Shown here: positions 1 through 64,000 of the stretch, one piece after another
How positions within the stretch are numbered: position 1 is the first letter of the stretch
Layout of the letters: each line of letters starts with the position of its first letter
Source: an uncultured bacterium
GTDB taxonomy: Bacteria; CAYJRR01
Reading direction: 5' to 3'
Assembly (NCBI GenBank): GCA_964372275.1
Contig: CAYJRR010000003.1
Location: forward strand, 12,638 to 76,637
Length of the DNA: 64,000 nt
Program-made: the position numbers and the translations under genes
Notes under the pieces: generated by a model
Databases searched by the model: none
What the model was told of the DNA's origin: nothing
The model's input: the letters and a program-made list of their open reading frames with translations, nothing else

Positions 1-1039
1 CGACGGATCGGCCGATGCCTCCGCCGTGCTGTCGGTCGCGGACCGGCTCGCCGAGGGGGTCGTCGACTACAAAGTGGTCGTCCTCAAGAGCACCGTGCCG
101 GTCGGAACGACCGAACGGGTTCGACGGGCGATCGCCGCCTCCGCCGCGGCGCCGTTCGACGTGGCGATGAACCCCGAGTTCCTGAAGGAGGGGGCGGCCC
201 TGGACGACTTCCAGCGGCCGGACCGGGTGGTGATCGGGACCGACAGCCCCCGCGCGCGCGCGGTGCTGCAGGAGCTCTACGAACCGTTCGTCCGGACGGG
301 AAAGGCGATCCTGTTCATGGATCCGCTCTCCGCGGAGATGACCAAGTACGCGGCGAACGCCATGCTCGCGACCAAGATCTCCTTCATGAACGAGATCGCG
401 TCGCTGTGCGAGGCGACCGGGGCCGACGTGGAGATGGTCCGCAAGGGGATCGGATCGGACAGCCGCATCGGCTTCCAGTTCATCTTTCCGGGTGCCGGAT
501 ATGGTGGGAGCTGCTTCCCCAAGGACGTGCGGGCGCTGTCGCGCATCGGCCGCGAGCGCGGCGTCACGATGCGTCTCGCCGAGGCGGTGGAGGAGGTGAA
601 CCGCGACGCGCGGAGACGGCTCGCCGACCGCGTCGTCGCCCGCCTGGCGGGGAGTCGCGGTCCCCGGGCCGCGATCTGGGGGTTGAGCTTCAAGCCGCGG
701 ACCGACGACGTTCGCGAGGCGCCGGCGATCGAGATCGCCGAGCGGCTGCTCGCGGCCGGATTCCGCGTCGCGGCCTTCGATCCGGTCGCAACGAAGACGG
801 CGCGGGCGATCCTGGGCGATCGGGTCGTCTTCGCGCCCGGGATGTACGACGCGATCGAAGGGGCCGACGTCCTGGTGGTCGTCACCGAGTGGAACGAGTT
901 CCGGCAACCCGACTTCGACCGGATGCGCCGGCAGATGCGGCAGCCGATCGTCTTCGACGGCCGCAACCTCTACGACCCCGTGCGGATGGTGCAGCACGGC
1001 TTCGAGCACCACTCCATCGGACGGCCGGTTTCGCGGTAG
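1..1039 (+). CDS. ugd: UDP-glucose 6-dehydrogenase / nucleotide-sugar dehydrogenase, 5'-truncated by the window edge
   Basis: Translation of 26..1039 shows the nucleotide-sugar dehydrogenase central and C-terminal domains, including a GGSCFPKD catalytic Cys motif and a UDP-binding C-terminus. The frame is open back to nt 1. Confidence 0.7.
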   Translation, partial: DGSADASAVLSVADRLAEGVVDYKVVVLKSTVPVGTTERVRRAIAASAAAPFDVAMNPEFLKEGAALDDFQRPDRVVIGTDSPRARAVLQELYEPFVRTGKAILFMDPLSAEMTKYAANAMLATKISFMNEIASLCEATGADVEMVRKGIGSDSRIGFQFIFPGAGYGGSCFPKDVRALSRIGRERGVTMRLAEAVEEVNRDARRRLADRVVARLAGSRGPRAAIWGLSFKPRTDDVREAPAIEIAERLLAAGFRVAAFDPVATKTARAILGDRVVFAPGMYDAIEGADVLVVVTEWNEFRQPDFDRMRRQMRQPIVFDGRNLYDPVRMVQHGFEHHSIGRPVSR

Positions 1040-1043
1040 CCTA

Positions 1044-3842
1044 TTGCCCGTGGCCCCCTCCCACAAGCCGTTCGGGAAGTACCACCTGCTGGAGAAGCTG
1101 GCGATGGGGGGGATGGCCGAGATCTTCCTGGCCCGCAACACCCAGGACCCGAATCCCGAGAACTACCTGGCGATCAAGCGGATTCTGCCGCACTACACCG
1201 GCAACGGGCAGTTCGTCGACATGTTCATCGACGAAGCCAAGCTGACGATCCAGCTCTCGCATCCGAACATCGTTCCCGTCTTCGACCTCGGACGGATCGA
1301 CGACCACTACTTCCTGGCGATGGAGTACGTCGCCGGCCAGGACCTGAAGAAGATCGCCGCGCGATGCGCCGAGCGCGGGGTGCGGCTGGCGTTCGAGCAC
1401 TCGGCCTACATCCTGGCGGAGCTGCTCAAGGGACTCGACCACGCCCACGCCAAGACCGATCCCGCGGGCCGGCTCCTCGGGATCGTGCACCGCGACGTCA
1501 GTCCCCAGAACATCCTCGTCGGCTACGACGGCACGGTGAAGATCACCGACTTCGGGATCGCCAAGGCCTCGGCGAAGCTCGACTCGACGCAGGCCGGCAC
1601 GCTCAAGGGGAAGTTCGGGTACATGGCGCCGGAACAGGTCGTGGCCGGGGGGCCTCCGCTCGACCGCCGCAGCGACGTCTTCACCGCCGGGATCGTGCTC
1701 TGGGAGTTGATCACCGGTCAGCGTCTGTTCGACGGAAAGACCGAGGTGGAGGTCCTGGAGCGCGTCCGCAAGGCGCTGATCGAGCCGCCGTCGACGATCG
1801 TGGCCGACGTGCCGCGGGAGCTGGAGCGGGTGGTGTTCAAGGCGCTGATCAAGGATCCCGCGAAGCGATACCAGACGGCGCAGGCGATGGCGGCCGATCT
1901 GACCGCCTGGCTCGACGCGGCCGCGCCGGGGTTCGGACCGCCCGATCTTCAGGCGGTGATGGAGGAGCTGTTCCCGGAGGAGCTGGAGTACGTCCGGGCC
2001 AAATGGAACGTGGGGTGGGCGACCGACGCCGCGAATGCGCCGCCCGAGGTCGCGGTCGAGGAGGAGGAGACGGTCGACGAGGAGCCCGCCGGCGGGCCGG
2101 CGGCCGGCGGTGGGCTTGCCGCCGCGGCCGCGCCGGCAGCGGGCCGCGCGCCGTCCGTCTCGGCGGCGACGGCGCCGCGCCGCGAAGCGGCGATGGCCGC
2201 CGCCAATGGAACCGTCGCCGGTGCGGCGGCGCTCGACGAAGACGCCCCCGAGCCCGAGCCGGCCGAGCCCGAGTCCGAGCCGGAAAAGGACGACTCCGCC
2301 AAACCCGAGGCGATGGAGGCCGAGCCGGTGGTGGCCGGGGCGGACGAAGACGACGAGGAGGACCGTACCGGGAACTTTCCGGGTCCCGCCCGCGTCACGG
2401 CCCCGCCCCCGCCCCCGGCGCCGGGGGCGCGGGCGCCGGCGCCACCGTTCGTGGCGAGGCGGGGCCCGACTCCGGTCGCGGCGGCGGCCCGAGCGGTCGA
2501 TGAGCCGGCGGCCGACAAGACGAACGTCGGTGTCTCGGCGATCGAGGAGAACGACCCGCTCGACGACCCGACGATGGCGATCCAAGGACTTCCGCCACCG
2601 TCGGCGGGGCGGAGGTCGGCCATCGCGTCGCCGCCCGGATCGATCCCCGGCGGCGAGCGAACCGGGGGAAAGATCCCCTCGCCGCCGGCGGAACGTACCG
2701 GCGGGAAGATCCCGTCCCCCCCCGGAATGGCGCCCCCCGGCACGGAACGGACCGGCGGGAAGATCCCCTCCCCACCGGCGGAGCGCACCGGCGGGAAGAT
2801 TCCGTCCCCGCCAGTGGCGGAACGAACCGGTGGAAAGATCCCCTCGCCGCCCGTGGGCGAGTCGACCGGCTCGGTCACCAAGGGCGGCGCCGCGGCGCGC
2901 CCGGCGCCGCCGTCCCCGCCGGCCCGCGCCTTCTCCCCACCGGCCCCGCCACCGGCCAAGCCGAAGGGACCGGCGATTCGGTCGGCGGCCGACTTCTGGG
3001 GGGACGACGACGAGGGGGAGGACGAGTCGGGAGGCGGAAAGAGGCCGCAGGCCAACATCGACGTCGATGCGCTCGCCAGCGGCACGACGGTCGGGATCAA
3101 CATGCTCCCACCCGAGAAGCCGGCGCGGAAGGATCGCGGGCCGCCCCCGAAGCCCGGCGAGGCGCCGGAGGTGCCGCGCCGGTCGGGTGGGCGAACGTTT
3201 CGGGTATGGACGTTGCTGCTGGTGCTCGGCGTCGCCGCCACCGCCGGTCTGGTCTATGCCGGGATCGTCCCCAATCCGCTCCCCAAGCTCGGGATCGGCG
3301 TCGAACCGTCGCCGGATGGGGGGCCGTCCGCCGCCGCACCGGACGAAGCGGCGGCCACACCCTCGATCCCCGAAGCGGTCACCGAACCGCCTCGCGTGGA
3401 GGCCGCGCTCGCCGAGATCCCGATCGACTCCGATCCGCCGGGGGCGTCGGTGGCGATCGATGGAACGGCCCAGGAGGGTCGGACCCCGCTCACGGTGAAG
3501 GTGCCGGTCGGACGGCACGCGGTGACCCTCACGCTCGACGGCCACCAGCCGTTGGAGACGACGCTCGAGGTGACCGGCGCAGGACCGGGGAAACCGATCA
3601 AGCACATGCTGGTGAAGGCGGTCGCGTCGATGCGCGTCGTCTCCGTGCCGGCCGGGGCCAAGGTGTTCGCCGACGGCGAGTACAAGGGCCTCACGCCGGT
3701 GACCCTCGAAGGGCTGGAGCCGGGGAAGCCGCTGATGGTGAACGTCAGCCACCCGGGCTACAGGAAGGCGCGCCGGACGCAGGTGCCGACCGGGAATCCG
3801 ACCGAGGACGTGATGCGGATCGACCTGAAGCCGGTCGATTGA
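1044..3842 (+). CDS. Eukaryotic-like Ser/Thr protein kinase with a low-complexity linker, a TM segment and two C-terminal PEGA domains
   Basis: The N-terminal Hanks kinase carries the VAIK, HRDVSPQNILV and DFGIAKA motifs. A Pro/Ala/Glu-rich middle region holds five ERTGGKIPSPPA repeats. A hydrophobic stretch (TLLLVLGVAATAGLVYAGIV) is followed by two PEGA-like beta-sandwich repeats. TTG start. Confidence 0.75.
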   Translation: MPVAPSHKPFGKYHLLEKLAMGGMAEIFLARNTQDPNPENYLAIKRILPHYTGNGQFVDMFIDEAKLTIQLSHPNIVPVFDLGRIDDHYFLAMEYVAGQDLKKIAARCAERGVRLAFEHSAYILAELLKGLDHAHAKTDPAGRLLGIVHRDVSPQNILVGYDGTVKITDFGIAKASAKLDSTQAGTLKGKFGYMAPEQVVAGGPPLDRRSDVFTAGIVLWELITGQRLFDGKTEVEVLERVRKALIEPPSTIVADVPRELERVVFKALIKDPAKRYQTAQAMAADLTAWLDAAAPGFGPPDLQAVMEELFPEELEYVRAKWNVGWATDAANAPPEVAVEEEETVDEEPAGGPAAGGGLAAAAAPAAGRAPSVSAATAPRREAAMAAANGTVAGAAALDEDAPEPEPAEPESEPEKDDSAKPEAMEAEPVVAGADEDDEEDRTGNFPGPARVTAPPPPPAPGARAPAPPFVARRGPTPVAAAARAVDEPAADKTNVGVSAIEENDPLDDPTMAIQGLPPPSAGRRSAIASPPGSIPGGERTGGKIPSPPAERTGGKIPSPPGMAPPGTERTGGKIPSPPAERTGGKIPSPPVAERTGGKIPSPPVGESTGSVTKGGAAARPAPPSPPARAFSPPAPPPAKPKGPAIRSAADFWGDDDEGEDESGGGKRPQANIDVDALASGTTVGINMLPPEKPARKDRGPPPKPGEAPEVPRRSGGRTFRVWTLLLVLGVAATAGLVYAGIVPNPLPKLGIGVEPSPDGGPSAAAPDEAAATPSIPEAVTEPPRVEAALAEIPIDSDPPGASVAIDGTAQEGRTPLTVKVPVGRHAVTLTLDGHQPLETTLEVTGAGPGKPIKHMLVKAVASMRVVSVPAGAKVFADGEYKGLTPVTLEGLEPGKPLMVNVSHPGYRKARRTQVPTGNPTEDVMRIDLKPVD
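2650..2868 (+). repeat. Intragenic tandem repeat: 5 copies of a 36-42 nt unit encoding ERTGGKIPSPP(A)
   Basis: Direct reading shows five near-identical units (GAACGnACCGGnGGnAAGATCCCnTCnCCnCC) inside the kinase linker. Confidence 0.6.
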
Positions 3843-3876
3843 CTTCCGGGGGGCGGCTCGCGTTGAATGGGGCGCT

Positions 3877-4674
3877 TTGCGCGCGTCGTTCCCGTTCCTG
3901 GTCCTGCTCTCGGCGCTGTCGGTCCTTCGCGCCGCCGCGGCGACCGAGCCGCCGACCCCGGCAGCGGTGCCGGAAGGACCGGCCGCGTCGAAACTGGCGG
4001 AAGGGGATCGCCTCCGGCTGCTCGAGTGGCAGCAGGGGAACGCGCTGAAGGCGATTCCGCTCTACGAAGAGGCGCTCAAGGCCGGCGCCGACGAGTACGA
4101 GGTCCGCTGGCGGATCGCCTCCGCGTACTTCTGGGCCGGGGAGAACGTCACCGACGCCAAGAAGCTCGAGGAGCTGGGAAAGAAGGGGATCGAGCAGGCG
4201 GAGAAGGCGGCGGCGCTCAAGCCCGACCGCCCGGAAGGGCACTACTACACCGCCGTCTGCTGGGGGACCTATTCGCACGGGATCTCGATCCCCACGGCGC
4301 TCCTCCGGGGGGTCGAAGGGAAGTTCAAATCGGCCGCGCTGAAGGCCGAGAAGATCGATCCGTCGTTCGAGAACGGCGCCGTCCGCAACGCGCTCGGCCG
4401 CTTCTACTACGAGCTGCCGTGGCCGAAGCGCGACCTCAAGAAGTCGGCGGCGTACCTGAAGAAGAACCTCGAAGCGACCCCGTGCAACCTCCGCACGCGC
4501 CTCTACTACGCCGAGACGATCCTCAAGGCGGAGGATCCGGTCGACGGAACGTCCGCCAAGGAGGCGGCGAGGGAACACCTGCAATACGTGCTCGACCACG
4601 AGCACTGCAAGGACAACCCCGGCGACGGGGCGTTGTCGAAACGGCTGGCGTCCGAGATCCTGAAGAAACTCTAG
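3877..4674 (+). CDS. Secreted hypothetical protein, alpha-helical and TPR-like
   Basis: Signal peptide MRASFPFLVLLSALSVLRAAAA. Lys/Glu-rich helical repeats and high GC3. TTG start. An alternative ATG at 3867 is in another frame and gives an RG-rich artefact. Confidence 0.5.
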   Translation: MRASFPFLVLLSALSVLRAAAATEPPTPAAVPEGPAASKLAEGDRLRLLEWQQGNALKAIPLYEEALKAGADEYEVRWRIASAYFWAGENVTDAKKLEELGKKGIEQAEKAAALKPDRPEGHYYTAVCWGTYSHGISIPTALLRGVEGKFKSAALKAEKIDPSFENGAVRNALGRFYYELPWPKRDLKKSAAYLKKNLEATPCNLRTRLYYAETILKAEDPVDGTSAKEAAREHLQYVLDHEHCKDNPGDGALSKRLASEILKKL

Positions 4675-4699
4675 AGAACCAAAAAAGGAGAGATCTGCG

Positions 4700-6493
4700 A
4701 TGGCCCGATCGGTCGGCGCGATGTTGCGTGAGAGGCTTCCGGCGCACGGTGGGGCGGACGGACTGTTGAGCCGGGATCCGTCCGGCCGGTGGCTCGCCAC
4801 GCCGTGGAGCCGTGTCGACCGAAACGTGCGCTCGCTGGCGTTGGCGATGGACGCGTTGGGCCTCAAGAAGGGGGACGCCGTCGCGATCCTCGCCAACACC
4901 CGCGAGGAGTGGACGACGATCGACGCGGCGGCGATGTCGATCGGCCTGCTGGTGGTCGGGATCTACCAGTCGAACCTCCAGGACTCGGTGGAGTACATCC
5001 TCAAGGACTGCGAGGCGAAGGCGGTCTTCGTCGAGGACAAGAAGCAGCTCGACAAGGTGCTCGCTTCCAAGGGGAACTGCCCGGCGCTGGCGCACGTCAT
5101 CGGCATCCAGGCCGACGGCGTTCCGGGCGGGGGGACCAGCTATGCCCAGCTGCTGGAGAGCGGCGCCACCCTCTACGGAAGGGATCCGAAGCGATTCGAC
5201 CAGCTCGTCGACGCCGTCAAGCCGACCGACCTGGCGACGCTCGTCTATACCTCCGGGACGACCGGCCTGCCGAAGGGGGCGGCCCTCTCCCACGCCAACT
5301 TCACCAGCACCTGCGAGTCGACCAAGGACGTGCTCGCGGTCCGTCCGTCCGACCGGACGGTGCTGTTCCTCCCGCTGGCGCACATCTTCGCCCGGGTGGT
5401 GCAGTTCTTCTCGATCGAGATCGGCGTGACGATCGCCTATCCGCCGTACGGGTTCACCCCCGACCTCCTCTTCAAGTGCTTCGAGGAGGTCAAGCCGACC
5501 TTCATCGGCAGCGTGCCGCGCATCTTCGAGAAGGTGTACGCCGCCGCCAACGCCAAGTTCGCGGAGGCGACGGGCCTGAAGGCCACGATCGTCGGATTCG
5601 CCATGTCGGCCGGCCGCGAGGTCAGCCGCCTCCGTCAGCAAGGGATGGAGCCGGGCGGACTGCTCGCGCTCAAGCACGCGATCGCCAAGCGCCTCGTCTT
5701 CTCCAAGGTCAAGGCGCGGTTCGGCGGCCAGGTCCGTTTCTTCATCTCCGGCGGCGCGCCGCTGTCGCGGGAGATCGAGGAGTGGTTCCACGCCATGGAC
5801 ATGCTGATCCTGGAGGGGTTCGGTCTCACCGAGACGACGGCGGCGACGACCGTCAACCGGCCGGGGAAGTACAAGTTCGGGACGGTGGGGCCGGCGGTTC
5901 CGGGGACGGAGATCAAGATCGCCGAGGACGGGGAGATCCTGATCCGCGGAACCGGCGTCTTCCAGGGCTACTACAAGAAGCCCGAGGACACCGCCTCCGT
6001 GTTGACCAAGGAGGGCTGGTTCGCCACCGGCGACATCGGCGAGATCGACGCCGACGGATTCTTGCGGATCACCGACCGAAAGAAGGACCTGATCGTCACG
6101 GCGGGTGGGAAGAACATCGCCCCCCAGTACGTCGAGGCGAAGCTCAAGACGATCCCCCTCGTCTCTCAAGTGATGGTTCATGGAGACAAGCGCAAGTTCG
6201 TGTCGGCGCTGATCACCTTGAACCCCGACGAGGTGGCGAAGATGGGCTTGAGCTACGCCGACGGGGTGAAAAGCCCGGCGGTGCGCGACGTTCTGGAGAA
6301 GGCGATCAAGGAACGAAACAAGGAGCTCGAGAGCTACCAGCAGGTGAAGAAGTTCGCGGTGCTCGAGAAGGACTTCACGATCGACGCCGGGGAGTTGACG
6401 CCGACCCTCAAGGTGAAGCGAAAGGCGGTCACCGAAAAGTACAAGGCGATCCTCGACGGCTTCTACACCGAAAGCGCCTCGGACGCGGCGTGA
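4700..6493 (+). CDS. fadD: Long-chain fatty-acid--CoA ligase (AMP-dependent synthetase/ligase)
   Basis: AMP-binding motif YTSGTTGLPKGAALSH and an ATP/AMP signature domain of FACS type. An AAGGAGAG RBS lies 8 nt upstream of the ATG. Confidence 0.75.
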   Translation: MARSVGAMLRERLPAHGGADGLLSRDPSGRWLATPWSRVDRNVRSLALAMDALGLKKGDAVAILANTREEWTTIDAAAMSIGLLVVGIYQSNLQDSVEYILKDCEAKAVFVEDKKQLDKVLASKGNCPALAHVIGIQADGVPGGGTSYAQLLESGATLYGRDPKRFDQLVDAVKPTDLATLVYTSGTTGLPKGAALSHANFTSTCESTKDVLAVRPSDRTVLFLPLAHIFARVVQFFSIEIGVTIAYPPYGFTPDLLFKCFEEVKPTFIGSVPRIFEKVYAAANAKFAEATGLKATIVGFAMSAGREVSRLRQQGMEPGGLLALKHAIAKRLVFSKVKARFGGQVRFFISGGAPLSREIEEWFHAMDMLILEGFGLTETTAATTVNRPGKYKFGTVGPAVPGTEIKIAEDGEILIRGTGVFQGYYKKPEDTASVLTKEGWFATGDIGEIDADGFLRITDRKKDLIVTAGGKNIAPQYVEAKLKTIPLVSQVMVHGDKRKFVSALITLNPDEVAKMGLSYADGVKSPAVRDVLEKAIKERNKELESYQQVKKFAVLEKDFTIDAGELTPTLKVKRKAVTEKYKAILDGFYTESASDAA

Positions 6494-6610
6494 GCATGGC
6501 GCCGCGATCCGATCGGGCCCGATCCGACCGGAACCCGACCTGCCGTGCGGTCGCAGTAACGCAGTGCGTTGACAGGGGCGCGGATCGCCATTAGGCTGTC
6601 TCGTCCGGCG

Positions 6611-6636
6611 TTGACTGAATTATCATTCACAAGGAG
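6611..6636 (+). promoter_or_regulatory. Candidate operator palindrome TGAAT-N4-ATTCA overlapping a TTGACT -35-like hexamer, followed by an AAGGAG RBS for the SCP2 gene
   Basis: Seen in sequence: ttgacTGAATtatcATTCAcAAGGAGcccgccATG. A second TTGACA lies about 45 nt further upstream. Confidence 0.25.
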
Positions 6637-6642
6637 CCCGCC

Positions 6643-6984
6643 ATGACCGAAGCCGCCGCCCCGCTCACCCCCAAGCAGATCTTCGAGGAGCGCATCCACA
6701 CCCGCCTCCAGTCCGACCCGGCCAAGGCCAAGGCGATCAACGCCGTCTACCAGTTCGACCTCACCGGCGACAATGGCGGAACCTGGACGATCGACCTTCC
6801 CCAGGCGCAGGTCGTCGCCGGTCCGGCGGGCAAGGCGCAGTGCACGATCACCGTCTCGTCGAACGACTTCGTCGACATCATCTCGGAAAAGCTCAACCCG
6901 CAGATGGCGTTCCTCCAGGGCCGCCTGAAGGTGGCGGGGGACATGAGCCTCGCCCTGAAGCTCAGCTCGGTCCTCAAGGGGTAG
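6643..6984 (+). CDS. SCP2 sterol-carrier (SCP-2) domain protein
   Basis: A 113-aa protein with the SCP2 fold signature (LQGRLKVAGDMSLALKL). Strong RBS. Confidence 0.65.
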   Translation: MTEAAAPLTPKQIFEERIHTRLQSDPAKAKAINAVYQFDLTGDNGGTWTIDLPQAQVVAGPAGKAQCTITVSSNDFVDIISEKLNPQMAFLQGRLKVAGDMSLALKLSSVLKG

Positions 6985-8201
6985 TGGTACCGCTCGCCGG
7001 GATCCGTGTCCTCGACCTGACCCGGCTCCTGCCCGGTCCGTTCGCCACGCTGTGCCTGGTCGATCTCGGCGCGGAGGTGATCCGCGTCGAGTCGCCCGGG
7101 GACGAAGACCTGGTACGCGCGATCCCGCCGGCGCACGCCGCGACGGACGGCGGGCCGGCGGTGGGGGCGCTGTTCGCCGCGCTCAATCGCGGCAAACGAA
7201 GCATCGTCCTCGACCTGAAGTCGGCCGGCGGCGCCGAGACGCTGCTTCGCCTGGCGGAGCGCGCCGACGTCGTGGTCGAAGGGTTCCGGCCCGGTGTCCT
7301 CGACCGCCTGGGGATCGGTTGGGAGCGGTTGCACGCGCGCAACCGGCGCCTGTCGCTCTGCTCGCTGTCGGGCTACGGCCAGAGCGGACCGCTGCGCGAT
7401 CGCGCCGGCCACGACCTGAACTACGAGGCGCTCGCCGGGGTGTTGGGGATCGGCGGCCCGGCCGACGGCCCGCCCGCGCACGCGGGGATTCCGATCGCCG
7501 ACCTGGCGGCGTCGCTCACCGCCGTCGGCTCGATCCTGGCGGCGCTTCTGGCCCGCGAGCGGGCGGAGCTCGCATCGCCGGGTTCCGGCCGCGGCACCTG
7601 CCTCGACGTGTCGATGTACGACGCCGCGTTGTCGCTGATGACGCTGCACCTGGCGGGGCAGCTCGCAGGCGAGACGATGCGGCGGGGGGCCGCGGCGCTC
7701 TCCGGCAAGGACCCGAACTACCGGGCCTATCGGACCCGCGATGGGCGGTGGCTCGCGGTGGCCAACCTGGAGCCCAAGTTCTGGCGGCGCTTCGTCGAAG
7801 CGGTGGGGCGCGAGGATCTCGCGCACGAGGCGCTTCGCGCCATGGGCGATCCCGAGGCCCGCCGCCGCCTGCACGACGAGCTGGAACGGCTCATCGCCTC
7901 CCGGACCCTCGCGGAGTGGCGGGAGCGACTCGACGGCGCCGACGCCTGCGTCGAGCCGGTGCTGGAGGGGGAGGAGGTCCTCGCCCACCCGCACGCGCAG
8001 GCGCGTGGCGCCGTGCTCCGGATCGACGATCCGCGCCTCGGGACGATCGACGTTCCGCGCACCGCCTTCCGTCCTTGGTCGGCGGCGGTGGCGGGAGGGC
8101 CGGTGGCGCGGACCGGCGAGGACGGCGAGGCCGTCCTGCGCGAGGCCGGGTTTTCGGCCGACGAGATCGGCCGATTGCGCCGCGAACGGGTCCTCGGCTA
8201 A
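6984..8201 (+). CDS. CoA-transferase family III protein (CaiB/BaiF, alpha-methylacyl-CoA racemase-like)
   Basis: The GIRVLDLTRLLPGPFATLCLVDLGAEVIRVE motif is typical of family III CoA transferases. The start is taken as GTG 6984, overlapping the SCP2 TAG (TAGTG). The ORF-track start at 6840 would overlap SCP2 by 145 nt and add an RG-rich artefact N-terminus. Confidence 0.7.
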   Translation: MVPLAGIRVLDLTRLLPGPFATLCLVDLGAEVIRVESPGDEDLVRAIPPAHAATDGGPAVGALFAALNRGKRSIVLDLKSAGGAETLLRLAERADVVVEGFRPGVLDRLGIGWERLHARNRRLSLCSLSGYGQSGPLRDRAGHDLNYEALAGVLGIGGPADGPPAHAGIPIADLAASLTAVGSILAALLARERAELASPGSGRGTCLDVSMYDAALSLMTLHLAGQLAGETMRRGAAALSGKDPNYRAYRTRDGRWLAVANLEPKFWRRFVEAVGREDLAHEALRAMGDPEARRRLHDELERLIASRTLAEWRERLDGADACVEPVLEGEEVLAHPHAQARGAVLRIDDPRLGTIDVPRTAFRPWSAAVAGGPVARTGEDGEAVLREAGFSADEIGRLRRERVLG

Positions 8202-8211
8202 GACTCCCCTC

Positions 8212-8424
8212 ATGTCGACGGGCGCCGCCATGTCGGAGCTGGCTCGTGCCTTTTGGGCCGAGCACCGCATCGACCTCGCCGCGACGGCCCTGGCGATGCT
8301 CATCATCTACGTGATCACCGGCGTGTTGAGCGGTGCGATCCGGCGGCGTCGGTCCCACATTCGTCGCCTCGGGCCGGCGGCCGGCGTCGGGCCTGCAGCC
8401 GATTCCACCGAAGGGGAGGCGTAA
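8212..8424 (+). CDS. Small single-TM membrane protein (about 70 aa), hypothetical
   Basis: ATG in frame. Hydrophobic core LAATALAMLIIYVITGVLSGAI followed by an Arg-rich stretch. High GC3. Its stop TAA abuts the GTG of the next gene. Confidence 0.4.
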   Translation: MSTGAAMSELARAFWAEHRIDLAATALAMLIIYVITGVLSGAIRRRRSHIRRLGPAAGVGPAADSTEGEA

Positions 8425-9252
8425 GTGAGCGCGGACACGAGGCTGGCGGTCGCGCCCGGAATCGACCTGCGTCTCCGCTTCCGGAAGGCCGACCGCCCGA
8501 AGGGGACGCTGCTCCTGGTGCACGGCGTCGCCGAGCACCTCGAGCGCTATGCGCACGTCGAACGGCGTCTCCTCGACGCCGGCTGGTCGTTCTTCGCCTA
8601 CGACCACCGCGGGCACGGCCGCTCGGGCGGCCGGCGCGTCCACGTCGATCGCTTCGACGACTACGTCGACGACCTGCAGAAGGTCTACGACGAGGCGAAG
8701 GCGGCCGCCGGCGGCGGGAAGGTGTTCGTCTGGGGCCACAGCATGGGATCGCTCGTCGCCTTCACCTGGGCGGCGCTGCGCCGTCCGACGGTGTGGGGGG
8801 TCGTCGCCACGGCGCCGCCGTTCAAGCTGGCGGTGAAGGTCCCGATGGCGAAGATCGTCGCCGCCAAGGTTCTCTCCCGGATCGTTCCGTCGCTGGCGCT
8901 CGCGAACGAGGTCGATCCGGCGGCGCTCGCCCGCGACCCGGCGGTCGGCGCGGCCTACGTGCGCGATCCCCTCGTCGAACGCAAGGCGACGGTGCGTTGG
9001 GGGGCGGAGTTCCTGGCGGCGATCGACCGGATCAACGCCCGCGCCGGAGAGATGGAGACGCCGTACCTGATCCTTCACGGGGGGGCCGACGCCATCACCT
9101 CGGCCGCCGGATCGGCGGAGTTCCACGGACGGACGGCGAGCACCGACAAGTCGCTCACCGTCTACGACGGCTGGTACCACGAGCTTCACAACGACCCGGA
9201 GAAGGAGCGGATGCTCTCCGACCTGGTGCGGTGGCTCGACACGCGGGCATGA
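8425..9252 (+). CDS. Alpha/beta-hydrolase (lysophospholipase / monoacylglycerol-lipase family)
   Basis: HGVAEH...HRGHGRSGG and the nucleophile elbow GHSMGS. Confidence 0.65.
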   Translation: MSADTRLAVAPGIDLRLRFRKADRPKGTLLLVHGVAEHLERYAHVERRLLDAGWSFFAYDHRGHGRSGGRRVHVDRFDDYVDDLQKVYDEAKAAAGGGKVFVWGHSMGSLVAFTWAALRRPTVWGVVATAPPFKLAVKVPMAKIVAAKVLSRIVPSLALANEVDPAALARDPAVGAAYVRDPLVERKATVRWGAEFLAAIDRINARAGEMETPYLILHGGADAITSAAGSAEFHGRTASTDKSLTVYDGWYHELHNDPEKERMLSDLVRWLDTRA

Positions 9253-9302
9253 CGCCGACGCGCGGACGAACGGGGGACGCTCGGCGTGCTATATAGCCAC
9301 CA

Positions 9303-9337
9303 GGGGTTCGGGGAGTTCCCCGAACAGCCCGAAGGGC
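9303..9337 (+). repeat. REP-like double-hairpin element (GGGGTTCGGGGAG..CCCCGAAC..GCCCGAAGGGC), copy 1
   Basis: Inverted repeat GTTCGGGGA/TCCCCGAAC plus the GCCC-GAA-GGGC stem-loop, just 3' of the hydrolase gene. A near-identical copy sits at 25992..26026. Confidence 0.4.
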
Positions 9338-9344
9338 GGAGCTC

Positions 9345-9746
9345 ATGGGTTCGGTGACCGTCGTCGCGCGCGGGTCGCTCCTGGAGGGACGGATCGTCTC
9401 CGACGGAGAGGTGATCGTCGAAGAGGGGGCGGAGGTCCGCGCCGAGGTGCGGGCACGGCGGGTCGTGGTGCGCGGCGTGGTCCGCGGCGACGTGATCGCC
9501 CCCGAAGTGCGGCTGGAGGGGGGCGGCAAGCTGGTCGGCGGTCTGAGCACGCCGGCGGCGGAGGCGGCGGTGGCGGCGGCGGCGGCGGCGGCGACGCCGA
9601 AGGCCTCCCGCGCGCCGGTCACCTCGGCCTTGACCGAGGAGCTGGCGGAGGCGATCGCCTTCGACGCCGCGCGCGAGCTGACCTACGAGGCCGGGGCGGG
9701 CAGCCGCTTCGAGCCGGGTCTCGCGTCGGACAAGGAGCGCGCGTGA
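9345..9746 (+). CDS. Bactofilin-family cytoskeletal protein
   Basis: A beta-helical repeat pattern of alternating V/G/R (VVVRGVVRGDVIAPEVRLEGGGKLVGG) over about 90 aa, followed by an Ala-rich disordered tail. The stop overlaps the pyrE start. Confidence 0.55.
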   Translation: MGSVTVVARGSLLEGRIVSDGEVIVEEGAEVRAEVRARRVVVRGVVRGDVIAPEVRLEGGGKLVGGLSTPAAEAAVAAAAAAATPKASRAPVTSALTEELAEAIAFDAARELTYEAGAGSRFEPGLASDKERA

Positions 9747-10333
9747 CGACGGCGGCGCCACGGGCGGCGCTCCCGCCGGTCGAGCGGAGACGCCTGGCGG
9801 CGCTGCTCGCGCAGCGATCCTACGAAAACCGCAAGGTGACGCTTGCCTCCGGCCGCGAGAGCGACTTCTACCTCGACTGCAAGCAGACGACGCTCGAGCC
9901 GGAGGGTCTGTACCTCGCCGGCCGGCTCCTGCTGGATGCGGTGCGGCGGGGGGCGGCGGTCGACGCCGTCGGCGGTCCCACCCTCGGCGCCGACCCGCTG
10001 GTCGCCGCCTGCGCCGTCCTTTCCTTCCTGGACGGCCGCCCGCTACCGGCCTTCATCCTGCGCAAGGAGCCGAAGGGGCACGGCACGCGGGCCTACGTCG
10101 AAGGGGCCAAGTTCCTTCCCGAAGGGACGCGCGTGGCGATCGTCGAGGACGTGGTGACGACCGGCGGTTCGAGCCTGAAGGCGGCCGAGCGGGCGAAGGA
10201 GGCGGGCTTGCGGGTGGCGAAGATCGTCTGCCTCGTCGACCGCGAAGAGGGCGGGGCGGCGACGATCCGCGCCGCCGGATACGACCACGAAGCGATCTTC
10301 ACCATCGACGAGGTGCGACGTGCGTTGGCCTGA
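9743..10333 (+). CDS. pyrE: Orotate phosphoribosyltransferase
   Basis: PRPP-binding motif VAIVEDVVTTGGS and typical PyrE length. Confidence 0.8.
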   Translation: MTTAAPRAALPPVERRRLAALLAQRSYENRKVTLASGRESDFYLDCKQTTLEPEGLYLAGRLLLDAVRRGAAVDAVGGPTLGADPLVAACAVLSFLDGRPLPAFILRKEPKGHGTRAYVEGAKFLPEGTRVAIVEDVVTTGGSSLKAAERAKEAGLRVAKIVCLVDREEGGAATIRAAGYDHEAIFTIDEVRRALA

Positions 10334-11000
10334 TCGTCCGACTCTCTGGATCGCGGCGTTGGCGGCGATTGCGGCGTCCGGCTGCGGCGGCGCGCGCTCG
10401 CGGATGGCGAACGCCGCGGCGACCGCCGACGTGCGGCCGAAAGACTACGGGCGGGCGCACACCGAGTGGACGCGGACGGAGAAGGTCTACGACGGGCTGG
10501 AGACCAAGCTGCTCGCCACCGCGACCTACCGGTCGGCGGCCTTCCGCGACGCCTACGTCGACGAATACGCACGGCGATACCTGCTTTCGGAGCCGGCACG
10601 GGACGAGATGAACGCGCGCGAGCACGCGGAGGCGGAGCGCTACCACGAGCTGTTTTTCGCCGCCTACACCGGCGAGACGCGCTGGAACGACTTCTCCAAG
10701 CGCACGTCGATCTGGAAGCTCCGGCTGTTCGACGACCAGGGGGCGTACGTCGAGCCGTTGGTCGTCTCCAAGATCCCCGACGACGATCCGATCACGCGGG
10801 CGTTCTACCCGCAGTTCACCCCCTGGACGCGCGGTTACCTGGTGAAGTTTCCGCGTCCGGGCTTGAGCGAAGCGTCGAAGACGCTGCGGCTCCAGGTGGC
10901 GAGCGCCATCGGAGCGGCGGAGATGACGTTCGACCGGACGAAGGCCGACACCCCGGCCCCCGCAAGGGCGGAGGCGGAAGCCGGCACCGCGGCGCGGTGA
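10320..11000 (+). CDS. Lipoprotein, hypothetical
   Basis: Signal peptide with lipobox IAASGC and a low-complexity-free globular sequence. It overlaps the pyrE 3' end by 14 nt. Confidence 0.5.
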   Translation: MRWPDRPTLWIAALAAIAASGCGGARSRMANAAATADVRPKDYGRAHTEWTRTEKVYDGLETKLLATATYRSAAFRDAYVDEYARRYLLSEPARDEMNAREHAEAERYHELFFAAYTGETRWNDFSKRTSIWKLRLFDDQGAYVEPLVVSKIPDDDPITRAFYPQFTPWTRGYLVKFPRPGLSEASKTLRLQVASAIGAAEMTFDRTKADTPAPARAEAEAGTAAR

Positions 11001-11028
11001 CGAACGGCCGGGGTCGGGACCGGGGTCG

Positions 11029-12639
11029 TTACCTCGCCGGCGAGCGGAGGACGGTGTCGCGGCGCCACTCCTCGCGGGACTCCGGGCAGTCGAGCGTGTA
11101 GTGGAGGCCCCGGCTCTCCCGCCGCTCCCGCGCGCAGCGGATGACCAGGTCGCCGACCAGCGCGATGTTCCGCAGTTCGATCAGGTCGCGCGTCACCTTG
11201 AAGTTCCAGTAGTACTCGCCGATCTCCTGGAGCAGGAGCTCGATCCTCGCCTTGGCGCGGGCGAGGCGCTTGTCGGTGCGCACGATGCCGACGTAGTTCC
11301 ACAACGTGCGGCGGACTTCGTCCCAGTTGTGGGCGACGACGACGGCGTCGTCCGAATCGACGGCGGTGCCCGGGTCCCAGGCGGGCGGGGCCTCGTCGCG
11401 GCCGACCTCCGGAAGCCGTTCGATCGCCGCCGCCGCGGCGCGCGCGCCGAAGACCGCCCCTTCGAGGAGCGAGTTGGAGGCGAGCCGGTTGGCGCCGTGC
11501 AGACCGGTGCAGGCGACCTCCCCGACGGCGAACAGGTTCCGGAGGTCGGTCTCCCCCCGGTCGTCGGTCACCACTCCGCCGCATTGGTAGTGCGCCGCCG
11601 GCACCACCGGGATCGGTTCGGTCGCCATGTCGACCCCGAACCCCTTCGCCGTCTGCCACAGGTTCGGGAAGCGTTCACGGACGAACGCCTCTCCGCGGTG
11701 GGTGATGTCGAGGAGCACGAACTCGTCGCCGCGCCGCTTCAGCTCCGAGTCGATGGCCCGGGCGACGACGTCGCGCGGCGCCAGGTCCTTCATCGGGTGG
11801 TAGCGCTCCATGAAGGCGGCCCCGTCCGCGGTGCGGAGGATCCCCCCCTCGCCGCGCACCGCCTCCGAGATCAGGAACGAGCGGGCCTGCGGGTGGAACA
11901 TGCAGGTCGGGTGGAACTGCATGAACTCCAGGTTCGCCACCGAGCAGCCGGCGCGGTAGGCCATCGCCACCCCGTCCCCGGTCGCCACGTCGGGGTTCGA
12001 GGTGTAGAGGTAGACCTTCCCCGAACCGCCGGTGGCCAGCGTGGTGATGCGCGCCTGGATCGCGTGGACGCGGCCGGTGGGGACCTCCAGGGCGTAGGCG
12101 CCGAGCACCCGGTCCGGTTCGCCCGCCCGGGGGCGGCCGGCCTTCCTCTCCGTCTTGCGCGCGGTGATCAGGTCGATCGCGGCATGGTGCTCGAGGAAGA
12201 GCAGGTTCGGCTCCGCCTCCGCCGCCGCGACCAGGGCGCGGGCGATCTCCCGGCCGGTGATGTCCCCGGCGTGCACCACGCGCCGCCGGCTGTGCCCCCC
12301 TTCGCGGGCGAGCTCCCACGCGCCGCCGTCGGCGCGGGCGAAGCGCGCCCCGAGCGCCACCAGCTCGGCGATGCGGTCCGGCGCGTCGCGGACGACCAAC
12401 TCCACGATCTCGTGGTGGCACAGGCCCGCCCCGGCCGTCTCGGTGTCGCGTACGTGGTCTTCAAAGGTGTCTTCCGGGTCGAGAACGGCGGCGATCCCCC
12501 CCTGGGCGTGCGCGGTGTTCGACTCGGTCGCCCCCCGTTTGGTCATCACCGCGACCGTCCCGTGACGCGCGGCGCGCAGGGCGAACGACAGCCCCGCGAT
12601 GCCCCCGCCGATCACCAGGAAGTCGACGCGTGTCTCCAT
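11029..12639 (-). CDS. nadB: L-aspartate oxidase
   Basis: FAD-binding N-terminus METRVDFLVIGGGIAGLS and the fumarate-reductase/succinate-dehydrogenase flavoprotein fold, including RGEGG and HYQCGG. The true start lies 390 codons inside the 926-aa ORF-track entry, whose upstream part is an artefact. Confidence 0.8.
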   Translation of the reverse strand: METRVDFLVIGGGIAGLSFALRAARHGTVAVMTKRGATESNTAHAQGGIAAVLDPEDTFEDHVRDTETAGAGLCHHEIVELVVRDAPDRIAELVALGARFARADGGAWELAREGGHSRRRVVHAGDITGREIARALVAAAEAEPNLLFLEHHAAIDLITARKTERKAGRPRAGEPDRVLGAYALEVPTGRVHAIQARITTLATGGSGKVYLYTSNPDVATGDGVAMAYRAGCSVANLEFMQFHPTCMFHPQARSFLISEAVRGEGGILRTADGAAFMERYHPMKDLAPRDVVARAIDSELKRRGDEFVLLDITHRGEAFVRERFPNLWQTAKGFGVDMATEPIPVVPAAHYQCGGVVTDDRGETDLRNLFAVGEVACTGLHGANRLASNSLLEGAVFGARAAAAAIERLPEVGRDEAPPAWDPGTAVDSDDAVVVAHNWDEVRRTLWNYVGIVRTDKRLARAKARIELLLQEIGEYYWNFKVTRDLIELRNIALVGDLVIRCARERRESRGLHYTLDCPESREEWRRDTVLRSPAR

Positions 12640-12669
12640 GCCGTGAACGGCGAAGAGTAGCGTAAAATC

Positions 12670-13284
12670 GTGGCAGCGGTGGGTCGTCGGGTGACACTGG
12701 CGTTGGGTCTGCTCCTCGTGGCCGGAACCGCCCGGGCGGGCACGATCTATCTGGCCCGGGACGAATCGGGGAACCTCCTCTTCACCGACTCGCCGACGAC
12801 GCCGGACGCGGTCGTCGTCTTCGCCCGCGAGCCTCCCGCCGCCGATCCGACGGTCGATCACGCCCTTCTCGAGCGGAAGTTCGACCCGCTGATCCTCCAG
12901 TTCGCGGAGCAGTACCGGGTCGATCCGTTCCTGGTGAAGGCGATGATCCGCACCGAGTCGAAGTTCGATCCGGGGGCCGTGTCGGCCGCGGGGGCGCGTG
13001 GGCTGATGCAGTTGATGCCCGGGACGGCGGAGCGATTCGGCGTGAAGAACGTCCACGATCCGGCGCAGAACATCCGCGGAGGGGTGGCCTACCTGCGGTG
13101 GCTGCTGGACGAGTTCCGCGGCGATCGGAAGCTCGCCGTCGCCGCCTACAACTGCGGGGAGGGCGTGGTGCGGCGTGTCCGACGCGTCCCGGAGATCCGG
13201 GAGACGCTCGGCTACGTCGCCAAGGTCGAGGAGGCCGACCGCGACTACCGGGAGCGCGGATTCTCGGCCCGTACCCTGCCGTAG
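12670..13284 (+). CDS. Lytic transglycosylase (SLT-domain) with signal peptide
   Basis: SLT catalytic motif ESKFDPGAVSAAGARGLMQLMP. GTG start. Divergent from nadB. Confidence 0.7.
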   Translation: MAAVGRRVTLALGLLLVAGTARAGTIYLARDESGNLLFTDSPTTPDAVVVFAREPPAADPTVDHALLERKFDPLILQFAEQYRVDPFLVKAMIRTESKFDPGAVSAAGARGLMQLMPGTAERFGVKNVHDPAQNIRGGVAYLRWLLDEFRGDRKLAVAAYNCGEGVVRRVRRVPEIRETLGYVAKVEEADRDYRERGFSARTLP

Positions 13285-13335
13285 CGGTTCGTCGGGGAAG
13301 ACAACGCGCCGGCGACTTGTTACAACCGCCCCCCG

Positions 13336-13941
13336 ATGTCGGCGCGGACGCCACGCAAACCGGGATTCTGGAACGCGGCCAACGTCATCACCGTCGGCCG
13401 GATCCTGATGATCCCGGCGGTGATGGCGTTCCTGTTCACCGATCGCCCGTGGGCCGGGTGGACGGCGATGGTGATCTTCGTCGTGGCGGCGATCTCCGAC
13501 GTGATCGACGGCTACCTCGCGCGCAAGCAGGGGACCGTTTCGGTCGTGGGGGCCTTCCTCGATCCGCTGGCCGACAAGCTGATGGTGATGGCGGTGATGG
13601 TGATGCTGATCCCCCTGGGTCGCATCCCGGCGTGGCTGGTCGTCCTGCTGCTCGCGCGGGAGCTGGTGATCACCGGACTGCGTGGCATCGCCAGCGCCGA
13701 GGGGATCATCATCGCCGCCAGCGGGGGTGGGAAGTACAAGACCGCCTACCAGATGACCGGCCTGTCGTTCCTGCTGATCCATTACGAATACCTGGAGATC
13801 GACACCCACGTCGTCGGACTGTGGCTGATGTTCATCTCGGCCTGGCTCTCGCTGAAGTCGGGATGGGAGTACTGCTACGAGTTCTGGCGCATGAGCCGCC
13901 TGCGGGAGGGCGCGCCCGCGGCCGACGCCAAAGGCGCTTGA
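13336..13941 (+). CDS. pgsA: CDP-diacylglycerol--glycerol-3-phosphate 3-phosphatidyltransferase
   Basis: CDP-alcohol phosphatidyltransferase motif DVIDGYLAR...GAFLDPLADK and a multi-TM topology. Confidence 0.75.
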   Translation: MSARTPRKPGFWNAANVITVGRILMIPAVMAFLFTDRPWAGWTAMVIFVVAAISDVIDGYLARKQGTVSVVGAFLDPLADKLMVMAVMVMLIPLGRIPAWLVVLLLARELVITGLRGIASAEGIIIAASGGGKYKTAYQMTGLSFLLIHYEYLEIDTHVVGLWLMFISAWLSLKSGWEYCYEFWRMSRLREGAPAADAKGA

Positions 13942-13978
13942 CTTCGACCGGGCCGGTGGGTATTCGTTCAGGCAGCTC

Positions 13979-14054
13979 GCGGGAATAGCTCAGTTGGTAG
14001 AGCGTCACGTTGCCAACGTGAATGTCGCCGGTTCAAGTCCGGTTTCCCGCTCCA
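13979..14054 (+). tRNA. tRNA-Gly (anticodon GCC)
   Basis: GCGGGAATAGCTCAGTTGGTAGAGC... cloverleaf. The anticodon loop is TTGCCAA, the T-arm GGTTCAAGTCC, and the acceptor stem GCGGGAA/TTCCCGC followed by CCA. Confidence 0.8.
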
Positions 14055-14065
14055 GACGGTTCGAT

Positions 14066-14098
14066 GGCCCGGTATCCCGCCGGGCTTTCGTTTTTTCG
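14066..14098 (+). terminator. Intrinsic terminator after tRNA-Gly, possibly bidirectional for the convergent peptidase gene
   Basis: GCCCGG-tatcccg-CCGGGC hairpin followed by TTTCGTTTTTTCG. Confidence 0.45.
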
Positions 14099-14142
14099 TA
14101 CCGATCGGTTTCGCCGCGTCGCGGCGCGCGACGCGCGCGGCG

Positions 14143-15141
14143 TTACGGCCTTTCCGCCAACGCCAGCGTCGCCTGGTAGACGCCGGCGGCGACCTTCGAC
14201 ATCCGCGCATAGTCGAGCGACTCCGGGACGTCGCGGTCGGTGTGGTAGCGGTCGTTCCGGTAGAACGAGGTGTCGGTGATCATCCCGGCGGTCCAGCCGT
14301 GGGCCCAGTAGTTCAGGTGATCGGAGAAGTCGACGCCGGGGATCCTGGCCAGGCCGTTCATCGAGCGGACGGGAAGATTGGAGGCGCCGGCGAAGGCCGC
14401 CTTCACCCGGCGCACGAACGATCCCTGTCCCACCTTCCCGATCACGGCGATGAAGTTGCCGCGGGAAGGGTAGAGCGGGCGCAGCAACGCCGTCGGGAAG
14501 CGCTGGCTTTTCGGTTCGTCGGTAAAGAAACCGACCATCTCGATCGAGAGCATCGCCCGCACCTCGACCCCTTCGCGCGCGAGCGATTCGGCGTGGACGG
14601 CGCTCCCCATCCGGTCGGTGCGGAAGAACGGCGGTTCCTCCAGCGAGTAGGCCACCAAGTCGACGCGGGTGGAGAGCTCGCGCGTCTCCCCCAACAGCCG
14701 CGCCACCTCCAGCAGCACCGCCACGCCGCTGGCGTTGTCGTCGGCGCCGGGCTGTGGACCGGCGGTGTCGTAGTGGGCGCCCAGGACGATCCGCGGTCCC
14801 GCCTCGGGGCCGAAGGAGGCGATCACGTTCCGGTACTCCGCGCCGCGCGCCTCGTGAGCGGCGCGGAACGGCTGTTCGGAGACCCGGCCGCCGCCCTCGG
14901 CGAACCGTTCCGCGAGGTACGCGGCCGCGGCGTCGAGGTTGGCGGCGTGCTGGTAATCGCGCGGGTGAAAACGCTCGGCGAGGGCGCGGACGTGCGCTTC
15001 GAGGCGCGCCGGGTCGACCTCGCGGCCGATGCCGGTGGGAGGACGCGGACGCACCCACGGCTGGGTGACGAAGCAGCACGCGGAGAGCGGAACGACGGCG
15101 GCGAGCGCGAGGAGGAGCGGCCTGCGCGACGGTCGGCTCAT
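14143..15141 (-). CDS. M28-family zinc aminopeptidase, lipoprotein
   Basis: Lipobox PLSAC. The M28 metal-ligand region is GAHYDTAGPQPGADDNASGVAVLLEVAR. Confidence 0.65.
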   Translation of the reverse strand: MSRPSRRPLLLALAAVVPLSACCFVTQPWVRPRPPTGIGREVDPARLEAHVRALAERFHPRDYQHAANLDAAAAYLAERFAEGGGRVSEQPFRAAHEARGAEYRNVIASFGPEAGPRIVLGAHYDTAGPQPGADDNASGVAVLLEVARLLGETRELSTRVDLVAYSLEEPPFFRTDRMGSAVHAESLAREGVEVRAMLSIEMVGFFTDEPKSQRFPTALLRPLYPSRGNFIAVIGKVGQGSFVRRVKAAFAGASNLPVRSMNGLARIPGVDFSDHLNYWAHGWTAGMITDTSFYRNDRYHTDRDVPESLDYARMSKVAAGVYQATLALAERP

Positions 15142-15169
15142 GGGGAAGGGGGGCCGATGCGGCTCGGCG

Positions 15170-16465
15170 CTACAGCCGCACGAAGTAGGAGTCGCACGCC
15201 CGGTCGATCAGCTCCTTCGCCAGCTTCGGGGGGACGGCGTAGTACTTGGCGATCGACTCGATCTGGCCGAGGACGTCGCGGGGGTGGACGGAGCGGGGTT
15301 CGAACTTCTTCTCCACGTACTGCCGGTTCCAGATGTACTTCACCGCCTCTTCGGAGAACTCGATCCCCTTGGCGGCGCACATCGCCTCGAAGATCTTCAC
15401 CATCTCCTCGTAGGTCGGACTGTCGAAGCCGATCTTGAACTTGATGCGGCGGAGGAACGCCTCGTCGACCAGGTCCTTCGGCTCCAGGTTGGTGGAGAAG
15501 ATGATCAGCTCGTTGAACGGGACGTTGATCTTCTGCCCGGTGTGGAGGGTCAGGAAGTCGACGCGGGACTCCAGCGGCACGATCCAGCGGTTCAGGAGCT
15601 CCTGCGGGCGGCAGGCCTGCCGGCCGAAGTCGTCGATCAGGAAGATCCCGCAGTTGGCCTTCATCTGGAACGGCGCTTCGTAGAACTTCGAATACTCGTG
15701 GTAGATGAGATCGAGGTTCTCGAGCGTCAGCTCGCCGCCGACCATCACGAACGGCCGTTGCGTCTTGACCCAGCGCAGGTCGATCGAGCCGGCGCGCACC
15801 TTGGCCGCCACGTCGTTGGGGTCGATCTTGGCGTCGACCCGCTTGTGCACGATCTCGTCGTAGACCTTGATGATGCTCCCGGCGAACTCCACGGCGTGCG
15901 GCGTGTAGACCTCGCCGCCCAGGCAGCGCGCCAGGCGCTCGGCGACCGAGGTCTTCCCGTTGCCGGGTTTTCCGAACAGGAACATCGAATGCCCGGAGTT
16001 GGCGGCCGGGCCCATCAGCGAGAAGACGCGCGGATTGATGATGAGGTCCTTCATCGCCTCCTTCATCTGCTCGCGGGTGACGGTCACCTCCCGGATCCCC
16101 TGCAAGGCGACGGCCCGTCGATAGCGATCGAAGGGGATCGGCGCCGGGCCGATGTAGGTGTTGCGGCTCATCGCCTCGGTCACCTTGTTGCGGCCGCGCT
16201 CGGTGAGCGAGAACTCCATCGTCGACTTGCCGAAATCCTGGCCGCCGCGCGCCTCGACGAACTTCTCCTCCTTGAGGCGGTCGATGATCGCCTCGGTCAC
16301 GTCGGCGAACGGGAGGGCGATGACGTCGGCGATGTCGATCCCGCGTGCGTAGCCGTTGCGGTGGATGATCTTGAGGGCGAGGTCGACCAGCACGCTCTCC
16401 TCGAGGCCGGTCTCGGCCAGGCTTTTGGGAGCGCGAACCAGCTCGGCGAGGGTGGGTTCCGGCAC
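15170..16465 (-). CDS. AAA+ family ATPase of unknown function, with an N-terminal winged-helix-like domain
   Basis: Walker A FLFGKPGNGKTSV and Walker B-like FLIDDFGRQ. 431 aa. I could not place the family more precisely. Confidence 0.6.
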   Translation of the reverse strand: MPEPTLAELVRAPKSLAETGLEESVLVDLALKIIHRNGYARGIDIADVIALPFADVTEAIIDRLKEEKFVEARGGQDFGKSTMEFSLTERGRNKVTEAMSRNTYIGPAPIPFDRYRRAVALQGIREVTVTREQMKEAMKDLIINPRVFSLMGPAANSGHSMFLFGKPGNGKTSVAERLARCLGGEVYTPHAVEFAGSIIKVYDEIVHKRVDAKIDPNDVAAKVRAGSIDLRWVKTQRPFVMVGGELTLENLDLIYHEYSKFYEAPFQMKANCGIFLIDDFGRQACRPQELLNRWIVPLESRVDFLTLHTGQKINVPFNELIIFSTNLEPKDLVDEAFLRRIKFKIGFDSPTYEEMVKIFEAMCAAKGIEFSEEAVKYIWNRQYVEKKFEPRSVHPRDVLGQIESIAKYYAVPPKLAKELIDRACDSYFVRL

Positions 16466-16468
16466 GAG

Positions 16469-16720
16469 CTATTCGTAGCGGAGCCACTCGCAGAGCGAGT
16501 GGTCGTGGTAGTCGCCGAGGAAGACGTGGTCGTTGTGCCGATGCCGGACCGACCGCTGGCAGTAGCCGTACTCCAGGTGCGTGGCGTCGGCCCCGACGGT
16601 CGCGGCGCAGCCGGCCGCCAGCCCCGACGCAAGGAGCAGGAGGGCGAGCGCGGCCGCGCGTGGGCGCGCGCGTCGACGAGTGGGACGGCGGTCGCGCGTG
16701 CGGGGAGAGCGCATGGTCAT
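16469..16720 (-). CDS. Small Cys/His-rich lipoprotein (about 83 aa), hypothetical
   Basis: MTMRSPRTRDRR...LLLLASGLAAGC lipobox, then a C-terminal 45 aa containing 3 Cys and 8 His. Its start overlaps the upstream lipoprotein stop as ATGA. Its stop lies 3 nt before the ATPase start. Confidence 0.45.
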   Translation of the reverse strand: MTMRSPRTRDRRPTRRRARPRAAALALLLLASGLAAGCAATVGADATHLEYGYCQRSVRHRHNDHVFLGDYHDHSLCEWLRYE

Positions 16721-17232
16721 CCTCTCGCGCTGCGCTTCCGTTGCAGCGCCTGTTGGATCCGTTCGATCACCTCGATCTCCTTGGCCGTGGAGGAGGGGAT
16801 GTCGATCCATTCGTAGATCCGGCCGTTGAACTCGAGGTTCGCCGAGATGACGTCCTTCAACACCTTCTCGCTGGTCGTCACCCGGATCGTCGTCCGGTTT
16901 CCGGAGGAGGTGAGGCGCACCTGCACCTTGTACTTCACCTTCACCGGGATTCTTGTGCCGCCGTAGTTGGCAAAGACGTAGTCGGACTGGCCGAGGATCC
17001 ATTCGGTGATGATCAACCCCTTGGAGCGCTCGGACGCCTCGATCTGCTGGAACTTCTGCTCCATCGCCTGCACCGACGCGTCCCAGGCGACGTTGAACGG
17101 CGCGTCGAAGGTCCCGAAGACCGGACGCTCCTCGTAGAGGGGGAGATCGTCCTCCGGATAGAGCTCGGGGGCGCATCCGGCGAGGAGCTGCGCGACGAAC
17201 AGGACCGCCAAGGCGGCGAACCGTCGGAGCAT
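16717..17232 (-). CDS. Lipoprotein, hypothetical
   Basis: Signal peptide and lipobox LLAGC. Lys-rich globular body with coding-like composition. Confidence 0.55.
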   Translation of the reverse strand: MLRRFAALAVLFVAQLLAGCAPELYPEDDLPLYEERPVFGTFDAPFNVAWDASVQAMEQKFQQIEASERSKGLIITEWILGQSDYVFANYGGTRIPVKVKYKVQVRLTSSGNRTTIRVTTSEKVLKDVISANLEFNGRIYEWIDIPSSTAKEIEVIERIQQALQRKRSARG

Positions 17233-17288
17233 GTGAGCATTCTACGCCCCCCTTTCCAACCGCGGCAACCGGAGCACCGCGAACCGAA

Positions 17289-17335
17289 CCGATCCGCTAC
17301 CGATACGGATCCGATCGGGAGTCGGATGCCCCGCT
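17289..17335 (+). repeat. Hexamer-periodic CCGA(A/T)(A/C) array, site A
   Basis: CGAACC GAACCG ATCCGC TACCGA TACGGA TCCGAT CGG. A related array sits at 19899..19975. Confidence 0.3.
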
Positions 17336-17362
17336 TGCCGCGGCGTTCGTCGGCGGGGTACG

Positions 17363-18340
17363 GTGCCGGTCGTGGCGCGGGACCCGCTCGAATGGATCCG
17401 CCGCATGGACGCCGGGGACCCGGTGGGGGTGGCCCGGCTGATCACGCAGGTGGAGCGCCGCGGATCGAACCTGGCGTCGGTGATGTCCGAGATCCACCGG
17501 CGGACGCGCGGAGTCCCCTGCATCGGGATCACCGGTCCCCCGGGCGCCGGAAAGAGCACGATCGTCGACCATCTGATCGCCTCCTTCCGGGCCGACGGCA
17601 AGCGGGTCGGCGTGATCGCGGTCGACCCGTCCAGCCCCTTCTCCGGCGGCGCGGTGCTGGGGGACCGCATCCGCATGGTCCGACATTCGCTCGACGGTGG
17701 GGTCTTCATCCGCAGCCTCGGCACGCGCGGGCGGCACGGCGGGTTGTCGCGCGCCACGCGCGACATCCGGCTGGTGCTCGATGCCGAGGGGCGCGACGTG
17801 GTGCTGGTCGAGACGGTCGGCGTCGGTCAGACCGAGCTCGACGTGATGGAGGTGGCCGACACCACCGTCGTCGTCCTGGTTCCGGAGGCGGGGGACGCGG
17901 TGCAGACGCTCAAGGCGGGGCTGCTGGAGATCGCCGACCTGTTCGTCGTGAACAAGGCCGACCGCGAAGGGGCCGACCGGATGGTCGGCGACCTGCAGAA
18001 CCTCGTGGCGCTGCGGGGACCGCGGGACGGTTGGGAGACGCCGGTGCTGTCGACCTCGGCGGTGCGCGGGGAAGGGGTGCGCGAGCTGTACGAGACGCTT
18101 CTCCGACACGGCGCCCACCGCGCCGCCCGCTCCGGCGGGCGGGGGGCGGGCGGGCGGGCCGCGCGGGTGTTGCGCGAGATCCTCGCCGAGCGGGTCGACG
18201 TCAACCTGGAGCGGCTGCTGGCCGACGACCCGGCGGCGCGCGCCGTCGTGGAGGAGGTCGCCGCCGGCCGGGTCGACGCCTACACCGCCTCCGACCGCCT
18301 GGCGTCGCTCCTCGGATCGCGCGCGCTCGGGACGTCGTGA
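17363..18340 (+). CDS. meaB: Methylmalonyl-CoA mutase-associated GTPase (ArgK/MeaB)
   Basis: P-loop GITGPPGAGKST and the VNKAD G4 motif. Typical MeaB length. GTG start. Confidence 0.75.
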   Translation: MPVVARDPLEWIRRMDAGDPVGVARLITQVERRGSNLASVMSEIHRRTRGVPCIGITGPPGAGKSTIVDHLIASFRADGKRVGVIAVDPSSPFSGGAVLGDRIRMVRHSLDGGVFIRSLGTRGRHGGLSRATRDIRLVLDAEGRDVVLVETVGVGQTELDVMEVADTTVVVLVPEAGDAVQTLKAGLLEIADLFVVNKADREGADRMVGDLQNLVALRGPRDGWETPVLSTSAVRGEGVRELYETLLRHGAHRAARSGGRGAGGRAARVLREILAERVDVNLERLLADDPAARAVVEEVAAGRVDAYTASDRLASLLGSRALGTS

Positions 18341-18480
18341 TCGGAGACCGGTCCGACGTCGAACAGGTCCTGGAACAGATTGGCGAAGAGGGAGTCGAGC
18401 AGCTCGTCGACCTCGTCGTAGTCGAGCGCCAGCCGCTGGGAGACCGAGCGGTAGGGGAAGATCGCCTTGGGGATCGTCAT
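18280..18480 (-). CDS. Hypothetical small protein (66 aa)
   Basis: ATG preceded by GAGGAG at -7. Acidic helical protein. Its C-terminal 20 codons overlap the meaB 3' end convergently. Confidence 0.35.
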   Translation of the reverse strand: MTIPKAIFPYRSVSQRLALDYDEVDELLDSLFANLFQDLFDVGPVSDHDVPSARDPRSDARRSEAV

Positions 18481-18511
18481 CGGTGGCTCCTCGTTTTTCG
18501 GCGCGTGAGGG

Positions 18512-18739
18512 TCAGACGTAGTGGCGGGGGGCGCGGGCGATGCAGAACAGCCCGCCGTAGAGCTCGGCGACGCGAGGGCCCCTCTCGACGTAGCGCTCGA
18601 AGGCGCACTCGACGGCGAGCCCGATCTGCTCCTCCTCGGCGGCGGTCAGCACCTCGAGTCCGGTTCGCGGGCGCGATTCGGTGCGTTCGATTTTGAACAT
18701 CTCGGTCAGCAGCCGCTTTCCCTTGTAGAGATCGTCCAC
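18512..18739 (-). CDS. Hypothetical small protein (75 aa)
   Basis: High GC3 in this frame. The antisense ORF 18521..18769 is an RG-type artefact. Sits immediately downstream of the AT-rich promoter island. Confidence 0.4.
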   Translation of the reverse strand: MDDLYKGKRLLTEMFKIERTESRPRTGLEVLTAAEEEQIGLAVECAFERYVERGPRVAELYGGLFCIARAPRHYV

Positions 18740-18749
18740 GTTCGGCCCC

Positions 18750-18812
18750 CCAGGAATAACTATAATTAAGTATCATTTTATATCATTGTCAATAAAGAAT
18801 ATCGATCTTGTA
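18750..18812. promoter_or_regulatory. AT-rich island (about 25% GC across 60 bp) containing TTGACA on the minus strand and TATAAT on the plus strand. Likely a divergent promoter region.
   Basis: ggaataacTATAATtaagtatcattttatatcattgtcaataaagaatatcgat. The reverse strand reads TTGACAatgatataaaatgatacTTAATT. Confidence 0.4.
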
Positions 18813-18864
18813 GGTCGCCTCCGCCAGTGGCGGCGGCGCTCGGAAAGGGGCAGGCTAGGAGGCC

Positions 18865-19611
18865 ATGGCTCGCGGGGGGTCGGTGGCGCCCGGGTCCGGC
18901 GTGGGGCGGTGGCGATCGACGCGGGCGTCGCTTCCCGGAGCGGCGCTCCTGTCGCTGGTGGCCTGCGCGGAGCGGCCGACGATCCCCGGGGCCGTCCCCT
19001 TTCCGAGGGCGCCGGCGGCGCCGGTGCTCGTTTCCGACGCGACGCTCCTCCTCGCCGGGGAGACGGTTCGGTTCTTCGATCCCCGCAGCGGAATCGGGAC
19101 GACGCTTCCGGAGGGCTGGGCCGGAAGCCTTCGCTTTCCCGCCGACGACAGCGGACCGCCGCCCGAGGGGGAGGTGCGCGCCCGATTCCGCTAGCCGGTG
19201 CCGGAGGGGTGCATCGTCGATCTGTCGATCGAAGCGGCGCTGCCACCCGACGAGGCGGCGGTGAAGGCCCTCCTTGCGCGGGGACGGGAGATCTACTACC
19301 TCGCTCGAGTCGACTGGCCGTCCCCCATCCTCCCGGTCGACGCCATCTGGACGGCCACCTTCCTGCCGCCGACGCCGGAGCGCGTCGACCTCGGCTATTG
19401 GCTGTCGACCGGCCCACGGACGGTGCGCGTCGAGGCCCGCGCGCCGTCCGAGCGACTGAGCGACTGCAAGGAACGGCTCGACGAGATCGTGCGCGCCCTC
19501 ACCGGCGGGGAGGGGTTCGGAGCGGCTCCGACGGAGCCCGACGGTCGGACCGACCCGGTCAGTCCCGGATCAGGAGCACGTACATCGCCACCCCCGAGAT
19601 CACGAGGATGA
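18865..19611 (+). pseudogene. Lipoprotein gene interrupted by an in-frame TAG at 19192..19194. Either a pseudogene or two adjacent genes in the same frame.
   Basis: 18865..19194 encodes a signal peptide with lipobox LSLVAC. 19198..19611 continues in the same frame after TAG-CCG. Both parts have high GC3. Confidence 0.3.
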
Positions 19612-19885
19612 GACCGGCGAAGATCCAGACGTTCGCCGTCGAGTCGGCGGCCGCGAGCCGGTCTTTCAGCACGGTGTGGTGGACCACACCCCACGCGGCG
19701 AGCCCGCCGATGTAGCAGGTGAGGAACCCCTTCCAACCCCGGAACAGCGCGAGCAGGCAGAAGCCGGCCGAGATCCCCAGGAACCACGGATTGTGGATCG
19801 CCTTGTCGAAGTCGGGGTGCGTGAGGAACTGGTTCGTCGCGTCGAGCGCCTGCTTCCAGTCGACGGCGGCGAGCAGGAGGGGCAT
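19559..19885 (-). CDS. Small membrane protein (108 aa, 3 TM), hypothetical
   Basis: MPLLLAAVDWKQ... followed by hydrophobic segments. It forms the C-terminal part of the 374-aa ORF-track entry, whose upstream part is an artefact. Confidence 0.5.
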   Translation of the reverse strand: MPLLLAAVDWKQALDATNQFLTHPDFDKAIHNPWFLGISAGFCLLALFRGWKGFLTCYIGGLAAWGVVHHTVLKDRLAAADSTANVWIFAGLILVISGVAMYVLLIRD

Positions 19886-19898
19886 AGATAGATAGTAA

Positions 19899-19975
19899 CC
19901 GGATCGGATCGGTTCGGATTCGGATACCGATACCGATCGGATCCGAACACCGTCGGATACGGCTACGGCGATCCG
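19899..19975 (+). repeat. Hexamer-periodic GGATCG/TTCGGA/TACCGA array, site B
   Basis: GGATCG GATCGG TTCGGA TTCGGA TACCGA TACCGA TCGGAT CCGAAC ... in the gap between two minus-strand genes. Confidence 0.3.
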
Positions 19976-20856
19976 TTCCAGGGCAGGCGGCCGCCGAGGG
20001 TCGACCCCGCGGCGCCGAGTCGATACAAGCCACGCCGCGCGCGAAGGACACGCGCGGCGAAGGCCTTGGCCGGTCCCCGGCGGAATCGCCGCTCGCGAAG
20101 GTAGACCGCGAGCAGCCGCAGCCACGACCGCCGGTTCACCTCGGCCCAGGTCGTGAGCAGCAGCATCCGGAGGTCGAGCGCCTGCACGTGGCGACGAAGC
20201 GCCTCCGGCAACGGACGCAGGTCCTTGGCCCGATCGAGGTCGATCAGCCAGAGACGCCGCCGTCCGGCGGGTCCGGCGATCACCACGTTGCTGGCGGTGA
20301 AGTCGCCGTGGAAGAAGCCGCCGGCGTGGAGTTGGGCGGCGAGGATCGCCACCTCCCGTAGAAGCGGTCCCGCCGCCGATCCGGCCGCGCGCAGGCGCTT
20401 GAGCTCGTCGGTGAGCAGCGTTCCGTCGTCGAGAGGGCGGGCGAGAAGGAGCGTCTCCCGGTGAAGCAGGCCCGCGCGGCGGCGGAGGAGCAGGAGCGGC
20501 TCCGGGGTGGCGACCCCGGCGGCGGAAAGCAGGCGCCCCATCCTCCAGGAGGTCTCGCCCCGTGTCGGGAAGAGCAGGTCGAACGCCAGCGCGAGACGAT
20601 TCTTCGGGAGGTAGTACTTGGCGTGGACCGGACGCCCCAGCGCCTCCGCCGGCAGGCGCATCGCCGCGCGATGGGGCCGCCATCGATCGAGGGCCCCGCC
20701 GTCCGGCAGCGCCTGCGCGAGCGCGTCGCGGCCGCCATCGGGTCGAAGCCGAGGGAACCAGGCGACGGCCGCCCGCACGAACGGATCGTCGACCCCCGCC
20801 GCGATCACCGCCGAGACGTCACCGATCCGGGCGAACCGTTCTTCGAGGCTGGTCAA
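19963..20856 (-). CDS. Lipopolysaccharide (Kdo/WaaP-type) kinase-family protein
   Basis: FFHGDFTASNVVI ... LIDLDRAK resembles the Kdo-kinase/InaA catalytic loop. Confidence 0.55.
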   Translation of the reverse strand: MTSLEERFARIGDVSAVIAAGVDDPFVRAAVAWFPRLRPDGGRDALAQALPDGGALDRWRPHRAAMRLPAEALGRPVHAKYYLPKNRLALAFDLLFPTRGETSWRMGRLLSAAGVATPEPLLLLRRRAGLLHRETLLLARPLDDGTLLTDELKRLRAAGSAAGPLLREVAILAAQLHAGGFFHGDFTASNVVIAGPAGRRRLWLIDLDRAKDLRPLPEALRRHVQALDLRMLLLTTWAEVNRRSWLRLLAVYLRERRFRRGPAKAFAARVLRARRGLYRLGAAGSTLGGRLPWNGSP

Positions 20857-20919
20857 CGGCCCGATTTTGGCCTACGCGAGTCGCCGTGTCCGGGAAAAAT
20901 CGGTCGCCGTCGACGATCG
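20815..20919 (+). repeat. Direct repeat copy 1 of about 105 bp (pairs with 22962..23065)
   Basis: GTCACCGATCCGGGCGAACCGTTCTTCGAGGCTGGTCAACGGCCCGATTTTGGCCTACGCGAGTCGCCGTGTCCGGGAAAAATCGGTCGCCGTCGACGATCG is about 90% identical to the second copy. Confidence 0.6.
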
Positions 20920-20933
20920 CACGCACCGATCCG

Positions 20934-23003
20934 TCACTCCGGCGGAGCCAGGTCCCTCGGCATCAGCAACCAGAACCGGCCGGTGGGGCTGCGTGATTCG
21001 ATGAAGTAGTTCGCCTCGGCGAAGTGGAGGAACGGCCTCCAGTGCAGCAGCTCCGGGGATCGTTGGAGCATCCTCGAATCGAGGACGAGCACCCGGTCGG
21101 ACGCGTGTTTCTTGACGGTCTCCACGAGCCGGTCCCGATCGTGAACGGTCAGGATCTCGGTGAGGCTGGGATGGAAGGCCGGCGGTGTGCCGGTCTTCAG
21201 GTAGAGGGTCGACGCGTTCAGCGACAGGAACAACGGTCGCCCGCGGGCGGGAAGGGATGCGAGGAAGGCCTGGTCGGGGTCGGCTTCCCCCTCGCCGCGC
21301 GCGTCTGCCCACAGGCGCCGCCATCGCTCCGCGAGGTGGAAACGGAGGTCGTATCCGGCGGCCAGTCCGGTCGCAAGCCACGACAGCAGGACCAGGGCCA
21401 CTCCGGAGGCGCACGCTCGGGACCGGGTCGTCGCCAGGAACCTCCGGACGAAGATCGTTCCGAGAAAGATCGCCGGCCAGGACACACCCACGAAGACCCG
21501 CCAATGGCTCCGCCCCTGGTAGTACACGAACAGTCCCGTTCCGACGACGGTGAGCACCAGGACGAGCGCGTGTCGTTCGGTCGCGGCGCCGTCGCGGCGA
21601 ACGAGCGGACGGATCGAATAGGCAAGGCCGAAGACGTAGACGATGGCGGCAAGCTGCCAGCTCTCGCGAATCGACATCGGCAACATGCCGAATCCGCTCC
21701 CGTAGAAGGTCTTCTGGTAGCTCCAGTGGGCGGCCCAGTCGGGAAAGGCGCCGACCCCGACGCGAAATGCCAGCGAGAACGCCGCGACGGCGGCGGCCAA
21801 GACGAGCAGTCCGGAGCCGACGCGGCCTGCGGCGGCGGCGATCGCCGAACGCTGGAACGGACGCCGCGCAAGCTCGCGATACGCGAGAAAGGCGAGCCAC
21901 GCGACGAAGGCCACGATTCCGGATTCGAGATTCCAGAGCACCCCCACCGAGAGGAACGCCGTGGCGATCCACCGGTAGCGCGCGGGCCGGGGGCGGGTCG
22001 CCATGGCGGCCGCCAGCCCGATCGCCGACGCGGGGAAGAGGACCCGAATCGGGAGCAGTTGGAAATAGGGGTCCAGGAGAAACCGGTTCCCGAGGAGCGC
22101 GACCCCCTTCGCATGGGACGCGAGAAAGGAGAACGAGACCCCCGCCGCCCAGCCGAGCGTCGCGAACCACAGCTCGCCGGTCGCGCGGCGCAACGCGATC
22201 CAGAGCAGGACCAGGGCCACCACGGTCAGAGCCGTGAACGTCAACGAGTATCGGACGACGTCGAGTCCGATGAGCTTGAACAGCGGCGCGAGGAGCACGC
22301 CATAGAGGCCGTACTGGGCGCCGGAGTCGAGGAGCGGCGGATGCCCGCGAACGGAGGACAGGACCGAGTGGAACGCGGACTCGAAGTGTCCATCGGACGT
22401 ATGCACGTACGGATCCGACGTCGAAAAGACTCCCACGCCGATCAACGGCGCGCAGACCGCCGCGACGATCGCCCACGCGACCAGGAGCTCGAGTCGAGGC
22501 GAAACCCGACCCGCCCATCGGGCCGACACCAGCCCGGCGAGACACGCGGGAACGACGAAAAACGGGTGGGCCGGGAGGGCGTGCAAGCTCCAGTACGGGA
22601 AGGGGTCGCCCGTATGGGTCCAGAGCGCGACCCCGCCGCCGAGGAGCGCCAGCGACCAACACCAGGCCCTCGGCCCATGCGACGTCCACCGATCCAGTCG
22701 CCGGTCGAGCTTCCATCCGAACCAGACCAGGAAGAAGAGAGGAAACCATAGAAGGGCGGCCTGGAAGACGGCCGATTCCGCCGGCTCCGGACGGACCCAG
22801 AATCGAACGAGCACATGGGACGAGGCGTCGGCGCGGGCCGGAGGGGTCCGATGGGCGACCAGGAACGCAAGGGGAACGAACAGCGCGATCGCGACGATCG
22901 CCGCCAGCGCGCACGAGACGAATCGGTGCCGCGACACGTGACGCTCGGAGTCGACGTCCGCGGCGTCGCCGATCCGGGCGGCCCCTTCTTCGAAGCTGGT
23001 CAA
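20934..23003 (-). CDS. Large polytopic membrane protein (689 aa, 12 or more TM), possibly an ArnT/PMT-like glycosyl- or aminoarabinosyl-transferase
   Basis: Many hydrophobic helices with Trp/Arg-rich loops. The N-terminal 15 aa are encoded inside repeat copy 2. I did not find a catalytic motif. Confidence 0.6.
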   Translation of the reverse strand: MTSFEEGAARIGDAADVDSERHVSRHRFVSCALAAIVAIALFVPLAFLVAHRTPPARADASSHVLVRFWVRPEPAESAVFQAALLWFPLFFLVWFGWKLDRRLDRWTSHGPRAWCWSLALLGGGVALWTHTGDPFPYWSLHALPAHPFFVVPACLAGLVSARWAGRVSPRLELLVAWAIVAAVCAPLIGVGVFSTSDPYVHTSDGHFESAFHSVLSSVRGHPPLLDSGAQYGLYGVLLAPLFKLIGLDVVRYSLTFTALTVVALVLLWIALRRATGELWFATLGWAAGVSFSFLASHAKGVALLGNRFLLDPYFQLLPIRVLFPASAIGLAAAMATRPRPARYRWIATAFLSVGVLWNLESGIVAFVAWLAFLAYRELARRPFQRSAIAAAAGRVGSGLLVLAAAVAAFSLAFRVGVGAFPDWAAHWSYQKTFYGSGFGMLPMSIRESWQLAAIVYVFGLAYSIRPLVRRDGAATERHALVLVLTVVGTGLFVYYQGRSHWRVFVGVSWPAIFLGTIFVRRFLATTRSRACASGVALVLLSWLATGLAAGYDLRFHLAERWRRLWADARGEGEADPDQAFLASLPARGRPLFLSLNASTLYLKTGTPPAFHPSLTEILTVHDRDRLVETVKKHASDRVLVLDSRMLQRSPELLHWRPFLHFAEANYFIESRSPTGRFWLLMPRDLAPPE

Positions 23004-23065
23004 CGGGCCGATTTTGGCCTACACGAGTCGTCGTGTCCGGGAAAAATCCGATGCTGTCGATGACC
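22962..23065 (+). repeat. Direct repeat copy 2 of about 105 bp
   Basis: See copy 1. This copy spans the start codon of the membrane-protein gene on the minus strand and the start of yicC on the plus strand. Confidence 0.6.
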
Positions 23066-23989
23066 GGATTCGGCGGCGCCGAGGCGAAACTGCCCGGCGG
23101 GCGCGTCGTGGTCGAGATCAAGTCGGTCAACCACCGGTACCTCGACGTCTCGGTCAAGGGACCTCGCGAATACGCCGCGCTCGAGGCGCGGATGGTCGAC
23201 GCGGTGCGCGGACGGCTGCGCCGCGGGAAGGTCGACTGCTTCGTCACCCGGCTCGTGGAGGAGCTTCCCGAAGGGGGGGTTCGGGTGAACGAGGGGCTCG
23301 CCCGTGGCCTTCGCGCGGCGTTCGAACGCCTTCGCTCCGAGCTGTCCCTCCCCGGCGAGGTCACCCTGGAGATGATCGCGGCGTTTCGCGACGTGGTGGC
23401 GGTCGACGCCGGGGCGGCCGACACCGAGCGTGACTGGCCCGCCCTCGAACGGGCGACGGCTTCGGCGCTCGACCGGCTGGTCGCGATGCGGCGTGAAGAG
23501 GGGCTGCGCCTGGCCGCGAGCCTTCGTGAGCTCGCCGCGGCGATGCGAGCGCTCTGGGGAAGGGCTTCGGCCCGGGCGCCGGCGGTGGTCGAGGAGTCGG
23601 CGGCCCGTCTCAAGGACCGGCTCGCGCGACTGCTGGGCGCCGCCGCCGGTACGGCGCCGGCGGCCGGCGTCAAGCCGGCGGCCGCCGCGGCCACCGTCGA
23701 GGAGTCGGCGCTCGATCCGGGGCGCCTGGCGCTGGAGGTGGCGATCCTCGCCGAACGGTCCGACGTCCACGAGGAGTTGGTGCGCCTGGAAAGCCATTTG
23801 GGGCAGCTCGAGAGTGCGATCGACGCAGGCGGGGAGATCGGTCGCAAGCTCGACTTCCTGTTGCAGGAGATCGGCCGTGAGGTGAACACGCTCGGCTCCA
23901 AGGCCAACGACGCGGAGCTCTCCCGCACGGTGATCGAGATGAAGTCGGTGGCGGAGCGGATCCGAGAGCAGATCCAGAACCTGGAATGA
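23051..23989 (+). CDS. yicC: YicC-family stress-induced protein (YicC N-terminal domain plus DUF1732)
   Basis: MLSMTGFGGAE N-terminus and a conserved C-terminal EIGRKLDFLLQEIGREVNTLGSKAND. Confidence 0.65.
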   Translation: MLSMTGFGGAEAKLPGGRVVVEIKSVNHRYLDVSVKGPREYAALEARMVDAVRGRLRRGKVDCFVTRLVEELPEGGVRVNEGLARGLRAAFERLRSELSLPGEVTLEMIAAFRDVVAVDAGAADTERDWPALERATASALDRLVAMRREEGLRLAASLRELAAAMRALWGRASARAPAVVEESAARLKDRLARLLGAAAGTAPAAGVKPAAAAATVEESALDPGRLALEVAILAERSDVHEELVRLESHLGQLESAIDAGGEIGRKLDFLLQEIGREVNTLGSKANDAELSRTVIEMKSVAERIREQIQNLE

Positions 23990-25992
23990 GACGGCGCGTG
24001 ACGACGGCGTTCCCGGCGAGGGCGATCGCGACGGTGTCGATCGTGACGGCCGCCGCGGCATCGCCCGCAATCGCCGACGCGCGCGTCCTCGAGCGGGTGG
24101 CCGTCTTCGCGGTCGTCGAGGATCCCAACTCGGCCGGCGTCCTCGAACGGGCGATCGAAGCGGAGGTGAGCCGGATCCCGATGGAGGTCCGGCAGGGTTC
24201 GGAGATCGCCGCGACGCTCAACGGCCGGGACGACCGCGCCGTCGGCACGCCGCTCGACGAGTACGACCGCAAGGAGCTGGCGGCGCTCCTGGCGCGCGCG
24301 CGGCGGGCCTACGTCTCCGACCAGCTCGCTGGCGCGCTCGACCATCTGGCCGAGGCGCAGGACCTGTTCGAGGGCCGACAAGCCTCGAGCGAGGATCGGA
24401 TCCGCGTCCACCTCCTGCGCGCCGCCGTCTTCCTGGAGATGGGGGAGCGCGCGCGGGCGACCTCCGAAGCGCGGGAGATCCTGACCCGCGATCCCGACTA
24501 CTCCGTGAACCTCGACGAGTTTCGCCCGTCGCTCGCGGAGCTGGTCGACCGTGTCCGTGCGGAGTCGGGCCGGACGTTCGCCGTTCGCCTGTCGAACGTC
24601 CCCCGGGGGGCGTCGATCTTCGTCGACGAGCGTCCGGTCGGCGCCTCCACCCTCCAGGTGACGGGCGGCCGGCACCGGTTGGAGGTCCGGGCGCCAGGGT
24701 TCCGCTCGGTGTCGCTCGATCTCGAGGGAACCCCCGGCAGCGCCGTCGCGGTCCACCTCGCGGTCGCACTCTCCCAAGGGAACCGTCGCGCGCTCACCGA
24801 CGGCGCATGGAGGAAACGGCCGCCGGCGCTTTCGCGTTGGCGGCTGGCGTTCCTGGCGCGGCGCCTCGGCGTGACCCACCTCGTCGTTGTGGCCGATCGC
24901 GAGGGGGAACGACGCGCCGCCATCTGGCACAAGGGGAAGGTCGCGGTGAGCGGATCCGAATGGCCCGACGCCGACGGCGATGCCCGCCTGAAGGCCTGGA
25001 TCGTCCACCGACTGAAGTCCGATCCGTTCGCGGAGGTGGACGGCGAGCCGGCCCCTCCCGCTCGTGCGCCGGCGGTTTCGTCGCCGACGACCGCCTCCTC
25101 GCCCCACCGGGAGGCGGCCTCCGGTTCGCCGCCGGCATCGGGCGCGGCGCCCGACGCGGCCTCGTCCCCGCCGGCGCCCGTGGCATCGGCCCTGCCGCCG
25201 GCCTCCGAGCGACCGGCCTCGGGTGGATGGACGCTGCGTTGGCCGCGGGGATGGGAGGCGCGTCTCGCCGCAACGGGGGGGTGGCGGGAGCGGCGGGAAC
25301 GGCTCCGCGGCGTCGACGGTGGCGGGATCGCCACCTGGTTCGGCGGCGCGACGACCCAGGTCGAGGTGGAGGTGGCGCGCGATGCCTGGATCGGATCGCT
25401 CGACCTGGCGTGGAGCCAGTACGGCCTCCGCGCCGCGGAGGTGGAGGCGGAGCGCGCCCGACCGCGCGTGCGGGGCGGTAGCGCGTCGGAGGGGCGCGTC
25501 GCCGCCGGCTACGAGCGGCGATTCGGCGGAGCGACCGGGGCCTCGCCGCGCGTCGTCGGATGGACCGGAATCGCCTGGGAACGGCACCGCGCGCGTGACG
25601 TGCGGGATGCCGCCGGCGCCATCGGGCTCCTTCCGTCGCGTTCGGTGGTGGGCTGGGAGCTGGGGGCCGAGGGGTCGGCCTCGCTCCCCGCCATCCCCAA
25701 CGCTCCGACGCGCCTGTCGGCGGGGATCGTGTTCGCGCCGTGGATCTCCTGGCGGGAGCGCCCCGACGGTGCCCGCGGATCCGGCGTCGAATCGGCGCGC
25801 GGCAGCGGCTTCGAGCTGGCCGCCGAGTGGGAGCGGCCGGACGGCTGGATCCTGCGCGCCGGGTACGACTACCGAGAGCGCCACGTCCGCTACGGCGGTG
25901 TCGGCGAGGCGCGGATCGAACCGGCGCTCCGCGAGGCGCGCCACCGCGACGAGCGTCACACCCTCGCCGTTTCGGTTCGGCGCGTCTTCTAG
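23986..25992 (+). CDS. Secreted protein with an N-terminal PEGA-like domain and a C-terminal beta-rich (possibly outer-membrane) domain, hypothetical
   Basis: ATGA overlap with the yicC stop. PEGA-like segment FAVRLSNVPRGASIFVDERPVG...RHRLEVRAPGF. The C-terminus is rich in W/G/R/E/Y beta-strand-like alternations. Confidence 0.55.
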   Translation: MRRRVTTAFPARAIATVSIVTAAAASPAIADARVLERVAVFAVVEDPNSAGVLERAIEAEVSRIPMEVRQGSEIAATLNGRDDRAVGTPLDEYDRKELAALLARARRAYVSDQLAGALDHLAEAQDLFEGRQASSEDRIRVHLLRAAVFLEMGERARATSEAREILTRDPDYSVNLDEFRPSLAELVDRVRAESGRTFAVRLSNVPRGASIFVDERPVGASTLQVTGGRHRLEVRAPGFRSVSLDLEGTPGSAVAVHLAVALSQGNRRALTDGAWRKRPPALSRWRLAFLARRLGVTHLVVVADREGERRAAIWHKGKVAVSGSEWPDADGDARLKAWIVHRLKSDPFAEVDGEPAPPARAPAVSSPTTASSPHREAASGSPPASGAAPDAASSPPAPVASALPPASERPASGGWTLRWPRGWEARLAATGGWRERRERLRGVDGGGIATWFGGATTQVEVEVARDAWIGSLDLAWSQYGLRAAEVEAERARPRVRGGSASEGRVAAGYERRFGGATGASPRVVGWTGIAWERHRARDVRDAAGAIGLLPSRSVVGWELGAEGSASLPAIPNAPTRLSAGIVFAPWISWRERPDGARGSGVESARGSGFELAAEWERPDGWILRAGYDYRERHVRYGGVGEARIEPALREARHRDERHTLAVSVRRVF

Positions 25993-26026
25993 GGGTTCGG
26001 GGAGGCCCCGAGGGAGCCCGAAGGGC
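25992..26026 (+). repeat. REP-like double-hairpin element, copy 2
   Basis: GGGGTTCGGGGAGGCCCCGAGGGAGCCCGAAGGGCC, starting at the stop codon of the upstream gene. Confidence 0.4.
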
Positions 26027-26038
26027 CGACCACCGCCG

Positions 26039-28147
26039 CTACGTGGCGTTTCGGCCGTCGACGGTGACGGTCCCGCGTTCGACGTCGACGAAGATCTTGG
26101 TCTCCCGGTCGGCGGCGATCTCGACGACGCGGTCGGCCTGGAATCCGGCGCGCGCGTTGATGAACTGGAACGCGTGTCGCCCGGCCGGGAGCTCCAGCCG
26201 GCGCAGCGGATCGCCGGCGCTGATCTGGCGGCCGCCGGTCCAGACTTCGACCCACGGGTCGGCGAGCACGGTGATCCACCCGCCGCGCACCGCCCCCGGC
26301 TTCGCCGCCTCGGTGACGGTGCGTGCCTTCGCCGACTCGGTGGGGGTGCGTGGCGCCGCTGCCGGGGTCGTTTCGCCGGCCGCGCGCGCCGTCGCCGGTC
26401 TCCCGACATCTCCGACCGCGATCGAGGGCGCGGTCGGGGCGACGTCGGCGGCGCGGGACGGCGCGGGCCGCTCGACCGACTCCGGCCGTGGCGCGGCGCG
26501 CCGCGTGGCGGGCGTCGACGCCGGCCGGTCCGCGTCGGCGAGGCTCGTGGCGTCGGTGCCCGGCGACCGTTCCACCACCGGCTCGGCGGGCACGGCCACG
26601 GCAATGGCCGTCGCCGGACGTTCCGAAACGACGCCGATCCGGAGACCGATCCCGAGGATCGCCGCCACCGCGCAGATCGCCGCGGCCGCCGCAAGCCATG
26701 TCCGGCGCCGGCGGCGCGGCCGAAGAGGCGCGGCGATTCCGCGGAGCGACCGCATCAGCGCGTCGGGGCGGAGGACGGCGAGCCCGTCGATCTCTCCGCC
26801 GGACCGCCGCGCCGGCACCACCTGGGCGCGTCCTTGCGAATCGACGCGGCAGCGCACCGCCCGGATCGGTTCGGGGCCGCGGGGGCCGACGCTCGCGACC
26901 GGCTGGATTACCGTCTCTTGCCGGTCGTGTTCGCGCTCGTGCTCCTGGACCAGCTCCGCCCAGGCCCGCTCCTCCGAATCTTCGGGCCCCGCCGGCGTCG
27001 CCTCGTCGAAGGCGGCCATGTCGACGCTCGGGCCCAGCCCTTCGGAGGTCACCGACTCCGCGTTTCCGCCGGAGATCACCGTGCCGGTCTCGGCGGCGAT
27101 CCAGGTGACGGGTCCGGTGGAGAGCACCGTCCTCTCGGCCTCCACCGAACCCTCGGGGGAGATCTGGGTCCTCTCCACCGTCTCGGCCCGTTCGATCCCC
27201 TCCGCGCGCCGCTCGTCGCCGAAGTTCTCCTCGAGCAGCCCCGCAAGCAGCGATCGGAACGGGGTCACCGGCGCGCCGAGCAGCCGTCCGAGATCGGCCT
27301 CGACGGCGGCGGCGTCCTGGTAGCGCGCCTCCCGGTCGGCCTGCAGGAGGCGCCCGACGATCGGCCGCACCCGCTCCGGGATCTCCGCCAACGCCGCCGG
27401 CTCCAGACCCTGGAACGCCGCAATCCTCTCGAAGATGGCGTCGCTCGAGTCTCCGGTGAAGAGCCGCCGGCCGGTGACCATCTCGTAGAGCAACAATCCG
27501 ATACCAAACAAATCGCTGCGGTGGTCGAGCGGCCGGAGGTTCGCCTGCTCCGGGCTCAGGTAGCCGATCTTCCCCTTCCAGACGCCGCTCTGGGTCTGCG
27601 CCACGGCGCTCGCCACCTTGGCGATCCCGAAGTCGACCACCTTCACTTCGCCGCGGTAGGAGACCAGGATGTTTTGCGGCGAGATGTCGCGGTGCACGAT
27701 CCCCAGCGGACGGCCGTCGGCGTCGGTCTCGGCGTGCGCGTAGGCGAGCGCTTTGGCGACCTCGCCCGCGATGAACAGCGCCGCCTCGATCGGCATGCGG
27801 CGGCCGCGGTCGGCGAGGCGCCGGAGCAGGTCGCACAGGTCCTGCCCGGCGACGTACTCCATCGCCATGTAGTAGTCGGCGTGGGTCAGACCCGGCCCGT
27901 GGGTGGCGTTGGGATCGCCGACCCCGAAGTCGAAGACCTGAACGATGTTGGGGTGCTCCAGGCGGGCGACCAGCTTCGCCTCCGCGGCGAACATCTCGCT
28001 GTCGGTCTCCCCCAGGAGGTGGGGGAGGATCCGCTTGATCGCGACCACCTTCTCGAAGCCGGCGGGGCCCCGGACGACCGCCTTCCAGACCTCGGCCATG
28101 CCACCGGTCCCGACGCGGCGCAGGAGCTTGTATCGTCCCAGGTGCAT
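26039..28147 (-). CDS. Eukaryotic-like Ser/Thr protein kinase with a TM segment and a C-terminal PEGA-like domain
   Basis: GTGGMAEVWKA, VAIK, HRDISPQNILV and DFGIAKV motifs. TM segment WLAAAAAICAVAAILGIGL. C-terminal WITVLADPWVEVWTGGRQI...RHAFQF. Confidence 0.75.
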   Translation of the reverse strand: MHLGRYKLLRRVGTGGMAEVWKAVVRGPAGFEKVVAIKRILPHLLGETDSEMFAAEAKLVARLEHPNIVQVFDFGVGDPNATHGPGLTHADYYMAMEYVAGQDLCDLLRRLADRGRRMPIEAALFIAGEVAKALAYAHAETDADGRPLGIVHRDISPQNILVSYRGEVKVVDFGIAKVASAVAQTQSGVWKGKIGYLSPEQANLRPLDHRSDLFGIGLLLYEMVTGRRLFTGDSSDAIFERIAAFQGLEPAALAEIPERVRPIVGRLLQADREARYQDAAAVEADLGRLLGAPVTPFRSLLAGLLEENFGDERRAEGIERAETVERTQISPEGSVEAERTVLSTGPVTWIAAETGTVISGGNAESVTSEGLGPSVDMAAFDEATPAGPEDSEERAWAELVQEHEREHDRQETVIQPVASVGPRGPEPIRAVRCRVDSQGRAQVVPARRSGGEIDGLAVLRPDALMRSLRGIAAPLRPRRRRRTWLAAAAAICAVAAILGIGLRIGVVSERPATAIAVAVPAEPVVERSPGTDATSLADADRPASTPATRRAAPRPESVERPAPSRAADVAPTAPSIAVGDVGRPATARAAGETTPAAAPRTPTESAKARTVTEAAKPGAVRGGWITVLADPWVEVWTGGRQISAGDPLRRLELPAGRHAFQFINARAGFQADRVVEIAADRETKIFVDVERGTVTVDGRNAT

Positions 28148-28186
28148 ACGAAAGGGGGGCGGAATCCTATCGGACTCGAGCGCCGA

Positions 28187-28214
28187 TTGCCACCCGGAAA
28201 GTTCCTTCTATAAT
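28187..28214 (+). promoter_or_regulatory. Near-consensus sigma70-type promoter TTGCCA-N16-TATAAT upstream of the Gly-rich lipoprotein gene
   Basis: gaTTGCCAcccggaaagttccttcTATAATcgcc, about 75 nt upstream of ATG 28291. Confidence 0.4.
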
Positions 28215-28290
28215 CGCCGCTTTTCGAAGCCGTTCGGCGGTGGAGGCGGTTTTCGTGGGCGAACGCAGGCGGCACTTGTCACGAATCGGG

Positions 28291-29688
28291 ATGGTTGTCG
28301 CGGGGGTGGCGGCCGTCGCCGTCTGGTCGGCGTGCACCTCGGTCGACCTGGAGGGACGGATCGTCACGCCCGACCCGACACCGCTGCTCGACCGCGGCGA
28401 CGGCGGCGAGGGTTCGATCGTCGCCTCGAACGGCGCGATGGTGATCAACGTCTGTCATCCGCTTCTCGCGACGTCGGGAGGCGGGACGACGCTCGCGGTC
28501 GAGGGCGGGGAGGGGATCGTCGCCGGGCGCCGGATCCTCCTGATCCAGATGCAGCGTCCGTTGAGCAATCCGGACGTCGCCGACGCCTCCCCGTTCATCG
28601 CCCCGGACGACGTCGGGCGATGGGAGGCGAGAACGGTCGGATCGATCGTGGTCGGGACCGACGGCGTGGCGTCCGTCGCGCTCGACCGCCCCGTCGCCCC
28701 CCCGTACGGATCGTCAATCGTGGGGGGCGAGCGTACCGGGGAGTCGACCGCGCAGGTCTGCACGCTGCCGCAGTTCGAGGAGGTCGAGGTGCGCGCCGGC
28801 GGCCGCCTCCTGGCACCGGCGTGGAACGGATTCTCCGGAGGGGTGCTCGCCTTCGTGGCGCGCGGAACGGTCCGCGTCGACGGGCGGCTCGACGCCAGCG
28901 GCCGTGGCTTCCGCGGAGGGAACGTGCCGACCGGAGTCGTGAGCCAGGCGGCGAACGTCGTCGCCGAGACGACCTCGCTCCGCGGCGAAGGGGCGCCCGC
29001 CGACGGCGCCGGCAAGGGGGAAGGGGTCGACGGGAACTCCTGGTACGCCGAGGGGCGGGGCAACATGACCCACGGAGGCGGCGGAGGGAATGGGCTGAAC
29101 GGCGGAGGCGGCGGGGGCGGCAACGGCGGCGCGGGGGGCCTCGGCGGTAAGCAGGTCTCGACCTCCGGTGACAACCCGGATACGGCCGGACGCGGCGGCA
29201 GCCGTCTCACGATCGACGTTCCGCGGCGGCTGGCGTTCGGCGGCGGCGGTGGCGGTGGGCAGCACAACGAACTGGCGGTCGTTCCCGGTCGAGGCGCGGC
29301 CGGCGGCGGAATCGTGATCGTCGTGGCCGACCGCCTCGTCGGGCAGGGGGTGATCGAGGCCCGCGGCGCCGACGCTCCCGACTGCGGCGACGGGACCAAC
29401 GCCGACGGAGCCGGCGGTGGCGGCGCCGGCGGGACGATCGTGCTGTGGTCGACGGGCTCCCGATTCGACGGAGCGATCGACGCCGCCGGAGGTCGGGGTG
29501 GCGACGTCGTGCGGTCGGCCGGGGCGCAGAACGGCCCGGGCGGTGGCGGCGGCGGCGGCCGGATCCACGCCCCGGGGTTGAGCTTCGCCAGCGCGAGCGT
29601 CGCCGGAGGGGCGAACGGCGTCAATCGCAACGGGACGAACGACCCGAACGGCGCGACCGCCGGAACCGAGGGCATCGCCGATCGCTAG
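28291..29688 (+). CDS. Glycine-rich lipoprotein, possibly beta-helical or RTX-like repeat protein, hypothetical
   Basis: Lipobox AVWSAC. Long Gly runs (GGGGGNGLNGGGGGGGNGG) and GGxGxD-like nonapeptides (GGRGGDVVR). The start is taken as ATG 28291 inside the 28240 ORF. Confidence 0.55.
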   Translation: MVVAGVAAVAVWSACTSVDLEGRIVTPDPTPLLDRGDGGEGSIVASNGAMVINVCHPLLATSGGGTTLAVEGGEGIVAGRRILLIQMQRPLSNPDVADASPFIAPDDVGRWEARTVGSIVVGTDGVASVALDRPVAPPYGSSIVGGERTGESTAQVCTLPQFEEVEVRAGGRLLAPAWNGFSGGVLAFVARGTVRVDGRLDASGRGFRGGNVPTGVVSQAANVVAETTSLRGEGAPADGAGKGEGVDGNSWYAEGRGNMTHGGGGGNGLNGGGGGGGNGGAGGLGGKQVSTSGDNPDTAGRGGSRLTIDVPRRLAFGGGGGGGQHNELAVVPGRGAAGGGIVIVVADRLVGQGVIEARGADAPDCGDGTNADGAGGGGAGGTIVLWSTGSRFDGAIDAAGGRGGDVVRSAGAQNGPGGGGGGGRIHAPGLSFASASVAGGANGVNRNGTNDPNGATAGTEGIADR

Positions 29689-30482
29689 CGCCAGAGTCCC
29701 CCTTTGAGGTGGGCCTGGTTGCGGGCGCGGAATTCGCTCCAGGCGTCGAACGAGCGGAAGGCGAGCGTCACGTTGGCGACGTTCGACTCGCCGCTCATCC
29801 CCAGGCTCCAGCTCACCCCCTGGGTGTGCTCGGTGCAGTGCGGGATCCGGACGACCTGGTCCTGGATCTCGAGTCGCTCCTCCACGTCGGCGCGTTGGCC
29901 GCAGACGCAGCAGGTGCCCTCGTCGGGCCAGACCAGCCGCGGAATCAGCGGGAGCGGGATGAGCACGTCGAAGACCGGGAGGTCCGAGACGAACCCCGGT
30001 TCGACGCGTCGGATCGTGCCGGACTCCATCGTGAGCCATCGGCCGCAGGCGCCGCAGCGATCGACGCCGATCAAGGTGGTGGGAGCGCCGCATGCCGGGC
30101 AGGGGGCCTTCCGGATGAACAGCGCCGCGAAGGTCGGCGGGATCGCGAGCACGGCGGCGACCACCGCCCATCCCAGTTGTCCGTTCCCCCAGAGCCAGAC
30201 CGCGAGCAGGCCGAACGCGATGCTCGCCCCGACGAAGCCGGCGGTGAGCCCCCACGAGCGCGTCGAAACGCTCCGGCGCGCCGGCCGTCCGCGCGCGACG
30301 GTCGTCGGACCCGCCTCCCGATCGGGGGGGCGGCGCGGCGGCGCGGCCTTCGTCGGTTCGTCCGCCGGACGGTGGCGCGGGGCGGCGGCGGTCGTCTCTT
30401 CGGACGGCGGCGGGCGCGGCGCGGCGGCCGCTGCGTCGGGGCGCCTGCGCCCGGCGCGGGTCGGTTCGTCGGACGAGGGCAT
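29685..30482 (-). CDS. Membrane protein with two Cys-cluster (zinc-ribbon-like) motifs, hypothetical
   Basis: Pro/Ala-rich N-terminus, two TM helices, then CPACG...CGACG and CCVCG...HCTEH. Confidence 0.5.
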   Translation of the reverse strand: MPSSDEPTRAGRRRPDAAAAAPRPPPSEETTAAAPRHRPADEPTKAAPPRRPPDREAGPTTVARGRPARRSVSTRSWGLTAGFVGASIAFGLLAVWLWGNGQLGWAVVAAVLAIPPTFAALFIRKAPCPACGAPTTLIGVDRCGACGRWLTMESGTIRRVEPGFVSDLPVFDVLIPLPLIPRLVWPDEGTCCVCGQRADVEERLEIQDQVVRIPHCTEHTQGVSWSLGMSGESNVANVTLAFRSFDAWSEFRARNQAHLKGGLWR

Positions 30483-30584
30483 GTGCGTGGAGGCGACGCT
30501 ACGGCTCGCCCCCTTGTCTCGTCAATCGAACGGCATCCGCGCCGGGCCTGCGCCGGCGTCGAGCGGCTCGCCAGGCGCGAACGG

Positions 30585-30914
30585 TCACGAGAGGTGCTCC
30601 AGCCGCGTCGCCGTCTCGCGCGCGAATCGCCGCATCCCCGCGTCGGGACCGGCGGTCGTTCCGCAGACGACGAGCAGCCAGTCCTCTCCCACCCGCCGCA
30701 GCAGCAGCCATGGCGAATGGCCGTCGCTTTCGACGATCCGTTCGTCCGGCTCGGCCTCGTCGAAGGCGGCCTCGAGCATCCCTTCCAAGCCGCGGGAGAG
30801 GGCGGCGATCGTGGCGCCGTCGCCGGCGCTGGCGCGAACGTGGCCGCGGCGGTCGGCGAGGAGCGCCGCGGTCGGCCGTCCGAATTCGAGGAGCTGATCG
30901 AGGACACCCGCCAT
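30585..30914 (-). CDS. Roadblock/LC7-domain protein (MglB-like GTPase-regulator fold)
   Basis: A 109-aa protein whose hydrophobic periodicity matches Robl/LC7 (ALLADRRGHV..., WLLLRRVGEDWLLVVCG). The start is taken at the internal ATG. The upstream 53 codons of the ORF are RS-rich artefact. Confidence 0.45.
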   Translation of the reverse strand: MAGVLDQLLEFGRPTAALLADRRGHVRASAGDGATIAALSRGLEGMLEAAFDEAEPDERIVESDGHSPWLLLRRVGEDWLLVVCGTTAGPDAGMRRFARETATRLEHLS

Positions 30915-30988
30915 GCGGGCGTGTCGGAGTCTCGGCGCCACGTTCGATCTCTTTCGCCCGATTGAAACTGTGGTATAGGCCTCGCCCG

Positions 30989-31633
30989 ATGCCAGGCAAG
31001 CGGCGCGCCCAGAGCCCGGGAATGATCGTCGTGCTCTCGGGCGCGTCCGGCTCCGGGAAGACGACGCTGGCACGGCGACTGGTCGAACGGGTTCCCGGGA
31101 TCGAGAAGTCGATCTCCTTCACCACCCGGCCGCCGCGACCCGATGAGACGCCGGGGGTCGCCTACCATTTCGTCGACCTCGGCACCTTCCGTTCGATGAT
31201 CCGCCGGAGGGCCTTCGTGGAGCACGCCGAGGTGCACGGCAACCGCTACGGAACGTCGGCCGAGCAGATCCGGCGCCGCCTCGCCGCCGGGATCGACGTG
31301 GTGTGCGACATCGACGTGCAGGGCGGTCGGGCGATCCGGCGGCTGTTCGGCGAGCGGTCGGTGCGGATCTTCGTGCTGCCGCCGTCGTGGGGGGAGCTCG
31401 AGCGACGGCTGCGGAGCCGCAACAGCGATGCGGAGGAGGTGATCGCGCGCCGCCTGGCCCGGGCCCGGGAGGAGCATCGCCGCGCCCCGGAGTACGACTA
31501 CCTCGTCGTCAACGACGACGTCGACGCCGCCACCGACGCCCTGGTCGAGATCGTCCGGGCGGAGCGGCGCCGGACTGATCGGGCGCGCCGGAACCTGCCG
31601 GCCGGGTTGATCCCCCCGGCTCCGCGGCGATAA
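30989..31633 (+). CDS. gmk: Guanylate kinase
   Basis: P-loop VLSGASGSGKTT and the GMP-binding region TTRPPRPDE...YHFV. Confidence 0.75.
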   Translation: MPGKRRAQSPGMIVVLSGASGSGKTTLARRLVERVPGIEKSISFTTRPPRPDETPGVAYHFVDLGTFRSMIRRRAFVEHAEVHGNRYGTSAEQIRRRLAAGIDVVCDIDVQGGRAIRRLFGERSVRIFVLPPSWGELERRLRSRNSDAEEVIARRLARAREEHRRAPEYDYLVVNDDVDAATDALVEIVRAERRRTDRARRNLPAGLIPPAPRR

Positions 31634-31674
31634 TGCCGGTTCCGCGCCGGGGCTTTGCTGCGACGCGTTATCCT

Positions 31675-31703
31675 GTTGACATAAAACGAGGTTTTGGCTA
31701 TCG
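31675..31703 (+). promoter_or_regulatory. Candidate promoter TTGACA-N17-TATCGT upstream of rel
   Basis: cctgTTGACAtaaaacgaggttttggcTATCGTacgg. Confidence 0.35.
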
Positions 31704-31754
31704 TACGGGGTGCTGCGCCGCCCGGGCCGGCGGCCCGAGAGCTCGTTGCCTTTC

Positions 31755-33947
31755 ATGATTCGCCTGAGCGACATCCTCGACCGCGTCGCCGCCCACCATC
31801 CGAACGCCGATCTCGACAGCCTGAACAAGGCGTACGTCTTTTCGGCCAAGATGCACGCCGGCCAACTCCGCAAGTCGGGCGAGCCCTATCTGGTCCACCC
31901 GATGGAGGTCGCGGCGATCCTCGCCGACATGCGGCTCGACGTCCCGACGATCTGCACAGGGCTCCTGCACGACGCCATCGAGGACACGCTCGCCACCTAC
32001 GAGGAGATCGAGGCGATCTTCGGCAAGGAGATCGCCGACCTGGTCGACGGCGTGACCAAGATCTCCAAGATCCATTTCTCCACCAAGGAAGAGCGGCAGG
32101 CCGAGAACTTCCGCAAGATGCTGATGGCGATGGCCAAGGACATCCGCGTGATCCTGGTCAAGCTCGCCGACCGGCTCCACAACATGCGGACGCTCGAGCA
32201 CCTGAACCCCGAGAAGCAGGCCAAGGTCGCCCGGGAGACGCTCGACATCTACGCGCCGCTCGCCAACCGGCTCGGGATGAGCTGGATCAAGTCGGAGCTG
32301 GAGGACCTCTCCCTCCGCTACCTGAAGCCCGACGCCTACGAGATGCTCACCAAGGCGGTCGCCAAGCGGAGAAAGGAGCGCGAAGCCTACATCGAGGAGG
32401 TCAAGCAGCTCCTCTCCAAGAAGCTCGAGGAGTACGGCCTGAAGTGCGAGGTGACCGGCCGGCCGAAGCACTTCTACTCCATTTGGAAGAAGATGGAGTC
32501 CCGCGACATCGAGTTCGACCAGATCTACGACCTGATCGCGTTCCGCGTCCTGACCCGCGACGTGAAGGAGTGTTACGAGGTCCTGGGCGTCATCCACTCC
32601 ATGTGGAAGCCGGTGCTGGGCCGGTTCAAGGACTTCATCGCCATGCCCAAGGCGAACATGTACCAGTCGCTTCACACCACCGTCATCGGGCCGAAAGGGG
32701 AGCGGGTGGAGATCCAGATCCGCACCCGCGAAATGCACCAGATCGCGGAGTACGGTGTCGCCGCGCACTGGCGCTACAAGGAGAAGAACGCCGTCATCGA
32801 CCCGAAGGACGAGCGCAAGTTCGGGTGGATCCGGCAGCTGCTCGAGTGGCAGCGCGATGTCAAAGACCCCTCCGAGTTCCTCGACACGGTGAAGCTCGAC
32901 CTGTTCAGCGACGAGGTCTACGTCTTCACCCCCAAGGGGGACGTGAAGGCGTTCCCCCACGGCGCGACGCCGGTCGATTTTGCCTATTCGGTCCACACCG
33001 AAGTGGGGAACCACTGCGTCGGATCGAAGGTGAACGGCCGGATCGTCCCGCTCAAGTACAAGCTCCGCTCCGGCGACACGGTCGAGGTGATCACCAGTCC
33101 CGACCGCGGACCGTCGAAGGACTGGCTCAACTTCGTCGCCACGTCGCGGGCGAAGGTGAAGATCCGCGGCTACGTGAAGCAGCAGCAGCGGCAGCGCGGG
33201 ATCGAGTTCGGTCGCGACGTCCTCGACCGGGAGCTCAAACGGTTCGGCGCCAACCTGGCGAAGCTGGTGAAGGAGGGGGAGATCCAGCGCGTCGCCAAGG
33301 AGGTGGGCAGCCAGAACGTCGACGACCTCTACGTGCAGATCTCTTACGGAAAGGCCGATCTCACCCAGGTGATCCGCGCCCTGGTGCCGAAGGAGAAGTA
33401 CGAGGAGGTCCGCGCCAAGGCCGGCGACGGACAGAAGGAGCCCGAAACGGGGGCGTTCGAGCGCCTGCTCACCAAGGTGTCCAACGCCGTCGGGGTCGGT
33501 CCGTCGCGGAGCCCGATCAAGATCTCGGACGTCGAGGACATCCTGGTGACGTTCGGCCGCTGTTGCGGGCCGATCCCGGGCGACCCGGTGATCGGGTTCA
33601 TCACCCGCGGCCGGGGGCTCACGGTGCACACCGCCGACTGTCCGCGGGTGCTGGCGAGCGATCCGGAGCGCAAGATCGAGGTGCAGTGGGACAAGTCGGC
33701 AAAGGCCGCGCCGCGCGCCCGGATCAAGGTGGTCTGCGTCGACCAGCCGGGCCTCTTGGCGCTGATCTCCAAGTCGATGAGCCAGGCCGGCGTGAACATC
33801 TCCCAGGCGCAGATCCGGACCACCTCCGACAAGCGGGCGATCAACACCTTCGAGGTCTCGATCCACGACGCGAACCACCTGACGACGGTGATGAAGTCGC
33901 TGGAGAAGATCTCGGGGGTCGTCTCGGTCGAGCGGATCCGGGCGTAA
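31755..33947 (+). CDS. rel: Bifunctional (p)ppGpp synthetase/hydrolase
   Basis: HD hydrolase domain (HPMEVA...HD), synthetase domain (YRSLHTTVIGP...EIQIRT), and the TGS and ACT regions. Start at MIRLSDIL. Confidence 0.85.
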   Translation: MIRLSDILDRVAAHHPNADLDSLNKAYVFSAKMHAGQLRKSGEPYLVHPMEVAAILADMRLDVPTICTGLLHDAIEDTLATYEEIEAIFGKEIADLVDGVTKISKIHFSTKEERQAENFRKMLMAMAKDIRVILVKLADRLHNMRTLEHLNPEKQAKVARETLDIYAPLANRLGMSWIKSELEDLSLRYLKPDAYEMLTKAVAKRRKEREAYIEEVKQLLSKKLEEYGLKCEVTGRPKHFYSIWKKMESRDIEFDQIYDLIAFRVLTRDVKECYEVLGVIHSMWKPVLGRFKDFIAMPKANMYQSLHTTVIGPKGERVEIQIRTREMHQIAEYGVAAHWRYKEKNAVIDPKDERKFGWIRQLLEWQRDVKDPSEFLDTVKLDLFSDEVYVFTPKGDVKAFPHGATPVDFAYSVHTEVGNHCVGSKVNGRIVPLKYKLRSGDTVEVITSPDRGPSKDWLNFVATSRAKVKIRGYVKQQQRQRGIEFGRDVLDRELKRFGANLAKLVKEGEIQRVAKEVGSQNVDDLYVQISYGKADLTQVIRALVPKEKYEEVRAKAGDGQKEPETGAFERLLTKVSNAVGVGPSRSPIKISDVEDILVTFGRCCGPIPGDPVIGFITRGRGLTVHTADCPRVLASDPERKIEVQWDKSAKAAPRARIKVVCVDQPGLLALISKSMSQAGVNISQAQIRTTSDKRAINTFEVSIHDANHLTTVMKSLEKISGVVSVERIRA

Positions 33948-33956
33948 TCGGAGCGG

Positions 33957-34691
33957 GTGATGCGGACGTCACGTCCTTCGGGCTCGGCCCTGTTGACCTG
34001 GGCGTTCCTCGCGGGCGCGGCGGTCGTGCTCGCCGTCGGTTGGATGCTCTCCCGTCCGGCGGATCGCTCCGTCGCGACGCGACCGGCGCGCTACCGCGTC
34101 CTTCCCGCGCCGTTCCCTGCCGGCGAGATCCGGGGCAAGGTCTTCGCGCCGCCCGGCGCGCCCGTTCCGCGGCCGCCGAGTCTCCCGGGGTGTCCACGTC
34201 CCGCGGCGGCCGGCGACGGAGGCGTGCCCGACGCCGTGGTGCGGATCGAAGGGATCGTCGCCGGCCGTGCGGCTCCGGACGACGGCCCGGCGATCCGCCT
34301 CGAGGCCTGCGGGTTCGAGCCTCGCGCGGCGGTCGGCCTGGAGGGGCGGCTGGCCCGGATCGAGTCGGAGGGCGCGGGACACCGCCTGCAGGCGATGACC
34401 GGCGGAGTGCGGCTGTTCGACGGGGCGCTCGACCGGTCGGCGGCGATCTCGCTCGTCGGTCCAGGCCCGATCGAGCTCCGCTGTTACGCGGGGCACGACG
34501 GCGAAGAGGCCTCGGTATACGTCCTCGACCATCCCTACGGGGCGGTCACCGAGGCGGACGGGTCGTTCTCGCTGCGCGCGGTTCCGGTCGGGGAGCACCG
34601 GCTGGTCGTGTGGCACCCGACGTACGGGGAACGCGAGACGGCGATCCACGTCGCCGTGGGCCGGTCGACGGAGGTCGAGCTCCGCTACTAG
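33957..34691 (+). CDS. Secreted or membrane-anchored protein with a C-terminal carboxypeptidase-regulatory-like beta-sandwich, hypothetical
   Basis: N-terminal signal/TM segment. C-terminal [25 protein letters not shown]. Confidence 0.5.
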
Positions 34692-34903
34692 GCCGCGGCC
34701 GGGGGCCGCTTTCGGACCGGGACCTTGGTCACCCGGCCGTCGCGGATGCACCGCGTGCAGGCGTAGATCCGGGACGGGGAGCCGTCGACCAGTGCGCGGA
34801 CGCGCTGCAGGTTCGGCTCCCACACCTTCTTGGTCTTGTTGTTCGCGTGGCTGACGTTGTTGCCCACGCGACGACCCTTCCCGCACACCGCACATGACCG
34901 CAT
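34688..34903 (-). CDS. rpmB: 50S ribosomal protein L28
   Basis: [34 protein letters not shown] at -7. Confidence 0.85.
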
Positions 34904-34993
34904 CGGAGAACTCCTGCTAGGATCGAAAAAACGAAGAAACGAGCCGATGTCGATACCAGACGACGACCTTCGCCGACAAGGGTTTTTTCCGGA

Positions 34994-35578
34994 ATGAGGG
35001 GTCGATCGGCGAGGGCCGCCCTGGGGGCGCTTCTGGCGCTGGCCGTCGCCGGCGCGTGGCCGGCCAGCCTGTTCCGCCAGTTCCATCGCAGCCTCGAGAC
35101 CCGGCCCGGCGAGGTCGGTCACGTCGGCGCCATCGTCTCCCTCGCGGGTGGCGCGGGCCGTCTCGACCGTGGTCTCGACCTGTTCCTGGCCGGAAAGGCC
35201 GACGTGCTCCTTCTGTCGGGAACCGGGAAGGGCGCGACGCTGGGCGAGATCTTCAAGGGGCGCGAGCTGGGCGCCTACGGCGATCGGGTGATCCTGCTCG
35301 AGAGCCGGTCGACCAGCACCTACGAGAACGCGATCGAGGCCTGGGCGGCGCTGGCCGCGCGCGGCCCGGTCGAGGAGATCGTGCTGCTGACCTCGAACTA
35401 TCATATGCTCCGCGCCGAATACGTCTTCCGAAAGGTGTTCCCTCCGGAGGTGCGGATCCATCCCTATCCCGTCGCCGCCGAAGGGGTCGTGCCGGGACGC
35501 TGGTGGCGGGAGTCGAAGACGAGACGGATCGTGGTGAACGAGTACGCGAAGTACCTCTGGTACCGGGTGAGATACTGA
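34994..35578 (+). CDS. DUF218 (YdcF/ElyC/SanA-family) protein
   Basis: Signal peptide and the DUF218 motif [10 protein letters not shown]. Confidence 0.6.
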
Positions 35579-35583
35579 CCTCC

Positions 35584-37032
35584 GTGCGGAACACGAAGAT
35601 CGTGGCCACGGTGGGGCCCGCCTCGGAATCGCCGGAGATCCTGTCGCGGCTGATCGAGGCCGGCGTCGACGTCTTCCGGCTCAACTTCTCGCACGGCACG
35701 CACGAGCGCCACGCCGAGGTCTTCCACCGCATCCGCCAACTCGCGGAGCGGGACGGGCGGCCGATCGCGATCCTGCAGGACCTGCAAGGTCCCAAGATCC
35801 GGCTCGGGCGCTTCGCCGGGGGTTCGGTGGAGGTGAGGACCGGCCAGCGCTTCATCCTCACCGCGCGACGGATCCTCGGGGGTCCGGGGATCGCCTCGAC
35901 CGACTTCCGCCGCCTGCCGAAGGAGGTGGAGGAGGGGGATCGGATCCTGATCGACGACGGCCTGGTCGTGCTGCGGGTCCGGGACGTGCGCGCGGCCGAC
36001 GTCCATTGCGAGGTGATCTCCGGCGGCGTCGTCTCCGACCGCAAGGGGTTGAACCTTCCGGGGGCCGCGCTCTCGGTCCAGCCGATGACCGCCAAGGACC
36101 GCGCCGATCTCGCCTTCGGCGTGAAGCTCGGGGTCGACTACGTCGCGCTGTCGTTCGTGCGGTCGGCCGCCGACGTGCGGCTGTGCAAGCGGCTGATCGC
36201 GAAGCACGGCGGCACGCAGGGGGTGATCGCCAAGCTCGAGAAGCCGCAGGCGCTCGACGACCTCGGGAACATCCTCGACGAGTCCGGCGGGGTGATGGTC
36301 GCGCGCGGCGATCTCGGCGTGGAGATGGATCCGGAGCGGGTGCCGCTCGCCCAGAAGAGGATCATCCACGAAGCGAATCGGCGGAAGGTGCCGGTGATCA
36401 CCGCCACGCAGATGATGGAGTCGATGCGGGAGAACCCGGTGCCGACCCGCGCCGAGGCGAGCGACGTCGCCAACGCCATCTTCGACGGCACCGACGCGGT
36501 GATGCTCTCCGGCGAGACGGCGGCCGGCCGATACCCGGTGGAGTCGGTGCGGATGATGGTGCGCATCATCCAGGCGGCCGAGGCCGGGGACCTCGACGGC
36601 GAACAGGCGATGTGGCAGCAGCCGGCGGGGGCGGCGCCGATCGACACCGAGGACGCGATCGGCCGCGCCGCCGCGGCGACGGTCAAGTACGTCGGCGCCA
36701 AGGCGGTGGTCGTCTTCACCCGCTCGGGGCGGTCGGCGCTCAAGATCTCGAAGTACCGGCCCGACGCCTCGATCGTCGCCTTCACCCCGGCGGAGGTGCC
36801 GCAGCGGCGGATGGCGCTCTATCGCGGCGTCGTGCCCCGCCTGCTGGTGGAGGTCGACACCATCGACGAGATGATCCGCGAGGTCGACCGCGCGCTCACG
36901 CGGTTGAGCCTGGCCAAGCCGGGCGATCCGGTGCTCCTCCTCTGCGGCGCGCCGATGCAGGTCCACCCGCCGTCGAACACCATGCTGATCCACACGCTGG
37001 GGACGATCGACGAGCCGGTACGGATCGCCTAG
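35584..37032 (+). CDS. pyk: Pyruvate kinase
   Basis: GTG start gives [14 protein letters not shown]. Motifs [10 protein letters not shown] and the FxxKxD region are present. The ORF-track entry extends upstream through an artefact. Confidence 0.8.
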
Positions 37033-38213
37033 AAGACGACCGTCGGACCGACGTTGATCTGGACGTTGCCGCGAGGGGTCGTCTCGTTGTCGATCAGCTC
37101 GAAGATCAGGCGCCCGCGGACCTCGGTCGAAAGCGTCAGCCAGCGGGTGACGTAGAGGCGGTGTCCGAGGCCGAGGACGCCGTAGCCGAAGTTCGCGCCG
37201 TCGATGTAGAGCGGCGCGTCGCACGGCTGCGGACCCTGCGGCTTGCAGATCTCCAGGTCGACGTTGACCACGCCGCCGCCGCCGCGCAGGTAGAGGTCGT
37301 TGCGGCCGGCCACCTGTCCGGTGATGCGGTCGATCGCCGAGAGCAGGTTGGCCTCGACGAAGGCGCCGGCCATCACGTTGTAGGAGGTGATCACCTGCGG
37401 AACGGTCCCCGCCTCGCGCAGCGAAACCAGGAGGTCGGTCTCGGCGTGCTGGGCCCCCAACGCTTCGACGTGGATCCCCCAGGTGCGGCCGAAACGCTGG
37501 GTGGCGGTCATGCCGGCGAGGAGGTGGCGGACGTAGGTCTCCTCCGGAGTGAAGCCGACGACGCCGGCCACTTCGGTGTGCGTCGGCTTACCCACCCCGG
37601 CGGCGCGCGCCGGTGGCCGCTCGCGCGGGGGACGGGACGGCCCCCCGAGCGCGTCGGGGCCGCGCGCGGACTCCCCGCCCGGCGCGGCGCGGGATCCGGC
37701 CTCGGCGGTGGCCAGGCGTTCGCGCGCCGTCGGTCCCGTGCCGCGATCCGGAGCCGAGACGAACGGCGACGGACGGACGGGCGGTGCGATCCTCGGCGCC
37801 AGCGGAGTGGCGACGGCCGGCGTGGGGCCCGGGCGTGGCGTCGCCGATGCAGCGGGCGACGTCCGCGTCGGCGGCGCCGCGCTTTCGCCGAGGATCCGGT
37901 CGAGCTCTTCGTCGGTCGTCACGCCGTCGGAGGAGCCGAGCCCGACCGCCGGAGCGGGGGTCGCGGCCGGCCGTTCGCCCCGGAGCTCGGCCAGGATCTC
38001 GCGGACCTTCGGGCCGAAGCTCGACCCGGGGTACTTCTGCAGGAAGGCCTCCCAGGCCTGCACCTGCTCTCCGGGGCTGAAGTCGGCGACGATCTGCTCG
38101 AACTCGCGGAAGGTCTGCTCGTCCTGGGCGCGGGTCGACTGGGCGACACGCACCGGCTCGGCCGCCGCGAGGCGGGCGGCGAGGAGGAGGCAGAGCGGCA
38201 ACGTCCGACGCAT
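37029..38213 (-). CDS. Secreted protein (signal peptide, Pro/Ala-rich linker, C-terminal beta-rich domain), hypothetical
   Basis: MRRTLPLCLLLAARLAAAEP. The C-terminal 170 aa are globular. Convergent with pyk, overlapping it by 4 nt. Confidence 0.5.
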   Translation of the reverse strand: MRRTLPLCLLLAARLAAAEPVRVAQSTRAQDEQTFREFEQIVADFSPGEQVQAWEAFLQKYPGSSFGPKVREILAELRGERPAATPAPAVGLGSSDGVTTDEELDRILGESAAPPTRTSPAASATPRPGPTPAVATPLAPRIAPPVRPSPFVSAPDRGTGPTARERLATAEAGSRAAPGGESARGPDALGGPSRPPRERPPARAAGVGKPTHTEVAGVVGFTPEETYVRHLLAGMTATQRFGRTWGIHVEALGAQHAETDLLVSLREAGTVPQVITSYNVMAGAFVEANLLSAIDRITGQVAGRNDLYLRGGGGVVNVDLEICKPQGPQPCDAPLYIDGANFGYGVLGLGHRLYVTRWLTLSTEVRGRLIFELIDNETTPRGNVQINVGPTVVF

Positions 38214-38330
38214 TCGACCTCCCTGCTTTCGAGCGGTCGCCCCGACCTCGCTAGGGTACAAGTCCGCCGCCGCCAACGTCAATCGGGGCGCGCCTTGCCG
38301 GGGCAAGGGCGGCGCGTGTTGAATCGGCGG

Positions 38331-39158
38331 ATGGCGGGGTACACGCGACCGGTCTTCCATGGAGCGGGGCTGTACGTGGAGACGTCGCAGGGCGATCCCG
38401 CCGCATGGCCGGCGCTTGCCGAAACGTGCGGCATCGACCCCTACCGGGCGCGGATCCTGCTGGACTCCGGTACCCCTCACCTGTTGGTGGGGATCGCCAC
38501 CACGGAAGAGGCCGAGTCCAAGGCGCAGGCGCTGCGGAAGGCGGGGGTGCACGCCTCCGCCCACGAGGCGGCGGCGATCGACGCGCTTCCGGAGGCGGTC
38601 GAGGCCTCGGGATTCGCCTTCGAGGCGGCGCGACTTCGTTTCGTCTCCGACGCCCCGAGGGGGGGCTCGGCCTCCGGCGCCTGTTTCCACGCGGGGGATC
38701 CCGGGCTCGGGGAGGCGGTCGCGTTGTGCCACGTCGAGACCCCGATCGTGGCGCGGCTCCTGGATTCGGAGCAGGAACGGCGCTACCTGCGTCTGGAGCT
38801 GTGGGGGATCGACGCCGCCTCCCGACCGGTGCGCGTCGCCGTCCGGCAGGACGCGTTCGACTATTCGGGGCTCGGTGCCGACAAGACGCTGTCCGCGCCG
38901 CGCAACTTCCAGACGCTGCGCGCCCGGCTCCGGTCGTTCGCGCCGGCGGCGGCGTTCGACGACGCCTTTCCCCGCACCGATCTGGCGCGCAACCGCTTCG
39001 CGCCGGACACCTGGATCGAGGTCGACCTCGCCACCGGGCAGGCCAAGTCGATCCCTTCGCGGAGCAACCGGCTCGCCTACGAGTACTACGCGCGCCTGCG
39101 CTTCCTCCACGCCCTGCGGCGGCGCGCGCAGGGGGCGCACTTCCTCGAGCTCTCTTGA
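38331..39158 (+). CDS. Hypothetical protein (275 aa)
   Basis: High GC3 in this frame. No recognisable domain. It is the first gene of the glycan cluster. Confidence 0.45.
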   Translation: MAGYTRPVFHGAGLYVETSQGDPAAWPALAETCGIDPYRARILLDSGTPHLLVGIATTEEAESKAQALRKAGVHASAHEAAAIDALPEAVEASGFAFEAARLRFVSDAPRGGSASGACFHAGDPGLGEAVALCHVETPIVARLLDSEQERRYLRLELWGIDAASRPVRVAVRQDAFDYSGLGADKTLSAPRNFQTLRARLRSFAPAAAFDDAFPRTDLARNRFAPDTWIEVDLATGQAKSIPSRSNRLAYEYYARLRFLHALRRRAQGAHFLELS

Positions 39159-39191
39159 CGCGTCCGGCGCCCGCCGCACCTACAGGGTGCC

Positions 39192-40226
39192 ATGCGCATC
39201 GCGGTCGTATCGCCCCTGTTCGAAAGCGTTCCGCCGCGTCGCTACGGAGGGACGGAACGCGTCGTCCATTGGCTGACCGAGGCGCTGGTGCGGCGCGGCC
39301 ACCGCGTGACGCTCTACGCCTCCGGAGACTCGCGTACCGACGCCGGGTTGGTGGCCGGCTGGCCACGCGCCTTGCGGGGGGGCGGTTGCGAGGTCGACGC
39401 GGCGGCGCTACACACCGGCATGCTGCTCCGCGCCCTCGGGAGCCGCGTCGACGTCGTCCATTCCCACGTCGAGTGGCCGGGGATGCTCCTGGCGGGGCGG
39501 GGCGGACCGCCGTTGGTGACGACCCTGCACGGTCGCCTCGACATCCCCGAGTTCCTGGAGATCGCCCGTCGCTGCCCGGAGGCGCCGCTGGTCTCGATCA
39601 GCGACCGCCAACGGGAGCCACTCCCGGAAGCTCGGTGGGTCGCCACCGTCCACCACGGGATTCCACTCGAGGAGCGCCCGTTCTACGCCGATCCCGACGA
39701 CTACCTCGCCTTCGTCGGGCGCGTCTCGCCCGAGAAGGGGCCCGACGTCGCCATCCGCGTGGCGCGCGCGGCCGGTCGCACGCTCCGGATCGCCGCCAAG
39801 GTCAACGGAAGCGCCGGCGATCGACGGTACTGGGAGGCGACGATCCGCCCGATGATCGCCGCGGGGGAGGGGGTCCGGTTCGAGGGGGAGATCGGCGAAG
39901 GGGAGAAGGCGGCATTCATGGGACGGGCCCGCGCGCTGCTGTTCCCGATCGACTGGCCCGAGCCGTTCGGCCTGGTGGCGATCGAGGCGTTGAGCTATGG
40001 GACCCCGGTGATCGCCAGACCGCGTGGAGCGCTGCCGGAGATCGTGGTGGACGGGGAGACCGGGTTCCTGGTCGAGACCGAGGCGGAGATGATCGAGGCG
40101 GTCCGCGACGTGGGACGGATCGACCGCGGGCGGTGCCGGGAGTCGGTCCTCCGCCGGTTCTCGCGGGAGCGGATGGTCGACGACTACGAAGCGGTGTATC
40201 GCGCGCTCGCGGGCAGGCGACCGTGA
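39192..40226 (+). CDS. Glycosyltransferase family 4 (GT-B, group 1)
   Basis: EPFGLVAIEALSYGTPVIA E-X7-E motif. Typical N-terminal MRIAVVSP...GGTE. Confidence 0.65.
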   Translation: MRIAVVSPLFESVPPRRYGGTERVVHWLTEALVRRGHRVTLYASGDSRTDAGLVAGWPRALRGGGCEVDAAALHTGMLLRALGSRVDVVHSHVEWPGMLLAGRGGPPLVTTLHGRLDIPEFLEIARRCPEAPLVSISDRQREPLPEARWVATVHHGIPLEERPFYADPDDYLAFVGRVSPEKGPDVAIRVARAAGRTLRIAAKVNGSAGDRRYWEATIRPMIAAGEGVRFEGEIGEGEKAAFMGRARALLFPIDWPEPFGLVAIEALSYGTPVIARPRGALPEIVVDGETGFLVETEAEMIEAVRDVGRIDRGRCRESVLRRFSRERMVDDYEAVYRALAGRRP

Positions 40227-42427
40227 AACGGTCCGCCCGTTCGGGCTCCCCCGGGGAACTCCCCGAACCCCTGATGCCGGTTCCGGAGCCCGAGGATCCG
40301 TATTCGATCCGCGCGTCGATTCCGGCGCTGATCCACCAGCGCGTCTCGATCAAGCACGGCGACGCGTTCGTCGTCGCCGACCGGCGGGGCGATCTGCCGG
40401 CCGGTGGCGGTGAGACCGGGTTCTATCGCGCGGGGACCCGGCACCTGTCGGCGCTGGAGCTGCGCGTCGACGGAAAGAAGCCGGTCCTCCTCTCCTCGTC
40501 GCTGTCCGACGACGACGTCCTGTTGATGTCGATGGCGACCAACCCCGACGCGGGGAGCGATGGGCTCCCGACCCACTCGCTGTTGTTCGCGCGCGAGCTG
40601 ACGTTGAAGGATGGGCGGCTCTTCGAGCGGATCGAGGTCCGGAGCTTCCACGGCGCCGAGATCGCCCTTCCGGTCGAGCTCCACTTCGCCGCCGACTTCC
40701 GCGACGTGTTCGAGGTGCGCGGCTACCGCCGCCCGGCCCGCGGGGAGCTGCTCCCGCCGGCGACGCAGGATCGCTCGATGGCGACCCTCACCTACGCCGG
40801 ACTCGACGGCGTGGTGCGACGGACGGCGGTCGTGTTCGACCCCGTTCCCGACGTCCTGGAGCCGCTCGTGGCCCGGTTCCGCCTCGTCCTGGCGCCGGGA
40901 AGTTCGAAGACGATCGAGGTCGCGGCCTCGGCCGGTCCGGCCGCGACTTCCGATCCGCCGGCCGTGGGGACGCGCGCCGCCGCGGCGCGTCTCCGCTCTG
41001 AGCACGCGGCGTGGGATCGCGGCGTCACCCGCGTCTTCACCTCGAACGAGACCCTCAACGCGCTCCTCGAGCGGGCCTCCGCCGACCTCCGGCTGATGTG
41101 CACCCGGACGCCCGAGGGGCTGGTCCCCTACGCCGGGATCCCGTGGTACGTCTGCCCCTTCGGCCGCGACGCGATCTGGACGTCGCTGATGGCGTTGAGC
41201 CTCCAGCCGAAGATCGCGGCCGGGACGCTCCGCTACTTGGCGCGGCGGCAGTCGTCCCGATTCGACGACTTCACCGACGCGGAGCCGGGAAAGATCCTGC
41301 ACGAGGAACGGTGCGGGGAGATGGCGAACCTGCGGGAGATCCCGTTCGTCCCCTACTACGGATCGGTCGACGCCACTCCGCTGTTCGTCGTCCTGCTGGA
41401 GCGGTACCTGCGGTGGACGGGCGATGGCGATCTCGCCGGGGAGCTATGGCCGGCGGCGAAGGACGCGATTGCGTGGGTCCTCGGGCCCGGCGATCCGGAC
41501 GCGGACGGCTTCGTGGAGTACCGGCGCCGATCGCCGATCGGCCTCACCAACCACGGGTGGAAGGATTCACACGACTCGGTTTTCCACGCCGACGGCCGTC
41601 TGGCGGAAGGACCGATCGCCCTGGTGGAGGCGCAGGCCTATGCCTACGCCGCCCTGTCGTCGGGGAGCTCGCTCGCCCGGTTGCGCGGAGACGCGGCGTT
41701 CGCCGACGAACTCGCGGAGCGCGCGCGCGCCCTCCGCGATCGGTTCGAGCGGTCGTTCTGGAGCGAGGCGCGCGGCACCTACGCGCTGGCGCTGGACGGC
41801 GAGAAGCGCCGTTGCGAGGTGGTGACCTCCAATCCCGGACACGCACTCTGGGCGGGGATCGCCGATCCGGCGCGGGCCGCGCGGGTGGCCGAGAGGCTTC
41901 TCACGCCGCGCGCCTTCTCGGGATGGGGGGTGCGTACCGTCGCCGAAGAGGAGGCCCGCTACAACCCGATGAGCTACCACAACGGCTCGGTCTGGCCGCA
42001 CGACAACGCCATCCTCACCGGCGGGCTGAAAGCGTACGGAATGCGCGAGGCGGCGGCGCGGGTCGCGGCGTCGGTGCTCGACGCGGCCCAGACGTTCGAC
42101 GACCGGCGGGTCCCGGAGCTGTACTGCGGCTTCGCCCGCACGCCGCGCCACGACCCGACGCCGTATCCGGTCGCCTGCCGACCGCAGGCCTGGTCGGCGG
42201 CGACGCTGTTCAGCCTGGTCCAGACGCTCCTTGGACTTTCCGTCGACGGTCTGGGGGAGCGGGCCGTCTTCGTCTCCCCCTCCTTGCCGCCGTGGATCGA
42301 ATGGATCGAGGTGACGCACCTCGCCGTCGGGTCGAAGCGCGCCGACGTCCGCCTGCAGCGCACGCGCCGCGGCGGCGCGGTGGTGACGCGCACCGGCGGC
42401 GAAGCGAAGGTCGTCGTCCAGAAGTGA
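40223..42427 (+). CDS. Amylo-alpha-1,6-glucosidase-family protein (GDE-like six-hairpin glycosidase with bacterial-type N-terminal domain)
   Basis: GTGA overlap with the GT4 stop. Conserved GIPWYVCPFGRD, LTNHGWKDSHDS and NGSVWPHDN regions of the GDE C-terminal fold. Confidence 0.65.
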   Translation: MKRSARSGSPGELPEPLMPVPEPEDPYSIRASIPALIHQRVSIKHGDAFVVADRRGDLPAGGGETGFYRAGTRHLSALELRVDGKKPVLLSSSLSDDDVLLMSMATNPDAGSDGLPTHSLLFARELTLKDGRLFERIEVRSFHGAEIALPVELHFAADFRDVFEVRGYRRPARGELLPPATQDRSMATLTYAGLDGVVRRTAVVFDPVPDVLEPLVARFRLVLAPGSSKTIEVAASAGPAATSDPPAVGTRAAAARLRSEHAAWDRGVTRVFTSNETLNALLERASADLRLMCTRTPEGLVPYAGIPWYVCPFGRDAIWTSLMALSLQPKIAAGTLRYLARRQSSRFDDFTDAEPGKILHEERCGEMANLREIPFVPYYGSVDATPLFVVLLERYLRWTGDGDLAGELWPAAKDAIAWVLGPGDPDADGFVEYRRRSPIGLTNHGWKDSHDSVFHADGRLAEGPIALVEAQAYAYAALSSGSSLARLRGDAAFADELAERARALRDRFERSFWSEARGTYALALDGEKRRCEVVTSNPGHALWAGIADPARAARVAERLLTPRAFSGWGVRTVAEEEARYNPMSYHNGSVWPHDNAILTGGLKAYGMREAAARVAASVLDAAQTFDDRRVPELYCGFARTPRHDPTPYPVACRPQAWSAATLFSLVQTLLGLSVDGLGERAVFVSPSLPPWIEWIEVTHLAVGSKRADVRLQRTRRGGAVVTRTGGEAKVVVQK

Positions 42428-42450
42428 CGTGTGCTATCGATCGCGTGCCG

Positions 42451-43173
42451 ATGACCTCCTTCGTCGTGTTCGCCAAGGAACCGATCCCCGGACAGGTGAA
42501 GACCCGGCTCACGCCACCGCTTCCACCGGCGGTCGCGGCCGCGCTCTACGGCGCGTTCGTGGAGGACGTCGCCGCCGCGGTGGTCTCCGCGGCGCGGGAG
42601 GGCGATCGCCGCGTGCTCGCCGCGCCGGACGGCCCGGGTCCGGTTCTCCAGGCGATCGCCGGGCGACATGGCTTCGAGGCGGCGGCCCAGGTCGGAGCCG
42701 ATCTCGGAGCGCGCATGTCGAATGCGCTCCGCGCGGAGCTTCGACGCGGATCGGATCGGGTGGTGCTGGTCGGGAGCGACAGCCCGTCGATCCTGCCGGC
42801 GATGCTGCGCCAGGCGGTTGCGGCCCTGGACGACGGCGTCGACGCGGTCCTCGGACCGGCCGGTGACGGCGGGTACTGGCTCGTCGGTTGCGCCCGCTCG
42901 GTGCCCGATCTCTTCCAGGGGATCCCGTGGAGCACCCGGGACGTCCTCGCGACCACCCTCGATCGGGCGAAGGAGCGGGGAATCTCGATTTCGCTGTTGC
43001 CGTTCTGGTACGACGTCGACGACGTCGCCGACCTCCGCATGCTGCACGCGCACCTCGAATGGTCGTCGCAGGCCGGGCGATCGACGGCGCCCTGCACGAC
43101 GGCCGCCCTCGCCGAATTCCGCCGTGCAAATTCGGCGTTTTTCCTTGCCTCTCGCGGGGAGAGCACGCGATAA
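42451..43173 (+). CDS. DUF2064 / TIGR04282-family nucleotidyltransferase-fold 'glycosyltransferase'
   Basis: N-terminus MTSFVVFAKEPIPGQVKTRLTPPL is characteristic. An alternative GTG at 42424 overlaps the upstream stop. Confidence 0.55.
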   Translation: MTSFVVFAKEPIPGQVKTRLTPPLPPAVAAALYGAFVEDVAAAVVSAAREGDRRVLAAPDGPGPVLQAIAGRHGFEAAAQVGADLGARMSNALRAELRRGSDRVVLVGSDSPSILPAMLRQAVAALDDGVDAVLGPAGDGGYWLVGCARSVPDLFQGIPWSTRDVLATTLDRAKERGISISLLPFWYDVDDVADLRMLHAHLEWSSQAGRSTAPCTTAALAEFRRANSAFFLASRGESTR

Positions 43174-43180
43174 CGAAATC

Positions 43181-43678
43181 ATGTGGCGCACCTTCAAGGT
43201 GATCGTCTGGACGGCGGTGGTCGTCTGTAGCGCCGTCTTCGGGGCACGGTTCCTGAACGCGAACCAGGGGTTGGTCAACGTCCAGTTCCCGATGCTCGAC
43301 CGCCAGTCGGGGGAGACGACGCTGGGGTTGGCGTTGCTCTCCGCGGCCGCGGCGGGCCTCGGAGCCGGTCTCCTGATCCTGCTGGTGATCTCCTTCGGGC
43401 TGACGCTGCACGCCGCCAGCCTCAAGCGCGATCTGAAGCGGCTGAAGCGGCAGATCCACAAGCTCGAGCTTCGCGACCTCCCCGAGGAGCCGTTCGACAA
43501 GAACGCCCGGATCGAGGAGGAGGAGGAGGATCGCGACGCGCTCGAGCGGGCGCGCGCCATCGACGTCGTTCCGACCGGACCGGTGCGCGGCGGAAGCACC
43601 GCCGCGCCGATCGGCGGCGAGGACGACGAAGAGGACGAGGCGCCGATCTTCGGTCGGAAGCTCGACCTCCCGCGGTAG
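43181..43678 (+). CDS. lapA: LapA-like (DUF1049) lipopolysaccharide-assembly membrane protein
   Basis: Two TM segments flanking GARFLNANQGLVNVQF, with an acidic C-terminal tail. Confidence 0.55.
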   Translation: MWRTFKVIVWTAVVVCSAVFGARFLNANQGLVNVQFPMLDRQSGETTLGLALLSAAAAGLGAGLLILLVISFGLTLHAASLKRDLKRLKRQIHKLELRDLPEEPFDKNARIEEEEEDRDALERARAIDVVPTGPVRGGSTAAPIGGEDDEEDEAPIFGRKLDLPR

Positions 43679-43684
43679 GTCCCC

Positions 43685-44968
43685 ATGCTGGAGCTGCTTC
43701 TCCACGTCTTCCTGGTACTGGTCGGCGCCGCCCTCGGCGGGCTGGGCAGCTACTTCCTCGCGCGCCACGGCTGGTGGGTTCCGGCCTCGCCGGACCGCGA
43801 TCCGTACTTGAGCGCGCTGACCGCGCTGCTCGACGAGAAGCCGGAGAAGGCGGCCGACATCCTGGTGATGACGGCGCGGCTGAACACCGGCGATCCGGGT
43901 CTCTACCAGGCGCTGGCGGGGCTGCTCCGCCGGATGGGGGAGTTCGGCCGCGCCACGCGCCTCGACCGGATGGTCGCGGTCCGCGAGGACCTGCGGACGG
44001 CGCAGCGCGCCGAGGTTCTCTACCACCTGGCGCTCGACTATCGAGGAGCCGGGCGGCTCCGGCAGGCGCTGGAGAACCTGGAAGAGGCGTTCCGGTTGAA
44101 TCCGCGCGAGGCGCGGACGGGGGCGCTGCTGGTGGAGCTCTACCAGCAGGCCGGGGACGAAGAGCGCGCCTACGAGGTGCTGCTCAAGGTCGGCGCCAAG
44201 GACGACGCGGCGGTGGGCCTGAGGCTGGCGGAGCTGCAGGTCGAGATCGGGCGGCGCCGGATGGCCGCCGACGACCTGAAAGGGGCGCGCAAGCACTTCC
44301 GCCGCGCCGTCGAACATTCACCCAAGGGGTACGCCGCGCGCCTGCACCTCGGGGACGCCTACCTCCGGAGCGGCGAGCACGACAAGGCGCTGGCCGCGTG
44401 GGTGGAGATCCTCGAAGACCGGCCGGAGCTGTTCGGCGCGCTCTATCCGCGGTTCGAGGACGCCTTCTTTTCCAAAGGGGAGTTCGACGAGCTGGGGGGG
44501 TTCATCCGCGACTACCTCTCCGCCTACCGCGATTCGCCGCGGGCGATGCTGATCCTTGCCCGCCACCTGGCGAAGAAGCGCCGCATCGACGAGGCGATCC
44601 GCGAGCTCAAGTCGGCGTTGGCGATCGATCCGGGTTTCGTCGAGGCGCACCGCGAGCTCGGACTGCAGCTCCTCGATCGCGGCACCACCGACGAGATCGC
44701 GGACGCCTACCGGGAGTTCCTGGACCATCTGCCGTCGCTCGTTCCCGCCTACAAGTGCCGGCGCTGCCAGAGCCCGGCCGAGTCGTTCTTCTGGCGCTGC
44801 CCCTCCTGCGCGGCGTTCGAGACGGCGACGCCGACCCGCGCGACCGAGCGCGCGGTGCCGGCGCCGGAACCGGCGCGGCCGGTCGGGTTCCCGGCGAGGC
44901 CGCTGGAGGTCGTGGCGAGCGCGGATGGAGGGCGGGTCCGGAAGGGCGCCGCCAAAAAGCCGGCGTGA
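43685..44968 (+). CDS. lapB: LapB/YciM-like TPR protein with C-terminal rubredoxin-type zinc finger
   Basis: N-terminal TM segment, several TPR repeats, and C-terminal CRRCQS...CPSC. Confidence 0.7.
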   Translation: MLELLLHVFLVLVGAALGGLGSYFLARHGWWVPASPDRDPYLSALTALLDEKPEKAADILVMTARLNTGDPGLYQALAGLLRRMGEFGRATRLDRMVAVREDLRTAQRAEVLYHLALDYRGAGRLRQALENLEEAFRLNPREARTGALLVELYQQAGDEERAYEVLLKVGAKDDAAVGLRLAELQVEIGRRRMAADDLKGARKHFRRAVEHSPKGYAARLHLGDAYLRSGEHDKALAAWVEILEDRPELFGALYPRFEDAFFSKGEFDELGGFIRDYLSAYRDSPRAMLILARHLAKKRRIDEAIRELKSALAIDPGFVEAHRELGLQLLDRGTTDEIADAYREFLDHLPSLVPAYKCRRCQSPAESFFWRCPSCAAFETATPTRATERAVPAPEPARPVGFPARPLEVVASADGGRVRKGAAKKPA

Positions 44969-44987
44969 CGCGCAGCAATCAGAAGGC

Positions 44988-45080
44988 GGAAAATGGAAAA
45001 TTCAAAATGGAAAACCGGCAAGCCGGTCAATGTTTCTGATTGGCCGGTTAACCGGTTTTCCATTTTGAAGTTTCCATTTT
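44988..45080. repeat. MITE/REP-like palindromic element A, built from inverted AAAATGG heptad arrays around a CCGG-containing core
   Basis: GGAAAATGGAAAATTCAAAATGGAAAACCGGcaagCCGGTCAATGtttctgATTGGCCGGttaaCCGGTTTTCCATTTTGAAGTTTCCATTTTC. About 45% GC in a genome of about 72% GC. A homologous copy sits at 61141..61243. Confidence 0.55.
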
Positions 45081-45087
45081 CGGTCGC

Positions 45088-46566
45088 GTGAACGGCCGCC
45101 GGCGATTGAGACGCCGCATCCAAACGTGTTCTGTCGTCTCCCCCGCCCGCGCCGTCGCGCTCGACGTTCTCGACGCCGTGCGCCGTGGGGAGCCCGCCGA
45201 CAACGCCTTCGATCGCGCATGCGCCTCGCGTCCCTCGCTCGCCGCGGCCGACCGCGGCCTCGCGATGGAGATCGCCTACGGCGTCCTCCGCCGCTGGCGG
45301 CGCCTCGACGGCGCGCTCGGGGAATACGCGCGGCAGGGCCTGCCGAAGGAGGCCGGGTTGCTCGACCTGCTGCGCGTCGGCGCCTACCAGCTCCTCTTCC
45401 TCGACCGCGTGCCGGCGCACGCGGCGGTGTCGACGGCGGTCGACGCGGCGCGCGAGCGAGCTCCGCACGCGGCGACCTTCGTGAACGCCGTCTTGCGGCG
45501 TGTGGCGGCGGAGGCGCCACGACTTCGCGCGGCGGTGCCGCCGCCGGAGGACGCGCCGGTGGAACGCCTCGCGGCGTGGCACTCGGTCCCCGACTGGCTG
45601 GCCGAACGGCTCGCGCCGCTGGCGAGCTCCGCGGCAGGTCTGGGCTCGTTGCTCGAGGCGCTCACGCGCCCGGCGCCGCTGTGTCTCCGCGCCACCCCAC
45701 ACGCGGGCGGACGCGACCGGTTGCTCGAGGCGCTCGCGCGGGAGGGAGCTCCGGCGCACGCCGCGGTCCATGCGCCGGACGCGCTGATCGTCGAACGACG
45801 TTCCGTCGCCGCGGGCGGCGCCGCCGGTTCGGAGGTGGCGGACGTGCGCGGGCTGCCGGGATTCGAAGAGGGTTGGTTCACGGTGCAGGACGAGGCGGCG
45901 CAGCTCATCGTCGAGCTGCTGGAGGTTCGGTCCGGCGTCACGATGCTCGACCTCTGCGCGGCGCCGGGCGGGAAGGCGATCCACGCCGCGCATCGCGGGG
46001 CCCGCGTCGTCGCCGTCGACGCGGACGCCGCTCGCCTTCGGCTCGTCGACGAGGCGTCGCGCCGCCTGCGGGCGCCGGTCGAGACGCTCGCCGCGACGGC
46101 CGGCGCCGCCGGCGTCGCGCCGCTCGCCGGGCGCCTCTTCGACCGCGTGCTGGTCGACGCGCCGTGCTCCGCGACGGGGATCCTCCGGCGCAAGCCCGAC
46201 GTGGCCTGGAGGCGGCGACCGGACGACCTCGCGGAGCTTCGCCGGCGCCAGTCGGAGATCCTCGAAGGGGGGGCGAGCCACGTCGCGCCCGGCGGGCGTC
46301 TCGTCTACGCCGTCTGCTCGCTCCTGCCGGAGGAGGGGGAGGCGGTCGCCGACGCCTTCGACGCGCTCCACGCCGCCGGCCATGCCTCGCGCGGAGTGGA
46401 TCGCGGCGCCGTTGGCTTCCGGCGCGTCGACCTGCGCGGTGGGCCTGCGTCGATCGCGCCGTTCGTCACCGCGCGCGGAGACTTCCGCGCCCGGCCGGAC
46501 CTTCATCGGACAGACGGATTCTTCGCGGCGACGTGGATCCGACTTGGAGACGGCCCGCTCTCGTGA
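45088..46566 (+). CDS. rsmB: 16S rRNA (cytosine967-C5)-methyltransferase
   Basis: NusB-like N-terminal domain. SAM motif DLCAAPGGK and catalytic DAPCSATG. The exact start is uncertain. Confidence 0.75.
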   Translation: MNGRRRLRRRIQTCSVVSPARAVALDVLDAVRRGEPADNAFDRACASRPSLAAADRGLAMEIAYGVLRRWRRLDGALGEYARQGLPKEAGLLDLLRVGAYQLLFLDRVPAHAAVSTAVDAARERAPHAATFVNAVLRRVAAEAPRLRAAVPPPEDAPVERLAAWHSVPDWLAERLAPLASSAAGLGSLLEALTRPAPLCLRATPHAGGRDRLLEALAREGAPAHAAVHAPDALIVERRSVAAGGAAGSEVADVRGLPGFEEGWFTVQDEAAQLIVELLEVRSGVTMLDLCAAPGGKAIHAAHRGARVVAVDADAARLRLVDEASRRLRAPVETLAATAGAAGVAPLAGRLFDRVLVDAPCSATGILRRKPDVAWRRRPDDLAELRRRQSEILEGGASHVAPGGRLVYAVCSLLPEEGEAVADAFDALHAAGHASRGVDRGAVGFRRVDLRGGPASIAPFVTARGDFRARPDLHRTDGFFAATWIRLGDGPLS

Positions 46567-46580
46567 GAGCATTTTTTTCG
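46554..46580 (+). terminator. Possible weak intrinsic terminator at the rsmB stop
   Basis: CTCTC-gtg-AGAG short hairpin followed by a T7 run. Confidence 0.3.
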
Positions 46581-46638
46581 TCACGGTCGGGTGGCCGTGC
46601 GAGACAACGTTCGACGGGGAGGGATCGTGGAATACGAG

Positions 46639-46986
46639 ATGAGCAGCACCGGCAATCCGATGATCGCGCTGTTGGCGATTCCGGTGGGGTTGGCGGTCTA
46701 CATCTTCTTTTCCTACTGCGCCAAGTTGATCTGCGAGAAGTCGGGGAAGCAGCCGGGGGTCCTGATCTGGATCCCGATCGTGCAGCTGATCCCGCTGATG
46801 GAAGTGGCGGGGATGGCGACCTGGATGATCGTGCTGGCGCTGATCCCGCTCGCCAACATCGTCTTCATCGTCCTGTTGGGCCTCGGACTGTGCAAGGCGC
46901 GGAAGAAGAACCCTGCGCTGGTGGTGCTGCTCTTCCTCCCCTGCCTGAACTTCGTCTTCCTGCCCTACCTGGCCTTCTCGGAATAG
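46639..46986 (+). CDS. Small polytopic membrane protein (about 115 aa), hypothetical
   Basis: Three or four hydrophobic helices (IALLAIPVGLAVYIFF, IWIPIVQLIPLM, LVVLLFLPCLNFVFLPYL). Start at ATG 46639 within the 46591 ORF. Confidence 0.5.
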   Translation: MSSTGNPMIALLAIPVGLAVYIFFSYCAKLICEKSGKQPGVLIWIPIVQLIPLMEVAGMATWMIVLALIPLANIVFIVLLGLGLCKARKKNPALVVLLFLPCLNFVFLPYLAFSE

Positions 46987-47012
46987 CGCCGGCGGACCGC
47001 TCGCGAGCGGCC

Positions 47013-49425
<2,413 letters not shown>

Positions 49426-49426
49426 C

Positions 49427-50986
49427 GTGGACAAGATCCTCGTTCTCGATTTCGGGTCGCAGTACACGCAGCTGATCGCGCGTCGCGTCCGCGAACAGAA
49501 GGTCTACTGCGAGATCCACCCCTGCACGATGCCGCTCACGCGCGTGCGCGGCTTCGGCGCCGCGGGGATCGTGCTGTCGGGGGGGCCGAACTCGGTCTAC
49601 GAGGAGGGGGCGCCGACCGTCGCCAAAGAGCTGTTCGCGCTCGGCGTGCCGATCCTCGGGATCTGCTACGGCGAGCAGCTCACCGCCCATCTCTTGGGGG
49701 GCCGGGTGGAGGCCGGAACGCGCCGCGAATACGGGCGCGCGCCGCTCACCGTCGATCGCGCGAGCGAGCTGTTCGCCGGGTTCGGGGCGGGGGAGGAGAT
49801 CCAGGTCTGGATGAGCCACGGCGACGTGGTGCGGGAGGTGCCCGAAGGCTTCGTGACGATCGCCTCCAACCACAGCACCCCGTTCGCCGCCGTCGAGGAC
49901 CGCGCGCGACGGATCTGGGGGATCCAGTTCCATCCGGAGGTGGCGCACACGCCCCGCGGGACCGAGATCCTGCGGAACTTCGTCTTCGGTATCTGCGGCG
50001 CCCGGGGCCAGTGGACGATGCGGTCGTTCGTGGAGAGCAAGACGGCGGAGATCCGGGAGACGGTCGGCGACGACCGGGTCCTGCTGGGCCTGTCCGGGGG
50101 GGTCGACTCGGCGGTGGCGGCGGTCCTGATCCACAAGGCGATCGGAGACCGGCTCCAGTGCGTTTTCGTCGACAACGGCCTACTCCGCAAGGACGAGGGC
50201 CGGAAGGTGGAGCAGGTCTTCCGGGGCCACTTCAAGATCCCGCTCCGGACGGTCGACGCCTCGGAGCGGTTCCTGAAGAAACTTGCGGGGGTGGTCGATC
50301 CGGAGGCGAAGCGGAAGACGATCGGCGAGCTGTTCGTCCGGGTGTTCGAGGACGAGGCCCGGACGCTCGGCGCCGGAGGGGCGACCGAGGCCGGACCGTC
50401 CTGGTTGGCGCAGGGGACGCTCTATCCGGACGTCATCGAGAGCGTCTCGTTCAAGGGACCGTCGGTCACGATCAAGAGCCACCACAACGTCGGCGGTCTC
50501 CCCGAGCGGATGGAGATGAAGGTCCTGGAGCCGCTTCGCGAGCTGTTCAAGGACGAGGTGCGCGCGCTCGGCGCCGAGCTGGGGATGCCGGCCGAGGTGC
50601 TCCAGCGGCAGCCGTTCCCGGGGCCGGGGCTCGCGGTGCGGATCCTGGGGGAGGTGACGCGCGAGCGGTGCGAGCTGTTGCGCGCCGCCGACGAGATCGT
50701 CGTCACCGAGATCAAGCGGGCCGGGCTCTACGCGAAGATCTGGCAGAGCTTCGCCGTGCTCCTGCCGGTGCGCACCGTCGGGGTGATGGGGGACGCGCGC
50801 ACCTACCAGGAGGTGATTGCCGTCCGCGCCGTCCACTCCACCGACGGCATGACCGCCGACTGGGTGCCGCTCCCCTACGACGTCCTCGCCACGATCTCCA
50901 ACCGGATCGTCAACGAGGTCCGCGGCATCAACCGCGTCGTCTACGACATCTCCAGCAAGCCCCCCTCGACGATCGAGTGGGAGTAG
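49427..50986 (+). CDS. guaA: GMP synthase (glutamine-hydrolysing)
   Basis: GATase-1 domain (ILGICYGEQ) and the ATP-PPase motif [11 protein letters not shown] start 1 nt after the guaB stop. Confidence 0.85.
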
Positions 50987-51012
50987 CCGCGGCGGTGCCC
51001 GAGGTCGCTCAC

Positions 51013-51166
51013 AATCCTTCTCCTGGTCCTCCTTCTCAACGCTACTCCTTCTCTCCGGGGGTTGCCCGTTCGGCGTAGCGGAAAGGAGTAGTAGAGGAGG
51101 AGGAGAAGGACAGAGAGAAGGAAAGGGACGAAAGAAGACCAAGAGGGAAGAGGGCGGGCGGCCTGT
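51013..51166. repeat. Strand-asymmetric polypyrimidine then polypurine mirror/inverted tract
   Basis: tccttctcctggtcctccttctc...ctactccttctctcc followed by ggaaaggagtagtagaggaggaggagaaggacagagagaaggaaagggacgaaagaagaccaagagggaagaggg. The two arms are roughly reverse-complementary. Confidence 0.4.
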
Positions 51167-51338
51167 GTGCGGGCCATCACCTGCGGCGAGAGGTGGCGGC
51201 TTTGCTCCTCGGTTGGAGGGTAGGGACTCCGAGCGGTCGCCCGGAGGAGTCGTGATCGTACGTACCCGGACTCGCGCATCGCGGCGGATTGTCGTCCCCG
51301 GGAAAGCGCCGGCATCGGGCTTGCTCGTAGGTGTGGGC

Positions 51339-52133
51339 ATGAAAGCCGTCGCCGTCGCGTCGATCCTCGGCAGCATGACGATCCTTTCGCCCGTCGAGCT
51401 CGGGGCGAGGGAGCGGGTTGGCCACCGCCCGGACGCGCGCCTCGAAGGGGTGGAGGCGCTCGACCGGCGGATCCTCGCCGACGGAGGCGCGGCGCGGAAC
51501 CGGCTCCTGACGCTCACTCGCACCGCCGCCTATCGGCGTTTCGTCGCGCGAAGCAAGGGACGGGCGGTTCGGATTCGCGTGGCGGAGCCGGTGAACGGAG
51601 GCGACCGCGATCTCCACGTCATCGAGGCGGCCTCCTCCGGTGGCGATCGGCTGGTGTTGATCGCCCAGGCGACCGCCGAGCCCGCCGGCGGGTCTGGACG
51701 GGGAGCGGCGGCACTCGCGCTGCCCCTGATCGCCTACTACCGTTGCTCCGACGGGGCCGAGTTCCTTTCGCTGCGCGACGGCCGGTCGCCGGTCCACGGT
51801 TCCCGGCTCTCGGCGTGGCTCGACGCGAGGCTCCAGGACGGTGTGCTCGTGGTGGCGGCGTATTCGGACGACGGATCGCTGCGTCGCGTGGAGCGTGTCG
51901 TCGCGTTCGACGCGGCCGGAGAGGTGGGGCGACCGGTCGGCCGTCTCGACGCGGCGATCGGCGGTCCGATGGAGTCGAATCTGGAGTTCGAGACGGATGG
52001 GAGCGCGCTGCTCGCCCTGCTGCGCCGCGACCGGCTGCTGGATCCGCCCGGTTCGGGCGTCTCGGTGGCGTCGCTGGAAGCGCGCCTCGCGACGGGACGC
52101 CGCGCCTCCGGGCCGTTCGCCTTGTCCCGGTAG
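51339..52133 (+). CDS. Secreted hypothetical protein
   Basis: Signal peptide MKAVAVASILGSMTILSP. High GC3. No recognisable domain. Confidence 0.45.
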   Translation: MKAVAVASILGSMTILSPVELGARERVGHRPDARLEGVEALDRRILADGGAARNRLLTLTRTAAYRRFVARSKGRAVRIRVAEPVNGGDRDLHVIEAASSGGDRLVLIAQATAEPAGGSGRGAAALALPLIAYYRCSDGAEFLSLRDGRSPVHGSRLSAWLDARLQDGVLVVAAYSDDGSLRRVERVVAFDAAGEVGRPVGRLDAAIGGPMESNLEFETDGSALLALLRRDRLLDPPGSGVSVASLEARLATGRRASGPFALSR

Positions 52134-52275
52134 CCGCGGCTCCGCTGTCGATCCATGCCGCGAGGATCGGGCACGGACGTCCGGCGTGGATTTGGGCCTC
52201 GCGCGGGGTGGCCGGCAGATCCCTTCCCACCGCGTCGGGGCGTGTGCCCTCACGCATGGTAGACTCGCGCACCCG

Positions 52276-55869
<3,594 letters not shown>

Positions 55870-55873
55870 CGCC

Positions 55874-56500
55874 ATGCCCACCTGGCTCCCGCTGGCGGCG
55901 TTCCTGGGCTCGATGGGACTCGCCGTCGTCTGGCGGGTGCTCTACCAGCGCGCGCGGTACGGCCACTTCGGCGTGATCCTCTTCCGCGGCGGACCGGCGC
56001 AGACCGCGCGCGACCTTTCGCTCGTGCTGCTGGCGGCGGGATACGTCGGCGAGGCGGCGATCCACGCCGTCCGACCGGGCCTGTTCGACCCGTTGACGGT
56101 CCCGCTGCCGATCGGCGATCACGCGCGGTGGATCCTGGGACTCGTCGTGGTGGCGGTCTCCACCGCGCTCCTCCTCGTTTCGCAGCTTCAGCTCGGGGCA
56201 TCCTGGCGGATCGGAATCGAAGAGGGGGCGCGCCCCGGTCTGGTCACCGGCGGCTTCTACCGGTGGGTGCGAAACCCGATCTTCACCGCGATGCTGGGGA
56301 CGATGATCGGATACGCGATCCTCCTTCCGACCTGGATCTCGCTGGCGATCGTTGCCGTCTCATGGATCCTCGTCCGGGCGCAGACGCTCGGTGAGGAGGC
56401 CTACCTGCTCCGCACCTACGGCGACGAGTACCGGATCTACGCGGCGCGCGTCGGCCGCTTCGTCCCCGGGATCGGGCGCCTGGCAAAGCCGGTTCCTTGA
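55874..56500 (+). CDS. Isoprenylcysteine carboxyl-methyltransferase / phospholipid methyltransferase-family membrane protein
   Basis: VTGGFYRWVRNPIF matches the ICMT/PEMT signature. 4-5 TM segments. Confidence 0.6.
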   Translation: MPTWLPLAAFLGSMGLAVVWRVLYQRARYGHFGVILFRGGPAQTARDLSLVLLAAGYVGEAAIHAVRPGLFDPLTVPLPIGDHARWILGLVVVAVSTALLLVSQLQLGASWRIGIEEGARPGLVTGGFYRWVRNPIFTAMLGTMIGYAILLPTWISLAIVAVSWILVRAQTLGEEAYLLRTYGDEYRIYAARVGRFVPGIGRLAKPVP

Positions 56501-56529
56501 CTTGGGTGGCGGCCGGTCGCTAGCGTGGC

Positions 56530-57795
56530 GTGGTGCTCGGGCGAGTGACGAAGATCCGCAGGCGGATCGCGGGAACGCTGCTCGTCGTGGCGGGGCTCGT
56601 AGGGGCGGCGCCGCTCGCCGCCGACGCGGCGCCGCCGCCGGCCCGCACCCTCCGGGAGCTCGAGGCGGTCGGGAGCTCGAAGGCGGGGGACGAGAAGAGC
56701 GCCGAGATCGATGCCATGCGGAAGGCCGTGCTGGCCATCGCGCGGGAGCTGCTGGGCCCGCCACCGGCGGGTGGCGATCCGGCGGCGGCACAGGAGACCG
56801 AGGCCAAGCTCGAGGCGAGCCTGCTGCGCAAGGCGCGTCGGTTCTGTCCCGAGATCCGCGTGCTCGACCGGACCGAAGCGGGCACGACCGTGATCCTCAA
56901 GGTGCGGGTGAAGGTGGCGATCGATGCCGTCCGCGCCGAGCTGGTGGCGGCCGGTCTCCTGGTCGCGGAGGGGGCGCACGCGACGACCCGCGTGCTGGTG
57001 CTGCCCGCGGGCGGAAAGGGGGGGCCGGCACCCTGGTGGGTGGCGGGCGGCGAGGCGGGCGAGCCCAAGCCGATCACCGCCGTGCTCGTCCAGGCGCTGC
57101 GCGATCGCGGATTCGACGTCGTGGAGCCGCGGGCCGCGCCGGGTCCCGCGGCGAAGGCGGCGCCGCCGACGGCCGACCTCTCCGACGCCGCGGTCCTGGC
57201 GCTCGGCGCGGCGCACGACGCCGACGTCGTCGTTCGCGTGGCATGGGAGACGACGACCGGCAGCCGTCCCGTCGAGCCGCTCCTTTTCGGTCTCGCGCGC
57301 GCGAAGCTTGCGCCGGTCGAGGCGATCGCGGTGAAGGACGGACGGCGGCTGACGTCGGTGGAAGGGATTGGAACGGCGGGGGAGACGCTCGATCCGCGCG
57401 TGAAGGTCGGGCTTCCGGCCGAGACCGCGACGCGGCTGCGCGAATCGGCCCTTCGCTCGGCCGCGGAGGAGGCGGCGGCGAAGCTCCTGCTCGCACTCGG
57501 CGAACCGGTCTCGGCGGAAGGGGCCCCTTCGACGATCCGCCTCACCGTCACCGGCCTCGATACCTACGTCGCCTTCAACCGGTTCGAGCGCGTGCTCGCA
57601 ACCCAAGCCAAGACGGTGCGCGCCGTGACCCTCAAGAGCCTGGAGCGCGGGTCGGCGACCTTCGACCTGAAGCTCGAACGCGGAGCCGATCTGGCGGCGT
57701 TCACCGACGAGATCGCCCGGCAAGAGTTCGCCGAATTTTCGGTGAAGTTGGCGGAAAAAAGACCCGGTTCGGTGGTACTTCAGGTGGTGCGATAG
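56530..57795 (+). CDS. Secreted hypothetical protein (421 aa)
   Basis: Signal peptide IAGTLLVVAGLVGAAPLAADA. Ala-rich with coding-like GC3. Confidence 0.5.
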   Translation: MVLGRVTKIRRRIAGTLLVVAGLVGAAPLAADAAPPPARTLRELEAVGSSKAGDEKSAEIDAMRKAVLAIARELLGPPPAGGDPAAAQETEAKLEASLLRKARRFCPEIRVLDRTEAGTTVILKVRVKVAIDAVRAELVAAGLLVAEGAHATTRVLVLPAGGKGGPAPWWVAGGEAGEPKPITAVLVQALRDRGFDVVEPRAAPGPAAKAAPPTADLSDAAVLALGAAHDADVVVRVAWETTTGSRPVEPLLFGLARAKLAPVEAIAVKDGRRLTSVEGIGTAGETLDPRVKVGLPAETATRLRESALRSAAEEAAAKLLLALGEPVSAEGAPSTIRLTVTGLDTYVAFNRFERVLATQAKTVRAVTLKSLERGSATFDLKLERGADLAAFTDEIARQEFAEFSVKLAEKRPGSVVLQVVR

Positions 57796-57843
57796 GGGGC
57801 ATGGAGGAGATCCCCCGGGGGAGCGAACGCGCGGAGTAGATCG

Positions 57844-59016
57844 ATGGACGAATACGCCCCCCTTCCGCCCCCCACCGCCGTCCGGCGGCTCCCGCTCGAG
57901 CCGCGGGAGTGGTGGGTCCGGCCGCTCTCCTACGCCTTGCTGGCGGTGATCGTCGGATTCGTGGTGTGGCTGCTCCGTCCGGTGCTGACGCCGATCGCCG
58001 CCGCCATGGCCGCGGCCTACGCCGTCTCGCCGCTGATCGACGCGCTCGAGCGCCGGCGCGTGCCGCGGGTGGTGACGATCCTCGCCCTGCTGGCCGGCTT
58101 CCTCGCGCTCCTCGCCGGGCTGGTCGCGGTGGTGGTGCCGTTGGTCCACGCCGAAGTGGCATCGCTGGCGGACAACCTCCCCGGCTATTGGGAGCGCGCC
58201 AACGCCCTGTTCCTCGAGCGTGTCCGCCCCTTCGTCGAGGAGCGATTCGGCACGACGATCCCCACCACGCCGCGCGACGTCTGGAACGAGGCGGCGGCAC
58301 GCCTGTCGGGCGAGGCCGCCCCCGACGTCGCCGGGACGGTGCTTCGTTTCCTGCGCGGGACGGTGTCGAACGTCTTCGGCCTGCTCGGGTTGGTCCTGGG
58401 GGCGATCCTCTTCCCGGTCTTCTTTTTCTACGTTGCCAAGGACTTCCCGCGGATCGTGCGGGCGGCGGTAGAGGCGATCCCGCCGCGCAACCGCGACGAG
58501 GTGCTGGCGCGCGTGCGCGAGGTCGACGCCGTGATCGCGAGCTTCGTGCGCGGACAGATCACCGTCTGCCTGCTGCTGGCGATGAGCTACAGCGTCGGGC
58601 TGTCGATCATCGGGATCGACCTGGCGGTGGTGATCGGCGTCGTCTCCGGACTCGCCTTCGTCATCCCCTACGTCGGCACGATCGTCGGGATCGTCGCCGC
58701 GTCGGCGATGTCGATCGCCGAGTTCGGTCTCGTCGACCGGGAGTTCGCGCTCTGGGTCGAGCCCCATCTGCTCGCCGTCCTGGCGATGTTCGCCGGCGTG
58801 CAGCTGATCGAGAGCAACGTGGTGACCCCCAAGATCGTGGGGGACCGGGTCGGACTCCACCCGGTGGTGATGATCACCGCAGTGATCGTCGGCGGCCAGC
58901 TCTTCGGCTTCCTCGGCGTGCTGCTGGCGATCCCCGCCACCGCCGCCGGCGCCGTCTTCTTCCGCGCCGGCCTCGAGCGCTACCGCACCTCCGAGTTCTA
59001 CCGCGCGATGCGGTGA
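57844..59016 (+). CDS. AI-2E family transporter (PerM/YdiK/TqsA-like)
   Basis: Eight-TM topology. Conserved region VIPYVGTIVGIVAASAM ... PKIVGDRVGLHPVVMI. Confidence 0.65.
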   Translation: MDEYAPLPPPTAVRRLPLEPREWWVRPLSYALLAVIVGFVVWLLRPVLTPIAAAMAAAYAVSPLIDALERRRVPRVVTILALLAGFLALLAGLVAVVVPLVHAEVASLADNLPGYWERANALFLERVRPFVEERFGTTIPTTPRDVWNEAAARLSGEAAPDVAGTVLRFLRGTVSNVFGLLGLVLGAILFPVFFFYVAKDFPRIVRAAVEAIPPRNRDEVLARVREVDAVIASFVRGQITVCLLLAMSYSVGLSIIGIDLAVVIGVVSGLAFVIPYVGTIVGIVAASAMSIAEFGLVDREFALWVEPHLLAVLAMFAGVQLIESNVVTPKIVGDRVGLHPVVMITAVIVGGQLFGFLGVLLAIPATAAGAVFFRAGLERYRTSEFYRAMR

Positions 59017-59022
59017 TCCGGC

Positions 59023-61044
59023 CTACCGCGGCGCGGCAAGCCAGTTCTCGACCCGCGCTGCAACCGCCTCGGGCGTGAACCCGAAGTGCTTCGCGAGATC
59101 GGGGTAGGGGGCCGACTCGCCGAAGTCGGAGAGGGCGATGACCAGACCGTCCTTGCCGGCATAGCGCCACCAGCTCTGGGCGCTCGCCGCCTCGACACAT
59201 GCGACCGGTAGGCCGGGCGGCAGGACGGCCTCCCGATAGGACGCGGGCTGCTCGTCGAAGAGTTGCGTGCACGGCATCGAGACGACGCGGATCCGCCGTC
59301 CCTTCGCGGCGAGGAGCGACGCGGCCTGGAGGGCGACATGGAGCTCGGAGCCGGTGGCGACGATCGCCGCCTCCGGGGCCGACGCCGGTCCGGGGACGCC
59401 GCCCGTTTCCGACAGCACGTAGCCCCCCTTCCAGACGTCACGGCGATCGAAGCCGGCCGGGCGCGGGATCGGCGGCACCTTCTGCCGTGTCAGTGCGAGG
59501 AGGAACGGCCCCTTGGGGGCGGAGATCGCGTAGGCCCAGGACATCGCCGTCTCCAGGCCGTCGGCCGGACGGAACAGCTTCAACCGCGGGATCGCCCGCA
59601 GCGCCGCCAGGTGTTCGATCGGCTGGTGGGTCGGACCGTCCTCTCCCAGGAAGATCGAATCGTGGGTGAAGACGAAGATCGACGGGGTCTGCATCAGCGA
59701 GGCGAGCCGGATCGCCGGGCGGCAGTAGTCGCTGAAGATGAGGAAGGTGGCGGCGTATCCGCGAAACGCTCCGTGCAGCGTCATACCGTTGGCGATCGCC
59801 CCCATCGCGTGCTCGCGAACGCCGTAGTGAAAGTTCCGGCCGCCGAACGCGCCGGCCTGGATCGAATCCGAGCCTTCGATCTTGGAGTTGTTCGAGGGCG
59901 TCAGGTCGGCCGAGCCCCCCGCCAGACCGGGGAGGAGCTGCGCCGCTTTCTGCAACGCGGCGCCGGAGTGCTGCCGCGTCGCCGCCTCCTTGTCGCCGAC
60001 CGCGGCGGCGATCTGCGCGTCGAACTCCGGCGGGAGCGTCGGATCGACATACGACGCGAACGCATTCGCCGACGCCGGATCGGCGGCGGCCCACGCTTCG
60101 AATCCGCGCGTCCACGCCTCGCGCCCGTTGCGCTTCCCGGCGGCGATCTCGGCGAACCGCGCGCGCGCGTCGTCGGGGACGAGGAACATCGGCTCGGCCG
60201 GCCAGCCGAGCGCCTCCTTGGTCGCCCGGTGCTCGTCCCCGCCCAAGGGTTCGCCGTGAACCTTGGCGGTGCCGGCCTTCCTGGGGGCGCCGCGCCCGAT
60301 GACAGTCCGCGCCAGGATCAGCGTCGGCTTGCCGGTCCGCCGCGCGGCCGCCGCCAGCGCCCGCTCGATCTCACCGATGTCGTGTCCGTCGATCCGGTCG
60401 GTGTGCCAGCCATAGGCGTCGAACCGCTTCGCCACGTCTTCGCTGAACGCGAGACCCGTCTCCCCGTCGATCGTGATCCGGTTGTCGTCGTAGAGGTAGC
60501 AGAGGTTGTCGAGCTTCCAGTGGCCGGCGAGCGACGCCGCCTCCGAGGCGACCCCCTCCATCAGGTCGCCGTCGGAGACGATCCCCCAGACGCGGTGGCT
60601 CACCGGACGAAATCGTTCGTTGCCGGGGAATCGCGCGGCGAGCATCTTGGCGGCGACCGCCATCCCGACGCCGTGCGCGAACCCCTGGCCGAGGGGACCG
60701 GTCGTCACCTCGATCCCCGGCGTGAGCCCCCACTCCGGGTGTCCCGGGGTCTTCGACCCGAGCTGCCGGAAACGCTGAAGCTCGGCGAGCGGGAGGTCGT
60801 AGCCGAACAGGTGCAGCAGACCGTAGATCAACATCGACGCATGACCGTTCGAGAGGACGAACCGGTCGCGATCGATCCAGGCCGGATCGCGGGGATCGAA
60901 CCGGAGGAACTTCGACCACAGGACGTAGGCCATCTCGGCGCAGCCGAGCGGAGCCCCCGGATGCCCCGACTTCGCCTTCTCGACGCCGTCGATGGCGAGC
61001 ATCTTGAGGGTGAGGATCGCGCGTTCGTCGGGGGAGGTGGTCAT
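59023..61044 (-). CDS. tkt: Transketolase
   Basis: TPP-binding [17 protein letters not shown] and the SDGDLMEG motif. Start taken at MTTSPDER. An upstream ATG at 61077 would add 11 residues. Confidence 0.85.
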
Positions 61045-61140
61045 GGAGGGGGTGGGGGAGGGTGCGGGGATCGACATGGGCGGGGGACTATCGCGGATCG
61101 GGGGGCTCGGCGCAAGACGGACCGCGCGGAGGATCGAATT

Positions 61141-61243
61141 GAAAATGGAAAATGGAAAATGGAAAACCGGTCAATGGTGAAGCCAAACGGCGCGGGCCTC
61201 ATTTTTCATTGGCCGGTTTTCCATTTTCCATTCTCCATTTTCA
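61141..61243. repeat. MITE/REP-like palindromic element B (AAAATGG x3 inverted arrays)
   Basis: GAAAATGGAAAATGGAAAATGGAAAACCGGTCAATGgtgaagccaaacggcgcgggcctcatttttCATTGGCCGGTTTTCCATTTTCCATTCTCCATTTTCAG. The right end abuts the stop codon of the glycosyltransferase gene. Confidence 0.55.
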
Positions 61244-62494
61244 GTTTTTCGCGGTCAGGATCCTCACCGCGTCGCCAACCGCATCCCTCCGCCGAAGCTT
61301 CTCTCCGAGCGCCCGCGCCGCCGCAACTCTCCCCGGCGAGAGCGCCTCCTCGAACGCCGCGGCGAGCCGTTCCCAGGTCAAACTCGTGCGCGGGAGCGGG
61401 CGCGCCGCGATCCCGGCGCGATCGGCGAGATGAGCCCACTGGAACTGGTCGAAGGCGTGCGGCACGACCACCTGGGGGATCCCGGCGCGGGCGACGGAGG
61501 CGGTGGTGCCGGCGCCGCCGTGGTGCGCCGCGGCGGCGAGGTGAGGGAACAGCGCGCGGTGGGAGATCGGGCCCACCGACAGCACGTCGTCCTCGGCTCC
61601 GTCCGGGCGTCGGGGCGCGCTGTGGCCGTCCGGGCCTCCGAGTCCCGCCCAGCCGGCGGAGATGACGACGCGCCGTCCGACGGCGCGCGCGGCGTCGATC
61701 ACGGCCCGCGTCGTCCGCGCCGGATCGGGGTCGGGCATGCTGCCGAAGCCGACGTAGACCGGCGGATCCCCGGCGTCGAGGAAGGTCCGCACCTCGCGAG
61801 GCAGCGGTCGATCGTCCTCCAGGTGCAGGCTTCCGACGGCGGGAAGGCGGAGCGGGACGTCGGCGGGCGGCGGCGCGACCTCGGGATCGGCGGCGACGAG
61901 CGTACGGTCGGTGGGAACGAAGTGCTCCTGGAGGTTCTCGACCTCCCCGAGACCGAGCTCGCGGCGCTTGGCGCGCAGCGGTGGCCCCAGCGCCGCTTCC
62001 GCCAGCCGCAGGAAGATCGTCCAGCAGATGCGGTTGACGAACGGCGGCGCGCCGGCGAACGGCAGGAAGCCGGGGGCGTGGTGGTCGGAACGGAGCAGCT
62101 GCGGGGTGTAGGCGACGAAGCGATAGGGGACGCCCGCCGCCTCGGCCGCGGTCGGCGCGGCGATCTGCGCTCCGCCGCCGACGACCCGGTCGGCGTCGCC
62201 GGCCAGCGCCAGGAGCTCGTCGACGTAGGCGGGCAGCTCCTCGCGGCCGACCTTCATCAAGGCCTGGGCGCCGGTGAGCGGGTTCATCTCGAGCGTTTCG
62301 CGCTGGGACTGCATCCAGGTCTGGATGTCGAGTCCGACCGGGACGAAAGGGATCCCGAAGGCCCGTGCTTCGCCGGCGAAACAAGCACTTGCGCCCAGCA
62401 CGGGGCGGTGGCCGGCCCGTTTCAGGCCGACCGCCAGCGCCAACAGCGGCTGGAAGTCCCCTCGGGAGCCGGCCGGGGTCAGCAGGACGCGCAC
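61241..62494 (-). CDS. GT1-family UDP-glycosyltransferase (MGT / sterol-glucosyltransferase-like)
   Basis: C-terminal signature HHGGAGTT and the ...PQVVVPHAFDQ donor-binding motif. Confidence 0.6.
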   Translation of the reverse strand: MRVLLTPAGSRGDFQPLLALAVGLKRAGHRPVLGASACFAGEARAFGIPFVPVGLDIQTWMQSQRETLEMNPLTGAQALMKVGREELPAYVDELLALAGDADRVVGGGAQIAAPTAAEAAGVPYRFVAYTPQLLRSDHHAPGFLPFAGAPPFVNRICWTIFLRLAEAALGPPLRAKRRELGLGEVENLQEHFVPTDRTLVAADPEVAPPPADVPLRLPAVGSLHLEDDRPLPREVRTFLDAGDPPVYVGFGSMPDPDPARTTRAVIDAARAVGRRVVISAGWAGLGGPDGHSAPRRPDGAEDDVLSVGPISHRALFPHLAAAAHHGGAGTTASVARAGIPQVVVPHAFDQFQWAHLADRAGIAARPLPRTSLTWERLAAAFEEALSPGRVAAARALGEKLRRRDAVGDAVRILTAKN

Positions 62495-62555
62495 GAGCGT
62501 TGACGATCCTACGCCAAATTGCTAACGATACCGGCTCTTTTTGTCGACCCACGCC

Positions 62556-64000
62556 ATGCCATCGTCGATCCCGAACACCGACGCGACGGTCAAGGTCACG
62601 TTGCCGGACGGAACCGTCCGCGAGGTGCCGCGCGGAACGACCATCCTTCAGGTCGCGGAATCGATCGGCCCGCGCCTGGCCAAAGAGGCATTGGCCGGTC
62701 GGAGCGGAGATCGCTGGCTCGACTTGCGGTTGCCGCTCGACCACGACCTTCCGCTCCGGATCGTCACCACCCGGGATCCGGACGGCGTCGAAGTGATCCG
62801 CCACTCGGCGGAGCACATCATGGCCGACGCGGTGAAGCAGCTGTGGCCGGACGTGAAGATCGACGTCGGCCGCTCCGAGCACGCGGAGAAGTTCCAGTAC
62901 GACTTCGACATCGACCATCCGTTCACGCCGGAGGACCTGGCCAAGATCGAGTCGAAAATGGCCGAGATCATCGCGGCCGATACGCCGTTCACGCGGGAGG
63001 AGGTCGGCCGCGAGGAGGCGGCGCGCCTGTTCGAGCGGATGGGCGAGGACCTCAAGGTCAGCCGCCTGGCGGACATCCCCGCCGGCCAGCCGATCACGCT
63101 GTTCCGCCACGGCTCGTTCGTCGACCTGTGCCGGGGGCCGCACGTGCAGCGGACCGGCCAAGTGAAGGCCTACAAGCTGCTCGACGTGTCGGGCTCGTAT
63201 TGGCGCGGCGACGAACGCAACAAGATGCTGCAGCGGATCTACGGCACCGCCTTCGCCAAGAAGGAGGACCTCGCCGAATGGGAGCGCCTGCGCGAGGAGG
63301 CGGAGAGGCGCGATCACCGCCGACTCGGCAAGGATCTCGACCTCTTCTCCATCCAGGAGACGGTGGGGGGCGGGCTCGTGCTCTGGCACCCCAAGGGGGC
63401 GATGGTCCGCAAGTCGATGGAGGACTACTGGCGCGATCAGCACCTGCAACGCGGCTACGAGTTCGTCCACACGCCGCACGTCGGGCGCGCCAAGCTCTGG
63501 GAGACCTCGGGCCACCTCGGCTTCTACAAGGAGTCGATGTTCGCGTCGATGGAGATCGAAGGGGATCCCTACTACGCGAAGCCGATGAACTGCCCCTTCC
63601 ACATCATGATCTTCAAGAACCGGCGGCGGTCGTACCGCGAGCTGCCGGTCCGGTTCGCGGAGCTGGGCACCGTCTACCGCTACGAACGGTCGGGCGTGTT
63701 GCACGGGCTGATGCGCGTGCGCGGGTTCACCCAGGACGACTCGCACATCTTCTGCACCCCCGACCAGGTGGAGGGGGAGATCGCGGCGGTGGTGGAGTTC
63801 GGACTCCAGCTGCTGCGCACCTTCGGCTTCACCGAGTTCCAGGCCTACATCGCCACGCGTCCGGAGAAGGCGGTCGGCGAACCGGCGGCGTGGGACAAGG
63901 CGATCGCCGCGCTCAAGTCGGCGGCCGACCGGGTGAAGCTCCCCTACGAGATCGACGAGGGGGGCGGCGCCTTCTACGGGCCGAAGATCGACATCAAGAT
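62556..64000 (+). CDS. thrS: Threonyl-tRNA synthetase, 3'-truncated by the window edge
   Basis: TGS domain N-terminus, the second additional domain, then the class II core (FHIMIFKNRRRSYRELP, RGFTQDDSHIF). The frame is open to nt 64000. Confidence 0.85.
   Translation, partial: MPSSIPNTDATVKVTLPDGTVREVPRGTTILQVAESIGPRLAKEALAGRSGDRWLDLRLPLDHDLPLRIVTTRDPDGVEVIRHSAEHIMADAVKQLWPDVKIDVGRSEHAEKFQYDFDIDHPFTPEDLAKIESKMAEIIAADTPFTREEVGREEAARLFERMGEDLKVSRLADIPAGQPITLFRHGSFVDLCRGPHVQRTGQVKAYKLLDVSGSYWRGDERNKMLQRIYGTAFAKKEDLAEWERLREEAERRDHRRLGKDLDLFSIQETVGGGLVLWHPKGAMVRKSMEDYWRDQHLQRGYEFVHTPHVGRAKLWETSGHLGFYKESMFASMEIEGDPYYAKPMNCPFHIMIFKNRRRSYRELPVRFAELGTVYRYERSGVLHGLMRVRGFTQDDSHIFCTPDQVEGEIAAVVEFGLQLLRTFGFTEFQAYIATRPEKAVGEPAAWDKAIAALKSAADRVKLPYEIDEGGGAFYGPKIDIK

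Follow-up and report, generated by a model that had tools for sequence, protein, structure and literature searches.

The four minus-strand genes at positions 14,143–17,232 of the window (the whole 64,000-nucleotide stretch of DNA analysed, from an uncultured bacterium) comprise a conserved unit of three genes, not four. The unit encodes a 171-residue lipoprotein, a small His- and Cys-rich lipoprotein (mini-lipoprotein) and an AAA+ ATPase; the fourth gene, for an M28 peptidase-family lipoprotein, is a chance neighbour within a variable segment beside a tRNA-Gly gene. By sequence homology and gene position, the ATPase belongs to a family whose members in Alpha-, Beta- and Gammaproteobacteria are integral accessory genes of Tad/Flp (type IVc) pilus loci. 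We tentatively propose that the ATPase and the two lipoproteins form a clade-specific accessory operon tied to an envelope machine of the type-IV-filament class, a reading in which our confidence falls a little short of even. The features of the locus are as follows.

16717–17232, minus strand: lipoprotein gene, 171 aa (open reading frame)
16469–16720, minus strand: mini-lipoprotein gene, 83 aa, or 81 aa from the second ATG (open reading frame)
15170–16465, minus strand: AAA+ ATPase gene, 431 aa, GTG start (open reading frame)
14143–15141, minus strand: M28 peptidase-family lipoprotein gene, 332 aa (open reading frame, Pfam)
17239–17268, minus strand: promoter-like site, TTGCCG / 18 nt / TAGAAT (sigma-70-like)
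13979–14054, plus strand: tRNA-Gly(GCC), bounding on its distal side the variable segment with the M28 gene (ARAGORN, Rfam)

Conserved homologues exist for each of the four open reading frames, all of which are real genes, and the junctions described in a previous sequence-only reading are borne out by the reading frames and the junction sequence. The lipoprotein and mini-lipoprotein genes share an ATGA overlap (...GGATGACC...), the mini-lipoprotein and ATPase genes are 3 nt apart (TAG-CTC-GTG), and a 28-nt spacer leads from the ATPase gene to the M28 gene. The promoter-like site is the only sigma-70-like site within positions 13900–17500, and the 3-nt gap upstream of the ATPase gene leaves no room for a promoter of its own. 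With only 6 nt between the end of its −10 hexamer and the lipoprotein ATG, the site is suggestive of a leaderless transcript; a TAGAAT, TACAAT or TATACT hexamer is located 6–8 nt 5′ of the homologous ATG in six related loci (L002, L084, L085, L087, L088 and L096), and the transcript of the three genes is probably leaderless in this clade. A MeaB-type G3E GTPase gene adjoins on the opposite strand.

The order of lipoprotein (about 170 aa), mini-lipoprotein (60–80 aa, with His and Cys) and ATPase is kept in nine contigs (the window, L002, L084, L085/86, L087, L088, L093, L094 and L096), with spacing that ranges from an 8-nt overlap to a 19-nt gap. ATPase identity in these loci spans 64–87%, with different genes on the flanks. 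The ATPase thus has the His-rich lipoprotein as a conserved neighbour, albeit within one narrow uncultured clade only. Assembly GCA_040960215.1 also carries the three genes. The M28 gene is downstream of the ATPase gene in none of the five relatives that reach past it (L002, L084, L085/86, L087 and L088); in L002 and L084 the same tRNA-Gly is present at the corresponding place, and the genes between it and the ATPase differ. No terminator-like site was found between the ATPase and M28 genes, so read-through is plausible here, and the M28 gene would be a passenger in the variable tRNA-Gly region, transcribed here by read-through only. The original description of a four-gene envelope operon therefore stands for adjacency and plausible co-transcription, but not for conservation.

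Three of the four products are predicted lipoproteins, as had been proposed, each starting with a hydrophobic signal region that leads into a lipobox (consensus L-[AS]-[GA]-C). The lipoboxes (LAGC, residues 17–20 of the 171-residue lipoprotein; AAGC, residues 35–38 of the mini-lipoprotein; LSAC, residues 19–22 of the M28 protein) follow hydrophobic stretches with a maximum Kyte–Doolittle 19-residue window of 1.8–2.2, and the lipobox Cys is invariant in the alignments of both the 171-residue lipoprotein and the mini-lipoprotein. Neither a signal peptide nor a membrane segment was found in the ATPase, which is therefore predicted to be cytoplasmic, unlike the other three products, which are predicted to be exported. 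Any coupling of the ATPase to the lipoproteins must therefore be indirect.

The 171-residue lipoprotein is predicted to adopt a single helix-grip domain resembling the N-terminal domain of BamC and the DUF3568 lipoproteins (Francisella Flpp3). BamC has two domains and an N-terminal BamD-binding stretch, whereas the window protein has one domain and no Bam genes adjacent, and it is not BamC by profile (NCBIfam NF008674, 15.7 bits versus a cut-off of 371); Pfam Lipoprotein_18 also scored below its cut-off (17.1 bits versus 25). Scans of both lipoproteins against Pfam, NCBIfam and PADLOC gave nothing decisive. Distant homologues of the larger lipoprotein are present in loci that lack the ATPase (L089–L092 and L097–L099). 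Directly after the homologue in L092, a PilO-like protein is encoded (Pfam PilO, E-value of 4e-4, borderline at 20.9 bits versus a cut-off of 22), for which the three PDB sequence matches in total are all PilO entries; for the proteins of L099 (hhalign E-value of 0.014) and L089, comparison with PilO gave no clear likeness. No other pilus genes were found in L089, L092 or L099. As a candidate for a common third component, the membrane protein encoded after the Rhizobium AAA gene was compared with that encoded after the L099 lipoprotein pair, and the two showed no similarity.

The mature part of the mini-lipoprotein comprises about 45 residues with the invariant motif H-x2-YGxC-x-RSVRHxHNDHV-x-LG-x2-HDHSLCEW. 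Residues H46, C52, H58, H60, H63, H70, H72 and C75 are invariant across the 20 clusters of the alignment. The count of three Cys and eight His in the last 45 residues given previously is corrected to six His and two Cys, the third Cys being that of the lipobox. No Pfam or NCBIfam family matched the mini-lipoprotein, and a profile search against 1.84 billion representatives returned seven matches only. Because the His and Cys residues are invariant across the 20 clusters, metal binding is a reasonable guess, and on this pattern of residues it is plausible that the protein binds metal.

The assignment of the fourth product as an M28 peptidase lipoprotein holds, with its lipobox, a Pfam PF04389 match far above the cut-off (83.4 bits versus 21.3, E-value of 2e-23) and all five metal and catalytic motif positions present (AHYD, 122–125; DDNASG, 134–139; LEEPP, 167–171; IEMVG, 200–204; SDHLN, 273–277). 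By sequence, the PDB entries closest to it are glutaminyl cyclases of bacteria (7.5e-12) and leucine aminopeptidases, with 6QQL and 7CJE at the top at about 8e-12. The protein may be an M28 aminopeptidase or a type II glutaminyl cyclase of the bacterial kind.

The ATPase is predicted to comprise an N-terminal winged helix, in agreement with the winged-helix-like domain noted before, and an AAA+ module of the LonB/MoxR-like fold class. Membership of the AAA+ superfamily is evident from Walker A (GKPGNGKT, 165–172, as previously noted), Walker B (FLIDD, 275–279, its D-D invariant), sensor-1 (FSTN, 323–326), the arginine-finger region, a helical lid with sensor-2 and the α/β fold; further motifs are FLRRI (337–341) and HPRD (394–397, sensor-2-type). 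The model has a β-rich insertion at about residues 191–263 and a β-hairpin (302–316) ahead of the strand 320–325. What had been described as a C-terminal extension of roughly 100 residues is an ordinary four-helix AAA+ lid (helices within 352–427) that carries HPRD.

Profile-HMM classification placed the ATPase in no curated family, the matches in Pfam, NCBIfam and PADLOC being marginal and limited to the Walker A region. Classical AAA proteins were defined as those that Pfam matches over the whole domain and that lack a β-hairpin before sensor-1; PF00004 scored 23.1 bits versus a cut-off of 21.2, but at profile positions 1–38 of 131 only. The lack of an obvious match to MoxR/RavA, ZapE or chelatase-type proteins was confirmed. 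No MoxR, AAA_3 or AAA_5 match reached its cut-off (bpMoxR, 20 bits versus 27; AAA_5, 17.8 versus 22; Walker A only), and there is no adjacent VWA gene of the kind that partners MoxR proteins (CbbQ, NorQ). AFG1_ATPase (ZapE/AFG1) is absent from the Pfam and NCBIfam matches at E ≤ 0.1, and the protein falls outside the Mg-chelatase/YifB–ComM group as defined by PF01078 and NCBIfam YifB. Single-sequence and profile searches of the PDB gave matches at the Walker A and SRH-like regions only, and with the profile, spastin, NSF and Vps4 matched at Walker A and a DEAxLRR segment only.

By predicted structure, the nearest solved entry is 8P49, an uncharacterised archaeal hexamer (Pyrococcus furiosus Q8U0N8) with only 12–15% identity to the window ATPase and no match detected at the sequence level, followed by the LonB AAA module, with NtrC and MoxR also among the top matches. 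By analogy with 8P49, the ATPase would be expected to form a hexameric ring. It differs from Lon in having neither a protease domain nor a membrane insertion, and from NtrC-type proteins in having no sigma-54 activator signature.

The window holds one copy of the ATPase, and its family has at least 8,000 clusters at 90% identity; in the GTDB species representatives, at least 593 stretches match it. With Chloroflexota members and with Myxococcota members the window protein shares about 50% identity, as those two groups do with each other. This is a very large, strongly conserved and slowly evolving family with orthologue-like divergence; in the literature searched we found no characterized member or functional study.

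In 76 plasmid or chromid records, tblastn detected homologues with 33–41% identity over 97–100% of the query. In every proteobacterial replicon examined, eight of eight records, the homologue is inside a Tad/Flp pilus locus or borders on one. In Rhizobium and Sinorhizobium the order is CpaE, CpaF, TadB, TadC and then the ATPase homologue; in Burkholderia and Paraburkholderia it is Flp pilins, prepilin peptidase, ATPase homologue, CpaB and secretin; in Photobacterium it is ATPase homologue, CpaB and secretin, then TadZ and CpaF; and in Salipiger the homologue adjoins TadC. In six Chloroflexota loci (L003, L030, L035, L063, L068 and L078), which belong to Chloroflexia and Ardenticatenia, a CpaF-like T2SSE gene is directly downstream of the ATPase gene. 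For the tad operon of Vibrio parahaemolyticus, a ‘Predicted ATPase with chaperone activity’ is listed with TadV on one side and RcpC on the other (PMC7859628); this protein, VP2426, was matched to the family through annotation and position only, not sequence.

The window ATPase is homologous over its full length to this unnamed, Tad-locus-associated winged-helix AAA+ family. It shares with the Tad-embedded proteins (for example, WP_011428170.1 of R. etli CFN42 p42e and WP_258285372.1 of B. pyrrocinia) the winged helix and AAA+ module, a length of 430–476 aa and the motifs GxPGNGKT, IDDFGRQ, NRWIVPLE, FSTN and FLRR. The genes differ in setting: the Tad-embedded genes follow tadC or have the gene for prepilin peptidase on one side and cpaB on the other, whereas that of the window comes after two genes for lipoproteins. 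No homologues of CpaF, TadB/C, CpaB, secretin or prepilin peptidase were detected in the 64-kb window or the contigs with the three-gene unit (tblastn, E < 1e-4), and none of the two lipoproteins or the M28 protein in the Tad loci examined.

Because its homologues are built into Tad/Flp loci or are upstream of a CpaF-like ATPase, we infer that the ATPase serves a machine of the type-IV-filament class. It would act on the cytoplasmic side, in assembly or remodelling of the motor or platform, or possibly as a regulator. The first two genes of the operon would supply exported lipoproteins, the mini-lipoprotein presenting a lipid-anchored peptide of about 45 residues that would hold a metal ion through its His and Cys residues. 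Co-transcribed with the ATPase in this clade, the two envelope lipoproteins would probably serve the same machine on its outer side; their functional link to the ATPase, or to a pilus, is our interpretation. Against it counts that functionally unrelated genes are often co-transcribed, that the window and the contigs with the three-gene unit contain no core gene of a Tad or other type-IV-filament system, that the Tad loci examined lack homologues of the lipoproteins, and that the likeness to PilO is weak.

A somewhat unlikely alternative is that the operon arose by accident, with the ATPase a general cytoplasmic housekeeping remodeller and the lipoprotein pair an independent envelope cassette that shares its promoter. 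Each part does occur without the other: the lipoproteins are absent around the ATPase in 80 of the 80 closest GTDB loci, the ATPase family being present in hundreds of species without them, the larger lipoprotein has the ATPase-free relatives described above, and the lipoprotein pair is also found without the ATPase. The single-copy, orthologue-like divergence of the ATPase family would also suit a housekeeping role. Its neighbours are unrelated in 74 of these 80 loci (Anaerolineae and Myxococcota; GDPD, IlvE, patatin and Fic), so the family may have a broader role. Clustering of the open reading frames around the 80 loci revealed no universal neighbour, the commonest being specific to a lineage, GDPD to Anaerolineae and both IlvE and patatin to Myxococcota. 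DUF6812 was considered as a general partner and set aside, being upstream in three of 83 loci only; no paper mentioning it was found. However, across the nine contigs the junctions remain tight or overlapping, even where ATPase identity falls to 64% and the flanks change, and the 3-nt gap leaves the ATPase gene without promoter space. The recurrence of Tad embedding in three proteobacterial classes and Chloroflexota argues against a purely generic role.

We regard as unlikely a more extended form of the pilus-machine reading, in which the winged-helix AAA+ family would be a widely conserved cytoplasmic component of Tad-like machines and, together with a metal-binding mini-lipoprotein and the BamC-like lipoprotein, would form in this clade a new trans-envelope accessory module, for example in secretin or platform assembly. 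It is rather improbable that the ATPase is an ATP-dependent transcription regulator of adjacent genes (tad in Proteobacteria, the lipoprotein operon here). The homologue does head the cpaB–secretin genes in Burkholderia and Photobacterium, but the would-be recognition helix (LPFxGVVExVLxFLKREK), judged by eye, has no conserved basic or polar DNA-reading residues, neither a GAFTGA-type motif nor a sigma-54 activator Pfam match is present, and 8P49 and LonB, rather than activators, head the structural matches.

The sequence-only reading suggested a metallochaperone or peptidase-maturation system. Such a model, with the M28 enzyme loaded or activated by the AAA+ protein and metal-binding lipoproteins, is largely refuted by gene neighbourhoods, and we consider it very unlikely. 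M28 enzymes require zinc, all four genes follow one another on the same strand without an intervening terminator, the His and Cys residues of the mini-lipoprotein are invariant, and the adjoining MeaB-type gene on the other strand would also fit. However, partnership with the M28 gene is not conserved (present in 0 of 5 extended relatives), the ATPase is predicted to be cytoplasmic but the M28 protein to be exported, the ATPase and lipoprotein families each occur without the other and without M28, and the recurrent partners of the ATPase elsewhere are Tad/Flp genes, not metalloproteins. An anti-phage or toxin–antitoxin pair resembling IetA/IetS, an AAA-ATPase with a subtilisin-like protease (PMC4010927), is scarcely credible: IetA models are the best library matches of the ATPase (PADLOC, 6e-10; NCBIfam IteA, 3.5e-07) and the next gene encodes a peptidase, but these matches are partial, mainly to the Walker A region (IteA, 29.7 bits versus a cut-off of 510), with no full-length match and no adjacent subtilisin-like IetS gene, the neighbouring peptidase being a non-conserved M28 lipoprotein; moreover, no relatives were found on the viral contigs searched, the gene has a stable, chromosomal synteny, and divergence of the family across phyla is orthologue-like.

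The lipoprotein–ATPase operon itself is limited to a narrow uncultured lineage. In many bacteria, Tad/Flp pili drive adhesion, the formation of biofilms and the colonisation of hosts, and most of their components are regarded as known; a strongly conserved AAA+ protein without a curated family is now placed inside Tad loci or beside CpaF-like ATPases. Its role is open to experiment, since homologues are carried by cultured Proteobacteria with complete genome records, including R. etli CFN42 (RHE_RS25680), S. fredii NGR234 and Burkholderia.

The window has a G+C content of approximately 70%. Four of its minus-strand ORFs are arranged head to tail.

17239–17244, minus strand: −10-like hexamer, with counterparts upstream of the lipoprotein gene in related loci L002, L084, L085, L087, L088 and L096
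16717–17232, minus strand: lipoprotein, 171 aa, lipobox LAGC
16469–16720, minus strand: small lipoprotein, 83 aa, lipobox AAGC
15170–16465, minus strand: ATPase, 431 aa, GTG start, Walker A
14143–15141, minus strand: M28 peptidase, 332 aa, lipobox LSAC
Just beyond M28, plus strand: tRNA-Gly(GCC)
14055–15169: variable ATPase-to-tRNA-Gly(GCC) segment, holding M28 in the window (counterparts L002 9306–13927 and L084 9324–15132)

The ORFs and junction sequences confirm the four genes claimed by the sequence-only reading, joined in gene order by an ATGA in which stop and start codons overlap, and then by spacers of 3 nt (CTC within TAG-CTC-GTG) and 28 nt; that observation is largely real. In three of the four products, a lipobox (LAGC, AAGC or LSAC) closes a hydrophobic signal region at the N-terminus. 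The ATPase, with no hydrophobic segment and a 19-residue Kyte–Doolittle maximum of 1.49, is predicted to be soluble and cytoplasmic. A scan of 13900–17500 returned a sole sigma-70-like promoter match, directly upstream of the first (lipoprotein) gene, and no terminator-like site between the ATPase and M28 genes. A −10-like hexamer (TAGAAT, TACAAT or TATACT) lies 6–8 nt ahead of the first ATG(CGC) at seven loci, and this conserved position suggests one promoter and a leaderless mRNA for the first gene. A MeaB/ArgK-type G3E GTPase gene (17363–18340, plus strand) is divergent from the operon, an adjacency preserved in L002, L084 and L088, and not in L085 or L087.

Close relatives of the ATPase (64–87% identity) were found in metagenomes and metagenome-assembled genomes (MAGs) only. 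Readable contigs provided nine independent versions of the locus (the window, L002, L084, L085/86, L087, L088, L093, L094 and L096), all nine having the order lipoprotein of approximately 170 aa, small lipoprotein of 60–80 aa, ATPase, with adjacent genes overlapping by up to 8 nt or separated by up to 19 nt, and with varying flanking genes. Five relatives continue past the ATPase; in none is M28 the next gene, and in all five the gene that follows is on the opposite strand. What is conserved is thus a three-gene unit rather than a four-gene operon, with M28 in a variable segment. The tRNA-Gly is retained in L002 and L084, and beyond it L002 also retains the CDP-alcohol transferase, SLT and NadB genes; the segment between ATPase and tRNA-Gly in these two loci carries other genes than in the window (acidic lipoproteins, a DMP19-family gene and others). 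These acidic lipoproteins are convergent and of low complexity. Among solved structures, the M28 protein is closest in sequence to bacterial type II glutaminyl cyclases (6QQL, 7CJE), followed by leucine aminopeptidases, and it could be a cyclase instead of a peptidase.

The small lipoprotein (20 clusters) belongs to no Pfam or NCBIfam family. Its signal peptide is variable and its mature part near-invariant (H-x2-YGxC-x-RSVRHxHNDHV-x-LG-x2-HDHSLCEW); the last 45 residues contain six His and two Cys, rather than the eight and three first counted. Searched with a profile, 1.84 billion representatives gave just seven matches. Four of these are more distant forms (IPHxxYGGCQIQGRHYHNTHVFIGD..SLTEWLKY) in which the first His, first Cys and RHxHNxH cluster are still present and the second Cys and YHDH motif are lost. 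The family as a whole conserves one Cys and four His, which fits a putative metal site. The N-terminal region in the window (MTMRSPRTRDRRPTRRRARPR..., 16610–16720, minus strand) is unusually long and Arg-rich, and short in homologues; public annotation begins the protein two codons later (81 aa), and the start codon is uncertain.

The ATPase was correctly described as unclassified: curated Pfam, NCBIfam and PADLOC families match it only marginally, around Walker A (PF00004, 23.1 bits; Mg_chelatase, 19.9; bpMoxR, 20; IetA, 6e-10). Its family comprises at least 8000 clusters at E < 1e-5, with at least 593 confirmed matches among GTDB species representatives and no relatives found on viral contigs. 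Along its full length, the window protein shares approximately 50% identity with Chloroflexota and with Myxococcota members, and these two share approximately 50% with each other. Invariant motifs are GxxGxGK, inside a GxPGNGKT consensus (P and N approximately 90% conserved), IDDFGRQ, NRWIxPxE, TN within F(S)TN, FLRRI and (H)PRD. Asp-Glu is the usual Walker B pair of AAA+ proteins; here it is an invariant Asp-Asp in 64 of 64 aligned members (15629–15634, minus strand; residues 278–279), and the chemistry or rate of hydrolysis may be unusual. An AF2 model (pLDDT 92.6) has an N-terminal winged helix, a β-rich insertion between Walker A and B (approximately residues 191–263), a β-hairpin (302–316) ahead of the sensor-1 strand and a helical lid. 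What was taken for a C-terminal extension is the usual four-helix AAA+ lid, which carries a sensor-2-type HPRD motif. The literature searched yielded no functional study of the family.

The ATPase and the His-rich lipoprotein are adjacent in the nine close versions, but neither these lipoproteins nor M28 occur near the ATPase in its 80 closest GTDB loci, and most of its neighbours there are specific to a lineage. In Anaerolineae, a GDPD (glycerophosphodiester phosphodiesterase) gene follows at a median of 16 nt (31 loci; for example, L019 7208–8032), and GT2 and GH3 genes are also present; in Myxococcota, the genes upstream encode a patatin(-like phospholipase) and IlvE, and those downstream Fic, GNAT or DHH. 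Neighbours with a link to lipids may be there by chance. In six Chloroflexota loci (L003, L030, L035, L063, L068 and L078), a CpaF-like T2SSE ATPase gene is directly downstream, with DUF6812 directly upstream in three. The compact DUF6812, winged-helix AAA+, CpaF-like T2SSE set occurs in Chloroflexia and Ardenticatenia:

L003 7699–10748
L030 3669–6650
L068 4204–8742

L068 (Roseiflexus) also has a TPR protein upstream and a convergent ComFC-like gene downstream. A tblastn search of PLSDB identified full-length homologues (33–41% identity) on 76 chromids or megaplasmids, Tad-linked in all eight records examined. In Rhizobium/Sinorhizobium, TadE/G, CpaE-like, L,D-transpeptidase, CpaF, TadB and TadC genes come first, and the homologue follows after 16 nt; in Burkholderia/Paraburkholderia, the order is Flp pilins, prepilin peptidase, homologue, CpaB and secretin, with TadZ and CpaF further on; in Photobacterium, homologue, CpaB, secretin, then TadZ, CpaF and TadB; and in Salipiger the homologue abuts TadC. 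Many family members bear the JGI name "Predicted ATPase with chaperone activity". A published table gives this name to VP2426, between TadV and RcpC in the Vibrio parahaemolyticus tad operon (PMC7859628), a likeness of annotation and position, not sequence.

Elsewhere the lipoproteins occur without the ATPase: the larger one and then the small one before a single-pass membrane protein (L097, L098, L099), or the larger one directly before a 247–344-aa membrane protein (L089, L090, L092) or alone (L091). The L092 membrane protein is weakly PilO-like: it matches Pfam PilO slightly below the cut-off of 22 (20.9 bits, E = 4e-4), and its three PDB sequence matches are all PilO (best E = 0.023). The L089 protein is homologous to it (1e-22), and the L099 protein aligned to the same region only weakly (hhalign E = 0.014). 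The PilO link of the lipoprotein family is borderline. At L089 7001–13190, on a 1.95-Mb MAG contig, a distant lipoprotein homologue and this homologue of the L092 protein open an eight-gene same-strand run; the other six genes have no Pfam family on record, and at least five look multi-pass membrane by eye.

The proposed metallochaperone or peptidase-maturation module is not supported, failing on conservation, topology and the independent distributions of its parts. An IetAS-like assignment was likewise rejected on the marginal IetA match. In the best-supported reading, the ATPase would be an orthologue of an AAA+ accessory protein of Tad-class type IV filament systems; in one uncultured clade it would share a transcript with a pair of envelope lipoproteins, which may also serve that machinery. 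The window's Kdo/WaaP-type kinase and the OEP gene of related locus L085 make a diderm clade probable. The kinase gene (19963–20856) adjoins a 689-aa ORF (20934–23003, minus strand) that has no Pfam match and, judged by its translation, resembles a multi-pass membrane protein. The lipoprotein step is the weakest: no tad genes occur in the 64-kb window or the contigs carrying the three genes, most close ATPase family members do not adjoin pilus genes and the PilO link is borderline. Alternatives are that lipoprotein pair and ATPase form an operon purely by chance, or that the ATPase acts as a regulator. The small His/Cys lipoprotein represents a new family of narrow distribution. The ATPase is a real conserved unknown whose association with Tad pili is clear and testable.

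Follow-up and report, generated by a model that had tools for sequence, protein, structure and literature searches.

Two adjacent, unrelated minus-strand genes in the stretch of DNA analyzed here (the window, 64,000 nt) open with nearly the same codons, and these codons lie in a direct repeat that brackets one of the two genes. How did the genes come to share a 5' end, and what became of the expression signals around them? We consider it likely that a segment carrying a membrane-protein gene was inserted into a compact pair made up of a kinase gene and yicC, and that the insertion duplicated the two-way junction between them, with probable consequences for promoters and operon structure. The features of the locus are as follows.

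19559..19870, minus strand: small conserved membrane-protein gene, downstream of the kinase gene
19963..20856, minus strand: Kdo/WaaP-family kinase-like gene, 297 aa from TTG (PF06293)
20811..20919: repeat copy 1 (kinase 5' end, spacer and yicC remnant)
20811-20856: kinase part of copy 1, the authentic kinase 5' end
20857-20903: spacer of copy 1, 47 nt
20863..20874 and 23010-23021, minus strand: family-conserved core motif TAGGCCAAAAT(C), in both copies
20904..20919, plus strand: yicC remnant of copy 1, a decayed yicC 5' end
20920..22957, minus strand: segment between the copies (the presumed insert), 2,038 bp, one ORF with short flanks
20934..23003, minus strand: membrane-protein ORF, 689 aa from TTG at 23003; possible native start GTG at 22937
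22958..23066: repeat copy 2 (kinase 5' remnant, spacer and yicC start)
22958..23003, minus strand: kinase remnant of copy 2, fifteen codons forming the 5' end of the membrane-protein ORF
23004-23050: spacer of copy 2
23051-23066: yicC start of copy 2, authentic
23051..23989, plus strand: yicC, YicC/YloC-family endoribonuclease gene (PF03755, PF08340, TIGR00255)

The direct repeat and the gene ends within it

A repeat search of the window delimited the two copies at 20811-20919 and 22958-23066, each 109 nt long, aligned without gaps and spaced 2147 bp apart. By base-by-base count 93/109 positions are identical (85.3%); the copies differ at 16 positions and their longest identical run is 17 nt. 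Alignment of copy 1 to copy 2 by blastn gave E = 8.5e-32, and the identity lies at a z-score of 10.9 against 200,000 random 109-mer pairs, the best of which reached 53%. The edges are sharp: in the 20-nt blocks flanking the repeat, identity falls to 20-40%, while random pairs from the window average 29%. Neither blastn nor the repeat search found a third copy across the 64 kb of the window. The initial annotation had described two copies about 90% identical and 2147 bp apart. The repeat and its spacing were confirmed and the identity proved to be lower, 92% being reached only in the central 66 nt; the similarity is well above 70% and the sequence is not low-complexity.

Each copy joins an authentic end of one gene to a remnant of the other. 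In copy 1 the kinase part gives an N-terminus typical of the kinase family, and the yicC part has changed at 5/16 bases (ATG CTG TCG ATG ACC G to TCG CCG TCG ACG ATC G), with the loss of both ATGs. Copy 2 holds the start of yicC, as had been claimed: the ATG at 23051 opens the reading MLSMTGFG, and position 1 of the Pfam YicC-like_N domain aligns to residue 1. Its fifteen kinase-derived codons (MTSFEEGAARIGDAA) are in frame with the membrane-protein ORF and differ from those of copy 1 by six non-synonymous changes and one synonymous change, as read from the sequence. The in-frame junction could have arisen by chance, one frame in three being suitable and stop codons being rare at 70% G+C. The polarity of the event can be read from these ends, because the kinase N-terminus at copy 1 fits its family while the version at copy 2 is fused to an unrelated protein. 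Since a yicC remnant persists in copy 1 and kinase codons persist in copy 2, the junction was contiguous before the insertion.

On the minus strand the kinase ORF and the membrane-protein ORF both read *AKIGPLTS(L/F)EE... The initial annotation gave the two unrelated genes the same 5' end, which holds for the N-terminal peptides of the ORFs; for the proteins actually made it is a prediction. It also placed a minus-strand start codon in each copy: a TTG is present in both and is merely the first canonical start of each ORF. The ATG used by the relatives described below, 9 nt upstream of the TTG, is ATC in both copies; this triplet forms the last three bases of the core motif. The tail of the insert has a 10-nt sequence, CACCGATCCG, in common with the kinase part of the junction.

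Divergence between the copies is 7.6% in the central 66 nt and 25.6% at the edges (Fisher p = 0.013, for a partition picked post hoc), and the difference between the family-conserved core and the remainder of the repeat is not significant (p = 0.15). The low central divergence fits constraint on a regulatory core in both copies; gene conversion between them, instead of selection, could also be the cause. We rejected a structured RNA leader or riboswitch common to the two genes: the repeat has no Rfam match at E ≤ 1 and no significant RNA fold on either strand (z-scores -0.9 to +0.8), and thus is not a structured RNA element.

The kinase-yicC junction in related loci

The kinase gene product scored 51.6 bits against PF06293 (Pfam gathering cut-off 21.3) and is a member of the Kdo/WaaP lipopolysaccharide kinase family. 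Its scores fell short of the NCBIfam equivalog cut-offs for KdkA (37.5 bits vs 142) and RfaP (24.5 vs 170), so that of the earlier label Kdo-kinase-like the family membership stands and the equivalog assignments do not follow. The yicC product scored 200.6 bits against TIGR00255 (cut-off 167.5) and carries both the N-terminal and the C-terminal Pfam domain.

In seven related loci (L004-L009 and L012) the kinase gene and yicC adjoin each other and are divergent. The distance from yicC codon 1 to the kinase ATG is 40-49 bp, and a membrane gene lies between the two genes in 0/7. This is the synteny that the initial annotation had predicted for an insertion, and no relative carries the arrangement of the window in a form lacking the repeat. 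The kinases of the seven loci are 52-59% identical to that of the window, which is roughly equidistant from all relatives (50-59%). Synteny with the relatives reaches the small downstream gene and MeaB: the small membrane-protein gene follows the kinase gene in L005, L006, L008, L009 and L010, and in L004 it sits on the opposite side of yicC. We infer that in the window this small gene belongs to the same minus-strand transcription unit as the kinase gene.

Both copies of the repeat align at the DNA level to the single junction of the relatives. Copy 2 matched the kinase-yicC junction of L007 at 73% over 83 nt (E = 5.5e-4) and that of L005 at 86% over 29 nt. Scans of GTDB representative genomes with the kinase alone and with a kinase alignment found no relatives there. 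The nearest sampled relatives are distant (kinase identity ≤59%), and the comparison is one without an empty-site/filled-site pair among close relatives.

The segment between the copies and its membrane protein

Apart from 14 nt past the stop codon and about 20 nt before an internal GTG, the segment between the copies consists of the membrane-protein ORF. Judged from the sequence, translation may start either at the kinase-derived TTG (23003) or at the internal GTG (22937). With the TTG start the protein would be about 22 residues longer, and this extension, predicted to be disordered, lacks a counterpart in homologues; the kinase-derived codons likewise have no counterpart in the homologues.

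The membrane protein has no match in Pfam or NCBIfam, and among 10 members of its family 0/10 matched Pfam even at E ≤ 1. Its AlphaFold model (pLDDT 77, pTM 0.83, residues 1-19 below 50) was searched against the PDB with Foldseek. The 12 best matches were all GT-C enzymes at probability 1.00, with TM-scores of only 0.28-0.44, the top ones being ArnT, DPY19, AglB, AftA and PglB, and at E ≤ 1e-3 the model matched essentially only GT-C enzymes. According to the model, the protein has a GT-C glycosyltransferase fold. The first loop, which follows the first transmembrane helix, carries an invariant PEPxE motif (P72, E73, E76); this loop is inferred to lie outside the membrane, and the motif has a putative catalytic role. 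The fold match is a feature in common with GT-C glycosyltransferases such as ArnT, PglB/AglB, AftA, DPY19 and PMT, and the acidic PEPxE in the first loop may be another; unlike these known enzymes, the protein falls in no Pfam or NCBIfam sequence family, and its TM-scores are only 0.34-0.44.

Clustered at 50% identity, the large GT-C-fold family to which the protein belongs comprises about 2,900 clusters. Homologues of the protein are ≤38% identical and lie in unrelated neighborhoods, none of them at a kinase-yicC junction; one sits in a nucleotide-sugar operon. No flanking repeats were found around the homologues, and none of the homologues was found on a plasmid. Within the window tblastn found no paralogue, an exact look-up of the protein gave no contig, and no donor copy of the gene was found. 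The GC3 of the insert is 0.85, compared with 0.89 ± 0.035 for the genes of the window, and as this is within the gene range of the window, a recent foreign origin is not supported by composition.

Probable origin of the arrangement and its possible effect on expression

Because seven related junctions are free of the insert and the homologues of the membrane gene are found elsewhere, we concluded that the 2,038-bp segment entered the kinase-yicC junction. The ancestral state would have been a compact divergent pair, kinase and yicC separated by a 40-49 bp spacer. Into this junction the segment, essentially one promoterless ORF of the GT-C fold, would have entered in the lineage of the window, and the same event would have doubled a 109-bp piece of the target that comprises the entire spacer together with the opening 15 codons of the kinase gene and the opening 5 of yicC. 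The duplication may stem from template switching during replication. Alternatively, single-crossover integration of a circular intermediate, or fill-in of a widely staggered break, may have duplicated the junction. The initial annotation had offered an insertion as one of two readings, and this one is supported by the synteny in the relatives, the unrelated contexts of the homologues and the gene remnants in the copies.

Its other reading was a duplication of promoter and leader for co-regulation. As an origin in two steps, the membrane gene would have arrived first, and the kinase promoter and leader would have been copied later and retained for the co-regulation of two envelope genes. The family-conserved core is indeed kept in both copies, conservation is higher in the center of the repeat than at the edges, and a single envelope pathway could plausibly involve both the kinase family and a GT-C enzyme. 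We nevertheless regard two steps as unlikely, since each end of the insert is bordered exactly by a repeat unit and each unit continues seamlessly into its ancestral gene. Coding remnants, a useless one of yicC in copy 1 and one of the kinase gene in copy 2, are not expected from a separately placed promoter; they are what one target duplication predicts. Promoter and leader duplication is likely to be a consequence of the same event more than a rival origin.

We also considered that the membrane gene and the repeat are ancestral to the group and that the gene disappeared from the relatives when the two copies recombined. With the window kinase roughly equidistant from the others, one loss in a sister clade is by simple counting as parsimonious as one gain. 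This is quite unlikely in our view: homologues of the membrane protein never occur at the kinase-yicC junction elsewhere, and a longest identical run of 17 nt is a poor present-day substrate for homologous recombination. Moreover, the repeat would still need an insertion into a contiguous junction, so that the event would differ in date but not in kind.

Duplication of tens of bases of a target gene is common among integrated islands, and the copies could then be the attL and attR sites of a site-specific integrating element which brought its own copy of the target and decayed to a single cargo gene. In keeping with this, cargo of foreign appearance lies between two copies in direct orientation, and both copies derive from the target, being homologous to the single junction of the relatives. 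Such an element is very unlikely given that the insert holds no integrase or other gene, the neighbors being the kinase gene and yicC, that terminal inverted repeats and a genuine tRNA gene are absent from the site, that the membrane-protein homologues are absent from plasmids and without flanking repeats, and that the GC3 of the insert is not foreign. Finally, the contig comes from a metagenome assembly and a G+C-rich background inflates short matches, yet we give scarcely any credence to chance similarity or an assembly artefact in view of the z-score and E value above, of both repeat-insert junctions being unique sequence, and of the 16 differences and the lack of an identical run >17 nt, by which the assembler could not have collapsed or mis-joined the copies.

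The insertion into the junction was compared with known systems. As in the target-site duplication of a transposon, a direct repeat of the target brackets the insert, and the duplicated DNA is that of the host and not of an element. Classical target-site duplications are 2-14 bp, with a length fixed for each element; here the duplication is 109 bp, which to our knowledge far exceeds any standard transposition footprint, and the whole insert is one ordinary gene. A transposon or insertion sequence is not supported: no transposase or other mobility gene was found in 20920-22957, which holds the single GT-C-fold ORF, and no inverted pair links 20920-20960 with 22920-22957 as terminal inverted repeats would. 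An integron gene cassette, in which an attC site would follow the promoterless ORF, is not supported either, with only 14 nt between the stop codon and copy 1, no Rfam match and no significant structure. Campbell-type integration and genomic islands resemble the locus in that target-homologous direct repeats of tens to hundreds of bases flank the insert and the duplicated segment makes the disrupted genes whole again; they differ from it in that a recombinase gene and a true tRNA target are missing here and a circular donor carrying the junction would be hypothetical. Woodhouse et al. (2010; PMC2869330) describe transposed non-transposon genes in Arabidopsis, single ordinary genes that have moved and are flanked by direct repeats. 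These repeats, mostly genic, show homology to the orthologous empty target, and the authors propose the insertion of a circular recombination product. Unlike the Arabidopsis case, the present one is in a bacterium, has an insert cut down to a single ORF and yielded no parent copy.

Whether the locus exemplifies a general bacterial route, in which a promoterless single ORF is plugged into a compact bidirectional promoter and the shared peptide is translated in both proteins, is doubtful. If it did, a replicative or microhomology template switch, or a circular single-gene intermediate, would copy the gene into the spacer, and copying would restart ~100 bp back, duplicating the whole two-way control region and giving the newcomer the start codon and first 15 codons of the resident. 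The 10-nt CACCGATCCG would then be the footprint of the switch, and both proteins would carry the common N-terminal peptide as a genuine, translated fusion.

We regard the locus as a clear if rather ordinary case of genome evolution, with no new molecular system. As a natural example, it indicates how a gene may enter a very tight divergent pair without silencing either neighbor, the duplicated junction preserving both control regions and supplying one to the newcomer, which bears on how new genes gain expression signals and join operons. For annotation it is a warning: where unrelated proteins begin with identical peptides, a past duplication can be the reason.

The spacer is so short that the promoter and initiation signals of each gene presumably overlap the 5' end of the other, and as the whole junction was duplicated, every gene was left with an upstream region. 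Thus yicC would retain its native upstream sequence in copy 2 and the kinase gene its own in copy 1; the incoming membrane gene would have a duplicate of the kinase upstream region in front of it and be transcribed divergently from yicC, under kinase-type control. Because no sigma-70 consensus promoter was found on either strand in 19800-23300, the argument that both copies act as promoters is one from position and conservation. A terminator between the membrane and kinase genes is not supported, the one candidate being a weak hairpin with a T-run in a region that has 5 such sites vs about 2 expected. Since the kinase start is only 77 nt away and no terminator in between is convincing, the membrane gene probably shares an operon with the kinase gene and, downstream of that, the small membrane-protein gene.

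Structure of the 109-nt repeat and the genes it joins

A repeat search of the window gave two direct copies of 109 nt, aligned without gaps and spaced 2147 nt apart: copy 1 on the kinase side (20811-20919) and copy 2 on the yicC side (22958-23066). Counted base by base, the copies agree at 93 of the 109 positions (85.3%), and their longest stretches of unbroken identity measure 17, 15, 12, and 12 nt. Random 109-mer pairs of the window (200,000 trials) had a mean identity of 29% (sd 5%, maximum 53%), which places the repeat at z = 10.9; the blastn match between the copies has E = 8.5e-32. The existence of the repeat reported in the initial annotation is therefore confirmed, while its identity of ∼90% applies to the central 66 nt and is too high for the full 109 nt. 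The repeat edges are sharp, as in-register 20-nt blocks immediately beyond either end are 20-40% identical. No third copy was found in the 64 kb by blastn. The genes concerned are the following:

19963-20856, minus strand, kinase gene, Kdo/WaaP kinase family (PF06293, 51.6 bits against a cut-off of 21.3)
20934-23003, minus strand, membrane-protein gene, 689 aa, polytopic, no Pfam or NCBIfam match
23051-23989, plus strand, yicC, YicC/YloC endoribonuclease, position 1 of the N-terminal domain profile aligned to the ATG at 23051

Scores of the kinase for KdkA and RfaP were far under the NCBIfam cut-offs. The two minus-strand ORFs have a common 5' end, and copy 2 holds the spacer and the yicC start, both as described in the initial annotation; each ORF opens right after a TAG, reading AKIGPLTSLEERFARIGDVSAV... 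and AKIGPLTSFEEGAARIGDAADV... from that stop. An assembly artefact was rejected on the 16 differing positions and the absence of any identical run longer than 17 nt. Divergence between the copies is 7.6% in the centre vs 25.6% at the edges (Fisher p = 0.013, with the partition picked post hoc). The low central divergence is consistent with constraint on both copies; gene conversion gives the same pattern. A structured RNA was rejected (0 Rfam matches at E ≤ 1; fold z-scores of -0.9 to +0.8).

The kinase-yicC junction in related loci

Relatives were found via kinase homologues (50-59% identity), and the junction, i.e., the kinase-yicC spacer with both gene 5' ends, was visible in seven loci (L004-L007, L008, L009, and L012). 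In all seven, yicC directly neighbours the kinase gene in divergent orientation with no gene in between, and 40-49 bp separate the first yicC codon from the kinase ATG. The window spacer matches in length, at 47 bp when measured between the TTG and the ATG and 38 bp when counted from the ATC. The shared gene order extends further on the kinase side: a small membrane-protein gene that follows the kinase gene (window 19559-19870) is conserved, and L004 and L008 have MeaB close by. Between the kinase stop and the small membrane-protein gene start, at 19902-19966, two GATCGG-rich units of 32 nt lie side by side, with 72% similarity. Synteny decides the polarity of the event: insertion of the membrane-protein gene between kinase and yicC, the primary reading of the initial annotation, is backed by the comparison with relatives that it had proposed.

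Each copy contains the full ancestral junction: the 47-nt spacer, flanked by 46 nt from the kinase coding sequence on one side and 16 nt from that of yicC on the other. At the nucleotide level, both copies align to the junction that relatives carry once, for example that of L007 (73% over 83 nt, E = 5.5e-4) or that of L005 (86% over 29 nt). The motif TAGGCCAAAAT is kept in both copies, and in six of the seven relatives it or a close variant leads directly into the kinase ATG and includes it. The kinase gene next to copy 1 is the real one, and its N-terminus is family-like (L005 MRALTSL..., window (I)GPLTSL..., other relatives MxxLE/NS...); the yicC remnant of copy 1 has decayed, with 5 of 16 bases changed and both ATG codons lost. 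The yicC gene next to copy 2 is the real one, and the kinase part of this copy is a leftover that happens to share the reading frame of the membrane ORF. Between the two kinase parts there are six non-synonymous differences and one synonymous difference, which gives no indication that the peptide they share is under purifying selection.

The kinase start ATG of the relatives, found directly after TAGGCCAAA, is ATC in both copies (20863-20865 and 23010-23012, minus strand), so that the TTG three codons downstream is merely the first canonical start. Judged from the sequence, translation of the kinase must start at this TTG or at the rare ATC. Either the change took place before the duplication, or gene conversion carried it from one copy to the other. 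Copy 1 also retains the GTG and A-rich stretch seen 5' of yicC in copy 2; at 20886-20996 (plus strand) an ORF of 36 codons begins with them and runs antisense to the membrane gene 3' end. If the yicC-side signals of copy 1 are still active, antisense transcription would result.

The inserted membrane-protein gene

The insert (20920-22957, 2,038 bp) consists of little more than one gene, extending 14 nt past the stop codon and ∼20 nt ahead of an internal GTG at 22937. In the family alignment, the closest homologue begins where this GTG lies (homologue MTCAQSRF, window (V)SRHRF), and residues 1-19 of the long form have pLDDT < 50 in the AlphaFold model. The model as a whole (pLDDT 77, pTM 0.83) was built on an input alignment of 10 sequences. 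In Foldseek its best 12 PDB matches are all GT-C glycosyltransferases (ArnT, DPY19, AglB, AftA, and PglB), each with probability 1.00 and with TM-scores of 0.28-0.44. A PEPxE motif directly past the first transmembrane helix is invariant in the family alignment, and one homologue is placed after nucleotidyltransferase, epimerase/dehydratase, and DegT aminotransferase genes. Predicted fold and gene context suggest that the cargo is probably a lipid-linked-sugar glycosyltransferase.

Only 15 word-sharing homologues were detectable, at ≤ 38% identity; those inspected lie in unrelated neighbourhoods without flanking repeats. No homologue was found on plasmids and no paralogue within the window. 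A profile search gave 2,923 clusters (50% identity) at E ≤ 1e-3 and 1,286 at E ≤ 1e-30, and none of 10 family members had a Pfam match at E ≤ 1; this looks like a large unannotated glycosyltransferase family. A compositionally foreign insert was rejected, since GC3 of the gene is 0.85 vs 0.89 ± 0.035 for 30 window genes.

Probable insertion with duplication of the target

Most likely, the spacer between kinase and yicC received a single promoterless gene in one event that also duplicated the 109-bp junction. Because the spacer is only ∼40 bp, its geometry implies that each gene must have control signals reaching into the 5' end of its neighbour. Plain insertion without duplication would sever one gene from its signals; duplication would leave an intact upstream region for kinase and for yicC, and the incoming membrane gene would receive a copy of the kinase upstream region. 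On the minus strand 77 nt separate the membrane gene from the kinase gene and 92 nt the latter from the small membrane-protein gene, and we infer that the three form one operon. The 77-nt gap contains only a weak terminator-like hairpin with a T-run (20904-20916, minus strand), which is present in copy 1 alone and arises from the same substitutions that erased the yicC ATGs; it may be due to chance (5 such sites in the region vs ∼2 expected).

Candidate origins of the duplication are a replication template switch that resumed 109 bp back, one crossover with a circular intermediate, and the filling-in of a break whose ends were widely staggered. The 10-mer CACCGATCCG occurs at 20820-20829 in the kinase part of copy 1 and at 20924-20933 in the 14-nt tail between the membrane-gene stop and copy 1; ∼1% of random 30-mers have a 10-mer in common with the copies. 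This match, spotted post hoc, is suggestive of a microhomology footprint of the insertion.

The locus fails the applied tests for a transposon, integron, and integrase-borne element; a transposon, cassette, or recognisable integrated element was rejected, as the insert has no mobility gene, terminal inverted repeats, or attC-like structure. Insertion at a tRNA gene was also rejected: the sole nearby ARAGORN tRNA, a 95-nt tRNA-Leu(CAA) call at 23577-23671 (plus strand), sits in the yicC coding sequence, where it overlaps an Ala/Pro-rich linker with an internal repeat spaced 78 nt, and the Rfam scan at E ≤ 1 gave no match there. The call is probably a false positive. There are three closest formal analogues. 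Target-site duplications of transposons are far shorter and accompanied by transposases. In Campbell-type or island integrations the target is duplicated. Transposed genes in Arabidopsis are flanked by direct repeats that share homology with the empty target (PMC2869330). We class the locus as an unusual form of insertion in which the target was duplicated and do not regard it as a new type of system; it makes a tidy evolutionary case study.

Elsewhere in the window, a long inverted similarity between two distant coding regions (1290-1566 vs 27616-27892; 71% over 200 nt and 84% over 57 nt) probably reflects paralogous domains, and a 90-nt tandem repeat lies within a large ORF at 2645-2812.

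Follow-up and report, generated by a model that had tools for sequence, protein, structure and literature searches.

The window, a 64-kb stretch of DNA from an uncultured bacterial lineage, carries a run of six plus-strand genes encoding, in order, a hypothetical protein (hyp), a GT4 glycosyltransferase, a glycogen-debranching-enzyme-like ("GDE-like") protein here assigned to GH176, a DUF2064 protein, a LapA-like protein and a LapB-like protein (Table 1). This layout, together with the domain calls of the initial annotation, was borne out by GC3 frame analysis, translation and Pfam/NCBIfam matches, and one 90.5-kb NCBI contig carries all six exact protein sequences as gene calls. The hyp and GT4 genes lie 33 nt apart, after which GT4 and the GDE-like gene share the GTGA overlap first described for them (...CCG TGA / GTG AAA... 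at 40223-40226), the one true overlap within the run. DUF2064 follows the GDE stop by 23 nt, in keeping with the reported figure of about 25 nt, and lapA and lapB are as closely packed as proposed, the gaps being 7 and 6 nt, not 8 and 7 nt. Translational coupling, originally suggested for the entire cluster, is thus matched by the GT4/GDE overlap; for the whole six-gene set, it would follow from the short gaps. Given those gaps and the lack of any convincing terminator inside the cluster, we infer that the two modules described below are probably co-transcribed in this genome. The sole sizeable noncoding gap before the cluster, located 5' of hyp, is the presumed promoter region; no match to the sigma-70 consensus or to Rfam was detected within it.

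Table 1. Features of the six-gene run and its flanks (positions within the 64-kb window).
Feature	Position	Strand	Description
Intergenic region	38202..38330	.	129 nt, divergent; 5' of hyp
hyp	38331..39158	+	275 aa, soluble
GT4	39192..40226	+	344 aa; Glycos_transf_1 + Glyco_transf_4
GH176 glycoside hydrolase	40223..42427	+	734 aa; GTG start, overlaps GT4 stop; PDB 7VMA (TgAMY)
DUF2064 / TIGR04282 protein	42451..43173	+	240 aa; GT-A or nucleotidyltransferase-like
LapA-like small inner-membrane protein	43181..43678	+	165 aa; LapA_dom 31 bits (cutoff 28)
LapB/YciM-like	43685..44968	+	427 aa; TPRs + Zn_ribbon_LapB
AT-rich palindromic hairpin	44989..45081	.	93 nt; RNA fold dG -75.8 kcal/mol, z -9
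rsmB	45265-46566	+	Pfam
DUF5684	46660-46986	+	Pfam

Residues 1-339 of the GT4 protein match the structures of TeGSS (PDB 7FG9 and 8X3Q; E 1e-80), an enzyme that converts UDP-Glc and sucrose to α-1,2 glucosylsucroses (PMC9909042). The two proteins are of the same length and fold family, with 48% identity and collinearity over 339 residues; beyond TeGSS, no PDB match is better than E 1e-27, a large drop, the next-ranked homologue being an enzyme that glucosylates tetrahydrobiopterin. The UDP- and catalysis-related residues Tyr18, Arg117, Arg179 (Arg177 here), Lys184, Trp254 and Glu256 of TeGSS are conserved in the window protein and invariant across 73-75 GT4 family members, with Arg117 present in 72 of 73 other members. 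The window GT4 is thus most likely a TeGSS-family enzyme, i.e., a putative α-1,2-glucosyltransferase. On the acceptor side, however, it differs from TeGSS at five positions (W10F, Y70A, E74H, T119D and N122F), and systematic rim changes of W10 to F, E74 to H, T119 to D and N122 to F are found across GT4 proteins linked to GH176. His74 and Asp119 are the consensus of this group, the fructose-stacking Trp10 is not conserved, and TeGSS is the most divergent sequence of the set. The window enzyme may therefore use another acceptor and, conceivably, form another linkage. Genomic context differs as well; the TeGSS gene adjoins one for sucrose-phosphate synthase (SPS), whereas the window GT4 gene adjoins GH176, in a 64-kb stretch that yielded no genes for glycogen, LPS or sucrose.

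By default, the GDE-like protein is annotated as "amylo-α-1,6-glucosidase / glycogen debranching enzyme," with Pfam scores of 172 bits for GDE_N_bis, 67 bits for MGH1-like_GH and 38 bits for GDE_C. Its placement, initially left between GH133 and the bacterial GDE_N_bis subgroup, resolved to GH176. The founding member of this family and closest solved relative of the window enzyme is TgAMY, the "amylo-α-1,6-glucosidase" of Thermococcus gammatolerans (E 5e-102, or E 1e-98 for the catalytic domain; 47% of 386 aligned residues are identical). Active-site residues are identical and loop lengths equal between the two, with the differences being overall size (620 aa in TgAMY) and an N-terminal domain that is barely alignable (13.9 bits). 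Twelve identical residues (R315, D316, H360, E361, W446, D448, Y585, H586, W591, E632, Q655 and W657), all of which are also invariant in 15 homologues (alignment A1), were assigned to a kojibiose site by motif matching, with roles taken from the study of the Arthrobacter humicola A8F5 enzyme (A8F5). A8F5 is the sole GH176 enzyme with direct product analysis, being a strict α-1,2-glucosidase and kojibiose hydrolase; it forms its own small cluster at 29.6% identity to TgAMY, in which all of its kojibiose-site residues are conserved (bioRxiv 10.64898/2026.07.01.735942). The window enzyme is nearer to TgAMY than A8F5 is and falls into the same CAZy family as A8F5 by homology to TgAMY. Compared with A8F5 via motifs, as opposed to direct alignment with the A8F5 sequence, it contains the fixer Asp, acid Asp and base Glu motifs, as well as the Arg, His, Glu, Trp, Tyr and Gln that contact kojibiose, all spaced as in A8F5. 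It differs in that the long capping loop 3 of A8F5 is missing, the window protein aligning gap-free to the short loop of TgAMY, which suggests a more open active site than that of A8F5. On these sequence grounds, the enzyme is a putative exo-α-1,2-glucosidase, and its conserved -1/+1 kojibiose subsites would favour a Glc-α-1,2-Glc unit somewhere in the substrate.

A useful by-product of our analysis is that this pairing extends across phyla. Of 80 GH176 loci from more than ten phyla, 74 carry a TeGSS-like GT4 gene ≤10 kb away, and in 54 this gene immediately precedes GH176 on the same strand; the encoded GT4 proteins are 45-55% identical to the window GT4 and 41-52% identical to TeGSS. The hyp gene, absent from all 80 of these diverse loci, belongs to a rare, lineage-restricted family that accompanies GT4-GH176 in this lineage. 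Its product combines an N-terminal bL12-CTD/ClpS-like domain with a C-terminal PH-like domain and may be a lineage-specific, non-enzymatic accessory of the GT4-GH176 module. Neither a signal peptide nor a membrane segment was predicted for hyp, GT4 or GH176.

We consider it probable that hyp-GT4-GH176 represents a cytoplasmic synthase/hydrolase pair for an α-1,2-type glucoside, encoded beside a core-genome block. As to donor, linkage, product and physiological role, we infer the following: GT4, a retaining enzyme, would transfer glucose from UDP-glucose in α-1,2 linkage onto a sugar primer, yielding products of the glucosylsucrose or kojioligosaccharide type, and GH176, as an inverting enzyme, would strip these α-1,2 glucoses from the non-reducing end. 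Primer recognition by GT4 is probably unlike that of TeGSS, given the changes in its acceptor rim. The glucoside would likely be an oligosaccharide that protects against stress or acts as a reserve, as its counterparts do in cyanobacteria. Compatible-solute synthase/hydrolase pairs offer an analogy of organisation to GT4-GH176, not of membership. GgpS is a GT20 enzyme, not GT4, and GghA belongs to GHL5, a family other than GH176. In Synechocystis, gghA (slr1670) with ggpS places a cytoplasmic hydrolase gene beside the synthase of a soluble α-glycoside (PMC5002435). A further likeness is to the GH63 mannosylglycerate/glucosylglycerate hydrolases, whose Pfam model MGH1-like_GH gave the match listed above, and GH176 has been proposed as a possible clan GH-G member alongside GH63 (bioRxiv 10.64898/2026.07.01.735942).

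The consistently altered acceptor rim of GH176-linked GT4 proteins would also suit synthesis and hydrolysis of another α-glucoside, such as a selaginose-like glucosylated trehalose, a solute of the glucosylglycerate/glycerol type or a glucosylated small molecule, maybe exported in some lineages; this is possible, if rather unlikely. SPS or other sucrose-synthesis genes do not recur near the GT4-GH176 pair, the A8F5 enzyme accepts varied +2 sugars, selaginose among them (bioRxiv 10.64898/2026.07.01.735942), and the tetrahydrobiopterin-glucosylating homologue of GT4 points the same way. Transporters of the MFS and ABC types recur near the pair in some clades; moreover, an MsbA-like ABC exporter is encoded between GT4 and GH176 in Bradyrhizobium and Nitrobacter-type loci, hinting that a product or precursor could cross the membrane in some lineages. 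Against such substrates stands the retention by GH176 of all -1 and +1 subsite residues for kojibiose.

Improbable, in our estimation, is the default annotation, by which GH176 would be an archaeal-type amylo-α-1,6-glucosidase working on branches of glycogen or maltodextrin, with GT4 a glycogen- or α-glucan-type synthase. TgAMY was originally reported to act on α-1,6 branches and branched maltodextrin; however, this came from indirect assays and is disputed, its active site being an exo-type pocket (bioRxiv 10.64898/2026.07.01.735942) with every kojibiose-binding residue conserved. The GDE_C and GDE_N_bis matches fit the default label, yet no eukaryotic-type GDE was recovered in a PDB sequence search with the window enzyme at E values up to 10. 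Similarly, GT4 has weak similarity to glgA NCBIfam models, but GlgA structures match it at only about 1e-5, far from the value for TeGSS. One lineage (L086-L088) does encode GH13/CBM48 proteins 2.5 kb downstream, although GH13-like genes are near only 3 of 83 GH176 loci and are absent from the window. The initial annotation had called "glycogen debranching" a poor label; it is probably wrong indeed, because of the conserved TeGSS-type GT4 partner and the kojibiose-site residues, and not for the reason then given, i.e., the lapAB context.

Downstream, the DUF2064 protein (110 bits for DUF2064; 187 bits for TIGR04282, where the cutoff is 134) matches PDB 3CGX (E 1e-30). The LapA-like protein has TM-like segments at 4-26 and 47-82 followed by an acidic C-terminal tail, and the LapB-like protein, collinear over its full length with NCBIfam LapB models (E 2e-54), has an N-terminal TM (1-26), a TPR array and a C-terminal rubredoxin-type site (C358xxC361 + C372xxC375). 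This recalls the lapA(yciS)-lapB(yciM) operon of Escherichia coli, where a small two-TM LapA_dom protein precedes a TM, TPR and rubredoxin-type protein, and the pair presumably retains its usual inner-membrane part in the control of LPS synthesis. Differences from E. coli are that the LapB-like protein scores 185 bits, under the equivalog cutoff of 363, that the acidic tail of the LapA-like protein is long, and that DUF2064 precedes the block throughout the lineage, lapA being always directly preceded by it in L001, L084, L169-L173 and one JGI contig. The rsmB and DUF5684 genes continue the conserved synteny beyond lapB, with lapB-rsmB-DUF5684(-guaB) repeated in L169, L171, L172 and L173. DUF2064-lapA-lapB-rsmB-DUF5684-guaB would thus constitute a core-genome block of this lineage. 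Elsewhere, DUF2064 is usually accompanied by an rSAM/selenodomain protein and a GT2 enzyme.

The region, we judge with reasonable confidence, joins two modules that function independently of each other, their proximity reflecting a facultative, lineage-specific gene order and not a pathway. The initial annotation had instead GT4, GH176 and DUF2064 building or trimming an envelope glycolipid or oligosaccharide, tied to LPS assembly through co-transcription with lapA-lapB. The likely co-transcription, the constant position of DUF2064 5' of lapA and the MsbA-like exporters of some Alphaproteobacteria would accord with such a role, as would the recurrence of GT4-GH176 directly upstream of DUF2064-lapAB in four lineage contigs besides the window (L001, L084, L173 and the JGI contig); given these five contigs, a selective reason for co-expression is possible. 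However, the co-occurrence analysis that the initial annotation had itself called for went against it, with DUF2064, lapA and lapB at 0 of 80 GH176 loci, and lapAB, GT4 and GDE at 0 of 80 distant DUF2064 loci. Within the lineage, too, the modules occur apart: in L085 and L174, hyp-GT4-GH176 is followed by genes other than DUF2064-lapAB, whereas DUF2064-lapA-lapB, in a run traced as far as guaB, is found immediately behind topA; in L169 and L170, DUF2064 is only 5 and 17 nt, respectively, from topA. As topA lies as close to DUF2064 as GH176 does, tight upstream packing is a property of the DUF2064-lapAB block. LapB-like relatives are 72-81% identical, and since lapB-rsmB-DUF5684-guaB is conserved equally well, synteny at such divergence says little on function. 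With enzymes predicted to be soluble and cytoplasmic, and a characterised GT4 homologue (TeGSS) that yields a soluble oligosaccharide, a role in an LPS-coordinated envelope glycan is very improbable.

Just past the lapB stop lies the AT-rich hairpin, a second copy of which is found at 61141-61242. It likely closes the transcription unit, as a terminator or a REP-like element; relatives lack it, and there rsmB starts 2-24 nt after lapB.

All six proteins encoded by the cluster have been annotated, in exactly these sequences, on a single NCBI contig of 90.5 kb; the six start codons thus agree with an independent annotation. With window G+C content at ~71%, raw ORF lists were noisy, and genes were chosen by third-position GC and translation. 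The stop codon of GT4 overlaps the GTG start of the GDE-like gene as GTGA, with gaps elsewhere of 33 nt (hyp-GT4), 23 nt (GDE-like-DUF2064), 7 nt (DUF2064-lapA), and 6 nt (lapA-lapB). The initial annotation had described this overlap and a DUF2064 start ~25 nt after the GDE-like stop; both descriptions hold, as do its domain calls, which were borne out by Pfam and NCBIfam. Composition is uniform across the cluster region, which is flanked by housekeeping genes (relA/spoT, pyruvate kinase, rsmB, guaB, guaA, and dnaE). Terminator-like sites in this region were not above chance (5 vs. 3.6 expected), and a sigma-70 promoter scan of it returned 0 sites. Since no internal terminator-like site rises above chance and a strong hairpin follows the lapB stop, co-transcription of the six genes is plausible. 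Near the 3' end of the DUF2064 CDS, within its final 60 nt and just ahead of lapA, a 9-bp hairpin (CGCCGAAUU...AAUUCGGCG) precedes a UUUUU run; although similar to a terminator or attenuator, it does not reach significance at z -1.8, and terminator-like sites are at chance level.

Features of the cluster, of its surroundings, and of compared loci
Feature	Locus	Position	Strand	Basis or remark
hyp	window	38331-39158	+	third-position GC, translation
GT4	window	39192-40226	+	third-position GC, translation
GDE-like (GH176)	window	40223-42427	+	third-position GC, translation; GTG start
DUF2064	window	42451-43173	+	third-position GC, translation
lapA-like	window	43181-43678	+	third-position GC, translation
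lapB-like	window	43685-44968	+	third-position GC, translation
Hairpin in DUF2064 CDS	window	43110-43137		to 43146 with UUUUU
AT-rich hairpin after lapB stop	window	44989-45081		93 nt
Second palindrome copy	window	61141-61242		between transketolase and GT1-like gene
relA/spoT	window	31710-33947		~4.4 kb upstream of cluster
Ser/Thr kinases, eukaryote-type	window	1044-3842, 26039-28099		one with PEGA domains
Bactofilin	window	9354-9746		
tRNA-Leu(CAA), 95 nt	window	23577-23671		ARAGORN; inside yicC-like ORF (23051-23989)
SAM-dependent methyltransferase	L001 (lineage contig)	5741-6592		between GH176 and DUF2064
relA/spoT	L002 (Nitrospirae genome)	12259-14436		convergent, directly beside GT4-GH176
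GH13-like ORF	L036 (Pedosphaera MAG)	~10511-10816		directly downstream of GH176
GH13-like ORF	L074 (Rhodospirillales)	~12146-12457		directly downstream of GH176
Split GT4/GH176 pairs	L030, L037, L047, L051, L057, L083, L022, L059, L043	about 6.7-14 kb in most		

By homology, the GDE-like protein is a new member of the recently characterised family GH176. It matched one PDB entry, 7VMA (TgAMY of Thermococcus gammatolerans), at E 5e-102, with its catalytic domain scoring 333 bits at 47% identity; TgAMY is the founding member of CAZy GH176 (July 2026 preprint 10.64898/2026.07.01.735942). Its Pfam domains, GDE_N_bis (43-233) and MGH1-like_GH / GDE_C (359-663), are consistent with GH176. No clear sequence relationship to GH133 GDE and no transferase domain were found: the GDE_C match is weak (38 bits), a GH13 domain is absent, and searching the PDB at E values up to 10 brought up no GDE of eukaryotic type. 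The choice posed by the initial annotation, GH133 versus the GDE_N_bis subgroup, is thus settled as GH176 by the 7VMA match and the conserved site residues. In the same preprint (10.64898/2026.07.01.735942), an Arthrobacter GH176 enzyme is a strict, inverting α-1,2-glucosidase that acts on the series from kojibiose up to kojitetraose and on selaginose, every kojibiose-binding residue is conserved in TgAMY, and the α-1,6 assignment of TgAMY, which had rested on indirect assays, is questioned. The window protein has the catalytic acid Asp, base Glu, and fixer Asp together with the kojibiose-binding residues: R315, D316, H360, E361, W446, D448, Y585, H586, W591, E632, Q655, and W657 are shared with TgAMY and do not vary across 15 homologues, these 12 having been mapped to the Arthrobacter humicola enzyme (A8F5) by motif and spacing only. 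It also aligns without gaps to the short loop 3 of TgAMY, a feature associated with a more open site (10.64898/2026.07.01.735942). It is a putative α-1,2-glucosidase (kojibiose hydrolase), and we are only moderately confident of the α-1,2 specificity; support for this activity is genomic, from a conserved partner resembling TeGSS, the characterised GT4 that makes α-1,2 glucosylsucrose.

The window GT4 can in turn be assigned as a new member of the recently characterised TeGSS-type family. It matched TeGSS (PDB 7FG9, 8X3Q) over residues 1-339 of 344 (phmmer E 1e-80, 48% identity), with the next family in the PDB search at E 1e-27 and glycogen synthases at ~1e-5; homology to the TeGSS/alr1000 type is thus full-length, and for Nostoc alr1000 α-1,2 glucosylsucrose synthesis like that of TeGSS is described (PMC9909042). 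The catalytic and UDP-binding residues Tyr18, Arg179, Lys184, and Glu256 of TeGSS, in which Y18F and R179A mutants have almost no activity, correspond to window Y18, R177, K182, and E257 and are invariant across a 75-sequence GT4 alignment. In contrast, the sucrose-contacting residues of the TeGSS acceptor rim (Trp10, Tyr70, Glu74, Thr119, and Asn122) are replaced by F10, A70, H74, D117, and F121 in the window protein (W10F, Y70A, E74H, T119D, N122F), and sucrose is therefore not established as its acceptor. His74 and Asp119 (TeGSS numbering) are the consensus of the entire GH176-linked GT4 group; in a set of these sequences together with TeGSS, TeGSS is the most divergent (41-52% identical to the others).

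Genome and metagenome scans yielded relatives of 32-49% identity among the matches listed, with closer ones coming from individually examined contigs. A GH176-alignment scan of one genome per species gave 80 loci among the matches listed, spread over Methylomirabilota, Nitrospirota, Acidobacteriota, Verrucomicrobiota, Chloroflexota, Planctomycetota, Bacteroidota, Cyanobacteria, Actinomycetota, and many Proteobacteria. Of these 80 listed loci, 74 have a TeGSS-like GT4 within 10 kb of GH176, and in 54 it is the gene immediately upstream, in the same orientation, these GT4s being 45-55% identical to that of the window over their full length; DUF2064, LapA, LapB, and hyp neighbours were found in 0/80. 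Of 83 listed loci, just 3 have GH13-like genes close to GH176, and the 64-kb window has none. Therefore, the conserved functional unit is GT4-GH176, which shows no link to lapAB or to glycogen genes, and we are confident in this functional pairing. Carriers of the pair include Nitrospira, Bradyrhizobium, Nitrobacter, Methylobacterium, Pseudomonas fluorescens, Acidobacteriota, Verrucomicrobiota, and Chloroflexota. Among the cultured ones are Pseudomonas fluorescens PS833, Xanthobacter autotrophicus 7C, Bradyrhizobium cosmicum, Methylobacterium sp., and Pelagerythrobacter rhizovicinus.

Transport of product or of primer may be relevant in certain clades. The pair is split in loci of the Bradyrhizobium, Nitrobacter, and Xanthobacteraceae type, where GT4 on the minus strand is followed divergently by an MsbA-related ABC exporter on the plus strand, GH176, a ~185-aa PRC-barrel-like protein, and an MFS gene; something may be exported in these clades. 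In Nitrospiraceae (L006, L021, and L046), one or two MFS genes (2A0121 H+ antiporter-type) are found beside the pair or in the interval that separates its two genes. Being clade-restricted, the MFS proteins and the ABC exporter were not retained as general partners of the pair.

No recurrent glg-like cluster was detected near GH176, and, as judged from recurrent neighbours and GH13-like genes, GH176 shows no association with glycogen genes; one lineage (L086-L088) carries GH13 genes 2.5 kb from GH176. The initial annotation had argued against glycogen turnover from the lapAB context; that conclusion is probably right, on the strength of the conserved TeGSS-type GT4 partner and the kojibiose-site residues of GH176, and not of lapAB. 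No sucrose genes recur near GT4-GH176 or occur in the window, nor does a sucrose-phosphate synthase lie beside the cyanobacterial (Thermostichus) pair. In two genomes, a Pedosphaera MAG and a member of the Rhodospirillales, a GH13-like ORF directly follows GH176; this could encode an enzyme acting on sucrose or α-glucan and might give a clue to the acceptor in these genomes. GghA, considered as a GH176 relative, belongs to GHL5 and offers an organizational analogy only.

These data are best accommodated by a composite, two-module explanation, which we regard as fairly probable. GT4 would use UDP-glucose to build α-1,2-linked glucosides on a primer, GH176 would remove α-1,2 glucoses from the non-reducing end, and the two enzymes would jointly control a cytoplasmic oligosaccharide pool; TM and signal segments are absent from hyp, GT4, and GH176. 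Cyanobacterial oligosaccharides of this type accumulate under salt and heat stress. The same make-and-break logic applied to another glucoside is a real alternative, in favour of which the changed acceptor rim of GT4 may be cited.

The second module is DUF2064-lapA-lapB, and the manner in which it meets the first is best seen in close relatives of the window, found in metagenomes only (GH176 63-65%, LapB 72-81%, and DUF2064 55-61% identical). GT4-GH176 and DUF2064-lapAB are juxtaposed in five contigs (the window, L084, L173, one JGI contig, and L001), with the order hyp-GT4-GH176-DUF2064-lapA-lapB in L084. In L001, a SAM-dependent methyltransferase is inserted between GH176 and DUF2064, a single case in which methylated glucosides are possible. 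Other contigs show the modules apart: hyp-GT4-GH176 is followed by a Ser/Thr kinase in L085 and by an unrelated ORF of >812 aa in L174, whereas L169 and L170/L171 have the order dprA-topA-DUF2064-lapA-lapB-rsmB-DUF5684-guaB, with topA-DUF2064 gaps of 5 and 17 nt. From these lineage contigs, DUF2064-lapA-lapB is therefore part of a core syntenic block that includes the unrelated rsmB, DUF5684, and guaB and is packed tightly against any upstream gene, while the hyp-GT4-GH176 module moves independently. We are confident of this independence.

Regarding the members of this block, DUF2064 passes curated cutoffs (PF09837, 110.5 bits vs. 25.8; TIGR04282, 187 vs. 134) and matches PDB 3CGX at E 1e-30; a literature search found no paper on it. 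The recurrent partners of distant DUF2064 proteins, namely an rSAM/selenodomain protein (11 loci) and GT2 (10 loci) among the matches listed, are found neither in the window nor in the lineage contigs. The LapA-like protein has a LapA_dom (31.0 bits vs. a gathering score of 28) and TM-like segments at 4-26 and 47-82. The LapB-like protein has the LapB architecture (an N-terminal TM helix at 1-26, a TPR array recognised by Pfam, and a C-terminal rubredoxin-type CxxC...CxxC made up of C358/C361/C372/C375, with Zn_ribbon_LapB scoring 25.0 bits) and is collinear end to end with LapB models (6-386/388); its best NCBIfam score of 185 bits falls below the equivalog cutoff of 363, making it a distant orthologue candidate and not a certified equivalog. 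The hyp protein belongs to a rare family (only 30 representative clusters in 1.8 billion) and had no match among Pfam, NCBIfam, and PDB profiles. Its AF2 model (pLDDT 85) has a bL12-CTD/ClpS-like N-domain and a PH-like C-domain, which points to a protein without an enzyme fold; a single-sequence model (pLDDT 37) was set aside, and Foldseek of the whole protein against the PDB gave nothing significant.

The initial annotation had proposed that GT4, GH176, and DUF2064 make or trim an envelope glycan coordinated with LPS assembly via lapAB. The juxtaposition does recur in the lineage, where DUF2064 always adjoins lapA; however, adjacency conserved over so little divergence argues only weakly for a common function, the modules separate in the contigs described, and in the co-occurrence test that the initial annotation itself had suggested the association does not extend beyond this narrow lineage, with 0/80 listed GH176 loci having DUF2064 or Lap neighbours and 0/80 listed loci of distant DUF2064 having Lap, GT4, or GH176 neighbours. 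The proposal retains a small probability. It is quite improbable that DUF2064 is a true third LapA/LapB partner, with the glucoside module having been recruited into the operon such that UDP-glucose drain is co-regulated with LPS. Were this so, DUF2064 could, for example, be a nucleotidyl- or glycosyl-transferase whose target is an LPS precursor or the LapB regulatory circuit, and the glucoside module, recruited in roughly half of the sampled lineage contigs, would serve an envelope-stress or desiccation programme. Classical α-1,6 debranching by GH176 rests on the disputed TgAMY report. On present evidence, under the two-module explanation, GT4-GH176 sits beside lapAB through an accident of gene order peculiar to this lineage.

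As an LPS story the finding fails, its value lying instead in the re-reading of an enzyme pair; it also illustrates how genes can come to lie in a tight, operon-like arrangement with lapAB while sharing no function with it. Thousands of bacterial proteins carry the label "glycogen debranching enzyme" or "amylo-alpha-1,6-glucosidase". To our knowledge, α-1,2-linked gluco-oligosaccharide stress sugars have so far been documented mainly in cyanobacteria. GH176 contains several large clusters without known function (10.64898/2026.07.01.735942), one of which, in most of the genomes sampled here from more than ten phyla, is accompanied by a homologue of the glucosylsucrose synthase of cyanobacteria. 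This pairing predicts that carriers make and recycle α-1,2-linked gluco-oligosaccharides and that GH176 annotation should change. The TeGSS paper does not name GH176, the GH176 preprint does not name the TeGSS family, and the literature searched has no paper on both; because of this, the cross-phylum pairing offers a modest, useful new starting point for revising the annotation of GH176 "debranching enzymes".

The AT-rich hairpin after the lapB stop (RNA ΔG -75.8 kcal/mol, z -9) is one of two copies of a dispersed palindrome in this 71% GC genome, with the shape (GAAAATG)n-GAAAACCGG-TCAATG...CATTGG-CCGGTTTTCC-(ATTTTCC)n. It lies in a 296-nt lapB-rsmB spacer that looks like an insertion, since rsmB begins 2-24 nt after lapB in relatives. 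Rfam returned mir-341 on the palindrome, a weak and spurious match, and one tRNA in the window. The ARAGORN tRNA-Leu(CAA) within the yicC-like ORF, for which Rfam was silent at the gathering threshold, is probably a false positive. A relA/spoT gene lies directly beside GT4-GH176 in a Nitrospirae genome and another upstream of the window cluster, possibly by coincidence. Lastly, the two eukaryote-type Ser/Thr kinases and the bactofilin lend the window a Myxococcota-like flavour.

Follow-up and report, generated by a model that had tools for sequence, protein, structure and literature searches.

Two copies of a palindromic repeat built from facing AAAATGG heptad arrays at tight gene junctions of a GC-rich uncultured bacterium

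We identified two palindromic elements, A (44988..45082) and B (61137..61246), in a 64-kb stretch of chromosomal DNA from an uncultured bacterium (hereafter the window, meaning the entire 64,000 nucleotides analysed; whole-window GC ~70 %). Each is made of short arrays of AAAATGG heptads that face each other across a centre. By their sequences, A and B are homologous copies of one palindromic element. The reading that we favor, and to which we give about an even chance, is that they are copies of a dispersed foldback, REPIN or MITE-like repeat that were gained after stop codons, and that their transcript acts as a bidirectional terminator or a protective hairpin. What the present evidence shows is a further family of small palindromic repeats, this one from an uncultured bacterium.

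Element A is 95 bp long with 41 % GC, and its full reading (44988-45082) is GGAAAATGGAAAATTCAAAATGGAAAACCGGCAAGCCGGTCAATG-TTTCTG-ATTGGCCGGTTAACCGGTTTTCCATTTTGAAGTTTCCATTTTC. Its left arm (44989..45031; all arms are given on the + strand) consists of GAAAATG GAAAATT CAAAATG GAAAACCGG CAAG CCGGTCAAT and is followed by a 7-nt loop, GTTTCTG (45032..45038), and by the right arm (45039..45081), ATTGGCCGG TTAA CCGGTTTTC CATTTTG AAGTTTC CATTTTC. Element B measures 110 bp with 42 % GC and reads AATTGAAAATGGAAAATGGAAAATGGAAAACCGGTCAATG-(30 nt)-CATTGGCCGGTTTTCCATTTTCCATTCTCCATTTTCAGTT (61137-61246). Its left arm, AATT GAAAATG GAAAATG GAAAATG GAAAACCGG TCAATG (61137..61176), and its right arm, CATTGG CCGGTTTTC CATTTTC CATTCTC CATTTTC AGTT (61207..61246), enclose a central segment of 30 nt (61177..61206) that has its own small GC hairpin and is unrelated to the loop of A. 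Every arm carries 3-4 heptads head-to-tail. An inverted-repeat search returned A and B as the longest two inverted repeats of the 64-kb window, with arms of 43 nt at 88 % complementarity for A and of 40 nt at 93 % for B. Together with direct reading of the sequence, this search confirmed at both sites the palindromes with inverted AAAATGG heptad arms that the initial annotation had described. Two of its details needed correction: the right core of A is GATTGGCCGG and not CATTGGCCGG; and B had been delimited as 61141..61243, whereas its true span is 61137-61246 with the stop codon of a glycosyltransferase gene included. Arm-internal hairpins (CCGGNNNNCCGG) are present in A and absent from B.

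We then aligned the four arms by anchoring them on the inner CCGG. This alignment revealed a 30-nt stretch, (GAAAATG)x3 plus GAAAACCGG, that is common to all four arms, with 26 of its 30 positions identical. Two further positions separate A from B and match within each element (TGG in B, TTC in A), and the remaining two are single-arm mismatches. Because a change that distinguishes A from B appears in mirror image in the partner arm, pairing has been kept. Each arm of A additionally contains an extra CCGGNNNN block. The core is asymmetric in the same way in the two elements, with CCGGTCAAT on the left and the reverse complement CCGGCCAAT on the right, a T/C difference that leaves the + strand with a T.G pair and the - strand with a C.A mismatch. 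This common asymmetry argues that A and B come from one ancestral palindrome that was copied whole, and the earlier proposal of two copies of one element is upheld by the arms and the core asymmetry that they have in common. The centres of A and B are unrelated and their arms are conserved; with changes mirrored between conserved arms and a centre free to vary, this is the pattern that REPINs and foldback-type MITEs display.

By chance, the 15-mer AAAATGGAAAACCGG would be expected 0.02 times in the window, yet it is present four times, once in each arm; for the two-heptad motif GGAAAATGGAAAA, with as many as 2 mismatches allowed, the expected and observed numbers are 0.13 and 11, and all 11 matches fall within A or B. 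The two elements are among only four AT-rich islands of the window; their GC content (0.41 in A and 0.42 in B) contrasts with 0.69-0.76 in the 500-bp flanks (about 72 %), and the early remark that they lie well under the GC of the flanking DNA holds (41-42 % vs 69-76 %). An assembly artefact or a chance palindrome might be suspected in a metagenome-assembled contig, and we consider it extremely improbable here, given two internal copies with intact flanking genes, an occurrence far above chance and related elements in independent assemblies.

As RNA, either strand of A and of B folds into a single long hairpin, with energies of -65.4 (A) and -67.2 (B) kcal/mol for the + strand and of -55.6 (A) and -63.9 (B) kcal/mol for the - strand. 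These correspond to z values of about -9 to -11.5, and none of 200 shuffled sequences was equally stable. The hairpin of about 45 bp that had been anticipated is accordingly recovered from both strands as a near-perfect 40-45-bp duplex (-56 to -67 kcal/mol). Inside it, at 45015..45066 (+), A contains a smaller hairpin that is clamped by GC (CCGG..CCGG) and followed by the U-rich tail TTTTCCATTTT, with the mirror image on the - strand; the inner hairpin of A reaches -22.8 (+) and -16.1 (-), and those of A and B together range from -16 to -23 kcal/mol. The tail after the inner hairpin, TTTTCCATTTT or UUUUCCAUUUU, scores -4.43 on all four strands by a TransTermHP-type measure, which places it in the top 0.1 % of window positions, and a simple terminator scan picks out sub-hairpins on either strand of A as well. 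Each strand of A and B is therefore, by the formal definition, a predicted intrinsic terminator, and the combination of an A-rich 5' arm with a U-rich 3' arm on either strand points to a bidirectional design. For the idea that the elements are attenuators, the structural side is hence supported, as a GC-clamped hairpin and a U-rich tail with a score like that of the canonical terminators of the window are found on either strand of A and of B.

Three canonical intrinsic terminators in the window offer a local standard, with tail scores of -3.9 to -4.9. They lie after a tRNA (14070-14096), upstream of lapB (43110-43142) and across the rsmB stop (46557-46578), and each consists of a GC stem and T5-7 without heptads, so the organism also uses ordinary terminators. 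Among bidirectional Rho-independent terminators are kinds in which one conserved sequence is reused at many terminators; inverted DUS/USS pairs and the mycobacterial TRIT motif are examples. A and B resemble bidirectional terminators in the GC-rich stem, the 5' A-tract, the 3' U-tract and the location after stop codons, and differ from them in that regular heptad arrays make up the A and U tracts and the stem of the predicted terminator is ~45 bp. It is conceivable, though in our judgment improbable, that A and B are non-mobile bidirectional intrinsic terminators that evolved where they stand, with A/U tracts grown by heptad slippage and with gene conversion, or selection for one terminator design, keeping the two alike. 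Their metrics do equal those of the canonical terminators and both directly follow stop codons, but the canonical ones are plain GC stems with T5-7 tails and no heptads. The variation of heptad number between near-identical phage contigs would suit slippage; against this, the common 30-nt arm and the T/C asymmetry argue for copying of the whole unit, and the arms exceed 40 nt. A local origin also agrees with the lack of a target-site duplication and of a transposase among the ORFs scanned, and it is compatible with empty-site relatives that are as distant as 47-74 % protein identity. Two other observations count against it, namely that one copy sits inside an operon junction that overlaps in relatives, and that the same terminal motif is found in unrelated genomes and phages.

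Pfam assignments of the flanking genes agree with the location at gene boundaries that was first proposed, lapB and rsmB for A and a glycosyltransferase gene and tkt for B. At A, the stop codon of the LapB-like gene (TPR and Zn_ribbon_LapB domains; 43685..44968, +) lies 19 nt before the element, and the GTG start of rsmB (45088..46566, +) lies 5 nt past its end; a 492-aa RsmB product from the GTG at 45088 is on record for an NCBI contig. A Shine-Dalgarno-like GAAGG, read from the sequence at 44982..44986 (+), would be placed 8 nt from the rsmB GTG if A were removed or folded away. At B, the upstream gene encodes a GT28/EryCIII-like glycosyltransferase (61241..62494, -) and the downstream gene a transketolase (59023..61077, -; 684-aa product on record), whose ATG at 61077 lies 59 nt beyond the end of B. 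The TGA stop of the glycosyltransferase (61241..61243, -) falls inside the outermost degenerate heptad of B, and its last two codons (K, N), which are extra in comparison with the C-terminus of a relative, lie in the same outer heptad. Both junctions join co-directional genes and both elements come directly after a stop codon. With respect to their neighbouring genes, A and B point in opposite directions, so that only a transcript through A benefits from the conserved U.G pair. They share one orientation relative to the window + strand, whose GC skew is positive throughout; with n=2 this carries no weight.

The source lineage appears isolated when its proteins are compared: identity to the best relatives is 47-54 % for RsmB and 68-74 % for transketolase. 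The RsmB relatives keep the gene order DUF2064-lapA-lapB-rsmB-DUF5684, and in them lapB and rsmB overlap by 4 nt (L064 and L065) or leave a gap of 2 nt (L068) or 24 nt (L069), versus 119 nt in the window, 95 of which are element A. Similarly, the glycosyltransferase-to-tkt spacer is 46 nt in L089 (transketolase identity 68 %) versus 163 nt in the window. Both junctions are thus short and empty in relatives that share only 47-74 % protein identity. Across ~63 kb from seven relatives (67-72 % GC), AAAATGG or CCATTTT is found zero times, and a comparable AT-rich palindrome is likewise absent from these ~63 kb. Short, empty junctions in heptad-free relatives argue that A and B were gained within the lineage, into tight junctions, as far as relatives at the distance of 47-74 % protein identity allow this to be read. 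In another relative, L066 (9218-9831), the lapB-rsmB junction is 908 nt and two small genes are inserted, one of the 23S_rRNA_IVP family, which suggests that this junction has been a target of insertions more than once.

The dispersed-repeat reading would combine these features as follows. An arm would be designed as a short AAAATGG heptad array that ends in AAAACCGG, with two arms placed around a variable centre, and each copy would have been gained at the 3' end of a gene within a tight co-directional junction. A transcript from either strand would form the ~45-bp hairpin, with the inner GC-clamped stem and then UUUUCCAUUUU. The most likely effect would be partial termination together with shielding of the upstream mRNA 3' end, and rsmB would be partly uncoupled from lapB, and tkt from the glycosyltransferase gene. 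We counted in favor of this reading the gene ends that elements supply, both that of the glycosyltransferase at B and those at three related loci described below (L062, L080 and L082). We counted against a terminator role that a 45-bp stem goes far beyond the needs of termination and that a strong terminator between lapB and rsmB looks costly, the pair being translationally coupled in relatives; nor did a scan reveal a sigma-70-type promoter for rsmB. Against mobility we counted that two copies are visible in the 64-kb window, with no target-site duplication and no transposase match among the 37 ORFs scanned. From the sequence we infer that A and B may be mobile and that they may affect transcription.

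The 40-45-bp duplex would also be a substrate for RNase III and a barrier to 3' exonucleases. One may ask whether A and B are elements of RNA processing or stability only, that is, an RNase III site or an exonuclease barrier without termination that sets different mRNA levels for the flanking genes, like REP/BIME or the T7 intercistronic RNase III sites. The near-perfect duplex and the intercistronic place in operon-like gene pairs would fit, and related phage elements lie just upstream of scaffold or major-capsid genes. We hold this to be quite unlikely as the full account: it leaves the U-rich polarity of the 3' arm and the origin of the element unexplained, and by sequence alone it is inseparable from the terminator reading.

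We compared A and B with known classes of small repeats. Like REP/BIME and REPINs, they are intergenic non-coding palindromes of ~100 nt with two inverted conserved arms and a variable spacer, they are without a target-site duplication, and they occupy a kind of site that is frequent for these repeats, after stop codons between co-directional genes. REP/BIME and REPINs are known mRNA stabilisers, attenuators or terminators, and changes in their arms tend to be mirrored. Inverted units, a long hairpin, a variable spacer and the lack of a target-site duplication are all found in A and B. Unlike REP, A and B have arms of tandem heptads and no GTAG-type head or REP consensus, and unlike REP/BIME they are AT-rich in a GC-rich genome; the absence of the GTAG head agrees with the initial annotation, which had seen no match to the REP consensus. 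REPINs are mobilised by RAYT; we scanned 37 ORFs of the 64-kb window, and none matched a transposase or RAYT family; the families that were matched are those of an ordinary chromosome, among them guaB, guaA, dnaE, pyruvate kinase, Ser/Thr kinases and bactofilin.

With bacterial MITEs (Correia, RUP, ERIC and similar), A and B share the short length, terminal inverted repeats and the position at gene boundaries; such MITEs are dispersed and can supply stop codons and terminators. The terminal inverted repeats are evident in the 43- and 40-nt arms (88 % and 93 % complementary), and A and B consist almost entirely of them, which is a foldback architecture and sets them apart from MITEs. A further difference from MITEs is that neither a recognisable target-site duplication nor a parent IS with matching ends was found. 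No duplication or direct repeat is seen at the borders of A (CAGAAGGCG on one side, GGTCGC on the other) or of B (GGATCG and TTTCGCGG), and AATT beside some ends is ambiguous as a duplication because AATT is itself palindromic. A parent element was found neither among the 37 window ORFs nor among the neighbours of related loci. The label MITE-like is therefore apt for the inverted arms and fails for the target-site duplication and a transposase among the 37 ORFs. With neither of these, two visible copies and no match in 185,579 genomes, MITE describes a resemblance and not a demonstrated membership. An outward promoter, for rsmB or tkt, is unsupported, since a sigma-70-type promoter scan of 44001-64000 found none.

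Searches with A and B pointed to no known family, as the first reading had suspected: A and B have no Rfam match at threshold and match only generic miRNA-hairpin models, with 33-42 bits against thresholds of 67-184, and a single tRNA is all that reaches the Rfam gathering threshold in the window. BLAST of A and B against plasmids and phages gave no match, and a literature text search for the repeat sequences returned only eukaryotic primers and similar. Both arms within 20-50 nt of each other were found in none of 185,579 species-representative genomes. A genome scan based on RsmB yielded only distant relatives (at most 43 % identity), none with the 15-mer, and viral scans with the CCGG-bearing arm and with strict 18-mer arms gave 0 matches. 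To our knowledge, none of the DnaA boxes, parS/NBS, cre, CodY boxes, sigma-54 or sigma-H promoters fits the spacing or key bases of the motif.

Related heptad elements were nevertheless detected elsewhere with less demanding patterns, and we regard their link to A and B, both for phages and for unrelated metagenomes, as tentative. The three-heptad arm is present in two of 241 million metagenome records (L062 and L063), both of which also have the inverted partner array, between co-directional genes. In L062 (38-46 % GC), the element lies between an enoyl-CoA hydratase gene and ribH-nusB, and the upstream TAG stop is formed by a variant heptad, AAAATAG. In L063 (66 % GC), the neighbours are a DUF5658 gene and a HEAT-repeat gene, and the element stops 8 nt short of the ATG. 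Scans of viral contigs revealed short heptad arrays at gene boundaries in several phage or prophage contigs of 45-66 % GC. Single-arm searches found an inverted partner array at a co-directional gene boundary in L062, L063, L073, L079/L086 and L078/L080/L085. The pair in L073 surrounds an AT-rich centre of ~100 bp with two hairpins, between neck-like and scaffold genes. In L079 and L086, the element lies between the gene of a 163-aa protein and the major head protein gene, and the difference of one heptad between these two contigs indicates that array length changes by slippage. In L078/L080/L085, the element follows an amidase endolysin, and in L082 a solo heptad array lies at the TerL stop. 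No transposase family was matched among the neighbouring ORFs scanned in these related loci. The terminal motif AATTGAAAATGG is common to B and several related elements, and the 15-nt motif AATT(C/G)AAAATGGAAA turns up repeatedly in unrelated genomes. Some of the related loci have arms of poor complementarity and yet retain the 7-nt register, which keeps alive a reading of the heptads as sites of protein recognition.

Several of these contigs have features of their own. L073 (IMGVR_UViG_3300028048_000982) is a prophage-like head module of 66 % GC (a possible terminase, an SPP1-type portal and a scaffold) that adjoins a peptidase M29 gene, and it has three heptad-array sites in 7.9 kb (759-815, 4700-4870 and 7710-7772), the first of which (759-815) is a solo array of seven units. 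In L080 (1317-1868, -), the endolysin C-terminus (...LMENGKWRMDNVPCGI*) takes its last ~17 codons and its stop from the heptad array. L082 also has, at 745-790, a GC-rich hairpin (CATTGCGAGGCCAGTG..CACTGGCCGTGGCAATC) that resembles what we take to be a palindromic repeat common in gut Clostridia. Matches to (AAAATGG)n in giant viruses were set aside as plain one-orientation satellites: L070-L072 and L074-L077, giant-virus and other AT-rich viral contigs, have 4-14 units in one orientation without an inverted partner.

Streptococcus-like phage contigs of 31-35 % GC from human-associated samples (L090-L149) have, ahead of the scaffold gene, an intergenic region that is conserved and structured (for example, L145 8930-9060), composed of a terminator, two tandem hairpins AAAATGGAAAA-N10-TTTTCCATTTT 51 nt apart, and then CGTCCTAGACATGACGTTAAAAGGTC. 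The region has no Rfam match and no annotated counterpart in the phage collection. Its hairpins carry AATT(C/G)AAAATGGAAA, as do A and B. In the first hairpin, one member of the family has a compensatory AAAACGG/CCGTTTT pair and another has a U.G intermediate, which indicates that pairing is under selection in this family. The homology of these hairpins to A and B is uncertain, because the search pattern enforced the 11-mer. An excess of one arm polarity in the viral contigs (A-rich first in 60 loci, T-rich first in 21) was dropped as evidence, since it comes from this one family and the two orders are about equal elsewhere.

Tandem heptamers are described but unexplained as intergenic repeats in Beggiatoaceae, cyanobacteria, Bacteroidetes and xanthomonads, the cyanobacterial STRR being one such class. 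A and B share with them head-to-tail 7-nt units (2-6 per set in the known repeats) that lie in non-coding DNA close to start or stop codons, at junctions of co-directional ORFs, and these repeats are spread over distant phyla without a known mechanism of transfer. They differ in the sequence of the unit and in arrangement: the known repeats are nearly always direct arrays, in one orientation to the downstream gene and with tens to hundreds of sets in a genome, whereas A and B are facing arrays that form a hairpin. TAACTGA repeats, which have a patchy distribution across phyla, comprise 2-6 units and mostly lie just upstream of start codons without a Shine-Dalgarno sequence, and the Maribeggiatoa genome has one indirect repeat among 170 TAACTGA sets (PMC4679880). 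GGGNATC repeats occur mainly between aligned ORFs, at most 50 bp from starts or stops (PMC4692102).

By analogy with such systems, the heptads might be arrayed recognition sites for a protein, either a DNA-binding repressor, as omega is, or an RNA-binding factor that acts on (AAAAUGG)n or (CCAUUUU)n just upstream of starts; we think this unlikely. The initial annotation had named a nucleoid protein as a possible binder of such arrays, and the sequence evidence speaks neither for nor against it. Contiguous WATCACW heptads, direct and inverted, form the operators of the omega (RHH) repressor of inc18 plasmids. The likeness to these operators, which is one of analogy only, lies in contiguous 7-bp units without spacers, 3-10 per array, and in inverted arrangements; the heptad sequence is different, A and B are without an associated RHH gene or promoter, and they are situated at chromosomal housekeeping loci. 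A factor that binds RNA at repeats near start codons has been proposed for the intergenic TAACTGA heptamers, and the position of arrays near starts matches the pattern of those repeats (PMC4679880). Arrays end 5-8 nt from starts without an adjacent Shine-Dalgarno sequence in A and L063, and ~12 nt from a start in L083. The strict 7-bp register and the existence of solo arrays (L073 759-815 and L082) would suit protein recognition, as would the recurrence of AATT(C/G)AAAATGGAAA in unrelated genomes and the heptads of L063 and L086, which keep AAT.GA while the complementarity between arms decays. However, no candidate binding protein is encoded beside any copy, no common theme links the downstream genes (rsmB, tkt, ribH, a HEAT protein, and phage scaffold or capsid genes), and the mirrored differences between A and B together with the compensatory changes in phages point to pairing and not to readout by a protein.

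A broader proposal, speculative and rather doubtful in our estimate, is that heptad arrays with the outer motif AATT(C/G)AAAATGGAAA serve as recognition ends for a so far undescribed module, mobile or protein-recognised, that is common to phages and unrelated bacterial chromosomes (38-70 % GC). It might take the form of a phage-vectored 'portable terminator' or of an array site for a DNA- or RNA-binding protein that reads heptads. If true, it would supply the missing mechanism by which intergenic heptamer repeats have spread across phyla, and the tentative link to phages and metagenomes would be a rare clue to the origin and spread of these repeats. For the favored reading of A and B as dispersed repeats, mobile two-way terminators would allow the operon structure of a compact high-GC genome to be rewired in one step, freeing rsmB from the lapA-lapB operon and tkt from the upstream glycosyltransferase gene.

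Two other features of the window were recorded. A strongly AT-rich island (18723-18830; ...AATAACTATAATTAAGTATCATTTTATATCATTGTCAATAAAGAATATCGATC...) lies within a 1.6-kb stretch (18340-19963) in which a GC3-based gene call gives no convincing gene. A near-identical direct repeat of ~45 nt, AACGG(C/G)CCGATTTTGGCCTAC(G/A)CGAGTCG(C/T)CGTGTCCGGGAAAAATC, is present at 20855-20910 and 23000-23055; it flanks a 689-aa ORF (20934-23003, -) without a Pfam match, and its second copy (23000-23055) overlaps the start of a YicC-like gene.
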